Translations under genes and position numbers: made by a program
Notes under the pieces: generated by a model
The model's database searches: none
What the model saw: only the letters and a program-made list of their open reading frames with translations
Told to the model about the DNA's origin: nothing
Virus record (IMG/VR): IMGVR_UViG_3300021185_001079
Coordinates: 1-56,383 of that record
Length of the DNA stretch: 56,383 bases
From: a virus
Lineage: Duplodnaviria; Caudoviricetes
Reading direction: 5' to 3' (one strand)
In this document: positions 1-56,383 of the stretch, piece by piece
Layout of the letters: the number at the start of each line of letters is the position of its first letter
Position numbering within the stretch: position 1 is the first letter of the stretch

Positions 1-20
1 AATACTATTAGGAGAATAGA

Positions 21-623
21 ATGCCAGTAACAACATTACAAAACTTATCAGTACCTTTCGAGGGCGAGGCTAATTCATCACTGTTAATGCCTAAATTACA
101 GTATCGTTTTAGAGTAGCTTTTGATTTGTTTGGTGCTGATGTAGACAACAGTTTAAGAGTTTTACAAAGACAAGTTGTAGACGTAACCCGTCCTAACTTG
201 ACTTTTGATCAAATTACGCTTGAGGCGTATAACTCAAGAACTTACTTAGCAGGTAAGCATACGTGGGAGCCGATTACGCTAACACTACGTGAAGATGCAA
301 GTAACAACATTCAAAGAGCAGTGGGCAGCCAGTTGCAGAAACAGTTTGATTTCTTTGAACAAGCTAGTGCAACAGCAGCTAGTGATTATAAATTCCACAC
401 TAAGATTGAAATACTAGATGGCGGCAATGGTGATAAAGATCCAATTGTACTTGATAGATTTGAACTTAAAGGATGCTATATTGAATCAGCAAACTACAAC
501 ACTTTGTCATATGCAACAAGTGAAGCAGTTACAGTTAGTTTAAGTATTCGTTATGATAACGCAATACAAAAAGGTACTAATGCTGGAGCAATCACAGGTA
601 TTGGTCAAGAAACAGCTAGATAA
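21..623 (+). CDS. Tail tube protein (T4 gp19-like)
   Basis: Motifs QYRFRV, YLAGKHTWEPITLTLR and LSYATSEAVTVSLSIRYD typical of myovirus tube proteins; AGGAG RBS upstream. Confidence 0.85.
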   Translation: MPVTTLQNLSVPFEGEANSSLLMPKLQYRFRVAFDLFGADVDNSLRVLQRQVVDVTRPNLTFDQITLEAYNSRTYLAGKHTWEPITLTLREDASNNIQRAVGSQLQKQFDFFEQASATAASDYKFHTKIEILDGGNGDKDPIVLDRFELKGCYIESANYNTLSYATSEAVTVSLSIRYDNAIQKGTNAGAITGIGQETAR

Positions 624-643
624 GTTGTATAAAAATAATTAAT

Positions 644-675
644 AAAAACAGGGACTTTTTAGTTCCTGTTTTTTT
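644..675. terminator. Bidirectional intrinsic terminator
   Basis: AAAAACAGGGACT-tttt-AGTTCCTGTTTTTTT hairpin with A and T tracts, just after the tube gene. Confidence 0.8.
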
Positions 676-680
676 ATGGA

Positions 681-686
681 TAAATA
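681..686 (+). promoter_or_regulatory. T4-like late promoter core TAAATA, 4 nt before ATG
   Basis: TAAATA-CTAT-ATG(691); the same geometry recurs at 7006, 9295, 36498 and 41654(-). Confidence 0.7.
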
Positions 687-690
687 CTAT

Positions 691-1818
691 ATGACACAAC
701 AGTTCAATCCTGAGGATAATACTCATTTACGCGATGCACAACATGCAATGAATCTATACAGACAGTATGGATTTGCATTTGCGCCTAAAACAAAATTTTT
801 ATATCATGTTGTTTTCTCTTTGAAAAATGATATAGTTGAAAAAGCTGCACCTTATACTAAGCATTATTTAAAGCAACTTGGTGTACTAGCTAAGTCAGTT
901 GACTTGCCTCAATACAGAGCAAGTGTTGAAACAAGACAACAGTATAATAGAAAAAAGAATATTCAAACTAGATTATCATACGACGAATGTAGAATACAGT
1001 TACATGATGACAATAATCATGCAACGTCAACAATGTTAAAAGAATATTATAATTATTATTTTAGAGACGGACGTATTGATAGTAATCGCATTGAGACTAG
1101 AGACAAACATTCACAAACATTGCGTAATCGTTATGGATTAGACAATGGGCAATTTGATTCATTTTTTAGAAATATAAAAATTTATCAACTTACAAAGCAA
1201 ACATGGTTTTCGTATACACTAGTAAATCCTATGCTTACTAATTGGGGGCACGATTCTTTAGATTACTCTGATGGCTCGGGTATAATGTCAAACTCAATGT
1301 CAGTTGCATACGAAAGTGTAGTTTATAATAACGGTAACATTGACGATGAACCGTTAAACTTTACTGATGCTGAAACAGGTTACGATAATACACCTAGTCC
1401 GTTAGTCGGTGAGTATGACGGCGGATATACGCCTAAGATTATTGCTCAGCCAAAGTTTGCATCAACTACTACAGAATTTGTACAAAATCCTGTAACTAAC
1501 ATTCCGGCTACATCGATATTTGGAAATTTATTTAGAAATAATACAACAGTAACTACTACAAATGCGGTTGGACGTTACAGCACAACAACACCGTCATCGT
1601 TATTAACGCCTTCGGCAATCGGATCGGCGCTTAGTACTAATCCGTCAAAGGTTGCAACACTTGCAACATCGGCAGTGCTATTAGGACTAGTATCAGGCGA
1701 TTCGCCACAAGAAGCAATACGAGATACAGTAGTATCACTTGCAACTAGCGATCCGTCACAAACTTCAACAAATTTTAAATTAGCACAATTAGCAACAACT
1801 ATAATTACACGAGACTAA
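691..1818 (+). CDS. Tail tube-like baseplate protein (gp54/gp48-like tube initiator)
   Basis: Tube-like motifs (AKSVDLP, QYNRK, YTLVNP, LDYSD, VAYESV); next to the tube gene; start placed after the late promoter. Confidence 0.6.
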   Translation: MTQQFNPEDNTHLRDAQHAMNLYRQYGFAFAPKTKFLYHVVFSLKNDIVEKAAPYTKHYLKQLGVLAKSVDLPQYRASVETRQQYNRKKNIQTRLSYDECRIQLHDDNNHATSTMLKEYYNYYFRDGRIDSNRIETRDKHSQTLRNRYGLDNGQFDSFFRNIKIYQLTKQTWFSYTLVNPMLTNWGHDSLDYSDGSGIMSNSMSVAYESVVYNNGNIDDEPLNFTDAETGYDNTPSPLVGEYDGGYTPKIIAQPKFASTTTEFVQNPVTNIPATSIFGNLFRNNTTVTTTNAVGRYSTTTPSSLLTPSAIGSALSTNPSKVATLATSAVLLGLVSGDSPQEAIRDTVVSLATSDPSQTSTNFKLAQLATTIITRD

Positions 1819-1819
1819 T

Positions 1820-2269
1820 ATGACAGAAATTATTACACAACAACCTGACTTAGGGATAAATGCAAACGAATTTGATGCGTTAGTAGGATATTTTACAAAC
1901 AGAGGGTTTCAAGATATTCCTGCTAGAGATATAAGTGGACAATTTATTGAACAAGCGAAAATTGATAACGTTCCTGTATTTGTGCTTATTGATACATTAA
2001 AAAAATTAAATCCTATAGAATTGAATGATATTACAACACAGTTAATAAATTCAAAAAGAGGCAAATCGAGTACAATAGGGTTTAATATTAGACAGCCGGG
2101 TGATAACTTTGACATACGAAACATTGAAAGCTTTTATGCAACCAATGATGCGTTTGTTGAAATGACTGTATCCGTAGACACACCGGTTGTCCAGATTATT
2201 GAAGATTCTGGAGAAGATGATGTTACATACATGCGTCCAGGATATGTAAAACCAAAATATGTAAAATAG
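1820..2269 (+). CDS. Hypothetical virion protein
   Basis: 149-aa ORF tightly packed in the structural operon. Confidence 0.6.
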   Translation: MTEIITQQPDLGINANEFDALVGYFTNRGFQDIPARDISGQFIEQAKIDNVPVFVLIDTLKKLNPIELNDITTQLINSKRGKSSTIGFNIRQPGDNFDIRNIESFYATNDAFVEMTVSVDTPVVQIIEDSGEDDVTYMRPGYVKPKYVK

Positions 2270-2281
2270 AGGGAATTTCAC

Positions 2282-4438
2282 ATGCCATTAATACTACGAC
2301 AAAATAAAGATGTGCCGTTAACACATTCAGAACTTGACGGCAACTTAGGATATTTAGAATCAAGAATAAACGATTTAGTTAGTGAAAATGCAAACTTTAC
2401 TTTATCGTGGACAGAGTTAACAAGTAAGCCCGTATTATTTAGTGGCGACTATAACGACTTAAATAACTTGCCAACATTATTTGATGGTGATTATAATAGT
2501 TTAACAAACCTACCTGGAGTGTTTGACGGCGATTATGATAATCTTACTAATAAACCGTTTTTACCTAGTAATCTTTCTGATTTATCTGATACAAATATTA
2601 CATCACCAAGTGTAGGACACGCTTTATTATGGAATGGAGCACAATGGTGGCCGCAGTCAGTATTTGACGGTGACTATACAAATTTAACAAATACTCCACT
2701 TATACCTAGCAATGTAGAAGATCTTGCAAATATTGCTCCTACAGTTCCAACTTCAGGACAAGTATTAAAATGGGATGGCAGTCAATGGGCACCTGCTGAC
2801 GATGCAATATCGTCAGCTTCTTTAGATGCAGATTTACTAAATGGACAAGCAGGATCATATTATTTAGATTGGACAAACATAACTAATCCACCTGCATTAT
2901 TCGATGGTGAATGGAATTCACTAACTGGCAAGCCAATTATTCCTGAAGTTCTTACACAACTATCAATATCAGACGGTTCTCCGAATCAAGTACTTTCAAC
3001 AGACGGATCAGGAAACTTTTCCTTTGTTGATCAACTAGATACAGGAATTGCATATACTGATTTAAGCGTCGGCGCAGATGATTTAGCAAACGGCCAAGGT
3101 GGAATTGATTACGATAGTTCTACAGGTACTTTTACATACACGCCGCCGGATCTTACAATATACAGTCAATTTAATGGTGATTATAATTCTCTTGCTAACA
3201 GGCCTGCAATCCCAACTAACATTGGTGACTTATCTGATGTAGATAATACTATCCCAGTAGTTGGATATGTTTTAAAATGGTCTGGTACTTCTTGGTCACC
3301 AGCGGCTGATGCAGGAGGTAGCGGTGGCGCTGCTGGTGCATTAAGTATAGCAGGCAATATTGGTATTGGCACAGTAGACATTGATACTCAAACGTTTACT
3401 GTAACAGGTACAGCTAATCAGATTGATACATTAGTTTCAGGACAAGAAGTAACCCTAAGTTTGTCTGATAGTTTAGTACTTGAAGGTTCGATAACTTCAG
3501 ACTTTATAGGGTCAGTATTTGCTGATGATTCAACATTACTTGTTGATGGCGTTAATGGCGCGATACCATGGAGCGTATTAGACGGTACACCAACTACATT
3601 AGCTGGTTACGGAATTACTGATGCCCCGGTTGTAACTGGTCATTCCAATCTTATTGCATGGGACTTATCGGATGCTGCAAATTCAAAAGTATTAGATGCA
3701 GGCACATCGATTGATACAGCATGGTATTACGGTGATGTAGTATCAGATCCTGCTAATCCTAATACAAGTGTAGTGTTAGACATTTCACAGGCTACATTTG
3801 CTGGTAACGTAATGGGCGAAGTACACGGTGATGTTAAACAGGCAGACGGTCTAACACTTATTCTTGACGTAGATGCTGGTGTAGGAACAGCAATGTATTA
3901 CGGTGATGTAACTGGTAATGTAACTGGTAATGTTACAGGTGATGTTACTGGTAGTATTGACGCTTCTGCTGTTGGTAAAACAATTATGGGGGACTTAGAC
4001 GGTAGTGTGCGTACAAGAGATGGCGGCACAGTTATACTTGATGTTGACACCGAGGTATTAAATGCAGAAGTCTCTGGTAATGTTACAGGTAATGTTACAG
4101 GTAATTTAGTTGGTAAAGTTATACATAAATTTACTATCGGAGCAAATGGTACTACTGATTATACATTTAGTGATGCCGATAATCATTGGTTTCCAACTAC
4201 TGAAAATGATCCTGAAATATTTTTGCGTCGAGGCGAAACTTATGAGTTTAATAATACTTCCGGCGCACACCCATTTGAAATTAGAGTATCAAATGGCGGC
4301 GCTGCTTATAGTACCGGTGTTACAAATAATGGTACTATTGGTGTAGTTATATTCAAAGTACCAATGAGTGCGCCGTCAACATTATACTATCAATGCACTG
4401 TACACTCTGGAATGGGCAACACTATTAACATTGTTTAA
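2282..4438 (+). CDS. Tail fibre-like protein with C-terminal cupredoxin-like domain
   Basis: N-terminal PLTHSELDGN anchor; FDGDYNxLTNxP, GxVLKWDG and GNVTG repeats; C-terminal HPF...YYQCTVHSGMG. Confidence 0.75.
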   Translation: MPLILRQNKDVPLTHSELDGNLGYLESRINDLVSENANFTLSWTELTSKPVLFSGDYNDLNNLPTLFDGDYNSLTNLPGVFDGDYDNLTNKPFLPSNLSDLSDTNITSPSVGHALLWNGAQWWPQSVFDGDYTNLTNTPLIPSNVEDLANIAPTVPTSGQVLKWDGSQWAPADDAISSASLDADLLNGQAGSYYLDWTNITNPPALFDGEWNSLTGKPIIPEVLTQLSISDGSPNQVLSTDGSGNFSFVDQLDTGIAYTDLSVGADDLANGQGGIDYDSSTGTFTYTPPDLTIYSQFNGDYNSLANRPAIPTNIGDLSDVDNTIPVVGYVLKWSGTSWSPAADAGGSGGAAGALSIAGNIGIGTVDIDTQTFTVTGTANQIDTLVSGQEVTLSLSDSLVLEGSITSDFIGSVFADDSTLLVDGVNGAIPWSVLDGTPTTLAGYGITDAPVVTGHSNLIAWDLSDAANSKVLDAGTSIDTAWYYGDVVSDPANPNTSVVLDISQATFAGNVMGEVHGDVKQADGLTLILDVDAGVGTAMYYGDVTGNVTGNVTGDVTGSIDASAVGKTIMGDLDGSVRTRDGGTVILDVDTEVLNAEVSGNVTGNVTGNLVGKVIHKFTIGANGTTDYTFSDADNHWFPTTENDPEIFLRRGETYEFNNTSGAHPFEIRVSNGGAAYSTGVTNNGTIGVVIFKVPMSAPSTLYYQCTVHSGMGNTINIV

Positions 4439-4446
4439 GGAAATCT

Positions 4447-4884
4447 ATGGCAAGGTACGCACAAGGTAAGTTTCATATGAAAAACCCTGATAAGTATATG
4501 GGCAATACCTCGCCGACGTATCGCAGTGGCTGGGAATATCATTTTATGAAGTTTTGTGATGACCATCCTAATGTACAAAAATGGGTAAGTGAAGGTATTC
4601 GTATACCTTATAGAAATCCTCTAAGCGGTAAACAAACAATTTATGTTCCTGACTTCTTTATTAGTTATATGGATGTAAAGGGTGCCACACACAACGAACT
4701 TATCGAAGTAAAGCCTAGTAACCAAGCACTAAAAGAAAAAGTTGGCAAATCAAAATACAATCAAGCACACTATGTTATTAATCAAGCCAAGTGGGGCGCA
4801 GCAAGAGCATGGTGTAAACAGAAAGGTGTGATCTTTCGTATTGTAACTGAGCAAGACATTTTTCATACCGGCCGTAGAAGATAG
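4447..4884 (+). CDS. Head completion nuclease (T4 gp4-like, TnsA-type)
   Basis: NPDKYMG, YRSGWE, WVSE, YVPDF, LIEVKP and NQAKW motifs. Confidence 0.9.
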   Translation: MARYAQGKFHMKNPDKYMGNTSPTYRSGWEYHFMKFCDDHPNVQKWVSEGIRIPYRNPLSGKQTIYVPDFFISYMDVKGATHNELIEVKPSNQALKEKVGKSKYNQAHYVINQAKWGAARAWCKQKGVIFRIVTEQDIFHTGRRR

Positions 4885-4915
4885 CGATAAATACTACTAT
4901 AACTAGGTAAGCATT

Positions 4916-5422
4916 ATGACAAAGAAATTAGAAGACCTTTTAAATCTTCCCGACTCTAAAGAAATGATCGAAGAAGCTGAAAAGCAAGATAAAAAAGAAC
5001 AAAAGAAAGAAATCAAATCTCAGGAAAAAACATTCCGTGAAATAGAAGAATTTGATAAAATTAGTTCAGCTCTACCTGCTGTAAAAGGCTTAGGAGAAAT
5101 GGCTGATAGAGAGCTCAATGAAGTTGCTGATAAAGCAATGTCTGCATATGACGATCTAATGGACTTAGGTATGAATGTCGAAAGTCGTTATAGCGGTCGT
5201 GTGTTTGAAGTAGCTGGAAACATGCTCAGAACAAACTTAGATGCTAAGGTTGCAAAATTAGACAAAAAATTAAAAATGGTCGAATTACAACTTAAAAAAG
5301 AAAAAATGGATAAAGATGGCAGTCAGCGCAGTGACGGAGATATTGTTAGCGGAGAAGGCTACGTTGTTACTGATCGCAATAGCTTATTACAGAAGCTTAA
5401 AGGCATAGATAATGATAAATAA
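4916..5422 (+). CDS. Hypothetical coiled-coil protein, possible terminase small subunit
   Basis: Helical 168 aa with RVFEVAGNML segment; late promoter near 4889; lies upstream of terL. Function is inference. Confidence 0.4.
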   Translation: MTKKLEDLLNLPDSKEMIEEAEKQDKKEQKKEIKSQEKTFREIEEFDKISSALPAVKGLGEMADRELNEVADKAMSAYDDLMDLGMNVESRYSGRVFEVAGNMLRTNLDAKVAKLDKKLKMVELQLKKEKMDKDGSQRSDGDIVSGEGYVVTDRNSLLQKLKGIDNDK

Positions 5423-5438
5423 TGTATAAGGAATTACG

Positions 5439-5996
5439 ATGAGATCATTTTCAGAAATATTAAACGAGTCTAAAAAAACATACGAATTTAAAATCGGTAT
5501 TGCAGGTACACTACCTGAAGGATGTGCTGATAGTTTAGAATCATGTTTAAAGAAATATAATTTAACTAGCATATCAAAAGGTAAAGCAACACCTATACAA
5601 GAACGCCCGTTAGATTTCCCGCAACTAAGAAATATGGAAGTTACATATTATGATATTGAAGTTGGATACCCGACAACTACACAAGTATTGCAAAGCTATG
5701 TAGGAAACTGTTGTGGTATACATGAAAGTCATGTGATAGTACGTGGAGCAGATGACCCAAGAATTGAAGAGCAAGAAGCAAAAAACGATGGTCCGTATGA
5801 GACTATCTTAACTAAAGAAGAATTAGGCGGCGAGTCTGGACAGGATGCAGTAGCAGGTAATAGAGTAATGGAGTTACTTAAAGAACTAGAAACTGCACGT
5901 AAGGAACGCGATCATGATCCAATGGAGGCTGCACCAGCAGGTGAGTCTAGCGATATTGATACTTCTGAAAATTCCAAAGCAGTTGTAGGAGGCTGA
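5439..5996 (+). CDS. Hypothetical late protein, possible internal head protein
   Basis: TAAATA and AAGGA upstream; N-terminal ILNES resembles a prohead protease site. Confidence 0.55.
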   Translation: MRSFSEILNESKKTYEFKIGIAGTLPEGCADSLESCLKKYNLTSISKGKATPIQERPLDFPQLRNMEVTYYDIEVGYPTTTQVLQSYVGNCCGIHESHVIVRGADDPRIEEQEAKNDGPYETILTKEELGGESGQDAVAGNRVMELLKELETARKERDHDPMEAAPAGESSDIDTSENSKAVVGG

Positions 5997-6000
5997 TAAC

Positions 6001-6945
6001 ATGAGTATGAAAAAATTAATCGAATCAATGGATAACATTGAAGAGTGTGGCATGAACGCTAGTGCTGATCCAGCAATGGCACCGCAGCCAGCAGACGAAG
6101 GTATGCCGGTCAGTATGAACATTAGCCTTAATGCAAGTGGCGAAAAGAATGTACAAGACTTAATTAAAATGATGAAGAACGCAGGTCTTCAAGATGCAGA
6201 ACCAGTAACACCAGCTATGATGCCAATGCGTCAAGATATGGAAAGACTAAATGCTATCGTAAGTGATCCAGAGGATCAACCAGACATGGAACCGTCAGTA
6301 GGCCAAGAAGAGATGGTTAATGCTGGATACGATAATGCTCCGGACCCAGAGTATAGCGATCATCAAATGATGACTAAAGACTTATCAGGTGGATTAAACA
6401 GAGAAAAAGGTTCACACAAGCCAGTAGCTGGCGGCGACAATCCGATGCAAGAAAGCGGCCAACAAGAAGGTGATTATTATGATGATGATCTTCAAGGCAC
6501 AGTTAATTGGGTATACGACGAAGATGGTGAGTTCCGTGCTACTTTTTCAAAAAGTGGTGATGTAGATACTGAGTTTGGCCCACAAGCACGTGACGAAGAG
6601 TACGAACTTGATGGCGAAGATCTTGAACGTGCTAAAGATAGAGTAGACCAAGATATGCAAGATGCTGAAGATGATCGCGGCGATGCAATGATGCATGCCA
6701 GACAAGACGATATGATGGACGATGACGAAACTACTTATGCTATTAAAGGTAAAAGTCCAGAAGCACAAGGCGAACTTGCTCGTAAAGCAACCGCAATGGA
6801 AAATAGTATCAAATCAAAACTATTTGCAGCACTAAGCGAAAAGAAAAAGCAACCAGATCTAAATCACGACGGCAAGAATGACTTCAAAGATGTTCAGATT
6901 GCACGTAAGAACGCAGCAGCAAAAGCAGCAGCTAAAAAGAAATAA
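6001..6945 (+). CDS. Acidic Met-rich late protein, possible internal head protein
   Basis: Very D/E/M-rich; KKLIES N-terminus; DLNHDGKNDFKD Ca-binding-like loop. Confidence 0.55.
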   Translation: MSMKKLIESMDNIEECGMNASADPAMAPQPADEGMPVSMNISLNASGEKNVQDLIKMMKNAGLQDAEPVTPAMMPMRQDMERLNAIVSDPEDQPDMEPSVGQEEMVNAGYDNAPDPEYSDHQMMTKDLSGGLNREKGSHKPVAGGDNPMQESGQQEGDYYDDDLQGTVNWVYDEDGEFRATFSKSGDVDTEFGPQARDEEYELDGEDLERAKDRVDQDMQDAEDDRGDAMMHARQDDMMDDDETTYAIKGKSPEAQGELARKATAMENSIKSKLFAALSEKKKQPDLNHDGKNDFKDVQIARKNAAAKAAAKKK

Positions 6946-6974
6946 GAACGTTCTACCGACAGAGCGAACGGCCC

Positions 6975-7002
6975 AAATAGCACCTTAGGGTGCTATTTTT
7001 TT
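6975..7002 (+). terminator. Intrinsic terminator
   Basis: AAATAGCACC-ttag-GGTGCTATTTTTT. Confidence 0.85.
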
Positions 7003-7015
7003 GGTTAAATATAAT

Positions 7016-7717
7016 ATGAACATTAGTATAGAGAAAACACCTAAGCAAGTTTTATCTCACTATGCAGTTGATACCGCAAGTGCAGTTAGCATAACACATT
7101 TGCCAGGTACACACTTATCAAAAGTAAAAGACGCTGCTATTGAACTAAATGAAATTGCAGGTAGTGCAAAAGCTGTAATGCATATAGGTGCTAGAAATAT
7201 TCAGACTGAATCTGAATTACATGAAACGTGTATTGCTGCAAAGAAAGCCGGCATTGATAAAATATTGTGTATAGGCGGCAGTACATATGAAGGTAAAGTA
7301 TACCAAACTGTATTTGACTTATACGATCAATTAGCACCGTACGGATTTGAATTATCCTGTGGTGTATATCCTCAATCAGAAAGTTTTAACAATGTAGAGT
7401 GGGTACGCTACAATAAGTTCAGAGGTGGCGGCATATCGCAGTTGTGCTTTAACCCTAAGATACTAAACAATTGGATTAAGAAAACCAAGATAGGTGTGCC
7501 TAGTAATTGTAGTCTAAAAGGCTTATATAAATATATTAGACTATGTGGGTTGACCGATAGTTTAGCACATGCACTAGGTAATCTAAAAGGTATGCGGTAT
7601 GTAACTACTGACGGATTTAACACAGTTAAGTTTGTAAACGATCTTAATGGACAAGATATTCATGTCTACAATTTTGGAAAACTAGACCAAACATTAATGC
7701 AGTTGGAGTTTAAATGA
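7016..7717 (+). CDS. Methylenetetrahydrofolate reductase-like FAD oxidoreductase (MetF-like)
   Basis: ITHLPG, HIGARNI, ILCIGG, GVYPQ and ISQLCFN align in order with alphaproteobacterial MetF-like motifs; start follows TAAATA-N4. Confidence 0.6.
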   Translation: MNISIEKTPKQVLSHYAVDTASAVSITHLPGTHLSKVKDAAIELNEIAGSAKAVMHIGARNIQTESELHETCIAAKKAGIDKILCIGGSTYEGKVYQTVFDLYDQLAPYGFELSCGVYPQSESFNNVEWVRYNKFRGGGISQLCFNPKILNNWIKKTKIGVPSNCSLKGLYKYIRLCGLTDSLAHALGNLKGMRYVTTDGFNTVKFVNDLNGQDIHVYNFGKLDQTLMQLEFK

Positions 7718-9294
7718 GTAAATCACTTGACGGTGTTCTTATTAAAAAAGCAAATAAGCAAGAACAATATACCGAAGAACAAATAGATCAGTTACTAAAA
7801 TGTATGGATCCTGATACCGGATATTTGTATTTTGCTGAACACTTTGCATACATTCAACACCCAGTCAAAGGTAAGTTATTATTTAAACCTTTTGAATACC
7901 AGCTAGGACTAATGCACTCGTACCATAACTATCGATTTAACATCAATATGATGCCTAGACAAACAGGTAAGACTACGTGTGCCAGTATATACTTAGCATG
8001 GTATGCTATGTTTGTACCAGATCAAACATGTCTTATTGCTGCACACAAGTATACAGGTGCCCAAGAGATTATGTCTCGTATACGCTTTGTTTATGAAAGT
8101 TGTCCTGATCATATTAGAGCAGGTGTTACAAGTTACAACAAAGGTTCAATAGAGTTTGAAAATGGAAGTCGAATAGTTAGCCAAACAACAACAGGCAACA
8201 CAGGACGTGGTATGTCAATTTCATTACTATACTGTGACGAATTTGCATTTGTTATGCCTAATATTGCTGAAGAGTTTTGGACTTCGATATCACCTACACT
8301 TGCAACAGGTGGCCGTGCTATTCTTACAAGTACACCAAACTCAGACGAAGACACGTTTGCTACTATTTGGAAACAAGCTGAAGATAAATTCGACGAGCAC
8401 GGTAACGAACAAGAGCTAGGGTCAAATGGATTTCACTCGTTTATTGCACACTGGAGCGAACATCCTGATCGTGACGAAGAATGGAAAAAGGCTGAAATTG
8501 GACGTATTGGCGAAGAAAAGTTTCGTCGTGAATACGGTTGCGAGTTCTTAGTCTTTGACGAAACATTAATTAACAGTCTTAAACTTGTTAATATGGAAGG
8601 TATATCACCGATTACAAATATGGGTCAAGTACGCTGGTACAAGAAGCCTACAAGTGATTATACATACTGTATCGCATTAGATCCGTCGATGGGAACCGGG
8701 GGCGACTATGCTGCAATACAAGTATTTGAATTACCAACATACAAACAAGTTGCTGAATGGCAACATAATACAACTGCTATACCTGGGCAGATTAAAGTTC
8801 TATCAGAAGTATGTAAATACCTCGTAGAACAAACTCAAAACCCGCAGGGAATTTATTGGAGCGTAGAGAACAATGGTATAGGCGAGGCTGCGTTAATCGT
8901 TATAAACGACTTTGGAGAAGAGAACATTCCGGGTTTGTTCGTCAGTGAGCCTATACGTAAAGGACATGTCCGTAAATTCCGCAAAGGATTTAATACTACA
9001 CATAGTACAAAAATTACTGCATGTAGTAGACTAAAGACTATGATTGAAAATGACAAAATGCATGTAAAAAGCAAGCCATTGATATCAGAATTAAAAAACT
9101 TTGTTGCAACATCAACTTCGTATATGGCAAAGCCTGGAACAACAGATGACCTAGTAAGTGCAACACTTCTTGCCCTCAGAATGATGGCAGTACTTAAAGA
9201 TTGGGATCCTCGAGTTTACGATTCGTTTAATCAAGCTGATGATTATGACGACTATGATATGCCAATGCCAATCTTCATTAGCAGCAATTATTGA
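7714..9294 (+). CDS. terL: Terminase large subunit (T4 gp17-like)
   Basis: PRQTGKTT Walker A, YCDEFAF Walker B, TSTPN coupling motif; nuclease motifs LDPSMG, VENN, DDLV. Confidence 0.97.
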   Translation: MSKSLDGVLIKKANKQEQYTEEQIDQLLKCMDPDTGYLYFAEHFAYIQHPVKGKLLFKPFEYQLGLMHSYHNYRFNINMMPRQTGKTTCASIYLAWYAMFVPDQTCLIAAHKYTGAQEIMSRIRFVYESCPDHIRAGVTSYNKGSIEFENGSRIVSQTTTGNTGRGMSISLLYCDEFAFVMPNIAEEFWTSISPTLATGGRAILTSTPNSDEDTFATIWKQAEDKFDEHGNEQELGSNGFHSFIAHWSEHPDRDEEWKKAEIGRIGEEKFRREYGCEFLVFDETLINSLKLVNMEGISPITNMGQVRWYKKPTSDYTYCIALDPSMGTGGDYAAIQVFELPTYKQVAEWQHNTTAIPGQIKVLSEVCKYLVEQTQNPQGIYWSVENNGIGEAALIVINDFGEENIPGLFVSEPIRKGHVRKFRKGFNTTHSTKITACSRLKTMIENDKMHVKSKPLISELKNFVATSTSYMAKPGTTDDLVSATLLALRMMAVLKDWDPRVYDSFNQADDYDDYDMPMPIFISSNY

Positions 9295-9304
9295 TAAATA
9301 CATT

Positions 9305-11326
9305 ATGAAAGATCTAAACACAATAGGCGAAGAATTATTCGACAAGCTACGAGGCCGATTCCAGAGCGTCACTATAGGCGGCGAGGACGGAAAGGTTACT
9401 AATATACCAACTGAAGCAAGGTTCTTTGATTTTGAATATACTGCTAATGGATCACCCTTAGGCAACATCAGTGTTTCAATATCTGAGGACGAAGGGTTAA
9501 CTGTTATATATTCTAAAGATATTGTTGCAACAGTAGAAGAAGAAAATGTAAAATCAGATTGGTTTGACTTTTTAAAAGAACTTAGAAGATTTAGTAAGAA
9601 AAGGTTGATGGACTTTGATATAAGAGATATTACAAAGTCAAATTTAACAAAAAGAGATTATAAATTTTTAGCGAACAAGCGTTTCGGAGACGGTAATATG
9701 AACGAATCAAAATTATATGGTACAGCACGTACAAGCTATCAAAAAGTTGGCGAAGCACGTATTATGATTAAGCATACAGAAAATGTAAACTTAGAAGTAG
9801 CTAACCCGCGTACAAAAAAGATATCAAATATCTATATTGAAAGCGCACAAGGCGAAAGATTCAAGTATCCATTCAAGCACCTAAGTGGCGCAAGAGCAAT
9901 GGCTCGTCATGTAGCAGAAGGCGGCAACTTGTATGATGACTTTGGTTCGCACATCATTGGACTATCAGAAGAGATGGCAAAACTACGCAAGTTTAAATCA
10001 TATATGGGTCGTTCAGCAGTAATGGCTGAAAGCCTAAGCGAGTATGTTGATGTTGTTAAAGATCGTATCAATACAGTAAGAAAAACAATTACTGCATTAC
10101 AAAAACCAAAGTTTTATGCAGAGGCATTTGCTGCATACGAAACACCTATCATGGAAGAAGTACCGGCAGACGTTGCAGAGAATTGGACTGATCAACTTAC
10201 TATTAAACAGTTTAATGAAGAACTAGCAGATGTATTTCCATACATTTATAAACTAGTAAGTGAAGCTACTAAAGCACAAGAACTAGGACTAGAGGACTTA
10301 GTAGATGAATCAGCACTTATGGCTTATGCAGGTGAAAAGAAGCACGGCAAAGAATATATGAAGAAAGCAGCAGCCGCAGGACGTGACGGCGCTTCGCAAG
10401 AAGAACTAGGCGCACTAAAAGACAAGTATAGCAAAGCAGAAAAAAATAAAAAAACTAAAGAAGAAATTGCTGTAGAGCAAGGCTTTGAAGAAATGATGGG
10501 ACAGTTTGCTGAAAGCCCGCAAGGACAAGCAGATGGTGAAATGAAAAGAGATAACGCAGCGTCTTTAAGCAGAGGCGAAGTTAAGGCTCAAAGAAAATCA
10601 ACTCGTGCAAAGCAGCGTGTAGCAAATAAAAAAGCAGCAAAAGTAGACGAAGCATATATTAACAATGCAAAAGATGCTGTAGACGCATTAGGTCAACTTC
10701 GCAGTAAAGGTAAACAAATTGAACGCGGTGACGGCACATACGAAGGCAACTTAGCAAATGAGTATGTAAACGATGTATGGGATGTATATACATGGCTACA
10801 GAATAAAACTCAAGATTTTCAAGGAATGGACAAGAACGCCAAAGCTACAATCGACGCAATGATGAAATTACGTAGCGAAGCAAAGAAACTTGAAACAGAA
10901 GCAGGCTCGGGATCAAATGGACGCTTTGGTAATGCAATCGTTAATACATTATATCCAGTAATGGAACTTATTAATAGTATGAAGCTCGAAGACGACGACA
11001 CAATGGACGTTAAAATCGATCCTAAAACAGGCACAATGGCAAAGGCAGATGCGCCTGAAGAAAAGAAAGAAAAGACACAAACTCCAATAAGTGAATTTAT
11101 CCTAAGTTATTTCGATAAAGAAACAGGTCAATTTCCAAAAGGAGAAACTGCTGTACTTACTATGATCGAAAAGGATTATGGCGAGCAGTTTATTGATCCT
11201 GCTAAATCGTTTATTGAAAAGGTTACTGCTAGGTTTGAAGAGCATCAGATGCGCACACAACCGCAGCAGATGGAAACGGACGATGAAGAGTTTGATCGAG
11301 TACGTCAACTAGCTGGACTAAGATAA
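9305..11326 (+). CDS. Large late protein of unknown function, probably virion-internal
   Basis: Long ORF; start after TAAATA-N4; several xxES/xxEA sites resembling gp21 cleavage motifs. Confidence 0.6.
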   Translation: MKDLNTIGEELFDKLRGRFQSVTIGGEDGKVTNIPTEARFFDFEYTANGSPLGNISVSISEDEGLTVIYSKDIVATVEEENVKSDWFDFLKELRRFSKKRLMDFDIRDITKSNLTKRDYKFLANKRFGDGNMNESKLYGTARTSYQKVGEARIMIKHTENVNLEVANPRTKKISNIYIESAQGERFKYPFKHLSGARAMARHVAEGGNLYDDFGSHIIGLSEEMAKLRKFKSYMGRSAVMAESLSEYVDVVKDRINTVRKTITALQKPKFYAEAFAAYETPIMEEVPADVAENWTDQLTIKQFNEELADVFPYIYKLVSEATKAQELGLEDLVDESALMAYAGEKKHGKEYMKKAAAAGRDGASQEELGALKDKYSKAEKNKKTKEEIAVEQGFEEMMGQFAESPQGQADGEMKRDNAASLSRGEVKAQRKSTRAKQRVANKKAAKVDEAYINNAKDAVDALGQLRSKGKQIERGDGTYEGNLANEYVNDVWDVYTWLQNKTQDFQGMDKNAKATIDAMMKLRSEAKKLETEAGSGSNGRFGNAIVNTLYPVMELINSMKLEDDDTMDVKIDPKTGTMAKADAPEEKKEKTQTPISEFILSYFDKETGQFPKGETAVLTMIEKDYGEQFIDPAKSFIEKVTARFEEHQMRTQPQQMETDDEEFDRVRQLAGLR

Positions 11327-11350
11327 ATCCAATAATAAAGCATTTTATGC

Positions 11351-11379
11351 TTGACAAGATAAATAACATCGTGTAGTAT
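11351..11379 (+). promoter_or_regulatory. Sigma70 promoter with nested late TAAATA
   Basis: TTGACA-N17-TAGTAT with TAAATA in the spacer, upstream of SSB. Confidence 0.7.
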
Positions 11380-11448
11380 GTAATAGTGCTGCACATTTAG
11401 GCACACGACTTAAACAACGACATAGGCAACATATTAGGAGGCACAACT

Positions 11449-12459
11449 ATGGCATCATTAGCAGAAATCCGAGCGAAGCTCAAAGAACAAGAAACACGTT
11501 CAACAGGTGGTTCACAAAGCGGCGGCGATAACGCAATTTACCCATTTTGGAATATTAAAGAAGGCGAGAGTACAACTTTCCGTTTCCTTCCTGATGGAGA
11601 TGCAGACAACACTTTCTTTTGGAAAGAGCGTTTGATGATCAAACTACCATTCCAAGGTATTAAAGGTGAAACAGACTCACGTCCAGTACAAGTACAAGTT
11701 CCGTGCATGGAAATGTATGGCGACGGATGCAACATTCTACAAGAAGTACGTGGTTGGTTTAAAGACCCTGCTCTTGAAGATATGGGTCGTAAATACTGGA
11801 AGAAGCGTTCTTATATCTTCCAAGGTTTTGTAACGGACAATCCGCTAACAGACGACACTACTCCTGAGAATCCAATTAGACGTTTTATTATTGGTCCTCA
11901 AATCTTTCAAATTATTAAGCAGGCTCTTATGGATCCTGACATGGAAGAACTACCAACAGATTATACTGCTGGTGTAGACTTCCGTCTTAACAAAACATCA
12001 AAAGGTGGTTATGCAGACTATGGCACAAGCACATGGGCACGTAGAGAGCGTCCATTAGGCGATGCTGAAATGAATGCAGTAAATACACACGGCTTGTTTA
12101 ACATGAGCGACTTTTTGCCTAAGAAACCAGGCGAAGTAGAAGTTAAGGTAATGTCAGAGATGTTTGAAGCATCTGTAGATGGCGAAGCATATGATGCAGA
12201 ACGTTGGAGTCAATACTTCCGTCCTGCAGGTATGCAAGCACGTACAGGTGATCCAATGAAAGCAGCATCACCACAAGCAACTGCTACAAGTCAAAGTGCA
12301 CCGGCTCCTGCTCCAGCAGCAGACCCGCGCAACGATGACATTCCTTTTAAGTCAACTGAAGAAGCAGCAGCAACAGAAGCAGCAGCACCAGCAGCAGCCG
12401 CTGAACCTGCAGGCGGAGCACAGGACATTCTTGCAATGATCCGCGCTCGTCAAGGTTAA
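11449..12459 (+). CDS. Single-stranded DNA-binding protein (T4 gp32-like)
   Basis: RFLPD, YWKKRSY and GGYADY motifs; Ala-rich tail; AGGAGG RBS; precedes uvsX. Confidence 0.85.
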   Translation: MASLAEIRAKLKEQETRSTGGSQSGGDNAIYPFWNIKEGESTTFRFLPDGDADNTFFWKERLMIKLPFQGIKGETDSRPVQVQVPCMEMYGDGCNILQEVRGWFKDPALEDMGRKYWKKRSYIFQGFVTDNPLTDDTTPENPIRRFIIGPQIFQIIKQALMDPDMEELPTDYTAGVDFRLNKTSKGGYADYGTSTWARRERPLGDAEMNAVNTHGLFNMSDFLPKKPGEVEVKVMSEMFEASVDGEAYDAERWSQYFRPAGMQARTGDPMKAASPQATATSQSAPAPAPAADPRNDDIPFKSTEEAAATEAAAPAAAAEPAGGAQDILAMIRARQG

Positions 12460-12470
12460 TACGACTATAT

Positions 12471-12486
12471 GGCCCCTACGGGGGCC
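12471..12486 (+). other. GC hairpin between SSB and uvsX
   Basis: GGCCCC-tacg-GGGGCC with UNCG-type loop and no U tract. Confidence 0.5.
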
Positions 12487-12513
12487 AATCATCTAGCTTA
12501 ATAAGGAGTAACT

Positions 12514-13584
12514 ATGGCTAAATCATTTGATGTTAGTAAGTTCCGCAAGGACTTAACAAAAAGTATTTCAGGTATGAGCACAGGGTTTAATGATCCAACT
12601 GATTGGATTAGCACAGGTTCATACGCACTAAACTATCTTATTAGTGGCGACTTTCATAGAGGCGTTCCGCTAGGTAAGGTAACGGTGTTTGCAGGAGAAT
12701 CAGGCGCAGGAAAAAGTTATTTCTGCTCAGGTAACATTGTAAAACACGCACAAGATCAAGGTATTTTTGTAGTATTAATTGACTCAGAAAATGCACTTGA
12801 TGAAAGTTGGCTACATGCTCTAGACGTTGACACTAGTGAAGATAAACTTCTTAAACTAAACATGTCAATGATTGACGATGTAGCAAAGACTATCTCAACA
12901 TTTATTACAGATTTTAAAGCAATGGACGAAGAAGACCGTCCTAAAGTATTATTTGTAATTGATTCGTTGGGTATGTTACTAACTCCTACTGATGTTGATC
13001 AGTTTAACAAAGGTGACATGAAAGGTGATATGGGTCGTAAGCCTAAAGCACTAACTTCATTAGTCCGTAATACTGTTAACATGATTGGCTCTCTTAATGT
13101 AGGATTAGTATGTACTAATCATACTTATGCATCACAGGACATGTTTGATCCAGATGATAAGATTAGTGGCGGTAGTGGATTTATCTATGCATCAAGTATT
13201 GTTGTTGCAATGAAGAAAATGAAACTAAAAGAAGACGAAGCAGGTAATAAGATCTCAGAAGTTATGGGTATTAGAGCTGGTTGTAAGGTAATGAAGACAC
13301 GTTATGCAAAACCTTTCGAAGGTGTGCAAGTTAAAATTCCTTACGAAACTGGCATGAATCCGTATAGCGGTCTAGTTGAATTGTTTGAAAAGAAAGGCTT
13401 GCTTGTTAAGCAAGGCAATCGTCTAAAATATATTGATGTAAATGGTGAAGAACATCTTGATTATCGTAAGCAATGGATTGGTCCAAAGTTAGATATGGTA
13501 ATGAATCAGTATGAAGAAAAAATTGCTCCTGTGGTAAATAATGACACAGTAGAGACAGCTGATGAAGAGGCTGTTGAAGAATGA
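12514..13584 (+). CDS. uvsX: RecA-like recombinase
   Basis: WISTGSYALN, AGESGAGKS, IDSENA, VIDSLG and TNHTY motifs. Confidence 0.95.
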   Translation: MAKSFDVSKFRKDLTKSISGMSTGFNDPTDWISTGSYALNYLISGDFHRGVPLGKVTVFAGESGAGKSYFCSGNIVKHAQDQGIFVVLIDSENALDESWLHALDVDTSEDKLLKLNMSMIDDVAKTISTFITDFKAMDEEDRPKVLFVIDSLGMLLTPTDVDQFNKGDMKGDMGRKPKALTSLVRNTVNMIGSLNVGLVCTNHTYASQDMFDPDDKISGGSGFIYASSIVVAMKKMKLKEDEAGNKISEVMGIRAGCKVMKTRYAKPFEGVQVKIPYETGMNPYSGLVELFEKKGLLVKQGNRLKYIDVNGEEHLDYRKQWIGPKLDMVMNQYEEKIAPVVNNDTVETADEEAVEE

Positions 13585-13829
13585 GGAGCAAAACAGTGAA
13601 TGAGGAACAAATATCAGATATTTGGTCTTTGTTTAAAGAGTATTTAGACAAAAAACAAATCGAGCTAGTCGCTGAGAAGTATGTAGATCTTCTTGCCGAC
13701 TATGGTGTAGAAGATATTACACTAAAAGATTGCCTAGGAGTAGATTCAAATCTAGACACTGCAATTGGTTACTATTTAGAAATAGATGCCGATGCATATG
13801 TTGATGATGAAATTGAATGGGACGAGTAA
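13581..13829 (+). CDS. Hypothetical acidic protein
   Basis: ORF between uvsX and uvsY; true start may be the GTG near 13597 after GAGGAG. Confidence 0.65.
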   Translation: MRSKTVNEEQISDIWSLFKEYLDKKQIELVAEKYVDLLADYGVEDITLKDCLGVDSNLDTAIGYYLEIDADAYVDDEIEWDE

Positions 13830-14285
13830 ATGGGCTGGTATAGTAATGTAAGCAGGGATATTAATCAAATCCCTGCTGCTATCCAATACTTCGAGACTGA
13901 ACTTGTAGATGCAAAATTAGAAGTAAAACTAAAGGGTAATGTTGAACGTGCTGCGTCTGAGATGCCCGGTATAGTTGAACACCGATTTAATCAGCTACAA
14001 GAACTAGAAGCAATTCTAAACTATTTAAATATTGAGCTTCGTAGATTACGTAGTTCTTTCTTTAAACAATATCTCGAAAGCTATCAACGAGCTCTGTCAA
14101 GCCGTGACGTAGAAAAATATGTAGACGGTGAGGCAGACGTTGTTGACTATGAAAAGATTATTAACGAGTTTGCGCTAATGCGTAACAAGTGGTTAGGCGT
14201 ATTAAAAGCACTTGATCAAAAACAATGGCAGATAACAAATGTAGTTAAGCTGCGTGTAGCAGGAATGGAAGACGCATCTCTTTAA
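13830..14285 (+). CDS. uvsY: Recombination mediator UvsY-like
   Basis: Helical protein with DVEKYVDGE and KQWQITNVVKLR C-terminal pattern; position after uvsX. Confidence 0.7.
   Translation: MGWYSNVSRDINQIPAAIQYFETELVDAKLEVKLKGNVERAASEMPGIVEHRFNQLQELEAILNYLNIELRRLRSSFFKQYLESYQRALSSRDVEKYVDGEADVVDYEKIINEFALMRNKWLGVLKALDQKQWQITNVVKLRVAGMEDASL
14255..14281 (+). repeat. 27-bp direct repeat, copy 1 (3' end of uvsY)
   Basis: TGTAGCAGGAATGGAAGACGCATCTCT; 25/27 identical to 15637-15663. Confidence 0.85.
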
Positions 14286-14309
14286 TATAAATATATTAAG
14301 AGGTGCGTT

Positions 14310-15605
14310 ATGCTTGTAAATAATCTAGGTATCATTTGGCCTAATAAAAATATATTAACATCCAACGTGTTAAATAGGCTCAAACAACTATCTAATGTTA
14401 CTTACGAGTGCGAGTTAAAATTAGAAAATTTAAGCCAGTTAATTTTTGATGTGTATTCTTTTGACAAGGGGTTAAAAGTCTTTAAGGCAGAAAACATTCT
14501 TGCTAAATTAGAAAGATTAAAAGCACAAGGGCATACCAAAGTAACTTTTGTTGAATTTAACAATGAAACTTTTAAAGATACTGTAAAATCTAGAAATCAA
14601 ATACGGGAAGAATTTAATGCAATGACAAGTAGTCCTGCATTTGATATCTTTCATTGTGCATCTAATATAAATGAATATAATCATTTATATAACATTATTT
14701 TTAGCAAAGCAACATTACAGAGCTACAGTATTCGGCCTCAAATGACTAGTAACCTTATTTCTAGACTGACAGATTTAAAAAAATGGGCTAGAGACACAAA
14801 TACTCCTCTTTCGGATATTTGTGTCGTTGGCGGCGCAGTTTTAGATTTGTACGGGTATAAATTGTGTGATGATATTGATATTGTAATAAAACAATCAATA
14901 CGAGATGAACGAAATTACGGTTCCAGCCCGAAGCTTTTAACAGATGGCATAGACATTGTTAAAAGTAATTATTCTCGAAAAAAGAAAATTGGTAAATGGT
15001 TTACCGATGACGAATTAATTTATAAACCTAACCTTTTTGTACAAGCATGTGGTATAAAGTTTGCTAGTTTAACGATTGTTAATTTTAGGAAACAATATAG
15101 TGCTAGACCTAAAGATTTAGCAGATATAGAAAAAATTCAATTTAATATGCAGCTCTCCAACGTACATAAAATAGATCCAATAGACTTATTGTTTGACGAT
15201 AGACTAGATATAATTTGTAAATATATGTTTTTTAAAGATTTACAAAATAGCACTCAAGATTCTAAAATTGAAGATATGTATAGAGATCACATATTCCGCA
15301 GGACTAAGGGCAAAGGTGATAATAAAAATTCTATTGATGATTATGTAAGTGCTGCTAAGAGTTTATTTGACTCTATGAAAACAAATGGATTTAACTCATT
15401 GTATCCGGTGCCATATACATCTAAAGGGATTCAGAATGGCGCTCATAGAATTGCTTGTGCGTTAGCACTTGGAATTAAGCAAATTGATGCAGTACAAATA
15501 ACGCATAATGCTAAACACTTACCGTGGAGTGAAAGTTTTTTTAATGCTAAGGATATTCGTTATTTAAATGAAGCTAAAATAAAATTAAAAACGGTTCAGA
15601 CCTAA
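14310..15605 (+). CDS. Multidomain protein: nucleotidyltransferase-like plus ParB/Srx-like C-terminus
   Basis: VVGGAV...DDIDIV (Pol beta-type NTase motif); C-terminal NGAHRIACA. Confidence 0.55.
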   Translation: MLVNNLGIIWPNKNILTSNVLNRLKQLSNVTYECELKLENLSQLIFDVYSFDKGLKVFKAENILAKLERLKAQGHTKVTFVEFNNETFKDTVKSRNQIREEFNAMTSSPAFDIFHCASNINEYNHLYNIIFSKATLQSYSIRPQMTSNLISRLTDLKKWARDTNTPLSDICVVGGAVLDLYGYKLCDDIDIVIKQSIRDERNYGSSPKLLTDGIDIVKSNYSRKKKIGKWFTDDELIYKPNLFVQACGIKFASLTIVNFRKQYSARPKDLADIEKIQFNMQLSNVHKIDPIDLLFDDRLDIICKYMFFKDLQNSTQDSKIEDMYRDHIFRRTKGKGDNKNSIDDYVSAAKSLFDSMKTNGFNSLYPVPYTSKGIQNGAHRIACALALGIKQIDAVQITHNAKHLPWSESFFNAKDIRYLNEAKIKLKTVQT

Positions 15606-15636
15606 GTATTTTAAATTAAAAAAGTACTAATTACTA

Positions 15637-15663
15637 TGTAGCAGGAATGGAAGACACATCACT
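15637..15663 (+). repeat. 27-bp direct repeat, copy 2
   Basis: TGTAGCAGGAATGGAAGACACATCACT, immediately before ATG 15664. Confidence 0.85.
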
Positions 15664-16257
15664 ATGATATTTAATTTTGATAGGAATACATTAATTAAAC
15701 TCTTACCAGAAGGTATATGTGCCGAGATTGGTGTAGCTAAAGCAAAGTTTAGCATGTACATTCATGCAAATACAACCCCAAAAATGTTTTATCTTATTGA
15801 CGCATGGAAAAACTTTGATTTGGGATACAACGACAGTAATATGGTTACACAAGCTGAGCATAATCGACGCTATTCTAATGCAATAAGAAATTTAGGATAT
15901 CATGATAATATTGATATAGTTCGTGCGTTAAGTGTAGAAGGCGCTAGTAAGTTTTCAGACAATACGTTTGATTGGGTGTATATTGATGCTGATCATAGCT
16001 ATAACGGCTGCAAAGATGATTTAAATGCATATAAAGACAAAGTAAAAGAAGACGGCTATATATGTGGACATGATTATTTAAGAGAAGGCTTTGAACTACC
16101 AGGGTACGGAACTAACCAAGCAGTAGACGACTTTGTGTCTGAAAACAATTACTTCTTAACTATTCTTACTAATGAAAAAAAGCATAAGTCATATGCTATT
16201 AGTAAAAATAAAGAAAGCCATGAACGACTGTTAGTAAAAGCAAATCAAACCCAATAA
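15664..16257 (+). CDS. Class I SAM-dependent methyltransferase (Methyltransf_24-like)
   Basis: AEIGV, LIDAW, DWVYIDADHSY and GYICGHDY. Confidence 0.85.
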   Translation: MIFNFDRNTLIKLLPEGICAEIGVAKAKFSMYIHANTTPKMFYLIDAWKNFDLGYNDSNMVTQAEHNRRYSNAIRNLGYHDNIDIVRALSVEGASKFSDNTFDWVYIDADHSYNGCKDDLNAYKDKVKEDGYICGHDYLREGFELPGYGTNQAVDDFVSENNYFLTILTNEKKHKSYAISKNKESHERLLVKANQTQ

Positions 16258-17030
16258 GGACTTGAGCCTATAATATCCATTACTTCTTTAGGATAATCAA
16301 AGTCAACTTTACGTGTCCTACATTTGTGATTAATTGCAATTTCTGTCTTTAGTTCTTTAAAGTTATTAATTGTTTTGTCAGCATCCCAGTGCTTAGTCTC
16401 TACACAACTTTTAACTTTGTTACGAATTCGATCGTCAGTGCCAACCCAAGACCAATGCCATCCTGCTGTTTCTGGATAATGCACTGCATGACTTCTATCT
16501 TTGCGTTTGTGATTTTTTCCTCTATAAAGCCTTTGCGGATTTTCAAACATACGCTTACGTGCAACCATAGAACCTTTCCAGCCTCTATATGCTTGTAAGT
16601 TAAAAGCATAAAAGAACATATGCATTTTACATGCTACAGGTTTATCTTTATCATCCATAAGCTTTATAATATCAGGAACAAGACCTGGGTCTAAGTTTTC
16701 ATCTAAGTCAGAATGTATAATAATATCTTCAGTATCAAGTCTGTCAATACCTTGCTGCAAAGACATACGGCTAAAGTTTTCAATTATCCAGTGCTTTGGC
16801 ACATTAGGTAACGTAACAGACCTTGGTATGTCAAGTGATATAACTTCTATTCTATCACCATATTTTGAATATCGATCTATGTTTTCTTTTAAGTTAAATG
16901 TCTTAGGCTTCCAGCTCCACGTTTTGTTGCCTTCTAAAATGATCCATTTATCAACATACTTTTCAGTAAGAGCTAATCGAATGTCGAGCATTTCGAATTC
17001 GTCATTAAATAAAAATGTATCTACAATCAT
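16245..17030 (-). CDS. Glycosyltransferase family 17-like
   Basis: DTFLFNDEFEMLDIRL, VDKWIILE, IHSDLDE and AGWHWSW. Confidence 0.8.
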   Translation of the reverse strand: MIVDTFLFNDEFEMLDIRLALTEKYVDKWIILEGNKTWSWKPKTFNLKENIDRYSKYGDRIEVISLDIPRSVTLPNVPKHWIIENFSRMSLQQGIDRLDTEDIIIHSDLDENLDPGLVPDIIKLMDDKDKPVACKMHMFFYAFNLQAYRGWKGSMVARKRMFENPQRLYRGKNHKRKDRSHAVHYPETAGWHWSWVGTDDRIRNKVKSCVETKHWDADKTINNFKELKTEIAINHKCRTRKVDFDYPKEVMDIIGSSPYWV

Positions 17031-17031
17031 T

Positions 17032-17661
17032 TTAAAACCTATATATTATTTGATACTTATCCCATAGAGGAAAAATATCTTTAGCAGCAAGATAGTCGTA
17101 TATTGCTCTACCTTTTCCAGTTCTAGTACCGTCTGCTTTAAATGCGTTGTCGTCTATACCTACAATGCAATCTTTTAAGTAAGGTTCGATTGCCTTGAAT
17201 TCATTTAAATGATGTTCAGCACTCGGAGTGTCGTCCATCCATTTTACATCGTAACTATCTAAATAAAACAAATCAACATTAGACAAATCGTCTAACGATT
17301 CTAACCAAGCTACGCTATCACTCTGATACGCTTTAAAATAATTGTTATCAATAAACTCGTTAGCGGCGTTTACTGCATTCTTTTTTAAATCTACAGATCT
17401 TACAAAGCCGCCTTGCATTTTTACAAGTTCGGCAAATATCATTCCGCTATTGCCATCTTTCCAGTTATTAGGTTTACGCACAGTGCCAGTTTCAATAATT
17501 TGTAATTCGCTATTAGTCAAGTTTAATAGCTCAGTAAACAAAAATTCAAATCCCTCAGACCGGTCATATAAATCAGATTTTAAACCTCGTTTAGATCCGC
17601 TTGCAATAACTCTTAAATGTTTTTTATAGTGAGTATTATAGTGTTTAATCCATTTGTGCAT
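17032..17661 (-). CDS. SAM-dependent methyltransferase-like
   Basis: IIETGT, SVD, DSVAWL, DLFYLDSYD, IDD and GKG. Confidence 0.75.
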   Translation of the reverse strand: MHKWIKHYNTHYKKHLRVIASGSKRGLKSDLYDRSEGFEFLFTELLNLTNSELQIIETGTVRKPNNWKDGNSGMIFAELVKMQGGFVRSVDLKKNAVNAANEFIDNNYFKAYQSDSVAWLESLDDLSNVDLFYLDSYDVKWMDDTPSAEHHLNEFKAIEPYLKDCIVGIDDNAFKADGTRTGKGRAIYDYLAAKDIFPLWDKYQIIYRF

Positions 17662-17705
17662 AAATTATTTATTTAGGTAAATATTTAAACAACACGGAAT
17701 AGAAT

Positions 17706-18392
17706 ATGATTATTATATCAGGATCAAATGGTAACAAGTATAATGCTGATGTAAATCACAAAAATTATGCAAAGCAACATAACATTGAATATCATTATTT
17801 TACTGATATCGATTACAAACAAGGTGTAATGCAACATCCAGGATATTTAAAAACTTACGCAATAAGACAAGCACTCGAATCTCATGATAGAGTTATGTGG
17901 ATTGACGATGATGCATTTTTTATAGATTTTAATTGGGATTGTAGAACAGTCTTTGACCAATATACAAAACCTTGGATTGTTAGTCAAAGTCATCCTGTAA
18001 AGGCTAGACAAGCAATTTTAAATAGTGGTATTATGTTTTATCGAAAAAATTTAGAAATTATTAATATGCTTTCTGAAATTCCTAATATTACTGATAAAGA
18101 AAAGTTAAATTCTTGGCAAGAAGAATGGGGAACTACTAAAGGTAACGATCAGCCTCGCTATATACTTATGAGTCAAACAAAGTATAAAGACTGTGTAGAC
18201 ATTGTTCCTTATAATCAAAATGGCTGGAATAAAAGACGTGAATTGTGTATGCGATCACATCAACAAATTGTTCACTTTGCAGGAACAAACAAAGAAAGCC
18301 GAATGAGAGATTTTGAACGTAGAGTAAAAATAGATCTAAATCATAGCGAAATAACTTATAATATCAAAAAAAATAAGTACACTAGTCGATAA
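17706..18392 (+). CDS. Glycosyltransferase family 34-like
   Basis: NHKNYAKQH, MWIDDDA, LNSGI, NDQ and VHFAG. Confidence 0.75.
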   Translation: MIIISGSNGNKYNADVNHKNYAKQHNIEYHYFTDIDYKQGVMQHPGYLKTYAIRQALESHDRVMWIDDDAFFIDFNWDCRTVFDQYTKPWIVSQSHPVKARQAILNSGIMFYRKNLEIINMLSEIPNITDKEKLNSWQEEWGTTKGNDQPRYILMSQTKYKDCVDIVPYNQNGWNKRRELCMRSHQQIVHFAGTNKESRMRDFERRVKIDLNHSEITYNIKKNKYTSR

Positions 18393-18406
18393 TAGATAAT
18401 TACAAT

Positions 18407-19183
18407 ATGAGTCCTAATTTTGATCACTTGTATTATTTCAATAATCCCCATAATGTTTTAAGAAATATGATGCCTTCTATGGAAAAGGCATGCACACTAA
18501 CAGAAACTTCTGAGGTAAACTTAGATCACACATACTTTGTAGTAGGTCCATGGAAGTACAATGAAGAACGACAAGCTGTATTTAACAGTCATTATTTGCA
18601 TGTAGACAATGGATATTTTTTTAAAACTAAAGCAGCAAGCATGTTTAGGCTAACGTATAGAGGATTACAAGAATCTAAAATATTTGATTGTGATAATAAA
18701 AGATTAGATACTTGCAATTTCAAAATTAAAAAATGGAATAACAACGGTGACTACATTTTAATTGTTGCACCAGATGTGTGGCCACCGAGATATTATGATG
18801 GATTAAAAACTGATATAGAATGGATTATAAACGTAAAACACGAATTGCGTAAGTATACAGATAGAAAAATATTTTATAGATTAAAAGAATCTCGTAAAGA
18901 CAGGGGTGACGATAAATTAGATCGATATTTAGATAATGCATGGGCAGTAGTAACATCTCAAAGTTTAGCATCTATCGAGAGTATTTGTTCAGGTGTTCCT
19001 GTGTTTAACTTAGCACCGAGTTGTTGTGATAATGTTGCATTACAAGATTTGTCAAAAATAGAACACCCGTATAGACCTGATAACAGACAAGAATGGTTAG
19101 CTAGTCTAAGTTACGGACAGTTTAGTAGAGACGAAATATCAAGCGGATTTGCTCGTGAAATTTTAAAGGATCGATACTTATGA
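18407..19183 (+). CDS. KpsS/KpsC-like GT-B glycosyltransferase, paralog 1
   Basis: VDNGYF, RKYTDRKI, AWAVVTSQS, GVPVF and WLASLSYGQF shared with four paralogs. Confidence 0.55.
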   Translation: MSPNFDHLYYFNNPHNVLRNMMPSMEKACTLTETSEVNLDHTYFVVGPWKYNEERQAVFNSHYLHVDNGYFFKTKAASMFRLTYRGLQESKIFDCDNKRLDTCNFKIKKWNNNGDYILIVAPDVWPPRYYDGLKTDIEWIINVKHELRKYTDRKIFYRLKESRKDRGDDKLDRYLDNAWAVVTSQSLASIESICSGVPVFNLAPSCCDNVALQDLSKIEHPYRPDNRQEWLASLSYGQFSRDEISSGFAREILKDRYL

Positions 19184-19205
19184 AGAACAAAAAAGAACAA
19201 TTATA

Positions 19206-20123
19206 ATGTTAGGAGTTATTGTCCGTCAGGCAAAATGGAAAAAACTTAGAGAAATAGGTAATCTCATAGGTAAGTACGAACATGGCATTATTGATCTTGA
19301 ACTAGCTGAACTTAAGAATGTACAATATGACTTTCTAATACAGAACGGTGTAAAAAAGCCTAGTAGGCCGACAGAAGATATTTATATAGCACTTGAAAAA
19401 TTAAACAAGCCCATTCTAATACGAGAAGCTCCTAACTTACGAATGATTGACGACGGAAGTTCTTGTAGGGCAATTCCGTTTGATTCAAAGTGGTTCAAAT
19501 TTTCTTGGAATCATTACTTTTTAGATGAAGGAATTTATCCATATGACAACACTTATGATAGGTGGACGCAGTTAAGCAAAGAATATAACATTAATGTACA
19601 CGACTGGAAACGTAGAGGAGATAATATATTATTAAATTGTCAAAAGCCGGGAGACAGTGCATTAAATAAGTTAACTTATAATAACATTAATTATAAAGAT
19701 TATATTGTAAATGTAATTAATAAAATTAAAAAAGTTTCTGATAGACCGTTAATTATAAGACCGCATCCTAAAGACAATACATTAAGACTGCATTTAGACA
19801 CAATATTTGATAATCTCACATATTCAAATAAAACATTATACGAAGAACTAGATAATGCATGGTGTGCTATTACATACAATAGCACAAGCAGTGTAGAAAC
19901 TTCTTTATACGGCACACCAACAATTGTGCTAGATCCTAGTGCAGCAAGCACTCCGGTATCGCAAACCGAAATAGAACATATCGAAAACACCTGGGAACCT
20001 TGCAGAGAGCAATGGTTGAAAAGAATTGCATTTATGCAGTGGGAAGGTAAAGAATTACGTGACGGGTATGTATGGGATTTATTAAAGTCAGTTATGCCTA
20101 ATCATGGGCCAAAAATCAACTAA
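19206..20123 (+). CDS. KpsS/KpsC-like beta-Kdo transferase candidate, paralog 2
   Basis: QKPGD (QxxxD), IIRPHP and ITYNSTS motifs as in GT99/GT107 enzymes. Confidence 0.6.
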   Translation: MLGVIVRQAKWKKLREIGNLIGKYEHGIIDLELAELKNVQYDFLIQNGVKKPSRPTEDIYIALEKLNKPILIREAPNLRMIDDGSSCRAIPFDSKWFKFSWNHYFLDEGIYPYDNTYDRWTQLSKEYNINVHDWKRRGDNILLNCQKPGDSALNKLTYNNINYKDYIVNVINKIKKVSDRPLIIRPHPKDNTLRLHLDTIFDNLTYSNKTLYEELDNAWCAITYNSTSSVETSLYGTPTIVLDPSAASTPVSQTEIEHIENTWEPCREQWLKRIAFMQWEGKELRDGYVWDLLKSVMPNHGPKIN

Positions 20124-20131
20124 TTACTTTT

Positions 20132-20893
20132 ATGAACATTGTATTAGTAACAGGGGGCTTTGATCCTTTACATTCAGGACACATTGCATACTTTAAAGCA
20201 GCAAAGGCACTAGGTAATAAACTTATTGTAGGTGTAAATTCAGATGAATGGCTTACTCGTAAAAAAGGTAGACCATTTATGCCACTTGTCGAACGCACTA
20301 CAATTATTCAAGAGTTAGATGTAGTAGACGAGGTTATTACATTTGACGATAGTGATAATAGTGCATGTGCTGCTATTATGAAAGTTTTATCAATACACAC
20401 AGGTAATCTTATATTTGCAAACGGCGGAGATAGAACAAACACTACAACACCAGAGTTTGCTACATACGGTAACCGTCCTGATGTAAAATTTGCTTTTGGC
20501 GTAGGCGGCGAAGATAAAAAGAACTCAAGTAGTTGGATACTAAGTGACTGGAAAGCACCTAGAACTGATCGTCCTTGGGGATTTTATAGAGTGTTAGACA
20601 CAGGACCAGGCTGGGCTGTAAAAGAACTTACAATAATGCCGGGTAAGAGTTTATCAGATCAACGTCATCATTATAGATCAGAACATTGGCATGTAGTGCA
20701 AGGTACTGTTACAATTGATACTGAATGGAATAATTTAAAACGTACAACGTTTGTACCGCCACAGTCAAGTTACGATATTGGAAAACAAGTATGGCATCGT
20801 CCATATAATAATACTGATGAACCTGTTAAAATTATTGAAACGTGGTTTGGAGATATATTAGAAGAATCAGATATAGAACGGAGAGAAGAATGA
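20132..20893 (+). CDS. Cytidylyl/adenylyltransferase fused to a mannose-6-P isomerase-like cupin
   Basis: TGGFDPLHSGH (HxGH), GVNSD and ANGGDR; C-terminal RPWG, LSDQRHHYRSEHW, EESDIER. Confidence 0.85.
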   Translation: MNIVLVTGGFDPLHSGHIAYFKAAKALGNKLIVGVNSDEWLTRKKGRPFMPLVERTTIIQELDVVDEVITFDDSDNSACAAIMKVLSIHTGNLIFANGGDRTNTTTPEFATYGNRPDVKFAFGVGGEDKKNSSSWILSDWKAPRTDRPWGFYRVLDTGPGWAVKELTIMPGKSLSDQRHHYRSEHWHVVQGTVTIDTEWNNLKRTTFVPPQSSYDIGKQVWHRPYNNTDEPVKIIETWFGDILEESDIERREE

Positions 20894-21582
20894 AAGTATT
20901 TGTAGGATACGATTCGAGAGAAGATATTGCATATCAAGTATGCAAGCACAGCATCTTAAACAAACAGCCTAATGCAACTGTTACTCCGTTGATTCAAAAA
21001 GAATTAAGAGAACAAGGACGTTACACTCGCCCAGTAGACAAACTTTCGTCAACTGAATTTACATTTACACGTTTCTTAATACCGGAGCTATGTAATTTTA
21101 ATGGCTGGGCGTTGTTTATGGATTGCGATATGATACTGCTTACAGATATCAAAGAACTATTTGATCAATGCGACGACAAGTATGCAGTAATGTGTGCGCA
21201 TCACGATTACACGCCTAAAGAAGGCACAAAGATGGATGGACAAACACAAACAGTTTATCCACGCAAAAACTGGTCAAGTGTAATGTTACTAAACTGCGGA
21301 CATCCTAGCAACAAAAAACTTACACAAGACTTAGTTAATGACGAAAGTATTACAGGTGCATACTTGCATAGATACAGCTGGTTGGATGATTCTGAAGTAG
21401 GTGAAATATCACATGAATGGAACTGGTTAGTAGGTTGGTATAATCAGCCACAAGACGGCAAGCCTAAGTTGTTACACTACACCGAAGGCGGTCCATGGTT
21501 TGAAAACTATCGTAATTGCGAATATCATTACGAATGGAAAACTGAACTCCATGAGATGATGAATGATAACATGCCTAAGTAA
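20890..21582 (+). CDS. GT8-like glycosyltransferase
   Basis: VFVGYDSRE, STEFTFTRFL, FMDCD, YPRKNWSS and HYTEGGPW. Confidence 0.85.
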   Translation: MKVFVGYDSREDIAYQVCKHSILNKQPNATVTPLIQKELREQGRYTRPVDKLSSTEFTFTRFLIPELCNFNGWALFMDCDMILLTDIKELFDQCDDKYAVMCAHHDYTPKEGTKMDGQTQTVYPRKNWSSVMLLNCGHPSNKKLTQDLVNDESITGAYLHRYSWLDDSEVGEISHEWNWLVGWYNQPQDGKPKLLHYTEGGPWFENYRNCEYHYEWKTELHEMMNDNMPK

Positions 21583-22339
21583 AAATAGACAAGACGTCTA
21601 TATAAACATGTTAGCAAATGGCGCTAGATTACAGGTTACAGACTATCACGATGATTTACCTAGTTCTCCTGTTGTTATTAGAAGTTTAGCAAAAGCTGAT
21701 ATACTAAAGTATAGAAAGGAACATAATCTTCCTTTTTATTATATGGATACCGGATATACTGGTGGCCATGAAAAAGTTACAAAGGAAGACTTAAAGCCTA
21801 TACATCGAATTGTTTACAATGATTTACAACTTAGTGATATAGTTGAACGACCGAGTGATAGATGGAAAAAGTTTGGACATAATATAAACGACAAAAAGAA
21901 TTCAGGTAGGTATATATTATTAGTGCCGCCTAGTGAAAAGCCGTGTAACTATTATGGAATTAATGTAGAAACATGGCTACCAGAAGTAAAAAAAGAAATT
22001 AGAAAATATACTGATCGTCCTATTAAAATTAGATATAAACAATCTCGACAATATCGTAGACGATCAAAACCAATATATACAGATTTACAAGATTGTCATG
22101 CACTAGTAACATATCAAAGTATTGCAGCAATTGAAAGTATTTTATTCGGAGTACCTGCATTTACACTAGCACCTTGTGCAGCAGATCCGGTTGCAGACAA
22201 GGATCTTAGCCAGCTTGAACATCCAACGGTACAAGATCGAGATAAAATACATAAGTGGGCCCATCATTTAGCGTACGGACAGTTTCACGTTAATGAATTA
22301 AAAGATGGCACTGCATGGAGGATATTACATGGCACTTAA
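21563..22339 (+). CDS. KpsS/KpsC-like glycosyltransferase, paralog 3
   Basis: MDTGY, RKYTDRPI, LVTYQSIAA, GVPAF and LAYGQF. Confidence 0.55.
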   Translation: MITCLSKNRQDVYINMLANGARLQVTDYHDDLPSSPVVIRSLAKADILKYRKEHNLPFYYMDTGYTGGHEKVTKEDLKPIHRIVYNDLQLSDIVERPSDRWKKFGHNINDKKNSGRYILLVPPSEKPCNYYGINVETWLPEVKKEIRKYTDRPIKIRYKQSRQYRRRSKPIYTDLQDCHALVTYQSIAAIESILFGVPAFTLAPCAADPVADKDLSQLEHPTVQDRDKIHKWAHHLAYGQFHVNELKDGTAWRILHGT

Positions 22340-23258
22340 ATATATAGTCACACATCGGGTAGACGAAAACAATGTAGGAGATATGGCAAGTAACCCTCTA
22401 CAATATTTTTTATCTGAAGATGAATACATGGTAGTTGATATAGATAAACTAGGTACAACACAATTACCATCCGGAGTTCCAATTATCGCCGGCGGCGGCG
22501 GCCTAATTGAAAATGAACTGTTTGGTGCAAATCTATTCACAATACTACACAATCCTGACGTTCGAAGTGCAATGCTACACTGGCAGACTTTAATAAAGCA
22601 AGGATCGCCAGTCAATAATCAGATTAAATCAGAATTCTTTGATAAAGTACAACCACTTGTTTCTGAGTATCTTGAAAAACTACAAACTACTACTGATAGG
22701 CCTAGTACTGCTATTTGGGGAGCAGGCGTTAATAAAGAAATTGAAGATAAAAAAAACAATTCGTTGTTATCTTTGCCTAACTGGATATCTTGGTTTAATC
22801 TAATTGGAATCAGAGACGATCCTAGTCCGTATAGATGGGTACCGTGTGCAAGTTGCATGCATCCTGCATTTGATAAAACTTATAACGAAACTAACGAATT
22901 TATATTTTTTGAACATAAAAAACAATTAATAAAACCAATGGAGTTTGGATCTCTTCCAATGCCACGATTTACTAATGCTGGCGCAAATTTGGAGCAAACT
23001 ATAGAAATTTTAGGTAGTGCAAAAAACATTATTACTAACAGTTATCATGGTGTATATTGGGGAACACTATTAGGAAAAACTGTGTACTGTGCAGGTAATT
23101 GGAGTTCTAAATTTTTCTATTTTAAGCATAAACCAACAATGATTGGTAAAACAACTGATCTTTCTAGACACTTGAAAAAAGCTAAACCTTATAAAAATGC
23201 ACTAGACGAGTGCAGACTTGCAACTACAGAATTTTGGAAAGAAGTAAAAAACTTATGA
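22329..23258 (+). CDS. Polysaccharide pyruvyltransferase-like protein
   Basis: NVGD, IAGGGGL, WGAG, IGIRD and ITNSYHG. Confidence 0.7.
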   Translation: MALKYIVTHRVDENNVGDMASNPLQYFLSEDEYMVVDIDKLGTTQLPSGVPIIAGGGGLIENELFGANLFTILHNPDVRSAMLHWQTLIKQGSPVNNQIKSEFFDKVQPLVSEYLEKLQTTTDRPSTAIWGAGVNKEIEDKKNNSLLSLPNWISWFNLIGIRDDPSPYRWVPCASCMHPAFDKTYNETNEFIFFEHKKQLIKPMEFGSLPMPRFTNAGANLEQTIEILGSAKNIITNSYHGVYWGTLLGKTVYCAGNWSSKFFYFKHKPTMIGKTTDLSRHLKKAKPYKNALDECRLATTEFWKEVKNL

Positions 23259-24163
23259 AAAAAGTAGTAGCGTATGCTGCCGGAGTACCTAGTCCGCACA
23301 AAAATGAGCAAAAGGTTTTAATTTTAAAAAACTTTATCGAAGGTGTAAGTGCAAAAGGCGACAACGGTATATTATATAAAGGAAAGGTAGTAGACACTAC
23401 TGCCGATCTAGCAGTAATACAAGGATGGGTGCATTCAGGTAGTCCAAATACACCGCATCTAGTTTTAAGAAAAAACGTATTTGAAAAAAGTAAAAATACA
23501 ATTATTGTAGATAGTAATTTATTTAATTATAACCTAGGTAAAGATCACCATCTTCAATATCTTAGATATAGTATGAATGGTGTGTTTCCGACTACTGGAA
23601 ATTACTTTGACAGAGTTCCAGATATGAATAGATGGAAGCAGATATCAAATGATCTACAGTTAAAAATTAAACCATGGAGAAGTGGTGGCGAACACATACT
23701 TATACCAACACAACGTAATGGTGGATGGAGTATGCAAGGATTATCAGTAACTGATTGGCTTGACAAAACAATTGGAGAGATTAGACAATATTCAGACAGA
23801 CCAATTGTAGTAAGAGGACACCCGGGCGATAAGGAAAAACATCGTTATCTTAAACGTGATGCTAGATATACATTAAGTCGAAATCCTAATATTCAAGATG
23901 ATTTAATAAATGCTTGGGCAACAGTTACATATAATAGTTCACCCGGTGTTGCTAGTGCAATCGAAGGCATACCGGTATTCGTTACAGATCCTAATCCAGC
24001 AGCAAGTCAAGCACACGATGTAGCAAACACTAACCTTGCTACTTTAGAAAATCCAGCAACGTTTGAAAGAGATTATTGGTTAGCTAAGTTAAGTATGTCT
24101 CATTGGAAATTTAGTGAATTAAAAGATGGCACAGCCTGGCAGCATATGAGGAAATTTTTATGA
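23255..24163 (+). CDS. KpsS/KpsC-like glycosyltransferase, paralog 4
   Basis: PTQRNGG, VVRGHPG, VTYNSSP and GIPVF. Confidence 0.55.
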   Translation: MKKVVAYAAGVPSPHKNEQKVLILKNFIEGVSAKGDNGILYKGKVVDTTADLAVIQGWVHSGSPNTPHLVLRKNVFEKSKNTIIVDSNLFNYNLGKDHHLQYLRYSMNGVFPTTGNYFDRVPDMNRWKQISNDLQLKIKPWRSGGEHILIPTQRNGGWSMQGLSVTDWLDKTIGEIRQYSDRPIVVRGHPGDKEKHRYLKRDARYTLSRNPNIQDDLINAWATVTYNSSPGVASAIEGIPVFVTDPNPAASQAHDVANTNLATLENPATFERDYWLAKLSMSHWKFSELKDGTAWQHMRKFL

Positions 24164-24891
24164 AAACAGCTATTGTTACAAGCATGGACGAGGCATACTT
24201 TGATAAATGCGGCCAGTCAATGTTGCTAAGTTATTTAAAATATCAAAAATCTGAGGACATTCCGCTATACCTTTATAACGAAGGTGACTTTGATGTTCCA
24301 AAAGGAATTAAAAAATTAGGATTCGAGCTAGGAAGCGAATTTGATAATTTTAATAATCGCCATTCACACCGAAAATCAGCAATAAAAAGAAAGTTTGCTA
24401 AGAAAGGATTTTCAATTATTCATGCAATGGATAATATTCCTTGCACAAGATTAATGTGGTTAGATGCAGATACATTAATGAAGAAACCAATGTCAGAGAA
24501 TTTTTTAAGTACACTTTGTAATTCTAAAACTTTAAGCGCACATTTTTCAGTATGGCATAATGCTAAAGGACAAAAATGGCATAGTTGTGAAACAGGATTT
24601 TTCTTACTTAATAAAGCGCATAAGCATTTTGATGAGTTTAAAAACACGTATAAAGACATTTATTATAACGATAATATCGAAGGAATGCGTAGATTTTATG
24701 ACGGCGAAGTTTACGGAAAAACTGTAACAACTATGGCTAACTGCGGATATAAGCTACGTGATTTAAACACTGCAAAAAATAAATCACCAATTGGTAAAAG
24801 TGTATTAAAAGATTATATAGATCATTTCAAAGCAAAGTCTGGTAAAGTAAAGCTTACAAATGAAATTCTAATCGGCCGTCATAACTTATAA
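24160..24891 (+). CDS. GT-A glycosyltransferase
   Basis: KFAKKGFS, WLDAD, CETGF and YIDHFK; paralog of the convergent gene. Confidence 0.7.
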   Translation: MKTAIVTSMDEAYFDKCGQSMLLSYLKYQKSEDIPLYLYNEGDFDVPKGIKKLGFELGSEFDNFNNRHSHRKSAIKRKFAKKGFSIIHAMDNIPCTRLMWLDADTLMKKPMSENFLSTLCNSKTLSAHFSVWHNAKGQKWHSCETGFFLLNKAHKHFDEFKNTYKDIYYNDNIEGMRRFYDGEVYGKTVTTMANCGYKLRDLNTAKNKSPIGKSVLKDYIDHFKAKSGKVKLTNEILIGRHNL

Positions 24892-25695
24892 CCAATGATC
24901 CTCGGATCGTTTAACTTTTAGATCACTGCGTTTAGATTTGCCTAAAGACTTCCTATCACCTTTCATATGATCAATATATGATCCTAGTTCAGTATTAATA
25001 ATAGGATGCCCTTCACCTTTAATTAATCCTTTAGCGTAGTCGTTGTTTTTAACATCAAATTTAGATTCATGCCACTTGCGTACTACATCAAATATATAAC
25101 TATCGTGCCATTCTTTTTCTTTAAATATACCATTATCTGCATCTTCGTACATACGTTCAAACTCATTAAAGAACGGTAATGCATACACATGTTTAAGATT
25201 CATACTGTACCATCCGCACTCTGTATACTTGCTTCCGCGTCCTGCATAAGATAAAAATACATCATTAGGTATAAAGTTTTCAAAAAATTCCAACGGCATT
25301 TTGTTATGTACGATTGTGTCTGCATCCATCCATATAAGAATATCACTACCGCATGTATGTGCAGCATCTAGAACTGCATACACTTTATTAGCAAATCGTA
25401 TTGCATCCCATTTAAATTTTTTCTTAGCATCAGGCCGTTTCATATCAGGACCTTGACCATTTGCTCTTGGATCGTTACGCCAACAATCTTTAAAAAAAAC
25501 TAATTTAGGTAATGTTGCATGATGATCAACTATTGTTATTTGATTGGGATCAGGATTAATAGGATTACAATCTTCAGCATACGCAATCATCTTAACACGT
25601 TTATCTACATATTTGTGAAAAGAATTTAAAAACTTTTGTGCATATAAGTCAAGTCCGGGTTTATGAAATGTAGTAACTACTGTAATTTCTCTCAT
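24886..25695 (-). CDS. GT-A glycosyltransferase
   Basis: WDAIRFANKVYA, WMDAD, ECGW, EWHDSYIFD and DHMKG. Confidence 0.75.
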   Translation of the reverse strand: MREITVVTTFHKPGLDLYAQKFLNSFHKYVDKRVKMIAYAEDCNPINPDPNQITIVDHHATLPKLVFFKDCWRNDPRANGQGPDMKRPDAKKKFKWDAIRFANKVYAVLDAAHTCGSDILIWMDADTIVHNKMPLEFFENFIPNDVFLSYAGRGSKYTECGWYSMNLKHVYALPFFNEFERMYEDADNGIFKEKEWHDSYIFDVVRKWHESKFDVKNNDYAKGLIKGEGHPIINTELGSYIDHMKGDRKSLGKSKRSDLKVKRSEDHWL

Positions 25696-25728
25696 TGACT
25701 TATCTTTCTAACTATGCTATATTTAACT

Positions 25729-26601
25729 ATGAAATTTAAATTATGGAGAGAACATGGAGCGCAGAATGCCCGTCCCATTTTTGATGCTTTTGAGCATTCT
25801 TGTATTAATAATGGCCACACTATTGTCAGTAGTAATAGTAGTAACGATTCCGATTGCGATGTTATTTGGAGTGTGCTTTTTCACGGCAGAATGGCTCGTA
25901 ACAAAGATATTTGGACCCGTAATACTAAACTTTCTAAACCAACTATCGTACTCGAAGTCGGAGGAATCGAAAGAGGTAAGACGTGGAAGGTAGGACTAAA
26001 TGGTATCAACCGTGATGGGCATCTTGGCCCTAGTGACAATGATAACAATCGTGCTAGGAGTATGGGATTAGAGCTCTCTCCTTGGAGACTAAACGGAAAA
26101 TATATTCTATTATGCGGCCAACATGATCAAAGTTTGCAGTGGGCAAATATGCCTAGTATGAAAGACTGGATGCATAGTATTATACAACAGATTCGAAAAC
26201 ATACTGATCGTCCAATACTTATTAGGCCGCATCCGAGGTGTAAAATAAGACACATTAATCAGAATTATTCTAATGTGCATATACAAGAACCAAAACAGAT
26301 AAAAGGCACATATGATGATTTTGATATGGGGTTTAATAATATATATTGTACTATTAGCTATAGTAGTAACCCTGGTATCCATTCTGCCATCAACGGTGTC
26401 CCTACTTTTGTTAGCCATAGTAGTCTTGCTTATCCTGTAGGCAATGATATAGACTTTATACATAATATCGAAACGCCGTTAATGCCGGACAGACAGCAAT
26501 GGTTAAACGATTATGCCTGGACAGAATATACTGTAGAAGAAATAGCTGCTGGTATTCCTTTGAATTACTTGACAAATTTAATTAAACCTGTTAGTATATA
26601 A
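25729..26601 (+). CDS. KpsS/KpsC-like glycosyltransferase, paralog 5
   Basis: CGQHDQS, ILIRPHPR, ISYSSNP and GVPTF. Confidence 0.55.
   Translation: MKFKLWREHGAQNARPIFDAFEHSCINNGHTIVSSNSSNDSDCDVIWSVLFHGRMARNKDIWTRNTKLSKPTIVLEVGGIERGKTWKVGLNGINRDGHLGPSDNDNNRARSMGLELSPWRLNGKYILLCGQHDQSLQWANMPSMKDWMHSIIQQIRKHTDRPILIRPHPRCKIRHINQNYSNVHIQEPKQIKGTYDDFDMGFNNIYCTISYSSNPGIHSAINGVPTFVSHSSLAYPVGNDIDFIHNIETPLMPDRQQWLNDYAWTEYTVEEIAAGIPLNYLTNLIKPVSI
26569..26597 (+). promoter_or_regulatory. Sigma70 promoter directly before ATG
   Basis: TTGACA-N17-TAGTAT-N5-ATG(26603). Confidence 0.7.
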
Positions 26602-26602
26602 T

Positions 26603-27787
26603 ATGATAGAATTAAACTCAATAGAAGATTGTTTAGAAGTGCTAGTTGGCTTGCAAGAGCACTCGTATAATTTTACAGTAGATAGTAATGATATTGGCAT
26701 CATGCGTAGTATTGCTCGTCAAGTATTTACAGGCACTGCCCTTACTGATCGACAGTTTGATCTTATGCAAAAAAAATTAGTAGACTATAAATCACAGTTC
26801 ACCTCGTATCAGTTAGACATCGATAAAGCTATTGTCCAGTCTCGACAGCCTTTACGTGAAATTGATAGAAGTAAAACTGTTGAATTAGTTGATAACTATA
26901 TTAAAGTAAGATTTCCATTTAATAGAAAATTAGCAGCAAAAATACAGAAGTGTATTAGAAAAGTTAAAACTAAATCTTACAAACATACAAAAAGTTCAAA
27001 CGAGCATTATTTTATTTTTAACGAAACAAATACACTAATTGTACTTGACGAATTTTCTGATAGTGCATTTTCTATTCAAGAAGAACTTGTAAATTTTTAT
27101 AAAAAAATACAAGAAATTAGTAATAAGCCAACTGATTATATACCAGGTATTTTAGATAATCAGTTAATAAATGTTAATGATACTGTTTTAGAAAAACTTA
27201 AAAAAGACACAAACAATAACATTCTTAAGATTGTAGATAGACAGCGTAGATACGGATTAACTAATTTTAATTTCAAAACAGATAATCCTAACTTAACTTC
27301 TAAGATTGCATTAAGGCCGGAACAATCGATATATTGTCCGGTAACGGAATACTCGTTAAATCAGTGTTACGAGGCAATTGATAAATTAGATCGATACCCG
27401 TTACTTATAATAGTCGAACCAGGACAAGAAGAAAAACAAATATTTCAATCATATTATATATTTGAAAAGTACTTGCAGCCTAATGCACAAACAGTATTTT
27501 TTAGACAAGATGGTGATACTAAACTTAATAAGTTTATTGCTGAGAAACAACTAAATTCAACGATTGACAAAACTACTAAAGTAGTGTATATTAAAGCTAA
27601 CAAGTTTCCAAAAGTGTTACTGTCAATAGATTGGAAGCCGATTACGGCATTTAGATTTAGTAATACAGATACACCAAACTATAAGAAAAGCACTGTGCTG
27701 TATATAAATGAGCACTGTGATCTAATACTAGAAAGAGAAGACTCGGTGTACGCAAACTACATGAATAAGTATCGGTGGAAAATATGA
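26603..27787 (+). CDS. Hypothetical protein
   Basis: 394-aa ORF with its own promoter, upstream of uvsW. Confidence 0.7.
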   Translation: MIELNSIEDCLEVLVGLQEHSYNFTVDSNDIGIMRSIARQVFTGTALTDRQFDLMQKKLVDYKSQFTSYQLDIDKAIVQSRQPLREIDRSKTVELVDNYIKVRFPFNRKLAAKIQKCIRKVKTKSYKHTKSSNEHYFIFNETNTLIVLDEFSDSAFSIQEELVNFYKKIQEISNKPTDYIPGILDNQLINVNDTVLEKLKKDTNNNILKIVDRQRRYGLTNFNFKTDNPNLTSKIALRPEQSIYCPVTEYSLNQCYEAIDKLDRYPLLIIVEPGQEEKQIFQSYYIFEKYLQPNAQTVFFRQDGDTKLNKFIAEKQLNSTIDKTTKVVYIKANKFPKVLLSIDWKPITAFRFSNTDTPNYKKSTVLYINEHCDLILEREDSVYANYMNKYRWKI

Positions 27788-29247
27788 GTAGTTGTAAACT
27801 AATCATTGAAGACGAAGTAAACATTAAGATCGAAGGTCTTGATGTTGATGTTCGTAGAAAACTTTCTAATGCGCTCAAGTTCGAAGTGCCGTATGCAAAA
27901 CATATGCCACAGTATAAACTAGGACGCTGGGATGGCAAAGTTGCTTTCTTTGGTATCGGTGGTACTGGCTATGTTAATCATCTTAACGTAGTACAGGAAG
28001 TACTTGCTAAGAACAAAGTACAGATTGTTGACATTGAAGATCGAAGACATCCTATACAATTAGACTTTAAACCGGTAACAGAAAACTACTGGAAGGATCA
28101 AGGCGTTGTATGGCCTGAGGGTCATCCAGCAGAAGGTGAAGATATTATTCTACGTGACTATCAAGTAGAAGCAATTAATAACTTTATTAATAATCCACAG
28201 AGCTTGCAACAGATTGCTACTGGTGCAGGTAAAACAATTACAACAGCAACGTTGTCACATATAAGCGAGCCGTATGGTAGAAGTCTTGTGATTGTTCCTA
28301 ACAAGTCGTTAGTGGAACAAACAGAAGAGGACTATATTAACTGCGGCTTGGACGTAGGTGTGTACTTCGGCGATAGAAAGAACCTAGGTAAGACTCACAC
28401 TATATGTACTTGGCAGAGTTTGAATATTCTCGACAAGAAGCATAAGGACGGCTCAGCAGTGTTATCACTTGCAGAGTTCCTAGAAGGTGTTAGCACTGTT
28501 ATCGTCGATGAGGTACACCAGGCAAAGGCAGAGGTTCTCAAGAACCTGCTTACACGCAACCTACGGAATGCGCCCATTCGTTGGGGACTCACTGGCACAG
28601 TGCCAAGAGAAAAGTTTGAGTTTGAAAGTATTCATGCTTCGCTAGGTCCAGTCATTGGACAAATTAGTGCTAAAGAATTGCAAGACAAAGGTGTGCTTGC
28701 AGAGTGTCATGTTAATGTAGTACAGATGATAGACACAGTAGCACATGCAGGTTATCAAGAAGAATTAAAATATCTAACAACAAATACAGAACGATTAGAG
28801 TACATAGGCAAGCTACTGAATACAGTAAAAGAATCAGGCAACACATTAATATTAGTAGACAGAATTAGTGCCGGAGAGGCACTAGCAGAACTTATCCCAG
28901 ATAGCACTTTCGTAAGTGGTGCAGTAAAAAATAAAGATAGGAAAGAAACATATGATACTATACGTGAAGGAACTAATGAAGTTATCATCGCTACATACGG
29001 AGTGGCCGCTGTGGGTCTCAACATTCCTCGTATTTTTAACCTGGTTCTTCTCGAGCCTGGAAAAAGTTTCGTAAGAGTAATTCAGTCAATTGGTAGAGGT
29101 GTAAGGAAGGCAAAGGACAAAGACTTCGTACAAATATGGGACTTGACATCGACATGCAAGTTTGCGAAGCGGCACCTTACTCAACGTAAAAAGTTTTACA
29201 AAGAGGCGCAATACCCATTTACTATTGAAAAAGTAGATTGGAAATAA
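27784..29247 (+). CDS. uvsW: SF2 DNA helicase UvsW-like
   Basis: LRDYQ, ATGAGKT, DEVH, GLTGT and QSIGRG. Confidence 0.9.
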   Translation: MSSCKLIIEDEVNIKIEGLDVDVRRKLSNALKFEVPYAKHMPQYKLGRWDGKVAFFGIGGTGYVNHLNVVQEVLAKNKVQIVDIEDRRHPIQLDFKPVTENYWKDQGVVWPEGHPAEGEDIILRDYQVEAINNFINNPQSLQQIATGAGKTITTATLSHISEPYGRSLVIVPNKSLVEQTEEDYINCGLDVGVYFGDRKNLGKTHTICTWQSLNILDKKHKDGSAVLSLAEFLEGVSTVIVDEVHQAKAEVLKNLLTRNLRNAPIRWGLTGTVPREKFEFESIHASLGPVIGQISAKELQDKGVLAECHVNVVQMIDTVAHAGYQEELKYLTTNTERLEYIGKLLNTVKESGNTLILVDRISAGEALAELIPDSTFVSGAVKNKDRKETYDTIREGTNEVIIATYGVAAVGLNIPRIFNLVLLEPGKSFVRVIQSIGRGVRKAKDKDFVQIWDLTSTCKFAKRHLTQRKKFYKEAQYPFTIEKVDWK

Positions 29248-29248
29248 A

Positions 29249-29755
29249 ATGAAAATATTAACATTAGAAAACAAATGTTATAACTTAGACGACTTACCAG
29301 ATAGACTTGAAGACGATGTAAGATTTAGTGTTCTTGATAATAGTGATCCAAAAGAGCCAGATTTCTTTTTTGTTCCACTTATCTTTTTAGAATCTTTTAG
29401 TTCGCCTGCTATGGTTTTAAGAATTGGTCAAAACGAAATTACTATGCCTGTTGATTGGAGCGTAGCAGTTGGCTGTTCCGAAAGTGGTAATGATATTGAA
29501 ATACTTCCGCTAACTAGTATTAACGATAGAGGATTTGAAGCCTTCCTTTTTAATCCTTTAACTAGTTACAAAACAGGATTTGACGAATTAGAGATTGTAA
29601 ATTTTTATACAGATGTAAAATGGTATTTTCCTAAAATGAAAAACGGCCAGTTGCTAACAGTACCATTAACTAATGGAGATAATCCTGACTGTGCATTCTT
29701 TGTAAAAGATATTTCAAAGCAATGTGAAGTAATAGATTATGGAAAACTTTTATGA
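29249..29755 (+). CDS. Hypothetical protein
   Basis: 168-aa ORF coupled to uvsW. Confidence 0.65.
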   Translation: MKILTLENKCYNLDDLPDRLEDDVRFSVLDNSDPKEPDFFFVPLIFLESFSSPAMVLRIGQNEITMPVDWSVAVGCSESGNDIEILPLTSINDRGFEAFLFNPLTSYKTGFDELEIVNFYTDVKWYFPKMKNGQLLTVPLTNGDNPDCAFFVKDISKQCEVIDYGKLL

Positions 29756-30387
29756 TACATGACGAAGAAATTTTAGATATTGATTTTTTACGCAGCTATT
29801 ATATCGATCTAGATATAGTTGATGAAATATATAATACAGCAATAAACGAAAAGGAATTTTCTCAACCAGGCTTGAGTGGCGGAAGAATTCAACCTGAAGT
29901 AAAATCAAGTTTTGATCTTCGTCTAGATGACTACCCGAGGCTACATGAAAAATATATGCTTCAGTTGCAAAAATGTCTAGAAGCATATATGGACGATTAT
30001 CCGTGGTGCAACAATTATAATCCGTTTACAACAAAAGACTTTACAAACATTCAACGATACGAACCTGGACAAGGGTTTTCAGCATGGCATACCGAACGAG
30101 GTGGTGTTGACCCGGTTGAATGTAATAGACATTTAGTGTTTATGACATACCTAAATGATGTTACTGATGGTGGCGAAACAGAATGGTTACATCAAAATAT
30201 AAAGGTACGAGCCGCAAAAGGTCGAACAGTAATATGGCCAGCGGATTGGACATTTACTCACAGAGGGATAGCCTCTCCAACACAGGAAAAAGTTATAGTA
30301 ACAGGTTGGCTATCATATTATAGTAGAGAAGGAGATACAAATGAAAGCAGGAAAAATTTGGGGTCAGACAGAATTGGTCCACGCTAA
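29752..30387 (+). CDS. 2OG-Fe(II) oxygenase
   Basis: WHTE, FMTYLNDV, GGETEW, HRG and K-x-I-x-TGW. Confidence 0.85.
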   Translation: MIHDEEILDIDFLRSYYIDLDIVDEIYNTAINEKEFSQPGLSGGRIQPEVKSSFDLRLDDYPRLHEKYMLQLQKCLEAYMDDYPWCNNYNPFTTKDFTNIQRYEPGQGFSAWHTERGGVDPVECNRHLVFMTYLNDVTDGGETEWLHQNIKVRAAKGRTVIWPADWTFTHRGIASPTQEKVIVTGWLSYYSREGDTNESRKNLGSDRIGPR

Positions 30388-30706
30388 CGGCGTATTAGAA
30401 TTTCACCGTATTGAATATAAAGCAGGATTTAAATGTTCAGAACATGAGCATCAATTTAAATGGAATGGATTTTTTGTAGAGTCAGGAAAGATGCTTGTAC
30501 GAGTATGGCAAGATGATCAAGATCTAGTTGATGAAACCATTCTTGAAGCCGGACAGTTTACACAAGTAAAGCCCGGAAAGATACACCAGTTTGAAGGACT
30601 CGAAGACGGCGTAGCATTTGAGTTATACTGGGCAGAATTTAATCATGATGATATAGTGAGGCGTACCAGTGGAACCGTGGTTGAAAAAAGATCCAAAAAC
30701 AAATAG
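30341..30706 (+). CDS. Cupin domain protein
   Basis: KIWG, CSEHEH, VKPGKIHQF. Confidence 0.8.
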   Translation: MKAGKIWGQTELVHANGVLEFHRIEYKAGFKCSEHEHQFKWNGFFVESGKMLVRVWQDDQDLVDETILEAGQFTQVKPGKIHQFEGLEDGVAFELYWAEFNHDDIVRRTSGTVVEKRSKNK

Positions 30707-30962
30707 ACTAATACCAGGACAGCCTTTGATATACGAAAGAGCAAATGGTGTAGTTTATGCAAGGTATAGAGATCCACCACACAACAATATACCTCGTTGG
30801 GTAATTGGTGGTGATCCAGGTGCTGTTGCTCGGGCCCAAGGTAGGCTATTAGATTATAGTGAATGGTTAGCACTATGTGACTTAGTAGATGATAATCCAA
30901 CTCTTAAAAAATTAATGGATCAACTTATTACAACATACTACCTTATAAAGGAAGATCAATGA
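30669..30962 (+). CDS. Hypothetical protein
   Basis: ORF bridging the cupin and kdsA; start uncertain. Confidence 0.55.
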   Translation: MEPWLKKDPKTNRLIPGQPLIYERANGVVYARYRDPPHNNIPRWVIGGDPGAVARAQGRLLDYSEWLALCDLVDDNPTLKKLMDQLITTYYLIKEDQ

Positions 30963-31732
30963 GAATCATAGCAGGCCCATGTCAGCACGAAACACTTGGA
31001 CAGTCTGTTGCTATTGCAAGAGAATGCAAGCGTGTATGTGACAAACATAATATAGAATATATTTTCAAAGCAAGTTATGATAAAGCAAATCGAACAAGTG
31101 CTAATGGTATCCGAGGCATGGGAATGGATGCAACAATGAACGACTTCCGTGCAATTAAAGAAACTTTTAAAATTAAAACACTTACTGATGTACATGATTA
31201 CGTGCAAGTAAATCGAATCTCAAGAGAGTTTAACGATGCAGTTGATGTACTACAAATACCTGCATTCCTATGTAGACAGACTGATCTTATTACAGCGGCA
31301 TGTGCAACAGACAAAGTTGTAAATATTAAAAAAGGCCAGTTCTTAGCGCCTTGGGATATGCAAGGTGTGCTAAGTAAGACTACAGACGCTAAAGAAGTCT
31401 GGGTAACAGAGAGAGGAACTAGTTTTGGATATAATACCCTTGTTGTTGATTATTCAGGGATTGATTGGATGCTTAATAATCTTTGTGTTCCTATTGTGTT
31501 TGATTGTACACACTCTGCCCAAAAGCCCGGAGGGAAGGGTAGTAGTTCAGGCGGGAATCGTGATCTTGTTCCTGGGTTCGCTCGTAGCGGGTCTGCTTTC
31601 GGGATTTCAAATTTCTTCCTCGAAGTACACGAACTGCCTGATAACGCACCATCAGACGGTCCAAATATGCTTCAACTAGATAAATTTGAGGAGGTTGTAG
31701 ATGACATCGTCCGCTATTCTTATACCCGCTAG
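30959..31732 (+). CDS. kdsA: Kdo-8-phosphate synthase
   Basis: IAGPC, KASYDKANRTS, QIPAFLCRQTDL, NIKKGQF, ERG, DCTHS and SDGP. Confidence 0.95.
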   Translation: MRIIAGPCQHETLGQSVAIARECKRVCDKHNIEYIFKASYDKANRTSANGIRGMGMDATMNDFRAIKETFKIKTLTDVHDYVQVNRISREFNDAVDVLQIPAFLCRQTDLITAACATDKVVNIKKGQFLAPWDMQGVLSKTTDAKEVWVTERGTSFGYNTLVVDYSGIDWMLNNLCVPIVFDCTHSAQKPGGKGSSSGGNRDLVPGFARSGSAFGISNFFLEVHELPDNAPSDGPNMLQLDKFEEVVDDIVRYSYTR

Positions 31733-32396
31733 ATATCACAGCACACGCTTTCCAGGTAAGCCTCTATGTATGCTAGATGGCAAGACTATGATACAACGTG
31801 TAGTTGAAGCATGTAAGCAAACAGATTATGACGTATACGTGCTTACTGATCACAAGTTAATTGCACAAGCAGCCCAAGCCGCAGGCGCAGAGTTTTTTAT
31901 CGATAGTGAGACATATGAAAATGGCACTGAAAGAGTAGCAGGTGCAATACGTAGCCGTAAGTTCGACGAGTATGATCAGTTTGTAAACGTACAAGGTGAC
32001 ATGCCTGATGTAACACCGGAGTGTATTGATAAATGCATGTGGCACTTAAAAAACTATCAAGTGACAACAGTATTCACAGAGATGCCAGCAGCAATGCAAA
32101 ACGATCCTAACTCAGTTAAGTTAATTAGAGCTGGAGACCAAGCACTATGGTTTGGTAGAGGTATAACAGGTTACGGAGACTGGCACTTGGGCGTGTATGG
32201 ATATAAGAAAAATCCTTTACACTTGTACCATATATTAAATGTTACAAAAGAAGAACGTGTAGAAAAATTAGAACAACTGCGCTGGCTAAAAAGTGGTTGG
32301 CAAATTGGTTGTTTGAGTGTACAATTTAAAGGTACAGAGATAAACGCACCTGAGGACATTAAGACATGGCAGACAACGCACCAAAAGATAAACTAA
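31701..32396 (+). CDS. kdsB: CMP-Kdo synthetase
   Basis: IPARYHSTRFPGKPL, NGTER, NVQGD, HLGVY and EKLEQLRWL. Confidence 0.93.
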   Translation: MTSSAILIPARYHSTRFPGKPLCMLDGKTMIQRVVEACKQTDYDVYVLTDHKLIAQAAQAAGAEFFIDSETYENGTERVAGAIRSRKFDEYDQFVNVQGDMPDVTPECIDKCMWHLKNYQVTTVFTEMPAAMQNDPNSVKLIRAGDQALWFGRGITGYGDWHLGVYGYKKNPLHLYHILNVTKEERVEKLEQLRWLKSGWQIGCLSVQFKGTEINAPEDIKTWQTTHQKIN

Positions 32397-32833
32397 ATTT
32401 AAAACAAATATTCGGCTGTGTAGATATGAACTACAAAGGCGCCTGGAATGAGTTCTCAGATGAAGAAAAGAAAAGTGTTGCGTTTTGGTTACATAATCGA
32501 TACATTAGTAGTGTTGCTGGTAACCGTGCTAAACAAGAACGTGCAGTAGAATTAGTTAATGAGAACTTTAATAAAAACTTTAACGAAATTCAATCTAAAC
32601 ATAAACAATTGCTATGGCAGTCATTATGTACAGCCGGCGCAACAGGCAATATTGAGTTTCATCCGTGGATAGGTTTTAAAAAGAAAAAGAATGCAAAATC
32701 AAATAATAAAGCAGTAAAACTTTTTCAACAGTTATATCCTGCAATGAAACTTGACGATATTGATTTATTATCTACAATGTATACTGATAAGGAAGTTAAA
32801 GATCTTGCTGAGCAACTTAATATCAAAATTTAA
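32366..32833 (+). CDS. Possible clamp-loader small subunit (gp62-like)
   Basis: Size and helical pattern (WLHNRYISS, PWIGFKK) resemble gp62; weak. Confidence 0.4.
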   Translation: MADNAPKDKLNLKQIFGCVDMNYKGAWNEFSDEEKKSVAFWLHNRYISSVAGNRAKQERAVELVNENFNKNFNEIQSKHKQLLWQSLCTAGATGNIEFHPWIGFKKKKNAKSNNKAVKLFQQLYPAMKLDDIDLLSTMYTDKEVKDLAEQLNIKI

Positions 32834-33575
32834 AAAACCAAGTAACGATTTAGTTTTTTATACGCCAGTGACGCCTATAATGAAAATGTATCCTATTGAA
32901 CCGATGTCAAAGGTAAAGTTTGACTGGGTACCAAAAGTTCTGCAGGAATTTAAACAAGCACAAGAAATACCACATCCGGTCCCGTATACAACTATACGAA
33001 AATGTCCAGCAGTATTTGATATTTTAAAGACTGGGTACATTGTTCGACTTCCGTATGATATACACATTGATATAACACATACACCTGAATTTGAGTTTAG
33101 ATGGACAATTAAATCTGAACGCCTTAAAGATATTTCACTAGTACCTAATCTTGTTGATTCACAAAATCCGATAGCTGGACATAGGCGTCCGCACTCTGCA
33201 GATTCGGTATTAAAATTTTCTTTGCCATGGAGATGTAATGCGCCCAAAGGTGTAAAGATATTACATAGTCCGATACCGTATTCAGATACATATGATATTG
33301 AATCATGTATCGGCGTATGGGATCCAGAGCAGTCTCCGCAGTTAAATGTTCAAGCTTGGGTTAATCATCGTGAATCTAGTTTTACTATATTAGCCGGAAC
33401 GCCGATATGTCATCTTATTCCAATTACGGATCAAAAATTAAATTTAGTTGTAAGAGAACCAACACAGAAAGATATAGAATGGATACATCTAGAAGACTAT
33501 TACATATCGCACAAACTTCACTATGATCATAAAGCAACTAAAGAACTTTACCGTGAGCACTACTATGGCAAGTAA
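32751..33575 (+). CDS. Hypothetical protein, possibly dUTPase-like fold
   Basis: TIRKCPAVFD, LKFSLPW and AGTPICHLIP; start uncertain. Confidence 0.5.
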   Translation: MTILIYYLQCILIRKLKILLSNLISKFKKPSNDLVFYTPVTPIMKMYPIEPMSKVKFDWVPKVLQEFKQAQEIPHPVPYTTIRKCPAVFDILKTGYIVRLPYDIHIDITHTPEFEFRWTIKSERLKDISLVPNLVDSQNPIAGHRRPHSADSVLKFSLPWRCNAPKGVKILHSPIPYSDTYDIESCIGVWDPEQSPQLNVQAWVNHRESSFTILAGTPICHLIPITDQKLNLVVREPTQKDIEWIHLEDYYISHKLHYDHKATKELYREHYYGK

Positions 33576-34251
33576 ACCTTATGTATGTGAATATTGTAAA
33601 ACAGGTTATACACGAGAAAAAACTCTTGCTGTGCATATGTGCGAAAAGAAACGCCGTGCATTACAAAAAGATGAAAAAAGAGTTAGATTCGGTATGTATG
33701 CATTTCAGAGATTCTATAAGTTAAGTGCAGGTACTAAAAAAGAAAAAACGTATGAAGAGTTTTGCAAAAGCCAATATTATAATGCATTTGTAAAGTTTGG
33801 TAGTTTTGTTAATAATGTAAAACCTCTATATCCTGAGAAGTATATTGATCACGTAGTAACATCTGGTGTAAAACTTGACCATTGGTGTAAAGAAGAACTG
33901 TATGAAAAATATGCATTAGATGTTATCTTAAAAGAAGATGTTGCGACTGCGTTAGAACGCAGTGTAACAACAATGACAGAATGGGCGCAAGAACATCAAC
34001 CTGCACCATGGAATCATTACTTTCAGCATGTTAGTGCTAATCGAGCAGTATGGCATATCAAAGATGGTAAAGTATCGCCTTGGCTCATTTTGAATTGTAA
34101 GAGTGGTAAAGAAATGTTAAGTACATTCAATGACGAACATCTTGACTTAGTCTATCACGTTATCAACCCTGAACACTGGGCAATGCGTTTTAAGAGACAT
34201 CCGAAAGATGTTGAACTAGTAAAACAAGTTGCTACTGAAGCAAAATTATAA
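33565..34251 (+). CDS. Hypothetical protein with N-terminal zinc finger
   Basis: CEYC...HMC. Confidence 0.65.
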   Translation: MASKPYVCEYCKTGYTREKTLAVHMCEKKRRALQKDEKRVRFGMYAFQRFYKLSAGTKKEKTYEEFCKSQYYNAFVKFGSFVNNVKPLYPEKYIDHVVTSGVKLDHWCKEELYEKYALDVILKEDVATALERSVTTMTEWAQEHQPAPWNHYFQHVSANRAVWHIKDGKVSPWLILNCKSGKEMLSTFNDEHLDLVYHVINPEHWAMRFKRHPKDVELVKQVATEAKL

Positions 34252-34262
34252 AGGAATAAAAA

Positions 34263-34772
34263 ATGGAATTAGTATATCACCCTAGTAAACTATTAGAAAC
34301 ACGTTGTGATGAAATTGATATCGAAAATATTAATTTTAATCCTACGGAACTTAAAGACGAAATGATCGATTTTATGCGATCAAAAAACGGTATTGGTATG
34401 AGTGCTAACCAAATTGGTATTACTGATAAACGATTGTTTGTTATGACAGATAGACACGGCGGACAATCAATTATGTGTATGAATCCAACAGTAGCGCAGC
34501 ATACAACTGAACACATTGTAGTTGAGGAAGGTTGCATGAGCTTTCCAAATGTATGGATGAAAGTAAAACGTCCTAGAGAGATTCTTGTACATTTTTGGGA
34601 CGAAAATTGTGTAGAACAAATTTTTAAAATGGATGATGTAAATGCAAGAATCTATTTGCATGAAATGGATCATACATTAGGAATTACGTTTAAAGATCGA
34701 GTAACATCAGCTAAATGGGATTTAGCAAATCGTAAAGCAACAAAACTTAATAAACGATTGGCCAATGCATGA
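34263..34772 (+). CDS. def: Peptide deformylase
   Basis: GIGMSANQIG, EGCMS and HEMDH. Confidence 0.92.
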   Translation: MELVYHPSKLLETRCDEIDIENINFNPTELKDEMIDFMRSKNGIGMSANQIGITDKRLFVMTDRHGGQSIMCMNPTVAQHTTEHIVVEEGCMSFPNVWMKVKRPREILVHFWDENCVEQIFKMDDVNARIYLHEMDHTLGITFKDRVTSAKWDLANRKATKLNKRLANA

Positions 34773-34951
34773 CAGTACGAACACTCAAGGATGGATCTAC
34801 AGTTAAAGAGTTTGACAAAGCAATAACTCTTAGTGTTAGGACTAGAAGCCCTGAGAAGTGGAAACTAATTGATTTAGAAACAGGTGAAGAGTATATTGGT
34901 AATACACCAAACAACTCTCATTCGTTATCGTGGAATAAAATAAATGCCTGA
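34769..34951 (+). CDS. Hypothetical protein
   Basis: 60-aa ORF overlapping both neighbours (ATGA coupling). Confidence 0.6.
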   Translation: MTVRTLKDGSTVKEFDKAITLSVRTRSPEKWKLIDLETGEEYIGNTPNNSHSLSWNKINA

Positions 34952-35504
34952 TATTGATATTGACTTTGCTAATAGAGATATAATACTTTCTCAAATTAAG
35001 CATAGGGTTGCAAAATTAGATACTGAAAAGAAGCACAATACTGGCGTATATGTTACTGAGTGTCCACACAACCCAGTCAATAATCTTTCTACAATTGATT
35101 ATAAAACTGCAGAAGATCGAGGGTATTTTAAACTCGATTTTTTAAATGTCAGTATCTATAAAGATATCAAAAATGAAGAACACTTAACAACATTAATGAA
35201 AGGAGAACCTCTATGGCAACTACTGGAACACGCGGACTTCGTCGATCAAGTATTTCATCTAAGCGGGCACGCCGATCTCTTGAAGCAATTGAAGCCTACT
35301 TCCATAATCCAACTCGCCGCCGCTCTGAGCATCATACGACCAGCGAAGAGACACTTGGCGAATCAAGACTGGAATACTATACTGAACGAAGTATGGATAA
35401 AACCCACAAGTGGTGAATACTATTTCAAAAAAGCACATGCTGTTAGTTATGCAGCAGCATGCGTAGTACATATGAACTTAATTTGCGAACAGATTAATGA
35501 ATGA
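34944..35504 (+). CDS. Miniature DNA polymerase III alpha (DnaE)-like protein
   Basis: PDIDIDF, KHNTGV, FKLDFL, IIRP and FKKAHAVSY in DnaE order within 186 aa. Confidence 0.75.
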   Translation: MPDIDIDFANRDIILSQIKHRVAKLDTEKKHNTGVYVTECPHNPVNNLSTIDYKTAEDRGYFKLDFLNVSIYKDIKNEEHLTTLMKGEPLWQLLEHADFVDQVFHLSGHADLLKQLKPTSIIQLAAALSIIRPAKRHLANQDWNTILNEVWIKPTSGEYYFKKAHAVSYAAACVVHMNLICEQINE

Positions 35505-36123
35505 TATACATACACTAACATTTCCAAATAATAAAAAATTACTAATTGCCATTCCAAATAAGAACGGATCTAGTACAGCAATATCAATGATCGGTTTTCC
35601 GATAATGGGTGAATTTAAATATAGAAAAGAACGTAGGCCAATTATGCGTCAAAGCAATTGGCAAGAACGGTCGATCGATCGGATAGCAGTTGACGAATGG
35701 TATTCGTATACTATGCGCATTGCTATCTTGAGAGATCCTGTAAAAAGATTTGTAAGCTGCTACAATGATAGGATTGTAAACAAGAACAAACACGGTACTA
35801 GAGATTACGTAACAGATATTGAATATTTTATTGAAAACATAGATGAAATTTGTAGCAAGTCAACAGATATAAGAAATCACAGTCGAGCACAGTATTCATC
35901 TATCGGTCCTACAAATATGTATACTAATATATTTACATTAGAACAATTAGATACAGAATTTAAAACATTAATCGAACAGTATAGCGATACCGCTGATATT
36001 CCGTTATTTAGAAATAAGCATAGTAATAAAGCACCTAAATTAGAGCTAACAGACGATCAGACATCAAGGATACAAAATATATATTCAGTTGATTATCAGA
36101 TGTATGGAAGTTTTTTTACTTAG
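35497..36123 (+). CDS. Sulfotransferase (Sulfotransfer_2-like)
   Basis: KNGSST (5'-PSB), LRDPVKRFVSCY (3'-PB), HSRAQ and IYSVDY. Confidence 0.8.
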   Translation: MNDIHTLTFPNNKKLLIAIPNKNGSSTAISMIGFPIMGEFKYRKERRPIMRQSNWQERSIDRIAVDEWYSYTMRIAILRDPVKRFVSCYNDRIVNKNKHGTRDYVTDIEYFIENIDEICSKSTDIRNHSRAQYSSIGPTNMYTNIFTLEQLDTEFKTLIEQYSDTADIPLFRNKHSNKAPKLELTDDQTSRIQNIYSVDYQMYGSFFT

Positions 36124-36487
36124 TAGATTTTCGAACTAACTGTATAGCTTTACGTTTAATACGTTTTACTGACAAGTTATTTAAATTTACAGTTGGGCCT
36201 ACGGTAACATTTACGTCTTTTGAGTTCATTGTTATAATAATATATCTAAATTTTTCTAAATCTTTTTTAAGAAATATATTAATCGGAATCATTCTATTTG
36301 ATTCCCACCACCAAGTTTCGCCCAATTGTAAGAACTCTTGTTCTTGATGTTCGTCCTTAATATCAGTGTAGACATACATAGACGTCACCCACTGATCCTG
36401 GTTAATGATAATACCTACGTACTCATTACCGCCGTATTGTACGACACTTAAAAATGGAAAGTTCTCTTGGATATTCTTTAACAACAT
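36116..36487 (-). CDS. Hypothetical protein
   Basis: 123-aa ORF containing WWWESNRMIPI. Confidence 0.65.
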   Translation of the reverse strand: MLLKNIQENFPFLSVVQYGGNEYVGIIINQDQWVTSMYVYTDIKDEHQEQEFLQLGETWWWESNRMIPINIFLKKDLEKFRYIIITMNSKDVNVTVGPTVNLNNLSVKRIKRKAIQLVRKSTK

Positions 36488-36507
36488 TATTCTTTACTAA
36501 ATACAGT

Positions 36508-37284
36508 ATGCAACTTGTACCAAGATATTTATTAAAAAATCAAATAACTGTGACGGTTAATGAAGCAGGATTTACGACGGAGTATTCACCAGTGTATAGT
36601 AGACAAATAAAACTTTATAGAGGTATTAAAAATACCTTACAATTTAAAATGCTAAACGCAGATCAAAAGCCTGTAGATATTTCAAACTATACGCCGAAGT
36701 TCCTAGCATACGACGAAAACAAAACACTTATAGTAGATAGACTAGCAACAGTTACCGATGACGGAAGCACAACGACACGTGGTACATGTATTGTTGAAGT
36801 GTCTGATAGCGATTTACTTAACGTACAAGATCAGTTTATAACATATTCTATATTCTTATATGACGAAGTAAATGGTAGTACAATTACATATTCTGATACA
36901 GGATTTGGTAATACAGGTATTGCAGAAATAAGTTCAGAAGCATTTCCAGGCGTACAACCGACAACTGAACTAGTTTCGTTCTTTGAAAATAATGAAGAAT
37001 GGGTATCGAACAGTATTTCAGCTCAACCTGGAATAAATGGCAATTCAGCATTACATACAGCCGTATTTTATACAGACGGTTTTATTGGTGACATTATAGT
37101 TGAAGCTACATTAGATAACACCCTTAGTGCAGCTACAGGCTGGAGTGCTCTTCAAACAATAACTTGTACAGGTGCTGAAACAGAACCAATGCCTATAAAC
37201 TATTACGGTGTGTTTAATCATACCCGATTTAGAGTTACTGCTAACCCTGCAGAAAAGATTACAAAGGTATTAGTCAGAAACTAA
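36508..37284 (+). CDS. Probable virion structural protein (BppU-like N-terminus)
   Basis: TAAATA-N4-ATG; LYRGIKNTLQF...KPVDIS; beta-rich composition. Confidence 0.55.
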   Translation: MQLVPRYLLKNQITVTVNEAGFTTEYSPVYSRQIKLYRGIKNTLQFKMLNADQKPVDISNYTPKFLAYDENKTLIVDRLATVTDDGSTTTRGTCIVEVSDSDLLNVQDQFITYSIFLYDEVNGSTITYSDTGFGNTGIAEISSEAFPGVQPTTELVSFFENNEEWVSNSISAQPGINGNSALHTAVFYTDGFIGDIIVEATLDNTLSAATGWSALQTITCTGAETEPMPINYYGVFNHTRFRVTANPAEKITKVLVRN

Positions 37285-37312
37285 TTGACAAATACTATTG
37301 CGATGTTATAAT
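37285..37312 (+). promoter_or_regulatory. Sigma70 promoter of primase
   Basis: TTGACA-N16-TATAAT-N5-ATG with extended TG. Confidence 0.8.
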
Positions 37313-37317
37313 ATAGT

Positions 37318-38298
37318 ATGAGCATCGTATCCGATACATTGACTATATTCTTACCAGGCAAGCGTAAAACAACGCCTAGCGGATGGACTTCGTTTAATGC
37401 ACCATGCTGTGTGCATAACGGCGAGTCGGCAGATAAAAAAGCTCGTGGCGGATTAATAACAGAAGTTGACACAGTTAGCTATCATTGTTTCAATTGCGGA
37501 TATAAAGCAAGCTGGCAACCGGGAAGATCCTTTTCACATAAGATGAAAAAGCTATTTCAATGGCTTGGTGCACCGGATGATGTCATTACTAAAGTTGCAC
37601 TTGATGTAATGAGAGAGAACGAAGGTGTAGAAGTTCGAGAGCGCAAAATAGAAATACCTACTTTTCAAACAGTTCCACTTCCGCCAGATGCTGTAAAGAT
37701 TGCAGACATTACTGAATTTAATAAGTTTAGCATTGCTGTATTAGAATATATAGCTGCACGTAACTTAAACTTAGATGACACAACGTATTACTGGAGTTCT
37801 AGTCTTGCATATAGAGATAGAATTATTATTCCGTTTTATTTTGAAAAACGGATTGTAGGTTGGACAGCTAGAACTATAACAGTAGATAAAAAACCTAAGT
37901 ATATAAACGAGCAGCAGCCTGGGTTTGTATACGGCCTAGACAATCAAACGTTTGATAAGCAGTTTGCAATACTGTGTGAAGGACCAATCGATGCTATTCA
38001 TGTAGGCGGCTGCGCTATCGGCGGTAGTGAAGTTAATGATACCCAAGCATTACTGCTGAACAGGTTAACAAAAGATATCGTAGTTGTTCCTGATAGAGAT
38101 AGTGCAGGTAAGAAGTTAGTTGAAAGAGCAATCGATTTAGGATGGAGTGTTAGTTTACCAGATTGGACTTCGGACATAAATGATATCGGAGATTGCGTTA
38201 ATAAATACGGCAGACTATATGCACTGTATAGTATAGCATCAGCGGCAGAGAGCTCGCCACTAAAGATAAGACTGAAGGCAAAGAAATGGTTCGTTTAA
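37318..38298 (+). CDS. DNA primase
   Basis: Zn ribbon (NAPCC, YHCFNCG); TOPRIM motifs CEGPIDA and PDRDSAG. Confidence 0.9.
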   Translation: MSIVSDTLTIFLPGKRKTTPSGWTSFNAPCCVHNGESADKKARGGLITEVDTVSYHCFNCGYKASWQPGRSFSHKMKKLFQWLGAPDDVITKVALDVMRENEGVEVRERKIEIPTFQTVPLPPDAVKIADITEFNKFSIAVLEYIAARNLNLDDTTYYWSSSLAYRDRIIIPFYFEKRIVGWTARTITVDKKPKYINEQQPGFVYGLDNQTFDKQFAILCEGPIDAIHVGGCAIGGSEVNDTQALLLNRLTKDIVVVPDRDSAGKKLVERAIDLGWSVSLPDWTSDINDIGDCVNKYGRLYALYSIASAAESSPLKIRLKAKKWFV

Positions 38299-38480
38299 AG
38301 AAACGTATTTTAGATTACGCAATAACTACTAAACTGTTTTGGCGTATATGGCTTTGGTGGGGCATTAAGCAGGCTCGAATACGTAGAATAGAAAGTGAAC
38401 AGCGTTTGGCAGCAATGCCTAAACTTACATTAGAAGAGTATTGGGAGAAGATAAGCAATGACAGAGATAATTATATATAA
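38286..38480 (+). CDS. Hypothetical small protein
   Basis: 64-aa ORF overlapping the primase end. Confidence 0.45.
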   Translation: MVRLKKRILDYAITTKLFWRIWLWWGIKQARIRRIESEQRLAAMPKLTLEEYWEKISNDRDNYI

Positions 38481-38557
38481 CATACTATTCTGGGTACCAT
38501 ACATTTGGTTATGTAGTTTACCTGAAAGATTGATGGATTATGCTATGAAGGACGACA

Positions 38558-38905
38558 ATGGAAACTAATATTCTCAAAACAACACAGATGCTACAAGGTA
38601 ATAGCGCACAGCCTATGAACGAAGGCGACAAATCAGTACAGGGCAATTCTAAGAACATGCCTTTCAATGCACATACATTTCCTAATTCAGAGAATGTATC
38701 ACCGCCTGTAAACAAAGCAGCAGTACGTGTAGTGGAACCATCTACAAGAGCATCAGTTAGAATGAGTCCTACCGAACTATACCATAAGAAAAAAGAACTG
38801 CTAGAACACGAAATGCGACAAGGTATTATGGTAGAATATCTTAAGGATGGTTCAATTAAGCCACCTAAGATCGACACAGGCAGTTTAATTGATATCGACG
38901 TTTAA
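38558..38905 (+). CDS. Hypothetical protein
   Basis: AAGGA RBS; 115 aa; ends GSLIDIDV. Confidence 0.6.
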   Translation: METNILKTTQMLQGNSAQPMNEGDKSVQGNSKNMPFNAHTFPNSENVSPPVNKAAVRVVEPSTRASVRMSPTELYHKKKELLEHEMRQGIMVEYLKDGSIKPPKIDTGSLIDIDV

Positions 38906-38909
38906 TAGA

Positions 38910-38938
38910 TTGACAACTTTTTACTTTGAAAGTACAAT
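38910..38938 (+). promoter_or_regulatory. Sigma70 promoter of helicase
   Basis: TTGACA-N17-TACAAT-N6-ATG(38945). Confidence 0.75.
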
Positions 38939-38944
38939 ATGAGT

Positions 38945-40363
38945 ATGACTAGACAAAACACAGACTACGGGTACGAGATACAGAAAGTGTATCTTGAAAT
39001 GATGATGACAGATGCAGAGTCGTTTGTTAGAGCCCAAGCTGTGTTCGAGCCAACTAGCTTTGATCGTCGCTTGCAAGATACAGCAACGTTTTTAAATGAT
39101 TATGTTATAGAGCATAATGCACTGCCTACGTTTGACATGATTAATGCAGCAACTGACGGACAGTTGAAACACCCGGGCGACTTACAAGAGAATCACTATG
39201 ACTGGCTACTAAAAGAGTTTGAAACGTTTAGTAAGCATAAAGCATTAGAGAAAGCTATCTTAGACAGTGCCGACTTACTTGAGAAGGGTGAGTACGGAGC
39301 GTGTGAAGAGCTAGTCAAGAAAGCTGTACAGATAGGACTACAGAAAGACTTAGGTACAGACTACTGGGCTGACCCTCGAGGTAGACTAGAAGCGATTAAA
39401 GATAAGAACGGACAGATTAGCACAGGCTGGCCGGCACTAGATAAGAAATTGTTTGGTGGGTTCAACAGAGGTGAGCTTAATATCTTCGCAGGTGGTTCAG
39501 GGTCTGGTAAGAGTTTGTTCTTGGCTAATATGGGGGTGAACTGGGCACTAGCAGGTCTTAACGTAGTTTACTTAACGTTTGAGCTTTCAGAGAACTTGGT
39601 TAGTATGAGGGTCGACTCAATGACCACAGACATCCCCAGCAGAGATGTATTCAAGAGCATTGATGACGTAGAGATGAAGGTTAAGATGATCGGCAAGAAG
39701 TCGGGTGCCCTGCAAGTTAAGTATATGCCCACAGGCAAAAACGCCAATGACATCCGCTCATATTTAAAAGAGTATGAAATAAAAACAGGCAAAAAGGTAG
39801 ACGTATTGCTTGTAGACTACTTAGATTTGATGCACCCTATTGCAGCAAAGATAAGTGCAGAGAACTTGTTTGTAAAAGACAAGTACGTATCAGAAGAGCT
39901 TCGTAACCTAGCAATGGAACTACAGTGTATCTTTGTTACAGCGTCACAGCTAAACAGAAGCTCAGTAGAAGAGATTGAGTTTGATCACTCGCATATCTCG
40001 GGTGGTATTTCAAAGATCAATACAGCAGATAACTTGATTGGTATCTTTACAAGTAGAGCAATGCGTGAGCGCGGACGTTATCAGATTCAGTTGATGAAGA
40101 CACGTTCTAGTTCGGGTGTAGGACAAAAGATTGATCTAGAGTTTGACGTAGACAGTTTACGCATACGTGATTGTGAGCAAGACGACGATGACGGGTACAG
40201 CCCAAATACTTCAACTACTAGCAGCAACATACTTAGCAGTCTCAAGAGATCTCCAACTAATCCAGTAGACTCTCCAGACGAAGGTACAAGCATAGGCAAA
40301 GTAAACGCACAAACAGATTCAACTAAACTGCGTAGCTTCATTAACAATCTTGGTGGAGATTAA
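38945..40363 (+). CDS. Replicative helicase (DnaB/T4 gp41-like)
   Basis: GGSGSGKS, VDYLDLM, TASQLNR and KTR. Confidence 0.93.
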   Translation: MTRQNTDYGYEIQKVYLEMMMTDAESFVRAQAVFEPTSFDRRLQDTATFLNDYVIEHNALPTFDMINAATDGQLKHPGDLQENHYDWLLKEFETFSKHKALEKAILDSADLLEKGEYGACEELVKKAVQIGLQKDLGTDYWADPRGRLEAIKDKNGQISTGWPALDKKLFGGFNRGELNIFAGGSGSGKSLFLANMGVNWALAGLNVVYLTFELSENLVSMRVDSMTTDIPSRDVFKSIDDVEMKVKMIGKKSGALQVKYMPTGKNANDIRSYLKEYEIKTGKKVDVLLVDYLDLMHPIAAKISAENLFVKDKYVSEELRNLAMELQCIFVTASQLNRSSVEEIEFDHSHISGGISKINTADNLIGIFTSRAMRERGRYQIQLMKTRSSSGVGQKIDLEFDVDSLRIRDCEQDDDDGYSPNTSTTSSNILSSLKRSPTNPVDSPDEGTSIGKVNAQTDSTKLRSFINNLGGD

Positions 40364-40795
40364 ATGTTACAGAAACTAGATATTAAAACTATTGAAGCAA
40401 TCATAAAAGATGATCCTGTGCGTCCGCATATTCCAGCTGAGTGGAGAAACGGCAGTGGATCAGAAGTATACGGCTTATGGGATGAAGACTTCACCCGCAT
40501 CTGTGCAGCAGTATGTGTACACTATACAGATGTAGTTCCTACAAGCGAACTAGAGATGCTACACGCAACAGGTGATAGCATTGCTGTATTCTACACAGTA
40601 TGGAGTTATGCCAAAGGCAGTGGCAGAGAGATTATCTTTAGTGTTGCGAATCATATCAAGCAAACTCATCCCAACGTAAGTAGATACGTAACACTAAGTC
40701 CTCTTACTGATATGGCAGAACAATTCCATCTACGAAACGGCGCGACACTGGTCGGACGTTACGACACAGCGCAGAACTTCGAGTACGAGATCTAG
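40364..40795 (+). CDS. Hypothetical protein, possible GNAT-like fold
   Basis: FYTVWSYAKGSGRE...FHLRNG; GGAG RBS. Confidence 0.6.
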   Translation: MLQKLDIKTIEAIIKDDPVRPHIPAEWRNGSGSEVYGLWDEDFTRICAAVCVHYTDVVPTSELEMLHATGDSIAVFYTVWSYAKGSGREIIFSVANHIKQTHPNVSRYVTLSPLTDMAEQFHLRNGATLVGRYDTAQNFEYEI

Positions 40796-40998
40796 GGCGC
40801 ATATGCCAACAAGCACGAAGTGTTTGCTGCAAAAATTTTTTTCACTTAAACTACACACTTAACTAGCATATACTCATATTCCAGTACACTGCTACAAGCC
40901 GTACGCATAATAAAAAAACGAGTTCAACCTTAACGACAGACACATTCCGCCTAAGCGTTTTATACTGTTTTTAAAGGTTTTTAAAAAGATGGTTCTTT

Positions 40999-41202
40999 TT
41001 AGAGTAATTCAAAGTCTACAGAGTGCAGTTTCATAGTAGCTAGTGTGCGATGCGCAACACAGTCAAACTCTAGTACACTCGACGAACTTTGATATGACTC
41101 TATTCCATGCTGTGTGTACAGTTCTAAACATAATGCGGCTGTGCGTGTGTCAGCTGTGTCGTAAGCGTAGGAGCTAGGATAGAGTATTCTGAGTTTAAAC
41201 AT
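40999..41202 (-). CDS. Small hypothetical protein, late-promoter type
   Basis: TAAATA-N5-ATG on the minus strand. Confidence 0.55.
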   Translation of the reverse strand: MFKLRILYPSSYAYDTADTRTAALCLELYTQHGIESYQSSSSVLEFDCVAHRTLATMKLHSVDFELL

Positions 41203-41529
41203 ATGTGTATTTATTGCACACAGCGTTTCAGCTAGTCTGCTGAAGTGTAGTTATTCGCTATGCGGGCTACTGAGTTGATTGTTCGGACTGTGAGTAAGCA
41301 CTGTGCGCAACATATTTAGCGCACGGTTAAGAGGTCCAGTTTAAATTGAGCGTAGCTCAATTAGCTGCAAGCAGCTTTTCTATTATCGTACGTAGTTGTT
41401 TGCGTTGCGTGTGCGTTAGACTAGAGTTAGCATCCAACTCTTCTCTTATACGCTGTATGAGACCGTCCACGTCATCTGGGTGTACTGTGAGCACTGTAGT
41501 AAGATGACGTATAAGATAGTCTATAAACA

Positions 41530-41649
41530 TTAGTGTAGCCCCAAGCTCCACATCCATACAGGAATAATTATGAAATGAAAAGCTACACATAGAAACAGCA
41601 TGAGTTTCACTGTGAGCATATTACCTCGACCATCGTTATTATTGTTCAT
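41530..41649 (-). CDS. Small membrane protein
   Basis: TAAATA-N4-ATG; 39 aa with one hydrophobic helix. Confidence 0.5.
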   Translation of the reverse strand: MNNNNDGRGNMLTVKLMLFLCVAFHFIIIPVWMWSLGLH

Positions 41650-41908
41650 ATCGTATTTACCCGAAATGGGTCCTAGCGTAAAAAAAAATTGCTGCGCGGA
41701 TTTTTTAGGTGAAGTACTTACAGAAGTGAGGTGGTGATTTTGCATCACTCCATTTTTTAAGGCTTTGTTGTTTGTTTTTGTAAAGTAAAAAATTTAATTA
41801 TATAACCCCGACCCCCCGAGATTTATTTTTTTATTTTTTTTATAACATAAAAAAATTTGTAATGCAAGTGTTTTTTTTACTTGCATTACTATTTTATTTG
41901 TGCTAGTG

Positions 41909-42121
41909 TTATTTTAAAAAACTTAACACTTGTGCTTCCGTGTAGCGTGTGCAGTCGTTTGCATTAGCTGTGCGCAAGCTGCGCTGTAGCTGTTGCGTGT
42001 AAGGTGCTACGCTAAACGCATCTGCGCGATAGTAGTGTTGCAGCTTTGCTACTGCTGTTGCTGATAGCTTTTGTGCGTATGTTAAATGTGTTAAGCCCGG
42101 CTCCGTTACAACGTAATACAT
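41909..42121 (-). CDS. Early hypothetical protein (GA/GG-depleted island 1)
   Basis: AAGGAG RBS and promoter-hairpin upstream. Confidence 0.65.
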   Translation of the reverse strand: MYYVVTEPGLTHLTYAQKLSATAVAKLQHYYRADAFSVAPYTQQLQRSLRTANANDCTRYTEAQVLSFLK

Positions 42122-42201
42122 AGTGCGCTCCTTGTGCTGCTATACAACTGTTGTAGCACTTGCGCTATACAAACGCAAGTGCTAATTTGCTTTTATTTAA
42201 A

Positions 42202-42396
42202 TTAATTTTGCCACGCTAACACTTTGCCGTTTTGCACTTGCACTATGCAGCGTTGCATGTGTCCGCATACAGTGCGCACGTTTGCATAGTAATGCACAAT
42301 GTCGCCTGCTGCTGCTTTAACTTTGTTATAGTATTCAAAGCTAGTAAACGTAAGCGAGTTGTGTACAAGCGCATGTTTGTTACATAATGTTTTCAT
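42202..42396 (-). CDS. Early hypothetical protein (island 1)
   Basis: AAGGAG RBS before MKTL. Confidence 0.65.
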   Translation of the reverse strand: MKTLCNKHALVHNSLTFTSFEYYNKVKAAAGDIVHYYANVRTVCGHMQRCIVQVQNGKVLAWQN

Positions 42397-42482
42397 TTGC
42401 AGCTCCTTGTTTGCTATACATACTGTGTAACAGCTTTTGCATAACAGTGCAAGTAAAAAATGCACTGTTATGCTTTTTATTT

Positions 42483-42740
42483 TTAATTAATATACGTTAG
42501 TTGTGCGTGTATATTTTCACGTACTACAGTGTCTAACGTGCTGCTTAGTGCAGCGTTTGCTAAACTTGCTGCATTAGTATGCTGTGCGTAGTTTGCATAT
42601 ACATACTGCAATGCTTGCACATTGTCTAATATGCTGTAGTCATTTTTTTCCGCTACGCTGTCATGTGCAGCAGCTTTTATTTTTGTAGCTAAATTTTCAA
42701 TAGTTGCAATAACTGTGTTTGTGTATTTTGTGTTTTGCAT
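42483..42740 (-). CDS. Early hypothetical protein (island 1)
   Basis: 85 aa, no G/P/W; leader AAAGTAGTAAAAC-ATG. Confidence 0.65.
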   Translation of the reverse strand: MQNTKYTNTVIATIENLATKIKAAAHDSVAEKNDYSILDNVQALQYVYANYAQHTNAASLANAALSSTLDTVVRENIHAQLTYIN

Positions 42741-42835
42741 GTTTTACTACTTTGCTGTTTTGTTGCTTACAAATATGTTGTAGCATGTTAAGCGTAGCAT
42801 AGCAAGCACTAACTGCACTTGCTATGCTTTTTATT

Positions 42836-43354
42836 TTAGTTTAAGTTAAGCGTTTGCTTGTTAGCTGTTATGCTGTTAATATTGTGCAGCGCTATTGTGC
42901 GTACTACAACGCTATGCGTTACGTTGTTAGTAGCGTTGTACGTTGTGCTTGTGTTAGTTAGCAGCTTTTGTGCTGCACTAGCAGTTAAGTATTGCGCTAC
43001 TTGCTGCTTTGTTGCTGCTACGTTGTTAATTGTATACGTGCTGCTTGCTGCGTTAAAAATTGCATACAAATACAAATTGTTGTTTGTTTTGTGCTGCACA
43101 ATGCTATAGCAGCTTGTGTGCTTAAAGTAATTGCTGCTAGTAACAAAATTTTGTGTGTTTGCATTTTTGTTTACTGCGTTTGCAAATACGCTAGTAGCAG
43201 CTTTAATGTTTGCAAATAGCTGCACGTTTGCGCTAGTAGTTTTTTTAATTACTACAGCTTTGTGCGCTGCTGCTGTTTTAACTGTTGTAGTGTAGTTTAC
43301 GTTTGCAAAAGTTGTGCTTGCGTTTGCTAGTAATTTTTTTATTTGCTGTTGCAT
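42836..43354 (-). CDS. Early hypothetical protein lacking D, E, G, P and W
   Basis: 172-aa ORF with promoter TTTACA-N17-TATACA and leader matching its neighbours. Confidence 0.75.
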   Translation of the reverse strand: MQQQIKKLLANASTTFANVNYTTTVKTAAAHKAVVIKKTTSANVQLFANIKAATSVFANAVNKNANTQNFVTSSNYFKHTSCYSIVQHKTNNNLYLYAIFNAASSTYTINNVAATKQQVAQYLTASAAQKLLTNTSTTYNATNNVTHSVVVRTIALHNINSITANKQTLNLN

Positions 43355-43512
43355 GTTTTACACTTTGCTGTTTGTTGCTTACAAGTAGTGTATAGCAGCT
43401 TTTAAAACAGTTGTAAAGCATAAAATTAATTTATTTTAGCTATTGCATTACATTTTTATTTGTGCTACAGTTAAGTAGCGGCCTCTGAGGTTTGGTCCGA
43501 CTGAGGTAAAAG

Positions 43513-43543
43513 TAGGAGACAACTGTTGCCAGCTGCCTCCTTG
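43513..43543 (-). terminator. Probable terminator, GCAA tetraloop
   Basis: Minus-strand AGGAGGCAGCUG-GCAA-CAGUUGUCUCCU followed by ACUUUU. Confidence 0.65.
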
Positions 43544-43603
43544 TGGGGTTGTGTGTGCCGCTTGCGCCTGTGTGCTACACCTCTGCGCCTTAGCTGCGGC
43601 TTG

Positions 43604-43732
43604 CTAGTATCCAAAGCCATATGCAATATACATTACGACTGGTGGAATGGCGAATAAACTTAATACGCTTAGTACATCTTGTGCAAAGTTCTTTAGCGTT
43701 AAGTCTGCTAGTACTTCGTTTAAATAATTCAT
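43604..43732 (-). CDS. Small membrane protein (not in ORF track)
   Basis: AAGGAG RBS; MNYLNEVLADL...MYIAYGFGY, 42 aa. Confidence 0.6.
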   Translation of the reverse strand: MNYLNEVLADLTLKNFAQDVLSVLSLFAIPPVVMYIAYGFGY

Positions 43733-43794
43733 CGTGTGCTCCTTTGTTGCTTAGTAGTACACTAGCGCATTGCTGCGCTAGTGTCAACACCTAA

Positions 43795-43968
43795 TTAGTC
43801 ACTCATGCAACGTTCCATTGCTTCGCCTTGTGCAAGTGTAATGCCATACTGTTCAAAGTGCTGTGCATCTGCTGCTACACGCATCTCTGTTGCTTTACGT
43901 GCTTGCTCGGCAGTAAGCCCTGTTTGCATTGCGTTAAGGAAAAATTCGTCTTGCTGTAAGTCTGTCAT
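43795..43968 (-). CDS. Early hypothetical protein (not in ORF track)
   Basis: GAGGAG RBS; MTDLQQDEFF..., 57 aa. Confidence 0.65.
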   Translation of the reverse strand: MTDLQQDEFFLNAMQTGLTAEQARKATEMRVAADAQHFEQYGITLAQGEAMERCMSD

Positions 43969-44027
43969 GTTGTGCTCCTCATTTGCTATACAAGTACACT
44001 AGCGCCTTTCAACGCTAGTGTCAACAC

Positions 44028-44246
44028 CTAATTAAAATTAACTTTGACAACTTTGCCTGCAGGATCAAACATTACACTAACACGTTTGGTTGCAGTGCGG
44101 CCTCTGGTTCTAGTTTCCCACCAAGCATCCGCTTCTTCTTGTGTGTCAACCAACAGCACTGAATTCTCCAAGTCGCCTTGTGTTGCGGGCTTACCTGTGT
44201 TGCTGTCCATTTGTCTTTTGCTAAACTGTCCTCTAAGTTCCCACAT
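44028..44246 (-). CDS. Early hypothetical protein
   Basis: AGGAGG RBS before MWEL. Confidence 0.65.
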   Translation of the reverse strand: MWELRGQFSKRQMDSNTGKPATQGDLENSVLLVDTQEEADAWWETRTRGRTATKRVSVMFDPAGKVVKVNFN

Positions 44247-44341
44247 CGTGTTACCTCCTGTGTAAGCAACGTGTAACACGATGCGGGACCTGTGTCAACC
44301 AATAATAACGATCTTATAGCAGAGATCTTATTGGCTCTTAC

Positions 44342-44620
44342 CTAGCTGAGGGCATTGGCTAGGCGTAGTGTTTCCAGTTTGTGCATAATGCCCGAGACAT
44401 CAGCTGCGTCTAGTCCAGGAATAACATCATCGGAGAACTCTTCGTAGTAGTCAGGATGTATGCCTGGCAGTTGGACAAACCTATCGTCATCAAACACAGC
44501 CACTTCGTACAGTGTTTTCCACGGCTCCAGTATTACACTCAGTTGATACTGGCCGAACTGTGCCTTGGCTTGCTTGATGCCTGTTTGTGGGACTGTTTTA
44601 AATTCTAGCGTGTTAAACAT
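44342..44620 (-). CDS. Early hypothetical protein
   Basis: GAGGAG RBS before MFNT; LYEVAVF motif. Confidence 0.65.
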   Translation of the reverse strand: MFNTLEFKTVPQTGIKQAKAQFGQYQLSVILEPWKTLYEVAVFDDDRFVQLPGIHPDYYEEFSDDVIPGLDAADVSGIMHKLETLRLANALS

Positions 44621-44680
44621 TGTGTGCTCCTCTGTTGCATGTTTGTTGTAGCACATTGCTGTGCCACTGTCAACCTCTTT

Positions 44681-44923
44681 TTAATCTAAATCGCACTGCC
44701 ATCTGTTGTTCTTAAATTCTGCCACCAACTTAGTGTCCATCATTCCAAACGGGCTGCAAATGGTTGCATATGGCGATGATGCGTCATTGAGGAACAAGTC
44801 AAAGCGCTGGCAACGGATCGTGCCTTCTTCTGTGCCGAAGCCTGAATTAAAGAAGAAAACATCTAATGTGTCTCCGCTTTGGATGTTGCGTGTTTTTGGA
44901 AATTTGCTTACGAACGGTTTCAT
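44681..44923 (-). CDS. Early hypothetical protein
   Basis: Cassette promoter and RBS. Confidence 0.65.
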   Translation of the reverse strand: MKPFVSKFPKTRNIQSGDTLDVFFFNSGFGTEEGTIRCQRFDLFLNDASSPYATICSPFGMMDTKLVAEFKNNRWQCDLD

Positions 44924-44974
44924 CTTGTGCTCCTCTGTTGCTTAGTAGTACACTAGTGTCTGGCAGTCCCAGTG

Positions 44975-45262
44975 TCAACCAAAAACAGCGTATTCGTTAT
45001 TCTTTTTCAGGTGCCATTTCTCTACTACAGGAAGACCAAATTCATCTTCGTCCACAACGATCACAGCAACCGTTTTCTTAACGTGCGCAAACCTATAGCC
45101 TGTCATGCCGCATACACCGCCGCCACCTACCCAAACCTTGTGTGGGAAGTCTTCGGAAAAGCCTGAAATAGGTTCATCGTTGACACTGTATTCAAAATAG
45201 TTACCAGTGTCCTTCTCTACGAAGCAACCAATTGGATCTTTTGTGTAAGTGTAATAAGCCAT
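44975..45262 (-). CDS. Early hypothetical protein
   Basis: Cassette promoter and AGGAGG RBS. Confidence 0.7.
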   Translation of the reverse strand: MAYYTYTKDPIGCFVEKDTGNYFEYSVNDEPISGFSEDFPHKVWVGGGGVCGMTGYRFAHVKKTVAVIVVDEDEFGLPVVEKWHLKKNNEYAVFG

Positions 45263-45334
45263 GTGCGCCTCCTGCTGCCTTGCTATACAAGTACACTAGC
45301 GCCTTTCAGCGCCAGTGTCAACCTTTTTATTTGG

Positions 45335-45496
45335 TTACGATTTGGTTACAGTCACTCTGTGATGAGCACGACCTGAGTAGGCGCTTGCACTTACCCCTGC
45401 AATGCGACAGCCTTTTTCATGTGCTGAGTGTTCGCCCAGTGCCATTACTTCGCCGATCAACTTGCTGTCATAATATACTTTGTATCTCTCAAACAT
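45335..45496 (-). CDS. Early hypothetical protein
   Basis: GAGGAG RBS before MFER. Confidence 0.6.
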   Translation of the reverse strand: MFERYKVYYDSKLIGEVMALGEHSAHEKGCRIAGVSASAYSGRAHHRVTVTKS

Positions 45497-45559
45497 AATT
45501 GCTCCTCGTTTGCTATACAAGTAAACTAGCGCATTGCTGCGCTAGTGTCAACACCTAAA

Positions 45560-45883
45560 TTAGTTGTCTAGCGCATCATTTAGCGCTTCAATCACAGCCG
45601 CTACCGCCTTGTCGTTGTATCCGCCTATGTGCCAATCGTAGCTGGCTACAGGTGTGTATCCTGTTTTCCAATTGTATATGCTTGCTACAATGTACTCATC
45701 TGCCTGTGTGTCGTACAGCTCTATGTTCCACTCTGTGTTTACTTTCTCATTCCTGTCATCGATGTTGTATGTTGGAGCACCAAATGCAATTACTAAGTCT
45801 GCATAGGTTGTGCGTACTGTGCCTAACAAGCTAGTGCCGTTTACTGCTACGTCTGCGCCTGTATCTGCAATTGCCATAACCAT
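45560..45883 (-). CDS. Early hypothetical protein
   Basis: GTSLLG...KVNTEW...IYNWK...WHIGG; AAGGA RBS. Confidence 0.7.
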   Translation of the reverse strand: MVMAIADTGADVAVNGTSLLGTVRTTYADLVIAFGAPTYNIDDRNEKVNTEWNIELYDTQADEYIVASIYNWKTGYTPVASYDWHIGGYNDKAVAAVIEALNDALDN

Positions 45884-45964
45884 TTGTAAGTTCCTTGTTT
45901 GTGTTCCTATACAAACATCATAGCGTCTTTGCACTGGGCTGTCAACACCTAAATGAAAGTTTTT

Positions 45965-46144
45965 TTAGAAACCAAAGTACCACCAAACCACTTTGTAAGC
46001 AACCCAACATCCAAATAGAATGGTAACATTGTAAAGGAGGCTCGCCCAGACTTGTTCGAAGAATCCACTCTCTTCGTTACATGCGTGACACCTCGGTGCG
46101 AAGAAACTCTTGTCCATAGTGTGACAGTTAATGCATATTGCCAT
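45965..46144 (-). CDS. Small Zn-ribbon membrane protein
   Basis: CINC...CHAC plus C-terminal hydrophobic helix; AGGAGG RBS. Confidence 0.6.
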   Translation of the reverse strand: MAICINCHTMDKSFFAPRCHACNEESGFFEQVWASLLYNVTILFGCWVAYKVVWWYFGF

Positions 46145-46165
46145 AAGCGGCCTCCTTTGTGTGTT

Positions 46166-46242
46166 TGGTGCTCCCACTAGGACTCGAACCTAGGACCAAA
46201 GCGTTATGAGCGCTCTGCTCTAACCAACTGAGCTACAGGAGC
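46166..46242 (-). tRNA. tRNA with CAT anticodon, probably Ile2 (lysidine) rather than Met
   Basis: Cloverleaf, CTCATAA loop, C4/C5 in acceptor stem, encoded CCA. Confidence 0.85.
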
Positions 46243-46252
46243 ATTATTATAT

Positions 46253-46328
46253 TGGTGAGCCGTACAGGATTTGAACCTGTGACCCACTGATTAAAAGTCA
46301 GTTGCTCTACCAACTGAGCTAACGGCCC
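46253..46328 (-). tRNA. tRNA-Lys(TTT)
   Basis: GGGCCGTTAGCTCAG...CTTTTAA...GGTTCAAATCC...CCA. Confidence 0.95.
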
Positions 46329-46338
46329 ACTTTATATT

Positions 46339-46422
46339 TGGTACCCGCGGCCGGACTCGAACCGGCACGCCTTGCGGCCACAGATTTTAAGTCTGTTATG
46401 TCTACCATTCCATCACGCGGGC
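46339..46422 (-). tRNA. tRNA-Leu(TAA)
   Basis: Long variable arm, CTTAAAA loop, GGTTCGAGTCC, CCA. Confidence 0.95.
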
Positions 46423-46426
46423 GTAT

Positions 46427-46503
46427 TGGCGGTCCCTATAGGATTCGAACCTATGACCTACTGCTTAGAAGGCAGTTGCTCTATCCAGCTGAGCTAAGGA
46501 ACC
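46427..46503 (-). tRNA. tRNA-Arg(TCT)
   Basis: CTTCTAA loop, GGTTCGAATCC, GCCA end. Confidence 0.95.
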
Positions 46504-46516
46504 TTTGTTGTAATTT

Positions 46517-46545
46517 ACTATAGCATAGTCATTGTGTGTTGTCAA
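46517..46545 (-). promoter_or_regulatory. Sigma70 promoter of the tRNA operon
   Basis: TTGACA-N17-TATAGT. Confidence 0.8.
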
Positions 46546-46805
46546 TCACAATCATCATGCCAGCTTGAATTAATCTCTCCTCTGTAAAAGACATTGTGAG
46601 CCCATTCGTCTGCGTCATCAAAGAACTCTGAGCTCACAAGGAACACGTTCGACTCGTCCGTCTCCTCGATGTCAACATTCATTCTAGCGGCTTCTTCATA
46701 CAGTGTGTCATATGTGTCCGCAGTCATCGCCGCATACACTACAACCTGTTCGTCTTGCACCTCCCAGACTCCTTTGGCAGTTGCTTCTTCGTGTCCTAAA
46801 ATCAT
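46542..46805 (-). CDS. Early acidic hypothetical protein
   Basis: AAGGAG RBS. Confidence 0.65.
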   Translation of the reverse strand: MILGHEEATAKGVWEVQDEQVVVYAAMTADTYDTLYEEAARMNVDIEETDESNVFLVSSEFFDDADEWAHNVFYRGEINSSWHDDCD

Positions 46806-46901
46806 CTTGCTCTCCTTACATGTATAGCAGCGGGGCCTGTCGCCTCTGCGTTGTGTGTTACACTAGCACATTGCTGCGCTAGTGTAAAGTGTTTTTATTA
46901 G

Positions 46902-47150
46902 CTATGCTAATACGTCATATGCTGCTTCTATAATATTATGCGCACAGCTGTCTGTAGCAAAGCCCTCCTCCGCTGCAAAATCAACGCTGCTGCTGCACAT
47001 AATAACATCTGTTTGCCAATTAATGTTATGTTGCTTAAACACTGCTGCTAATTGTGCTGCTGTGTTTACTGCTGCAACTTGTACGTTGTTAACAGTTACA
47101 ACAATTACTGCGTCTTGTGCGTTTAAAAATACGTTGTTTGTTTTTTGCAT
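46902..47150 (-). CDS. Early hypothetical protein (island 2)
   Basis: GAGGG RBS; TTTACA variant cassette promoter. Confidence 0.7.
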   Translation of the reverse strand: MQKTNNVFLNAQDAVIVVTVNNVQVAAVNTAAQLAAVFKQHNINWQTDVIMCSSSVDFAAEEGFATDSCAHNIIEAAYDVLA

Positions 47151-47222
47151 AATACTTCCCTCTATGCTTGTTAACTTATAAAGTACACTAGCACATTGCT
47201 GCGCTAGTGTAAAGTGTTTTTT

Positions 47223-47630
47223 TTAATATGCTGCAAAAATATTTGCTGCTAAGTTTGCAAATGTGCTGTCGTTAGCAGCAGCGTCATTACACGCATCCTC
47301 AAATTGCTCCGCTATGCACTCCCTGTACTCTGTGTCGTAGCATAGCAGTGCTTGTGCTGCTTGTGCTAGTGTAAACGTAAACACAGCACTATCGTCGTCT
47401 GCTGTTGCATAAAGCATTTGCAAATTGTCTAGCACTTCCATTGCGTCCTGTAAACGCACAAAGTACTGCTCGTCGTCGTCTGTTACGCAGCTTGCGTTTA
47501 ATGCTGTTAAGTTTTGCAATACGTCTGCAATAAACTGTACTACAAACGCTTTGTGTGCTTGTGTAAGTGTAAAGTTTACAACTGTATTGTTGTTTAAATT
47601 TGTAAAAACTTGTGTGTTTACTGTATACAT
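47223..47630 (-). CDS. Early hypothetical protein lacking G, P and W (island 2)
   Basis: 135 aa; leader AAAGTAGTAAAAAAC-ATG. Confidence 0.7.
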   Translation of the reverse strand: MYTVNTQVFTNLNNNTVVNFTLTQAHKAFVVQFIADVLQNLTALNASCVTDDDEQYFVRLQDAMEVLDNLQMLYATADDDSAVFTFTLAQAAQALLCYDTEYRECIAEQFEDACNDAAANDSTFANLAANIFAAY

Positions 47631-47808
47631 GTTTTTTACTACTTTGCTGTTTGTTGCTTACAAATTTGTTGTAGCAGTTTTAAAACAGCAACGCAAGCAC
47701 AAATTGCAATAAAATGTGCTTGCTATACTTTTTTTACTAAACTATACTTTAGTATAGTTCGCCCCTACTTATGCGCACTTGACAATACTAAAGTAGGGGC
47801 CTCTGAAT

Positions 47809-48072
47809 TCAGCCTTCGTAAACTCCTAGCACGCCGGGGTTGATCCACTCTGCAAACAATCCGTTTGCCTCTAGCACATCGTTAATCTCTTTCTTTACAC
47901 CAAACCGGTATGCAGGTTCGTTGCAATACTCTTCGTAGTAGTCTGCCCACACAGTGTCATAGTTGGACTCTGCGCTGATGCGGAATGTATCTTCGCCGTT
48001 GTCACCGCCGCGGATTACTGGTGCGCCCATTTTGCGTAGTGCGTCAAAAGCTGTTCTATAGTTGCGTTTCAT
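47809..48072 (-). CDS. Early hypothetical protein
   Basis: Cassette; WADYY...AEWINPG. Confidence 0.7.
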   Translation of the reverse strand: MKRNYRTAFDALRKMGAPVIRGGDNGEDTFRISAESNYDTVWADYYEEYCNEPAYRFGVKKEINDVLEANGLFAEWINPGVLGVYEG

Positions 48073-48131
48073 TGTGTGCTCCTCATTTGCTATACAAGTA
48101 CACTAGCGCCTTGCAGCGCTAGTGTCAACAC

Positions 48132-48296
48132 CTAATCTTCCATAAAACGCTCTGAAAGTTCGTTACAGTCTAACATGTCTGCAACATCATCTGTTGACAT
48201 ATATTTCAATGCCATTACTAGCATGTCTTCTGCTGATACCATTCCTTCGTCAATCAGCTCAAGTGCTGTGTCTCTGCTGTTAGTAATGCGTTTCAT
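48132..48296 (-). CDS. Early hypothetical protein (not in ORF track)
   Basis: MKRITNSRDTALELIDEG..., 54 aa; its TAG stop lies in the next cassette repeat. Confidence 0.65.
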   Translation of the reverse strand: MKRITNSRDTALELIDEGMVSAEDMLVMALKYMSTDDVADMLDCNELSERFMED

Positions 48297-48360
48297 TGTG
48301 TGCTCCTCATTTGCTATACAAGTACACTAGCGCATTGCTGCGCTAGTGTCAACACCTAAT

Positions 48361-48597
48361 TTACTCTTCTACTTCACGTCCTTCTGCAAACAGCATCAAC
48401 TCTACAGCCAACTGCCGCGCCTGCGTTCTGTCAAGCTGCAAGCTATTAAACCATTTGTCTGTTGCCTCTGCGCGAGCTTTGGGCTTGCGTTGCGTTATTT
48501 GTAAACACTGCAAACGATCCGCTCCGCCCCAGAAGCGTGTTTGTGTAAGTTCGTTTTGTGCTCTGCACCCGGGGACATTTCTAAGTTGCGTTGACAT
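48361..48597 (-). CDS. Early hypothetical protein
   Basis: Cassette; TRFWGG...CLQITQ. Confidence 0.7.
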   Translation of the reverse strand: MSTQLRNVPGCRAQNELTQTRFWGGADRLQCLQITQRKPKARAEATDKWFNSLQLDRTQARQLAVELMLFAEGREVEE

Positions 48598-48668
48598 ATC
48601 TAGTGCTCCTCATTTGCTATACAAGTACACTAGCGCCTTGCGGCGCTAGTGTCAACACCTTATTTTAA

Positions 48669-48869
48669 TTAAAATTCAGCTTGCAGCTCTTCTCTAAAAT
48701 CTGCTTGCGGCTTGACCCACTCTTGCATCATTGATACAGCTTCAATATCTGATGTAGCGTTACGTGTCACCATTTCAATTTCATCGTCTGCATAACACTC
48801 TACTACAATATCCCAACCATTAACTTCGTAATTGGCATTTGCAAACGCTTTAACTACTTCTACAAACAT
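48669..48869 (-). CDS. Early hypothetical protein
   Basis: GAGGAG RBS; NYEVNGWDIVVEC. Confidence 0.7.
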   Translation of the reverse strand: MFVEVVKAFANANYEVNGWDIVVECYADDEIEMVTRNATSDIEAVSMMQEWVKPQADFREELQAEF

Positions 48870-48956
48870 AGCTTGCTCCTCTGTGTTGCTATGTAGTAGT
48901 TATAGCAAAGGTAAAAGCGCATTGCAACCAAAAAATGCACTTTTACCAAATCTTTT

Positions 48957-49475
48957 TTATGCTTCGTGATTGCCTCCCCAGACAGTCTCCAGCTCTTCCT
49001 CTGAGGCGTACCAGTCAGCTGCACAAAAGTCTTCGATCAAACTATGTAGTACAGGATCTTCTTCTGCTGTGGTTTCTAATAGTTCGTCTACATTCTCCCA
49101 GTAATCATCGCCGCCCTCTGAGTCATACAACCCAATGAAGCACAGACCTGGTTCAAAGTATTTCAACTCAATGTAACATGAGTCCCAGTCTTGTGCTAGT
49201 GTAGTAAACGCCTCTACAGGTGGGCTCCATGCTGAGTCAAAATAACCTTCTATTGTGCTAGTGCCGTCTCCGTTGTCTATGTACTCAAGACCTTCTGTGC
49301 TTACATCCCATTTGGTTCCCCACTTGCTGAGTGCTGCTTCTCTATCGTACTCTCCGATAGGTGCAATGGCTTCTAGTAGTCCTTCTTCGCTGTCTTGTTC
49401 AATGATTGACTTCAGCTGCACCAATGTGCTAGTGTTGCCTGTGATTAGTAATGAGTTGCTGCACCAGTTAGGCAT
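48957..49475 (-). CDS. DUF1281/YubB-like ferredoxin-fold protein
   Basis: MPNWCSN, WGTKWD, FDSAWSPP and YFEPG. Confidence 0.75.
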   Translation of the reverse strand: MPNWCSNSLLITGNTSTLVQLKSIIEQDSEEGLLEAIAPIGEYDREAALSKWGTKWDVSTEGLEYIDNGDGTSTIEGYFDSAWSPPVEAFTTLAQDWDSCYIELKYFEPGLCFIGLYDSEGGDDYWENVDELLETTAEEDPVLHSLIEDFCAADWYASEEELETVWGGNHEA

Positions 49476-49620
49476 AGTGTTCGTCCTCCCCTAAGATCTC
49501 TGTGTCTACGATGTCTGCATGTTCAAAGGCGTAGTCGCACTCTGCAATCACTTCCTGTTCGTTAGCGTCACGCAGTATCTCTAGCGCAACGGTAATATAT
49601 ATCTTGCGTGTAGTATCCAT
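49468..49620 (-). CDS. Early hypothetical protein (not in ORF track)
   Basis: 50 aa, MDTTRKIYITV...; GAGGAG upstream; overlaps the next start. Confidence 0.55.
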   Translation of the reverse strand: MDTTRKIYITVALEILRDANEQEVIAECDYAFEHADIVDTEILGEDEHYA

Positions 49621-49709
49621 CTAGCATTGCTCCTCTATCTGTGCTTAACTTTTATAGTCATCTGCTATGCGTGTCAACACCTAAATGCACACGCATAGCA
49701 GCGGGGCCT

Positions 49710-50165
49710 TTATGCTACAAACGCCTCTGCGTCTGCTCTAATCTGCTCTATGATGTTAGCAGTCTTGCTTGGATTGCTACGCAGCTCTGCGGGTATGTTG
49801 CTGCCCATAAACGTGTAGGGCTTGTTCCAGCCTCCGCCTATGTTGATGTCTATGTAGTGGCTGCGGTGGAAGTAATCAGACATTGAATCGTCTTCGTTAA
49901 AGTACCGCTCGCCCTTGCAAGCGTCTAGCAGCTCGTTTAAGAAGTCACGTGCGATGCCGCTGTAGTGTGTGTCAATATGGTAGACGTTTACGTCTTGATA
50001 TACATCTCTCATGTACTCTGAAAAGTCAATGCGTCCTGAGCGCAGTGTAACGACTAGCGTCATGTGATGACGGACAGCAATTGAACCCTTCATGTCGTAC
50101 TTTTTAAGTACAGCTTTGATGCCTGGTGCTAAACGTGCTTTGTCTTCTTTACTTACATATGCCAT
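49710..50165 (-). CDS. Early protein resembling a large-polyvalent-protein-associated domain (LPD25/29-like)
   Basis: MAYVS...KGSIAV...VNVYHI...DDSMSDYF...YIDINIG. Confidence 0.5.
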   Translation of the reverse strand: MAYVSKEDKARLAPGIKAVLKKYDMKGSIAVRHHMTLVVTLRSGRIDFSEYMRDVYQDVNVYHIDTHYSGIARDFLNELLDACKGERYFNEDDSMSDYFHRSHYIDINIGGGWNKPYTFMGSNIPAELRSNPSKTANIIEQIRADAEAFVA

Positions 50166-50402
50166 TTGCAAACCCTCTTTGCTTGTTGCTATATAAACAT
50201 CATAGCGCCGTTGCGCTACGATGTCAACAGTTATTTTACATATCTGGAAATTTATCTACAGCCTTCTCAGCTGCCTCAAACATCGTGTAGCCTAAGCTGA
50301 GCAAGTGATCCTTTTGATCTCTACCAATCAACATGCCGTTGATGATGCTGTCTACCTTGTCTAGTGCCTCGTCTAGTTGGGCCAGTCTGTCTGTATTGTT
50401 AC

Positions 50403-50606
50403 TCATGCTGTCTTCCTCCCTGTGCGTAAGTTGTACTCAAAACGCAACCCGCCTAAGCAATCACGGCAGCGGATATAATCAAAGTATCCTTGCGTCTTCA
50501 TGGCTGCGTGTACAGTCTTGCCATCTGCTGCTGAGCTTACAGTGTCTACCCATTCCTCAGCGCCGCCGTCTTTTACTCCAAAAATCTTAAAGCTTCTACG
50601 TGCCAT
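50403..50606 (-). CDS. Early hypothetical protein
   Basis: GAGGAG RBS and cassette promoter. Confidence 0.65.
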   Translation of the reverse strand: MARRSFKIFGVKDGGAEEWVDTVSSAADGKTVHAAMKTQGYFDYIRCRDCLGGLRFEYNLRTGRKTA

Positions 50607-50681
50607 TGTGTTTGCTCCTCTGTGTATGCTTTGTTATACGCTCAACAATCGACAGTGTCAACACCTAATTTAAATAAAGTT

Positions 50682-50810
50682 GCCCCCGCAGCTGAGGGCG
50701 GGCTGCGAGGGCTATATGGAGCAGAGCGTGAGGGCGGCGCTTACTGCTCCGTCTACACTAGATGAGGGGCTCTAGCGTAGTATGCTGCAATGCGGAAGGC
50801 TGAGGGCTTA
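50682..50810 (-). ncRNA. Putative multi-hairpin RNA with GCCCUCA loops
   Basis: Three adjacent hairpins with different stems and a shared CCCUCA loop, plus a fourth copy at the ATPase stop; ends in a U-rich tail. Confidence 0.6.
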
Positions 50811-51809
50811 GCCACGTCGCATAACAGTATTTTCAGCCATTGACTCCCAGCTATCTGGAAATGCTTTGGCTAAGTCTGCAATCTTAAGGACAGTTCGCAA
50901 ACTCAGTTCTCTTAGCTTTGACTTATTAATGTCAACAAAGTCGACAATGTCTTGAATCAGTTCATCGGAGAACTTATAATCATTTAGCATTCCGTCATTG
51001 GTGATCTGCTTGATTCTGAGCATCTTCTCTCTGTCTGAGTCAATAGTCAAGTCCATGTAGTGACAGCGTGACTCTAACGCACTCAAGTGCTCGCGGATCT
51101 TACCTTTGGCTTTGTCAAACTTCAGATTGGTTACAAAGATTGCACTTGCTTCAAAGTTAAAGCTATCTGGTACACCTTCGTTGCGCAGCTTGTATGAGTC
51201 TGTATTCCAGTGAATGGTGCGCTTCTTCTTAGAGTCTAATGCTGCCTTTAGGATGTTCAAGCTTAGTTCGTCGCTAAAGATTGAGTCGCAGTCATCAAAC
51301 ACAACTACCTTGCCCTTGTCTGCCATCTTGTATAGCTTACAGTACAAGCCAATGGGCGACATTGCACCTTTGACAACTTCGTAACGTTGCTCACCACCTA
51401 GTGCTTCTATAGTTGCGTAGCGGTCTAGTACTGTCTCAATACCGTGTGACTTACCTACGCCCGGGGGACCCGACACAATCATTGCTCGCACATCGCCTTT
51501 GCGAACAGCCTTTGTCATGTCTGACAGCATGTCAAATCTGTCTCTAAGGCGTTCAATGATCTCACTGTCAGTTTCTTCACGCTGTGTAGTCTTAGTATCT
51601 AAGTCACACAACTCGTAATCCCCCGGGCCGTCGCACTTGATCTTAATGTTGCGATCCGGAAAGCCGTTAACGGCAGAGCCGTCTACTGTTACAAAGCCGC
51701 CTTGTGAGCCAACTTTGAATGTTTCCACTAGTGGAAATACAATACCACTCATGTCTGTGTCGTTACCGCGAATCTTGTATACGCCGTTTATAATTCTTAC
51801 ATTTGCCAT
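50808..51809 (-). CDS. AAA+/P-loop ATPase
   Basis: SGPPGVGKS, VVFDDCD, LKAALD, FVTN and ALESR. Confidence 0.85.
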   Translation of the reverse strand: MANVRIINGVYKIRGNDTDMSGIVFPLVETFKVGSQGGFVTVDGSAVNGFPDRNIKIKCDGPGDYELCDLDTKTTQREETDSEIIERLRDRFDMLSDMTKAVRKGDVRAMIVSGPPGVGKSHGIETVLDRYATIEALGGEQRYEVVKGAMSPIGLYCKLYKMADKGKVVVFDDCDSIFSDELSLNILKAALDSKKKRTIHWNTDSYKLRNEGVPDSFNFEASAIFVTNLKFDKAKGKIREHLSALESRCHYMDLTIDSDREKMLRIKQITNDGMLNDYKFSDELIQDIVDFVDINKSKLRELSLRTVLKIADLAKAFPDSWESMAENTVMRRG

Positions 51810-51879
51810 CTTGTTGCCCTTTTGTTTCTAACCCTATGCACTTAATATAGCACATAGGGCAGTGTGTGTCAAGTCCTAA

Positions 51880-52152
51880 TTAGCCACCAATTGCCAACGG
51901 AGTTAGCAGGCTTGCTGTAACTTTCCAATTGGTCATTCCGGCTTTGACTATCACAGTCTTCTGGTTGACCTTTGTAACTGTGCCAGTAACAGTTTCGCCT
52001 CTGCGTCCTTCAAAGCTCACTGTGTCGCCTACTCGCAGGCTACGTGCTGTGTTCTTTGCTAGGAATGTGCGGCGGAGTTTGATCTCGTCAACTACACGGT
52101 TCAGTTCTTCTGCGTTCATGTTACGAACGTTATCTAATACTGTCATCATCAT
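51880..52152 (-). CDS. Early SH3/KOW-like small protein
   Basis: LRVGDTVSF...GTVTKVNQKTV...WKV. Confidence 0.65.
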   Translation of the reverse strand: MMMTVLDNVRNMNAEELNRVVDEIKLRRTFLAKNTARSLRVGDTVSFEGRRGETVTGTVTKVNQKTVIVKAGMTNWKVTASLLTPLAIGG

Positions 52153-52206
52153 TAGCTTTGCTCCTCATTTGCTATACAAGTAAACTAGCGCCTTTCGACA
52201 CTAGTG

Positions 52207-52449
52207 TCAACACCTAAATAAACAATAATCAACTAATTTACTATATACTTGATCACGTACATCAGTATCAAAGGCTTCCTCAAAGCCTGTACGACCACTT
52301 AGGGTGAGTAGTTGCTCCTGCACCCACTTCCATACCTTTTCGTCGCTGGTGCTGCGAGGAAATTGACTTGCAGCATACACAATCTCTTGTACCTTGCGAT
52401 CACCTTCGGCGCTAAACATTCCGAAGCCATTTATATTAAAGTAACTCAT
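52207..52449 (-). CDS. Early hypothetical protein
   Basis: Cassette; the ORF end runs into the next repeat. Confidence 0.65.
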   Translation of the reverse strand: MSYFNINGFGMFSAEGDRKVQEIVYAASQFPRSTSDEKVWKWVQEQLLTLSGRTGFEEAFDTDVRDQVYSKLVDYCLFRC

Positions 52450-52513
52450 GTCGTGCTCCTCATTTGCTATACAAGTACACTAGCGCCTTGCGGCACTAGT
52501 GTCAACACCTAAT

Positions 52514-52867
52514 TTAGGCTGCTGCTAAAATACTTGGACCGCGGTTTGCGGGCTTGTGCAGGGTCACGTGCGTTGCTGAGTAACGCTCGCTACTGTCTGC
52601 TTTGTTAACAAAGCTGGTGTACTTGTAGGGGTCGTAAGTTACAGCTACAGTGTCCTCTGTGAACAGCTCGGGCTGCTCTACAAGTGTGCCACGTACAAAC
52701 GCATGCACGTTCTTCTTGCCTTCTTCACGCACCTTGCGGTTGCCTGCGGCTTGCACTGCGAAGGTTACGTCCTCCAGCTGTACGTTGTAGGTATGGGCAA
52801 TTACTTTGCCTTTGTGACGAACGCTGAACAAGTTCTTATGTAAGTTGTAATATACTTCTACACGCAT
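52514..52867 (-). CDS. Early hypothetical protein
   Basis: VYYNLHK...KKNVHAFVRG...YDPY; RBS TGAGGG before ATG. Confidence 0.7.
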   Translation of the reverse strand: MRVEVYYNLHKNLFSVRHKGKVIAHTYNVQLEDVTFAVQAAGNRKVREEGKKNVHAFVRGTLVEQPELFTEDTVAVTYDPYKYTSFVNKADSSERYSATHVTLHKPANRGPSILAAA

Positions 52868-52939
52868 TTTCAAGCCCTCACTTGTTTGTTGCTATAGTAG
52901 TACACTAGCGCCTTTCAACGCTAGTGTCAACACCTTTTT

Positions 52940-53149
52940 TTAATCTTGTAGGTTAGTTATTGCATTATTTAGGAGCTTCATCTCGTCAGCAAACATCTCG
53001 TCGCTCATGTTCGCCAGCGCATATGTCATTGCGCTTTCTAAATAGCCCGCAACGTATGCTTGCCCATTGTGTGGGTGCTTTGCTTCCGCAGCGTGTGCAA
53101 ATGCTTTTAAAGTGTTTCTTGCGCTGTCCAGTTTAGTTACAAAGTCCAT
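52940..53149 (-). CDS. Early hypothetical protein
   Basis: GAGGAG RBS; AYVAGYLES. Confidence 0.65.
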   Translation of the reverse strand: MDFVTKLDSARNTLKAFAHAAEAKHPHNGQAYVAGYLESAMTYALANMSDEMFADEMKLLNNAITNLQD

Positions 53150-53210
53150 AGCGTGTGCTCCTCTGTTGCTATAGTAGTACACTAGCGCCTTTCAGCGCCA
53201 GTGTCAACAC

Positions 53211-53525
53211 CTAATTGTTAGGTGTTACACGTTTAAGCACGGAGATATAATAATCCCTTGAGCTCTGCGGCTCACCTGCATCGTCAGGCAAGTCGTTTAG
53301 CCATTCGTCGTATGCGCGAATCTCGCATGGGTATTCCTTCCATGCAATATTGTTCTCCATGCACATGGCGGCTACAAATGCCATAGCGTCGGCTGGACGG
53401 TCTAGGTCCTCTACTAGATAGGTGTCGCCGCCTTTGAACTTCCAGTGGCTGAAGCCGTCGGCATGCTTGCCGCTGTCAGCGTGTGCACCGTAGTTTTCTA
53501 AAGTCTGTGTATGAACTATAAACAT
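53211..53525 (-). CDS. Early hypothetical protein
   Basis: TQTLENYGAH...WKFKGG. Confidence 0.7.
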   Translation of the reverse strand: MFIVHTQTLENYGAHADSGKHADGFSHWKFKGGDTYLVEDLDRPADAMAFVAAMCMENNIAWKEYPCEIRAYDEWLNDLPDDAGEPQSSRDYYISVLKRVTPNN

Positions 53526-53588
53526 GTCGTGCTCCTCATTTGCTATACAAGTACACTAGCGCCTTGCAGCGCCAGTGTCAACACCTAA

Positions 53589-54113
53589 TTAGTCTTCTGG
53601 GTCGTTTTCTTCCCAACTATTAATTTCTTCTTGATCCTCAATCCAGTCTTCGCAGCTCTGACAATGACTGCCCCAGCTACCGTCTGCAACATCGTCGCAC
53701 TCTTCGCAGTAGTGTTGCTCTTCATCTTCGTGGTCAAACATGCTTTCTGTATTGGCCTGCTCTAGCAGTTGCGGCCTGTCTAGGATGTGTTGTACTGTTT
53801 GCGTTACAACTTCTTCTATGCTTACCTGCAGCGCATCGCCTGTGTAGTTTCCGCTGTACAAGCGTCCTAGCGTGTAAGGTTCTATGATGGTCTGCAGAGT
53901 GCTGTTGATAACTCCCTTGTTGTAGAGGAAGTTAAGTGCGCCGCTTGTGTTGTTGCCCATTCCGTTGTTGTAAAGGTCATAAGCTAGTCTAGTACAAGCA
54001 CGTAGCAGCTCTCCTGCTACAGTATCTGATTCTCCGCTGGCAGGTACAAGCGCAGTTAAACGTGTGTAGTCTTCTTGCAGTTTGCCATTGCCGTTCCAGT
54101 AAGTGTTTTCCAT
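53589..54113 (-). CDS. Early hypothetical protein with C-terminal Zn ribbon
   Basis: TYWNGNGK, GELLRA, YDLYNNG and CEEC...CQSC. Confidence 0.7.
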   Translation of the reverse strand: MENTYWNGNGKLQEDYTRLTALVPASGESDTVAGELLRACTRLAYDLYNNGMGNNTSGALNFLYNKGVINSTLQTIIEPYTLGRLYSGNYTGDALQVSIEEVVTQTVQHILDRPQLLEQANTESMFDHEDEEQHYCEECDDVADGSWGSHCQSCEDWIEDQEEINSWEENDPED

Positions 54114-54188
54114 TTGCTTAATCCCTCTAGCATGGTTCAACTTATATGTACAACATAGCGCCTAAACGCTATGCTGTCAACACCTAAT

Positions 54189-54383
54189 TTACGTGCGTCC
54201 CATTAAAATATCGTAAGCACCTTGTTCTAGTGTGTCATCGTCCATCAGTTGTTCTAGCCCAAGTTGTTGTCTCAACACACGAGCTTGTGCGGTGCATTGC
54301 GCAAGTGTTGTGTTGTGGGCTGATTCTACAGTGTCCCATAGTGCTTCTTCTAGTGCAATTGCACGATCCTTCATGCGTCCCAT
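54189..54383 (-). CDS. Early hypothetical protein
   Basis: Cassette promoter and RBS. Confidence 0.65.
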   Translation of the reverse strand: MGRMKDRAIALEEALWDTVESAHNTTLAQCTAQARVLRQQLGLEQLMDDDTLEQGAYDILMGRT

Positions 54384-54448
54384 AGCGTTGCTCCTCTGTT
54401 GCTATACGAGTACACTAGCGCATCGCTGCGCTAGTGTCAACCCCTAAT

Positions 54449-54610
54449 TTAGTTCGCACTAGCAGTTTTATACAATTTTGATAGTTGTGCTTGTGTGACA
54501 GTGTACAAGCACGGCAGTGTAACATTGTGTGCATAACGCTGCTGCTGTGTTGCAAGGTCTACAATTAAAAGTGTATTGTAGTTAATTACAGTGTGTCCAA
54601 ATTTTGGCAT
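54449..54610 (-). CDS. Early hypothetical protein (not in ORF track; GA/GG-poor)
   Basis: GAGGAG RBS; MPKFGHTVIN..., 53 aa. Confidence 0.55.
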   Translation of the reverse strand: MPKFGHTVINYNTLLIVDLATQQQRYAHNVTLPCLYTVTQAQLSKLYKTASAN

Positions 54611-54673
54611 CGTGTGCTCCTCAGCTTGTAGCGTACACTAGCGCATTGCTGCGCTAGTGTCAACCACTTTTTT

Positions 54674-54862
54674 TTATTCGTCTGCTGCTGCTTCTTCTAG
54701 CATTGTGTTAACATCGTAGCCGTACACTAGCATCTCTTGCAACAATTGCTTGCACGTCTCATAGCTGTCCCACTGTTGTATTTCAAACTCGTCCTCGCAG
54801 TCATACGCATTGCTTAGTGCTATTTGCATGTTGTAAAACATTTTTGTGTGTGCTGCTTGCAT
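54674..54862 (-). CDS. Early hypothetical protein (island 3)
   Basis: GGAG RBS; GA-free promoter variant upstream. Confidence 0.65.
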   Translation of the reverse strand: MQAAHTKMFYNMQIALSNAYDCEDEFEIQQWDSYETCKQLLQEMLVYGYDVNTMLEEAAADE

Positions 54863-55086
54863 AGTAGTGCTCCGTTTTTGTTTGTTGCTACAGTTACGTT
54901 GTAGCAGCTTTTAAGCAGCAGCGCAAGCAAAAAATGCATAAAAATAAAATTAATTTTTTTTAATTTAGCTGTTGACCTTTGCACTAGATGATGTTATACG
55001 TTGTGTGAGGTCAGCAAAGCGGCGAGGGGCGCAAGTAGGGGACGGGTTAGGAGTGCGGGGTGTGACCTCCGGTTCTAGCGAGAATC

Positions 55087-55117
55087 CAAAAGAACGAGCG
55101 ACACCGTGGTGCCGCTC
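55087..55117 (-). terminator. Probable terminator
   Basis: Minus-strand GAGCGGCAC-CACG-GUGUCGCUC followed by GUUCUUUU. Confidence 0.65.
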
Positions 55118-55122
55118 CTGGT

Positions 55123-55473
55123 TCACATGCTCCAGTAGGTCTCGGTAGCAGGGCTCATATGCGCTGGCGTGTTCACCGGCTCATCGAACTCCTTAGTGGG
55201 ATCCATTAAGCTTGATCTGCGCCGTGACTTCTCAATCATTAAGTGGAAGTATTCACAGTCTGCAACAGCATACCGAAAGATTGGATTGTTGGGCGAATCA
55301 GTTCCCTCTGTGTGCCGCGCTTCGCTCGCATACCATTCAACACAAAACCTAGTGATTGCAGCCTTTGCTGCGGCCATAGTTTTGTAGGTCTTGCGGTAGT
55401 CCGCTCGAACGACGCCTCGGCTGTCCATCTTGCCCATGATAAACGTTGACGATCTTTCATATACGTAAAACAT
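55123..55473 (-). CDS. Early hypothetical protein
   Basis: YKTMAAAKAAITR...NTP...SPATETYWSM; GAGGG RBS. Confidence 0.7.
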   Translation of the reverse strand: MFYVYERSSTFIMGKMDSRGVVRADYRKTYKTMAAAKAAITRFCVEWYASEARHTEGTDSPNNPIFRYAVADCEYFHLMIEKSRRRSSLMDPTKEFDEPVNTPAHMSPATETYWSM

Positions 55474-55515
55474 TTCTCTTCCCTCTAGCTCTGTTTCTAC
55501 ACTATTAATATAGCA

Positions 55516-55668
55516 TCACTCGAACACCGTGTCAACCACTTTCTTTTGAGTCATCTTCACATATGTTCGAGCGAGATCATGCCGCGATCGAACCTCACAC
55601 AGCGCACGAGCATCCGCCTCTGATGTACAGTAAGCCACAACTCGATCTTCTTCTAGTATCATAAACAT
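55516..55668 (-). CDS. Early hypothetical protein
   Basis: AGGAGG RBS before MFMI. Confidence 0.5.
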   Translation of the reverse strand: MFMILEEDRVVAYCTSEADARALCEVRSRHDLARTYVKMTQKKVVDTVFE

Positions 55669-55739
55669 CTCTGATCCTCCTAGTACTAGTAGTAACATCA
55701 ACAACCGAACCTGTCAATGGCCAAAAAGAACTTTTCTAA

Positions 55740-56383
55740 GGCCTTAACAGCGGGGCCTATTGTGTGTATATACTAGTAGTGTAGTGTTGTCAAGAGCCTA
55801 TAGTAGTACTAGTAGTAGAGTGTTGTGTAGTAGTAACACTAGTAGTACTAGTAGTAAGCACAGTGTACAAGTTACTAGTAGTGTAGAGCAAATTAGGTGT
55901 TGACCTTTGAATAGCTAGACAGTACAAGTGTGCTGTAGACACTAACAAAAAGGTGCTTGTAGAGTGAAATTAGGGTGTTGCAATGGTGAATAAATGGTGT
56001 TAAACTCAGTTTCAATGTGGATTAATCGTGGATTTCTTCAACGGTTAGCCAGATTTGCATAGGATATAAAAATTTCTTGAGCAAGGTGACGATAGGCATA
56101 GTTCAAATACTTTTCCTACTTTTCCTACTTTTCCTACTTTGCTCTACCATCCTCTACTGCTGTCTAGATCTCTACTACTCGTGTTAACAGCGGGGCCTAT
56201 ATACTACTAGTACTGTGATCTACACTAGTATAGTTCTACTCTTTACTACTAGTAGTGTATTCGATTATATCTAGGTGTGTGCGCTTGCGCAGTGTATATA
56301 CGTGTGTGTACATATGTGCAACTAGTACAGCAGCGGGGCCTATACTATGTTGTTTTCTTATACTCAGCTACATCTACATCCCA
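55740..56383. repeat. Non-coding low-complexity region (ACTAGTAGT units, TACTTTTCC x3, CAGCGGGGCCTAT x3)
   Basis: Seen directly; no ORF of 60 aa or more in the track. Confidence 0.7.

Follow-up and report, generated by a model that had tools for sequence, protein, structure and literature searches.

Sequence comparison across the window (the whole 56,383-nucleotide stretch, a linear contig estimated at 16% of its genome) and its relatives shows that purifying selection excludes the dinucleotide step 5'-GR-3'/5'-YC-3' from the genes of sharply bounded, motif-free islands. These islands belong to a conserved small-gene set of an uncultured marine jumbo-phage lineage. The conserved feature is strand specific: the RNA-like strand lacks TC and CC (i.e., the template strand lacks GR), and a weaker, local second layer consists of promoters and ribosome binding sites (RBSs) whose RNA-like strand has lost GA and GG. 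The template strand is purged without exception and the opposite strand less strictly; in the sub-lineage of this phage, the latter is fully purged in the unit of gene p172 and in a swapped-in cassette that has no Shine-Dalgarno (SD) sequence. The original prediction, that promoters and RBSs inside the islands lose GA and GG, therefore captured a real but secondary layer and missed the primary constraint on the template strand.

A gap scan of the whole window for the combined motif identified three runs of the + strand, which serves as template for early genes on the minus strand, that are free of both GA and GG (42357-43479, 46835-47780, and 54607-54973). Over the 2439 nt of the three islands, no GA or GG was present on this strand where about 116 were expected from their frequency in non-island early DNA (4.75% of positions), which bears out the loss that had been claimed. 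The longest + strand gaps were 42356-43487 (1131 nt) and 46767-47781 (1014 nt) for GA and 42099-43480 (1381 nt) and 46834-47796 (962 nt) for GG; any further gap for either in the window spanned at most 477 nt, and eight control dinucleotide pairings left no gap as long as 200 nt, either in the window or in contigs of four relatives. The + strand also lacks CC at 42650-43482 and TC at 42697-43484. The motif is lost from both strands only at 42698-43481 and in the class II cassettes, and from one strand elsewhere. In all islands seen the purged strand tracks gene direction, and the islands are complete early gene units, including the promoter region, with sharp edges that coincide with gene-unit borders (Table 1). 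The O/E of sense YC is highest in late genes (0.80), lower in other early genes (0.53), and lowest in island genes (0 to 0.16), and that of sense GR is 0 to 0.45 in islands versus 0.83 in other early genes.

Table 1. Islands, genes, and promoter cassettes of the window.
Feature	Position	Strand	Description
Island A1	41900..42697	-	Three small genes: 41909-42121, 42202-42396, 42483-42740
Island A2	42698..43481	-	Neither strand with GA, GG, TC, or CC
Gene p172	42836-43354	-	172 aa; without Asp, Glu, Gly, Pro, Trp
Island B	46835..47780	-	+ strand without GA/GG; genes p135 (47223-47630) and p82 (46902-47150)
Third small island	54607..54973	-	Gene 54674-54862, 62 aa, RNA-like strand with 0 YC; TTGCGC-17-TACAAC promoter
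Cassette of gene 42121	42122..42201	-	-35 TTGCGT (42173-42178), TACAAC; RBS AAGGAG retained
Cassette of gene 42396	42397..42482	-	-35 TTGCAC (42447-42452), TACACA; RBS AAGGAG retained
p85 class II cassette	42741..42835	-	-35 TTGCTA (42800-42805), TACAAC; SD-less leader
p172 cassette	43355..43481	-	-35 TTTACA (43412-43417), TATACA; SD-less leader
Standard-stem cassette	46806..46891	-	-35 TTTACA (46883-46888); downstream edge of island B
p82 standard-stem cassette	47151..47216	-	-35 TTTACA (47208-47213); RBS AGAGGG retained
p135 class II cassette	47631..47740	-	Hairpin; -35 TTGCGT (47691-47696), TGC-TACAAC; A-rich SD-less leader
Third-island promoter	54921-54926 (-35)	-	-35 TTGCGC; eighth -35 in the list

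The template (+) strand of island A1 is nearly free of GA and GG up to 42356 and wholly free from 42357, and its RNA-like strand keeps approximately those GA and GG that Asp, Glu, and Gly codons make obligatory. Island A2 contains p172 with its promoter and leader, plus the same two elements of the following gene, and direct reading of the p172 unit shows each G-ending codon to precede a codon starting with C or T. The p172 family comprises 165 clusters, with at least one homolog of normal composition, and is recurrently recoded; the structure model of p172 has a pLDDT of 96. Codon resampling of the window's own island genes (2000 draws) gave minima of 1-12 YC (3-12 for four longer genes) and never reached zero. 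Because oddly composed proteins are tolerated to stay motif-free, a reader of both dinucleotides must exist in the infected cell, and the island genes must evade it.

Metagenomic homologs of one island gene (46-99% amino acid identity) carried no YC in 68 of 80 cases, and 42 of the 46 full open reading frames in this set had none, against about 20 expected under a codon null. Overall, 63 distinct zones (65.5 kb) contained 82 YC in total, with YC at 6-7% of positions in the flanks. Islands of like kind and orientation were identified in relatives G001 (2078 nt), G003 (1359 nt), and G002 (950 nt), and non-obligatory GR in the p135 family numbered 9.1 against a null of 14.7. Many relatives have a few TC just upstream of the -35, and the TC that are tolerated fall either within the U-tracts of terminators or in the interval from terminator to -35.

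Maintenance of the purge at 46-99% identity, together with diverged synonymous sites in purged homologs and the existence of homologous genes in both purged and normal form, strongly supports long-term selection and not hypermutation. Passive hypermutation (through a context-specific deaminase or oxidative damage), or the acquisition of foreign DNA of other composition, is highly improbable. The elevated TA and CA on the RNA-like strand of islands would suit C>A changes at YC, but C content is unchanged (0.18-0.21), the YT O/E of 1.12-1.30 is to be compared with 1.16 in flanks, edges are sharp at gene-unit borders, and well-supported branches of a quick tree force at least five state changes in the p172 family. 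A recent deaminase footprint, with loss of C and an excess of product dinucleotides, was rejected, given that C is kept, YT is not in excess, and conservation is deep. The original prediction had likewise disfavored hypermutation, and the retention of C, the lack of excess deamination products, and the failure of resampling to reach zero all uphold this conclusion.

Promoters were called from our reading of conserved cassettes, in which TTGACA-17-TAGTGT and variants precede most minus-strand genes and an inverted repeat, ACACTAGCGC...GCGCTAGTGT, covers -35 to -10 in a dozen copies (as read from the unfolded sequence). A generic sigma-70 scan did not list these cassettes and returned 10 sites compared to a shuffle mean of 10.8. 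In an automated start table of the window, in which some starts are mis-assigned, the -35 was TTGACA in 23 of 30 non-island genes and in none of 7 island genes. TTGACA had indeed been named as the -35 outside the islands; GAGGAG, named as the usual RBS there, precedes only about half of non-island genes. The TTTACA elements predicted near 43413, 46883, and 47208 and the TTGCNN elements near 42175, 42450, 42803, and 47694 were all recovered (Table 1), the copies ending at 46888 and 47213 keep the standard cassette stem as stated, and the sequences given for the leaders of 42740, 43354, and 47630 were confirmed, with neither GA nor GG and no SD sequence. The cassette at 46806..46891 serves a non-island gene (46542-46805) and includes AGGCCCCGCTG (46828-46838). 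Hairpins persist inside islands, and island leaders are A-rich and look unstructured.

The purge is not confined to transcribed DNA. It starts 48-85 nt upstream of the -35 in the window (motif-free DNA extends about 65 nt upstream in the p172 cassette). Across the family, 32 upstream edges had a promoter that could be called, and at 27 of them the purge likewise starts upstream of the -35. The 17-nt spacers contained YC in 1 of 39 island versus 113 of 158 non-island promoters of the family, and GR in spacers was 0.56 versus 1.56. TTGACA was found at 24 of 39 distinct purged-gene promoters of the family versus 137 of 158 others. The SD-less TTGCNN/TACAAC cassette is common to the window, L130, L131, L132, and L137 only, and p135 orthologs at 79-88% identity have TTGACA and a GAGGG RBS in its place, which makes it a module swapped into one sub-lineage through cassette replacement and not point substitution. 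This replacement, the alternation of TTTACA and TTGACA between homologous promoters of many relatives in which GA or GG persists nearby, and the TTGACA still present at 24 of 39 purged-gene promoters weaken the earlier argument that a G>T change from TTGACA to TTTACA indicates selection, even though its conclusion is supported by other evidence.

The cassettes resemble the PeSL cassettes of T4-type phages, described in PMC4122927 as near-identical units before small ORFs with a sigma-70-like promoter, a 17-nt spacer, and a stem-loop; the same text reports variants TTTACW and TTGYVH for other phages. Shared with PeSL are the sigma-70-like promoter with its 17-nt spacer before most minus-strand genes (missed by the generic scan), the multi-copy stem-loop joined to a promoter before small ORFs (again read from unfolded sequence), and modular exchange, as seen in the p135 orthologs (79-88%) with a different cassette and in island genes that form one block in L126 and two in the window. 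In contrast, the PeSL papers (PMC4122927) treat gene shuffling rather than motif avoidance, and PeSL hosts are T4-type whereas the nearest cultured relative here is the jumbo phage PA5oct (56-58% identity). The window also encodes a T4-like terminase, UvsW, a RecA/UvsX-like protein, a primase, and a DnaB-like helicase.

We tentatively favor a DNA-level mark or cut that affects RNA polymerase over an RNA-level reader such as Rho. A mark or cut on G-purine steps, made by phage or host, would hinder host RNA polymerase when on the template strand and, at the sites bound by polymerase and sigma, when on either strand. The island units, being motif-free, would be expressed from the incoming genome before all else, and their products would presumably render the remaining genome usable. 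A DNA-level reader is suggested by the purge of 17-nt spacers, which are not transcribed by their own promoter, by its start upstream of the -35 at most edges, by depletion of the reverse-complement motif on the same strand (sense GR O/E, spacers, and the p135 family), by the p172 unit being free on both strands, and by the shift of island promoters away from TTGACA in the window and, in part, the family. Against such a reader, about 30 other early units with TTGACA and template-strand GR must be expressed too, most island promoters of relatives retain TTGACA, and many relatives have a few TC just upstream of the -35. A DNA-level reader also offers no ready reason for the purged non-template strand of the whole p172 coding region or of the leader RBSs, cassette homogenization and cassette hairpins may partly account for the spacer purge, and the YC strictly purged on the RNA-like strand is the exact Rho primary-site target.

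In phage DNA, 7-deazaguanine hypermodification occurs at GA or GGC. As described in the available text of PMC13229309, the phage enzyme 5mYOX97 marks DNA post-replicatively with an NTC preference, a precedent for dinucleotide context, and such enzymes are often encoded beside glycosyltransferases; that text describes no modification-free islands. Like hypermodified phages, the window holds many sugar and transferase genes, but no such enzyme was detected in these incomplete contigs. Family searches for TGT/DpdA, QueC, and C5-methyltransferases gave no match in G000-G005, which is weak evidence of absence since the contigs are only 9-73% complete. Silent controls left a Tet_JBP search uninformative, and the 2OG oxygenase of the window resembles prolyl hydroxylases (P4H-like).

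The possible, although doubtful, alternative is that island transcripts are free of UC and CC to escape a reader of single-stranded RNA. The Rho primary site is the best-documented 5'-YC reader, and early transcripts would be Rho-proof. Because Rho loads cooperatively, isolated YC should do little harm, yet most island genes are at exactly zero. The match of purged strand to gene direction in all islands seen, the YC-free RNA of island genes, which would be Rho-immune, the tolerated TC in terminator U-tracts and in the terminator to -35 interval, and the general YC poverty of early genes read by host polymerase are consistent with an RNA reader. Rho clefts bind 5'-YC (PMC12360218), and the RNA-like strand thus lacks exactly the dinucleotides that the Rho primary site targets; for T4, PMC2988021 describes how Rho confines in vitro transcription to immediate-early RNA and how RegB cleaves early mRNAs in the Shine-Dalgarno sequence, a precedent for an RNA reader. 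The second layer would reflect immunity to a second RNA reader, such as a CmdT-like mRNA ADP-ribosyltransferase (GA) or a RegB-like nuclease (cutting GGAG). CmdT, a defense enzyme, modifies GA in single-stranded RNA by ADP-ribosylation, and SD sequences contain GA (PMC11618068), consistent with GA-free mRNA and with leaders that dropped the SD; only the p172 unit and three leaders had mRNA free of GA with the RBS included. CmdTAC leaves the absence of TC and CC, the conserved layer, unexplained, and no CmdT-bearing host is known here. Further against an RNA reader, the purge takes in promoter spacers and the sequence ahead of the -35, which are not transcribed from the local promoter, and two independent readers with reverse-complement motifs would be needed. 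Rho evasion also presupposes a host with Rho, fits oddly with an A2 RNA-like strand that keeps C at or above G (0.21 vs 0.14), and had no counterpart in our literature searches, which turned up no case of evasion by removal of every YC.

It is improbable that a YC-specific host enzyme acts on single-stranded DNA, i.e., on the non-template strand exposed in transcription bubbles of a single-copy genome, although this would explain why the purge is strand-specific and tied to transcription units, and why the less exposed strand is purged less. Candidates are a cytosine deaminase, a dC-specific endonuclease, and a DNA ADP-ribosyltransferase. T4 endonuclease IV cleaves single-stranded DNA before dC, which counts for such an attack, but we know of no enzyme that takes TC and CC exclusively. 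DarT2 targets TCTC/TNTC in single-stranded DNA (PMC12945103, PMC11543638), whereas DarT1 has no consensus motif (PMC11543638). Damage to the non-template strand would leave the expression of a gene intact, which makes gene-specific zero tolerance hard to explain, and promoter spacers are double-stranded yet purged. Better translation is very unlikely as the cause: YC-free mRNA, in which GA and GG have no Watson-Crick partner, could not pair with a purine-rich RBS and would be less structured overall, as the seemingly unstructured, A-rich leaders would allow. However, only the vicinity of the RBS should then matter rather than 1-2 kb at zero tolerance, three leaders lack an RBS that would need protection, and islands still contain hairpins.

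The first-step-transfer region of T5 and the early region of T7 are first-expressed DNA without target sites, and their products presumably shield what follows. The island genes are similar in that the genes needed first lack the motif to which the remaining genome is vulnerable, but T5 and T7 avoid restriction sites of 4-6 bp in duplex DNA, whereas here two dinucleotides are avoided absolutely and strand-specifically, at a cost in amino acids. Animal viruses suppress CpG against ZAP, UpA against RNase L, and TC against APOBEC3; there, too, selection acts against a short word that a host factor recognizes, but the depletion is partial and genome-wide, unlike local gene units at zero.

Our literature searches found no description of such dinucleotide-purged early genes. 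Paralogous flavin halogenase-like genes are common to the island-bearing relatives G003 and G002. It is possible, if speculative when taken as a whole, that many unrelated phages keep 'bootstrap' early genes as dinucleotide lipograms, each lineage avoiding its own step, and that behind them lies a dinucleotide-specific mark or cut on nucleic acid, not yet described and either faced by the phage or made by it, that host RNA polymerase cannot pass or bind. In the present lineage this step would be G-purine, the p172 family would lift the block, and the flavin halogenase-like genes would be candidate mark-makers.

About 37 short minus-strand genes run from 41.9 kb to the end of the contig, most of them preceded by a cassette of their own, and this early region contains islands from which particular dinucleotides are missing. 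On the plus strand, three runs lack both GA and GG and one lacks both TC and CC (see the table). Over 2,439 nt of island DNA, ~116 GA/GG would be expected from the density in other early DNA (4.75%) and none was observed; eight control dinucleotide pairings gave no gap of ≥200 nt in five genomes. Every island gene is encoded on the minus strand, which makes the strictly purged strand the template and leaves the RNA-like (sense) strand devoid of TC and CC (together, YC). The C content of the sense strand is unchanged (0.18–0.21), with every C preceded by A or G. Sense GA/GG (GR) is also depleted, with observed/expected ratios of 0 in island A2, 0.31 in A1, and 0.45 in B versus 0.83 in other early genes, and comparison with residue counts shows that what remains is almost entirely obligatory (positions 1 and 2 of Asp, Glu, and Gly codons and positions 2 and 3 of the Trp codon). 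For sense YC, this ratio declines from 0.80 in late genes to 0.53 in other early genes and 0–0.16 in island genes, a gradient that fits any early-acting reader of the dinucleotide.

Coordinates of features in the window and in related contigs and loci
Feature	Sequence	Position	Strand	Remark
T4-type large terminase	window	within first 40.8 kb	+	
RecA/UvsX-like protein, UvsW-like helicase, primase, DnaB-like helicase	window	within first 40.8 kb	+	
Peptide deformylase	window	within first 40.8 kb	+	
KdsA, KdsB, glycosyltransferases, sulfotransferase, 2OG oxygenase	window	within first 40.8 kb	+	many sugar-related genes
GT17, methyltransferase, cytidylyltransferase-cupin, GT8, DUF6716, 2OG oxygenase, KdsA, KdsB, sulfotransferase	window	16245-36123		
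Islands A1; A2; B	window	41900-42697; 42698-43481; 46835-47780	-	
Runs lacking GA and GG	window	42357-43479; 46835-47780; 54607-54973	+	
Run lacking TC and CC	window	42698-43481	+	
Island genes p85; p172; p82; p135	window	42483-42740; 42836-43354; 46902-47150; 47223-47630	-	
tRNA genes Met-CAT, Lys-TTT, Leu-TAA, Arg-TCT	window	46166-46503		between islands A and B
AGGCCCCGCTG, five copies	window	46828-46838, 49699-49709, 55748-55758, 56188-56198, 56331-56341	-	
Stretch with GTTTTCTAACAA..CTTTCTC	L165; L152; L175; others	640-700; 1125-1165; 1530-1580		between genes of relatives' islands
Three tryptophan-halogenase-family ORFs and PF13759 2OG oxygenase	G003 (loci L088, L089)	122298-125284, 137744-139210; 140481-141083		

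The window is an entire contig (56,383 nt), estimated to be ~16% complete; its plus-strand genes extend to 40.8 kb. Among cultured phages, its closest relative is the Pseudomonas jumbo phage PA5oct (58% identity in the terminase and 56% in the helicase), and more than 600 viral contigs encode the helicase at 62–87% identity; the window is therefore part of a genome from an abundant lineage of marine jumbo phages that is uncultured. Contigs nearly identical to it turn up in several marine metagenomes. When the islands were searched at near identity against the DNA of cultured phages, only tRNA matches were returned, and protein searches of cultured phages with p135 and p82 returned none. The tRNA-Arg shares ~97% identity with its counterpart in several marine cyanophages. 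GC content is 44–49% in the early region (43500-56383) versus 31–43% in the rest (1-41000). Sugar and transferase genes are crowded among the replication genes at 16245-36123 and could have a role in surface-sugar or DNA modification; no recognized DNA-modifying families were found among them.

The same purge, in the same orientation, covers 2,078, 1,359, and 950 nt in the related contigs G001, G003, and G002, respectively, and truncated purged runs occur in loci L008, L076, and L017; promoters within the islands of these relatives retain TTGACA and a normal ribosome-binding site (RBS). Eighty loci were fetched from among 184 metagenomic relatives of p135, and YC was absent from 68 of the matched segments, present once or twice in 5, and present three or more times in 7. 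No YC occurred in 42 of 46 full-length p135-family ORFs, where synonymous codon resampling predicts ~20. In total, 63 distinct zones spanning 65.5 kb hold 82 YC, and their flanks have YC at 6–7% of positions. No island was detected in PA5oct, a 33% GC genome in which the longest GR-free and YC-free runs are 311 and 244 nt, nor was any purged run of ≥300 nt found in G004 (357 kb, rated complete). Homologs of p82, p85, and p135 are adjacent in a single island in L126 (356-2032); in the window they are divided between two islands, and the ~3.4 kb in between is occupied by ordinary early genes and the tRNA cluster. Contigs from RNA libraries of three or four studies hold pieces of island genes, including p172, at a depth of 2–4, from which transcription, strand, and level are not readable and which may derive from DNA.

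Several observations indicate that the island state is a product of selection rather than mutation. The purge is kept between homologs that differ at 17–29 synonymous codons per gene pair, and codon resampling of the window's island genes yielded means of 5.6–26 YC per gene, with zero never reached in 2,000 draws. Dinucleotides that deamination would produce are not in excess in the islands. Some members of these families have a normal composition, including distant p82 homologs (17–25 YC), a p85 homolog in G003 (10 YC), and a p172 homolog in L073 (39 YC and 46 GR). Avoidance of UV dimers was rejected because sense AA reaches 12–19% versus ~9%, meaning that the island template is enriched in TT. 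GG and GA are hot spots of guanine oxidation, and their avoidance was set aside on the same ground. CRISPR protospacer-adjacent motifs (PAMs) include CC, TTC, and NGG; avoidance of these was rejected since a PAM on one or the other strand is enough, and the purge is confined to a single strand.

The original prediction had likewise favored selection over passive hypermutation, and the homologs and resampling bear out that conclusion, but its argument from a G>T change between TTGACA and TTTACA carries little weight. The two forms alternate at clearly homologous promoters of many relatives, and the TTTACA -35 of the window resembles TTTACW, which features among the early-promoter forms described for T4-type cassettes (PMC4122927). 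The promoter and leader details on which it drew, namely TTTACA or TTGCNN in place of TTGACA and leaders without GA or GG, were all found where described. Among putative promoters, called by conserved position only, a TTGACA -35 precedes 23 of 30 non-island genes versus 0 of 7 island genes; a generic promoter and terminator scan missed the cassettes and performed no better than on shuffles. Six purged genes of the window are preceded by a cassette that lacks a Shine-Dalgarno sequence (TTGCNN, 17 nt, TGC-TACAAC, and an A-rich leader), found outside the window only in L130, L131, L132, and L137. Orthologs of p135 at 79–88% identity instead have TTGACA, TATATT, and a GAGGG RBS, and the variant cassette is a derived, swapped-in module. 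A reading of TGCTTGC in these promoters as a MotA box was rejected on its spacing of 21 nt to the -10 (counted by hand).

Downstream, the purge extends no more than some tens of bases from the final stop codon or stops where the next cassette begins. Of the 32 upstream edges at which a promoter could be called, 27 have their final YC ahead of the -35 and 5 have it within the promoter; at none is it past the -10. Only 1 of 39 distinct purged-gene promoters has YC in its 17-nt spacer versus 113 of 158 other promoters, and GR averages 0.56 versus 1.56 per spacer. In the window, motif-free DNA reaches 48–85 nt upstream of the -35. The rare YC in relatives' islands concentrate in two conserved intergenic motifs, one comprising a terminator U-tract and a T/C-rich stretch adjoining the -35, and the other a hairpin loop in AGRCCCCGCTG. 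A conserved stretch that runs from a terminator hairpin through GTTTTCTAACAA..CTTTCTC to the -35 holds most of the tolerated TC. The five copies of AGGCCCCGCTG in the window all lie on the early-gene strand shortly downstream of promoter-like sites, a number reached in 0 of 100 shuffles (mean 0.3). In relatives, this motif lies within a hairpin loop and is the sole CCCC that purged islands tolerate; a role as a conserved, transcript-proximal control element is possible.

The consequences for protein composition are most extreme in p172. With its sense strand free of GA and GG, the 172-residue product contains no Asp, Glu, Gly, Pro, or Trp, and its structure is predicted with a pLDDT of 96. Most members of its family (165 representative clusters) have 15–30 acidic residues, and two or fewer occur in 15 of the best 150 members. 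In a quick tree, the 13 acid-poor rows among 129 fall at scattered positions, and at least five state changes are required by well-supported branches, suggesting that such stripping has been repeated within the family. Opposite the Asp, Glu, Gly, and Pro of a normal homolog, p172 has varied residues (Asn, Thr, Ala, Gln, Ser, Lys, and others), and these substitutions are not mainly products of G>A change. Selection on a two-letter word is strong enough to empty a protein with a confidently modeled fold of five amino acids. Searches of Pfam and PHROGs with ten island proteins, and with six p172-family members of normal composition and the L073 homolog, gave nothing above noise. No PDB match was found for the p172 model or, with E < 0.79, for that of p135 (pLDDT 89); p172 had four matches in BFVD (E ≤ 0.001), all uncharacterized phage proteins. 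p135 and its neighbors are small, acidic proteins.

We tentatively place the reader of the dinucleotide at the DNA level. The purge extends over DNA that is not transcribed by the local promoter, and the strand that lacks one motif is also poor in its reverse complement, with none at all in one unit; both favor a DNA reader, and a single duplex step recognized on both strands is a simpler account than a pair of unrelated RNA readers. The pattern fits a block that would be harmful on the template strand within gene bodies and on either strand at sites of polymerase binding. Against this, many other early units would meet the same block, purging of a coding region's non-template strand is not predicted, and no modifying enzyme of the TGT, QueC, or C5-MTase families was found in the window and compared contigs (G000-G005), which are incomplete. 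The controls of a Tet_JBP search were silent, making it uninformative. PA5oct carries an annotated GTP cyclohydrolase and two QueD-like genes (168449-171971; L210), with no TGT-family match. Three paralogous ORFs of the tryptophan-halogenase family (E 1e-85 to 1e-95) and a PF13759 oxygenase are common to G003 and G002 and have no match in the island-less G004 or PA5oct. The contrast in gene content between island-bearing and island-less genomes comprises 10 ORFs in a comparison of two against two, and a tie of these genes to the islands is only a lead.

Readers of RNA have strong precedent and are judged somewhat less likely here. The Rho primary site is reported to bind exactly 5'-YC (PMC12360218), T4 transcription is described as held to immediate-early RNA by Rho (PMC2988021), and CmdT is described as modifying mRNA at GA, also within ribosome-binding sites (PMC11618068); the cooperative loading of Rho is difficult to square with YC counts of exactly zero. 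That an enzyme instead attacks the non-template strand while it is exposed is improbable, and minor alternatives take the remaining weight.

We found no description of such islands in the literature searched. The repeated stripping of the p172 family implies that a powerful dinucleotide-reading activity operates during phage infection. Purged units would mark the genes that must act first and, as such, point to candidate counter-defense or takeover proteins in uncultured marine jumbo phages. If the reader is Rho, the islands would be a new, cis-encoded escape from termination; a DNA mark would instead mean that hypermodified phages need unmodified ‘ignition’ genes.

Follow-up and report, generated by a model that had tools for sequence, protein, structure and literature searches.

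A transcription-oriented purge of GA, GG, TC and CC steps from a small-gene cassette of a T4-like giant myovirus

Introduction

Among the closest described systems are phages with DpdA-type 7-deazaguanine modification, such as CAjan and PA5oct, in which the same guanine steps as at the locus studied here are read on both strands of the duplex (PMC7544227; PMC12191111). In CAjan, nearly all GA and GGC sites are modified with preQ0 (PMC7544227), the motifs that an earlier note on this DNA, made from the sequence alone, had named. PA5oct belongs to a related lineage, and a preprint on it describes resistance to enzymes with GA or GG in their sites, lists QueE and PTPS, and infers that a G within GA and/or GG is modified (PMC12191111). 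Purged genes are not described for DpdA phages in those sources, whereas our locus shows a gene-scale purge with no dpdA or que gene on the fragment and no GGC-specific context.

Two further systems read the same steps in RNA. The primary site of Rho presents 5'-YC clefts and recognizes up to six CC or UC steps (PMC12360218; PMC13323073), so that coding-strand UC and CC are exactly its ligand, and Rho provides a precedent for a transcription factor that shapes coding-strand composition (PMC13323073). Unlike Rho avoidance, the purge described here is total and local (1-3 kb), has a core that also lacks GA and GG, and includes promoter and ribosome-site steps; Rho leaves the last two unexplained. 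The CmdTAC defence also reads dinucleotides: CmdT ADP-ribosylates GA strongly in single-stranded mRNA, Shine-Dalgarno sequences included, and acts weakly on other purine pairs. Its authors consider it implausible that a whole genome could escape by losing the motif (bioRxiv 10.1101/2024.02.24.581662). That system is known from E. coli against T-even phages and the same text does not address TC or CC.

In recognition-site avoidance and ZAP-driven CpG depletion, words are likewise removed since a host factor reads them. The first-step-transfer DNA of phage T5 is free of EcoRI sites, and ACA-less mRNAs survive MazF in single-protein production. The MazF case follows the same logic, in that a message becomes immune once every target site is removed, but it is engineered and uses a 3-nt RNA site, whereas our case is natural, concerns 2-nt steps and possibly operates on DNA. 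CpG depletion against ZAP is described for animal RNA viruses (PMC10191365). Such avoidance involves 4-8-bp sites, or one dinucleotide genome-wide, and synonymous changes; in contrast, four dinucleotides are fully gone from chosen genes here, which also forgo five amino acids, a consensus -35 and a ribosome site. Our literature searches turned up no account of gene-scale dinucleotide purging.

Results

The window, meaning the whole stretch of DNA analysed, spans an entire linear viral record of 56,383 bp that CheckV estimates to be 16% complete. Plus-strand genes at 1-40.8 kb form a T4-like giant myovirus set in a PHROGs screen, with products including tail tube, large terminase, a gp32-like SSB, UvsX/UvsY, helicases and primase. 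By large terminase, the nearest cultured relative is the Pseudomonas jumbo phage PA5oct (58% identity). From 41.9 kb to the record end there are small minus-strand genes and four tRNA genes.

Within this minus-strand region, 42698-43480 (783 bp; A172 C113 G165 T333) contains 0 GA, 0 TC, 0 GG and 0 CC, as the earlier note had claimed. Local composition predicts 135.2 of these forbidden steps, and the probability of finding none is about 3e-65 in an independence approximation. The counts are far from what base composition predicts, since 2000 mononucleotide shuffles of the stretch had a mean of 134.9 and a minimum of 110. It is the longest four-step-free gap in the window, followed by one of 235 bp at about 47524-47759, and the wider island at 41840-43480 is nearly as depleted (33 forbidden steps, 301.5 expected), also as first described. 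When all 16 dinucleotides were treated alike, only GA, GG, TC and CC gave outlier gaps, at 3.05-7.9 times the expected maximum, and the longest gap of the remaining 12 was at most 1.77 times the expected maximum in the record. Around the island, the plus strand is GA-free for 1131 bp and GG-free for 1381 bp. The features of the island are listed below, with layer 1 as defined further on.

42698-43480, both strands: core without GA, TC, GG or CC, 783 bp
42357-43480, minus strand: layer-1 zone, coding strand without TC/CC (template without GA/GG), 1124 bp
42836-43354, minus strand: 172-aa gene without Asp, Glu, Gly, Pro or Trp, of a conserved phage family; part of the confident model resembles a small Sm-like barrel
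43389-43417, minus strand: inferred promoter of the 172-aa gene, -35 TTTACA (43412-43417), 17-nt spacer, -10 TATACA (43389-43394), read by comparison with other units and not listed by a simple consensus scan
43355-43388, minus strand: leader without Shine-Dalgarno sequence, with CAGCAAAG in place of the GAGGAG of ordinary units
42483-42740, minus strand: 85-aa gene with coding-strand TC/CC 0, GA solely in Asp/Glu codons (7) and GG 1
42777-42805: inferred promoter of the 85-aa gene, TTGCTA-N17-TACAAC
42202-42396, minus strand: 64-aa gene, partly purged (9 forbidden steps, 40 expected), AAGGAG ribosome site kept
41909-42121, minus strand: 70-aa gene, partly purged (12 forbidden steps, 48 expected)
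41859-41889: terminator-like hairpin at the distal island end, from the consensus scan only
43514-43541, minus strand: terminator-like hairpin of the upstream ordinary gene

Translation of the 172-aa gene bears out the absence of Asp, Glu, Gly, Pro and Trp that was first read from it, and its 13 serine codons are AGY throughout (12 AGC, one AGT). With protein and codon usage held fixed, 5000 synonymous codon permutations carried 17.8 forbidden steps at junctions on average and 9 at the minimum, and none reached zero. When the protein was recoded at codon frequencies taken from 17 ordinary genes nearby, the mean was 43.5 and the minimum 24 in 3000 trials. The non-coding DNA on both sides has no forbidden step either, neither in the 126 bp at 43355-43480 (17.6 expected) nor in the 95 bp at 42741-42835 (16.2 expected). 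Because codon junctions and non-coding DNA are equally empty, a codon- or tRNA-level cause is ruled out. General restriction-site avoidance was dismissed by eye, the allowed palindromes TGCA, AGCT and GCGC being common in the stretch, and CRISPR PAM avoidance on logic, because a cut at any position kills the phage.

The purge reaches the DNA ahead of the promoter and starts about 35 bp past the hairpin at 43514-43541, so the island begins as a new cassette. It is also no assembly artefact, a worry raised at the outset: 41800-44000 is present in 14 marine DNA runs (seawater/marine metagenomes) with at least 88% of sampled words, one run being a possible source of the record, and an independent contig from run X2 matches 42501-43786 with one difference. 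In two studies, RNA-library contigs (X15, X17) overlap parts of the island genes; as contigs, they carry no information on strand, level or DNA carry-over.

Our analysis newly shows a two-layered ban whose orientation follows transcription. The earlier note had the four steps right and missed the strand orientation, the layering and the tie to one gene family. In layer 1, TC and CC are cleared from the coding strand, equivalent to GA and GG from the template, at the cost of Pro and TCN-Ser. In layer 2, coding-strand GA and GG are cleared too, with loss of the Shine-Dalgarno sequence, of GA in the -35 box, of Gly and Trp, and finally of Asp/Glu. The 783 bp first reported hold for both strands together, but in the window the coding strand is TC/CC-free for longer (42357-43480, 1124 bp) than it is GA/GG-free (785 bp). 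Two other zones in the window carry layer 1.

46835-47781, minus strand: second layer-1 zone, 947 bp, with genes 46902-47150 (82 aa) and 47223-47630 (135 aa, acidic); within 46845-47760, coding-strand TC/CC 0, GA 31, GG 13
about 47524/47525-47759: promoter/leader core of the second zone, four-step-free on both strands
54607-54974, minus strand: third layer-1 zone, 368 bp, with gene 54674-54862 (62 aa, acidic; TC/CC 0, GA 15, GG 4)
54880-54938: copy of the island upstream element, within the third zone

In the acidic proteins of both zones, GA is restricted to Asp/Glu codons. Layering is equally evident among relatives of the 172-aa gene, for which 95 loci yielded 72 distinct family genes: 25 fully purged, 24 partly purged, 14 normal, 5 with layer 1 only and 4 unclassed. 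In the layer-1-only class, coding-strand TC/CC is near 0 and GA/GG is normal. One family gene (L129) has GA 35, TC 0, GG 25 and CC 0, no Pro, and plentiful GA and GG at its codon junctions. At L145, coding-strand TC/CC occurs just once in a 3-kb zone where GA/GG reach 24 per 100 bp, and at L119 a 1126-bp layer-1 zone is accompanied by an opposite-strand gene with the mirror pattern. The reverse state, GA/GG purged with TC/CC normal, occurs in 0 of the family genes compared. In 21 partly purged genes, GA outside Asp/Glu codons stands at 3-4% of normal, TC at 3-5%, GG at 14-26%, CC at 14-20% and Asp/Glu codons at 47%, so template GR is lost at the start, then free coding-strand GA, then GG with Gly, and Asp/Glu last.

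The promoters carry the same signature. Upstream of fourteen units of the window lies a shared 74-nt repeat, which on the minus strand comprises TTGACA, a 17-nt spacer with a hairpin, TAGTGT and a leader with GAGGAG, followed by ATG; we read this sequence as an ordinary early-type promoter plus ribosome site. The promoter and leader of the purged gene are a GA-free version of it, which supports the earlier assignment of these genes to an early type. In fully purged units from about 8 lineages, inspected by eye, the -35 is TTGCAx or TTTACA and never TTGACA, and there is no Shine-Dalgarno sequence; relatives have a 5' hairpin. Normal and layer-1-only homologs, by eye, retain TTGACx and GGAG. The earlier suggestion that the genes expressed first have to remain unmodified cannot be true of early genes in general, because the 14 ordinary early promoters keep TTGACA and GGAG.

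The 172-aa protein belongs to a family that spans normal composition through to fully purged members. Of 372 candidates from a word-indexed search, 315 are relatives at E<=0.01, and among the 120 listed of these, 30 lack all five residues and others have 20-26 of them. In a profile search of 1.84 billion representatives, 205 clusters (50% identity) matched at E<=0.001; 14 of the 134 full-length clusters have <4% D+E+G+P+W and most have 10-22%. From normal to purged members, Asp is replaced by Asn, Glu by Gln, Lys, His, Thr or Ala, Pro by Ala, and Gly by Asn or Ser. D>N is common, but E>Q/H/T/A, P>A and G>N are also present, and the swaps include transversions and double changes. G+C in the island (35-42%) is close to that of the whole window (38.5%), with 41-51% in the neighbouring early region. 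Because the swaps go beyond transitions and the G+C of the island has not collapsed, we attribute the pattern to selection at the nucleotide level and not to hypermutation. This is what the earlier note had claimed, and the homolog alignment, with its E>Q and P>A swaps and its normal homologs, bears it out.

On a tree of 133 members, parsimony places 9 changes of the purged state, and supported branches require at least 7 of them. The count is conservative because shared composition should, if anything, draw purged rows together. On this tree, the family has gained or lost the purge repeatedly, at least 7 times independently. We conclude that the purged stretch is real, strongly non-random, conserved and convergent, and that there is selection against some GR/YC-directed event; here the earlier note was right, given the 0 of 5000 permutations at zero and the non-transition swaps.

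An AlphaFold2 model of the 172-aa protein, built with an alignment, has a pLDDT of 92.6 and a pTM of 0.85. Foldseek gave no match to the PDB at E<=0.001 and, in BFVD, four uncharacterised phage proteins. The best VIA-align rows are Sm-like barrels, middling matches of about 60-70 residues, all with Z<8: YaeO/Rof at Z 7.4 (70/172 residues aligned, rmsd 2.5), Hfq at Z 6.0 and WYL domains at Z 5.3-6.2. Purged and normal family members had no match in Pfam and PHROG screens, nor did the family in tblastn against 50,697 phage records or in a PDB sequence search (best E 0.56), and a protein atlas gave no usable lead. No shared annotated partner appeared across 63 ORFs neighbouring normal homologs, and the anti-END1 inhibitor of PA5oct (gp52) has no homology to the family (hhalign probability 0.04).

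We fetched five large related records whole and scanned them for islands. Among them, those four that carry a purged or partly purged copy have a single island apiece, located where the family gene lies.

G003, 154 kb: island 92261-94020; UvdE UV endonuclease encoded about 8 kb from it
G005, 90 kb: island 37421-38160
G001, about 326-327 kb: island 52401-52940, partly purged copy
G004, 140 kb of 142 kb scanned: island 1-600
G002, complete, 362.8 kb, terminal repeats: normal family copy, no island

Unrelated small neighbours are purged together with the family gene, across about 8 kb in one case (L009), and at L013 a neighbour is purged while the family gene is normal.

We looked for the genes that the earlier note's guess of a phage DNA modification would imply, and for purges in modified phages. 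No DpdA/TGT or que gene was found on this fragment (PHROGs, 59 ORFs; Pfam, 40 ORFs; record 16% complete). The purged contigs G003-G005, all fragments, have no guanine-modification genes, and FolE, QueD, QueE and QueC are absent from the fragments G000 and G003-G005. G001 has one block with FolE, a phosphoribosyltransferase, GMP reductase, HIT, QueE and an FkbM methyltransferase, with PTPS elsewhere, and the unpurged complete G002 has FolE, PTPS and a weak QueC match. The TGT model PF01702 matched nothing in 5 related records nor in PA5oct; because it misses even PA5oct, held to be G-modified, we regard the model as blind to this clade. CAjan is not purged, its longest GA/TC-free gap (81 bp) equalling the expected maximum. 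PA5oct has no gene-scale purge across 286,783 bp; its longest four-step-free gap, 217 bp, consists of three tandem TTGCAA-N17-TATAAT promoters before a tRNA cluster. A GGC-specific context like that of CAjan is absent. Target-free genes, expected of known modified phages, were thus found in neither CAjan nor PA5oct, and these results count against the simple form of the modification idea. The guessed motif does find independent backing in the GA/GG motif inferred for PA5oct (PMC12191111).

Discussion

We consider a guanine-directed DNA event at GA and GG, in the form of a modification model, the best single explanation of the purge, although we hold it tentatively and rate it somewhat short of probable. 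The core appears to sit in a cassette of small early-type transcription units, each with a sigma-70-like promoter, and a terminator-like hairpin seems to close the island. Under this explanation, a DNA event at 5'-GR, stronger at GA than at GG, would halt expression at single sites and would matter most on the template strand. It could be the phage's own guanine modification, or the action of a host enzyme on modified guanines, such as excision or cleavage. Host RNA polymerase would need to be able to read the cassette genes even though the event marks the remainder of the genome, and they would be kept free of target sites for that reason; selection has rewritten the cassette so as to remove one two-base step.

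We infer that a 5'-GR event on either strand accounts for all four steps, for their equal ranking on both strands and for the purged -35; if template lesions or adducts matter most, polarity is accounted for as well. The depletion in the 21 partly purged genes matches between GA and TC and between GG and CC, and such equality on both strands fits one reader that prefers GA over GG. The template strand is also cleared first, as seen in the 5 layer-1-only genes, at L145 and in the mirror pattern at L119. The FolE, QueE and PTPS set of G001, the TTGCAA promoters in the longest PA5oct gap, the absence of TTGACA from fully purged units and the start of the purge ahead of the promoter point in the same direction. 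Against the guanine-directed event stands the same layer-1-only class, which has no pressure on coding-strand G steps where a duplex-level reader alone predicts otherwise, and so do the 14 ordinary early promoters of the same phage with their TTGACA and GGAG. 7-Deazaguanines keep Watson-Crick pairing, and we know of no block that they pose to RNA polymerases.

Transcripts might instead have been written to escape host factors that read RNA dinucleotides, namely Rho together with a GA-directed mRNA modifier, a reading that we consider unlikely but the most serious of the rivals. Without UC and CC a message would offer no ligand for the Rho primary site, and without GA and GG it would escape a purine-step reader such as a CmdT-like ADP-ribosyltransferase. 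Loss of the Shine-Dalgarno sequence would uncouple translation and thereby make protection from Rho compulsory, so that a GR purge would never occur without a YC purge. The polarity of the ban is exactly that of mRNA, 5'-YC steps number 0 over 1124 nt of coding strand, and mRNA damage is reversible, so an antidote encoded on protected mRNA makes sense. The predicted model also gives Sm-like proteins as its best structural rows (YaeO/Rof and Hfq), and the 172-aa family protein might be a Rof/Hfq-like Rho antagonist made before Rho acts, but these matches are middling. Two unrelated readers would be needed, with complementary step pairs and the same ranking of GA over GG and TC over CC, and the purged -35 box and pre-promoter DNA would require read-through or promoters copied from one another. 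The coding strand moreover stays C-rich, with more C than G (22.7% vs 15.0%), which suits Rho. The 93 residual TC/CC sites of 27 nearly purged genes show no enrichment at the end of the gene: 32% fall in the last 150 nt, compared with 27% in normal genes. Because Rho needs several YC steps, losing the last of them at the cost of every Pro is more than expected.

A host DNA-directed enzyme unrelated to phage modification, from which the functions of the cassette must be kept intact, is improbable in our view. Candidates would be a cytosine deaminase preferring 5'-TC over 5'-CC, as DddA- and APOBEC-like deaminases do, or a DNA ADP-ribosyltransferase. A single rule, a pyrimidine before the target C, would yield all four steps and place TC above CC, and exposure of the coding strand in the transcription bubble would fit layer 1. 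However, damage elsewhere in the genome would remain mutagenic, the coding strand has no TT or CT excess, and we know of no defence enzyme with such a TC/CC context. DarT1 has no consensus motif and was ruled out as the reader, and the DarT2 motif has four bases (PMC11543638). Spontaneous damage by UV or oxidation is a far poorer candidate, and we give it very little weight. The phage comes from sunlit seawater metagenomes and its relative G003 has UvdE near the island; (6-4) photoproducts form mainly at TC and CC, and oxidation most readily strikes the 5' G of GG or GA. However, AA is the most frequent coding-strand step in the core (150/782), which leaves the template rich in TT, where dimers form most often. 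The purge is stricter for GA than for GG, the opposite of the oxidation order, and a 0.8-kb target in a genome of about 350 kb would be under very weak selection. Local G>A and C>T hypermutation without selection, or a sequencing or assembly artefact, is close to negligible as an explanation: the common D>N swaps would suit the former, but not E>Q, P>A, G>N or E>H/T/A, nor the G+C of the island, and the frames are intact and conserved in 205 clusters, with a confident predicted fold and 14 supporting runs.

If selection acts through a GR/YC-reading activity on DNA and mRNA, it is possible, if doubtful, that the cassette consists of target-free counter-defence or take-over genes around a new Sm-like family that escape it. 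As part of that same possible reading, and with no greater confidence, such a target-free cassette would be written in a reduced nucleotide and amino-acid alphabet and expressed while all other genes in the cell are blocked. Were this true, it would represent a new principle of phage-host conflict and a natural proof that folded proteins can do without Asp, Glu, Gly, Pro and Trp. Repeatedly within one family, selection on two-base steps has prevailed over the need for a -35 consensus, a ribosome-binding site and five amino acids. This points to an unrecognised GR/YC reader in infected marine bacteria, which could be Rho, a defence directed at dinucleotides, or a phage guanine modification together with what follows from it. 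The pairs of purged and normal homologs are an experimental handle, and the family supplies natural proteins of a 15-letter alphabet with confident predicted folds. The purge signature can also be scanned for in other phages, where it could lead to genes that need expression under attack.

Gene content was also contrasted between the purged contigs (G000, G003-G005) and G001/G002, a comparison of low power because only about a third of the genes are shared. A small protein encoded at 49710-50165 of the window is shared by 3 purged contigs but missing from both G001 and G002.

Candidate guanine-modification genes in a related record

The large related record G001, which carries a partly purged copy of the family gene, holds a block of candidate interest for guanine modification.

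L052 3132-9657 (L052 = G001 240001-260000): FolE/QueE gene block

It encodes a 365-aa protein without assignment, FolE, a phosphoribosyltransferase, GMP reductase, a HIT protein, QueE and an FkbM methyltransferase, and it is syntenic with the QueE region of PA5oct, the nearest cultured relative by large terminase. The 365-aa protein could fill the role of the missing transglycosylase.

Dinucleotide gaps in relatives

Long dinucleotide-free stretches were also found in PA5oct and in G002, a complete related record.

PA5oct 267341-267557 (L166 17341-17557): longest PA5oct stretch without GA, TC, GG or CC
G002 264750-265311: TA-free stretch, 561 bp

The PA5oct gap is made up of three tandem TTGCAA-N17-TATAAT promoters, with a tRNA cluster downstream. 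The G002 gap, at 4.3 times the expected maximum, is overlapped by a TT-free stretch of 304 bp and lies about 4.5 kb from that record's unpurged homolog of the 172-aa gene.

Surroundings of family members

Normal-composition homologs occur in further settings among related loci.

L014 9281-9853: MvaI/BcnI-family restriction endonuclease gene

This gene lies immediately 5' of one such homolog. Another, in L018 (5526-15010), lies among genes for scaffold, portal-like and terminase proteins that seem to belong to a different, smaller phage; the family is therefore not limited to giant phages. The gene content of G003, a relative with a purged island, includes UvdE, a Serratia-type non-specific endonuclease, ClpX, two copies of ClpP, NifU, PhoH, Hsp20, peptide deformylase and a sodium:dicarboxylate symporter.

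Other features of the window

43722-54671: early promoter/leader repeat, 74 nt, 14 copies
46824, 49695, 55744, 56184, 56327: 17-nt motif containing AGCGGGGCCT (n=5), early region
46166-46503, minus: tRNA cluster, four genes (Met-CAT, Lys-TTT, Leu-TAA, Arg-TCT)
49710-50165: small protein, PHROG 10415
15664-36123: sugar-related gene block

Each of the 14 repeat copies carries the inverted repeat CTAGCGC...GCGCTAG within the 17-nt spacer that separates TTGACA from TAGTGT. The tRNA cluster separates ordinary early units from purged ones. The PHROG 10415 protein has no homolog in G001 or G002; homologs are present in three purged-cassette contigs (G000, the record of the window itself, G003 and G005). 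The sugar block encodes a pair of Methyltransf_24 proteins, family 17 and family 8 glycosyltransferases, a sulfotransferase, a cytidylyltransferase/cupin fusion and KDO-8-P synthase-like and CMP-KDO synthetase-like proteins; numerous family-less ORFs lie there too.
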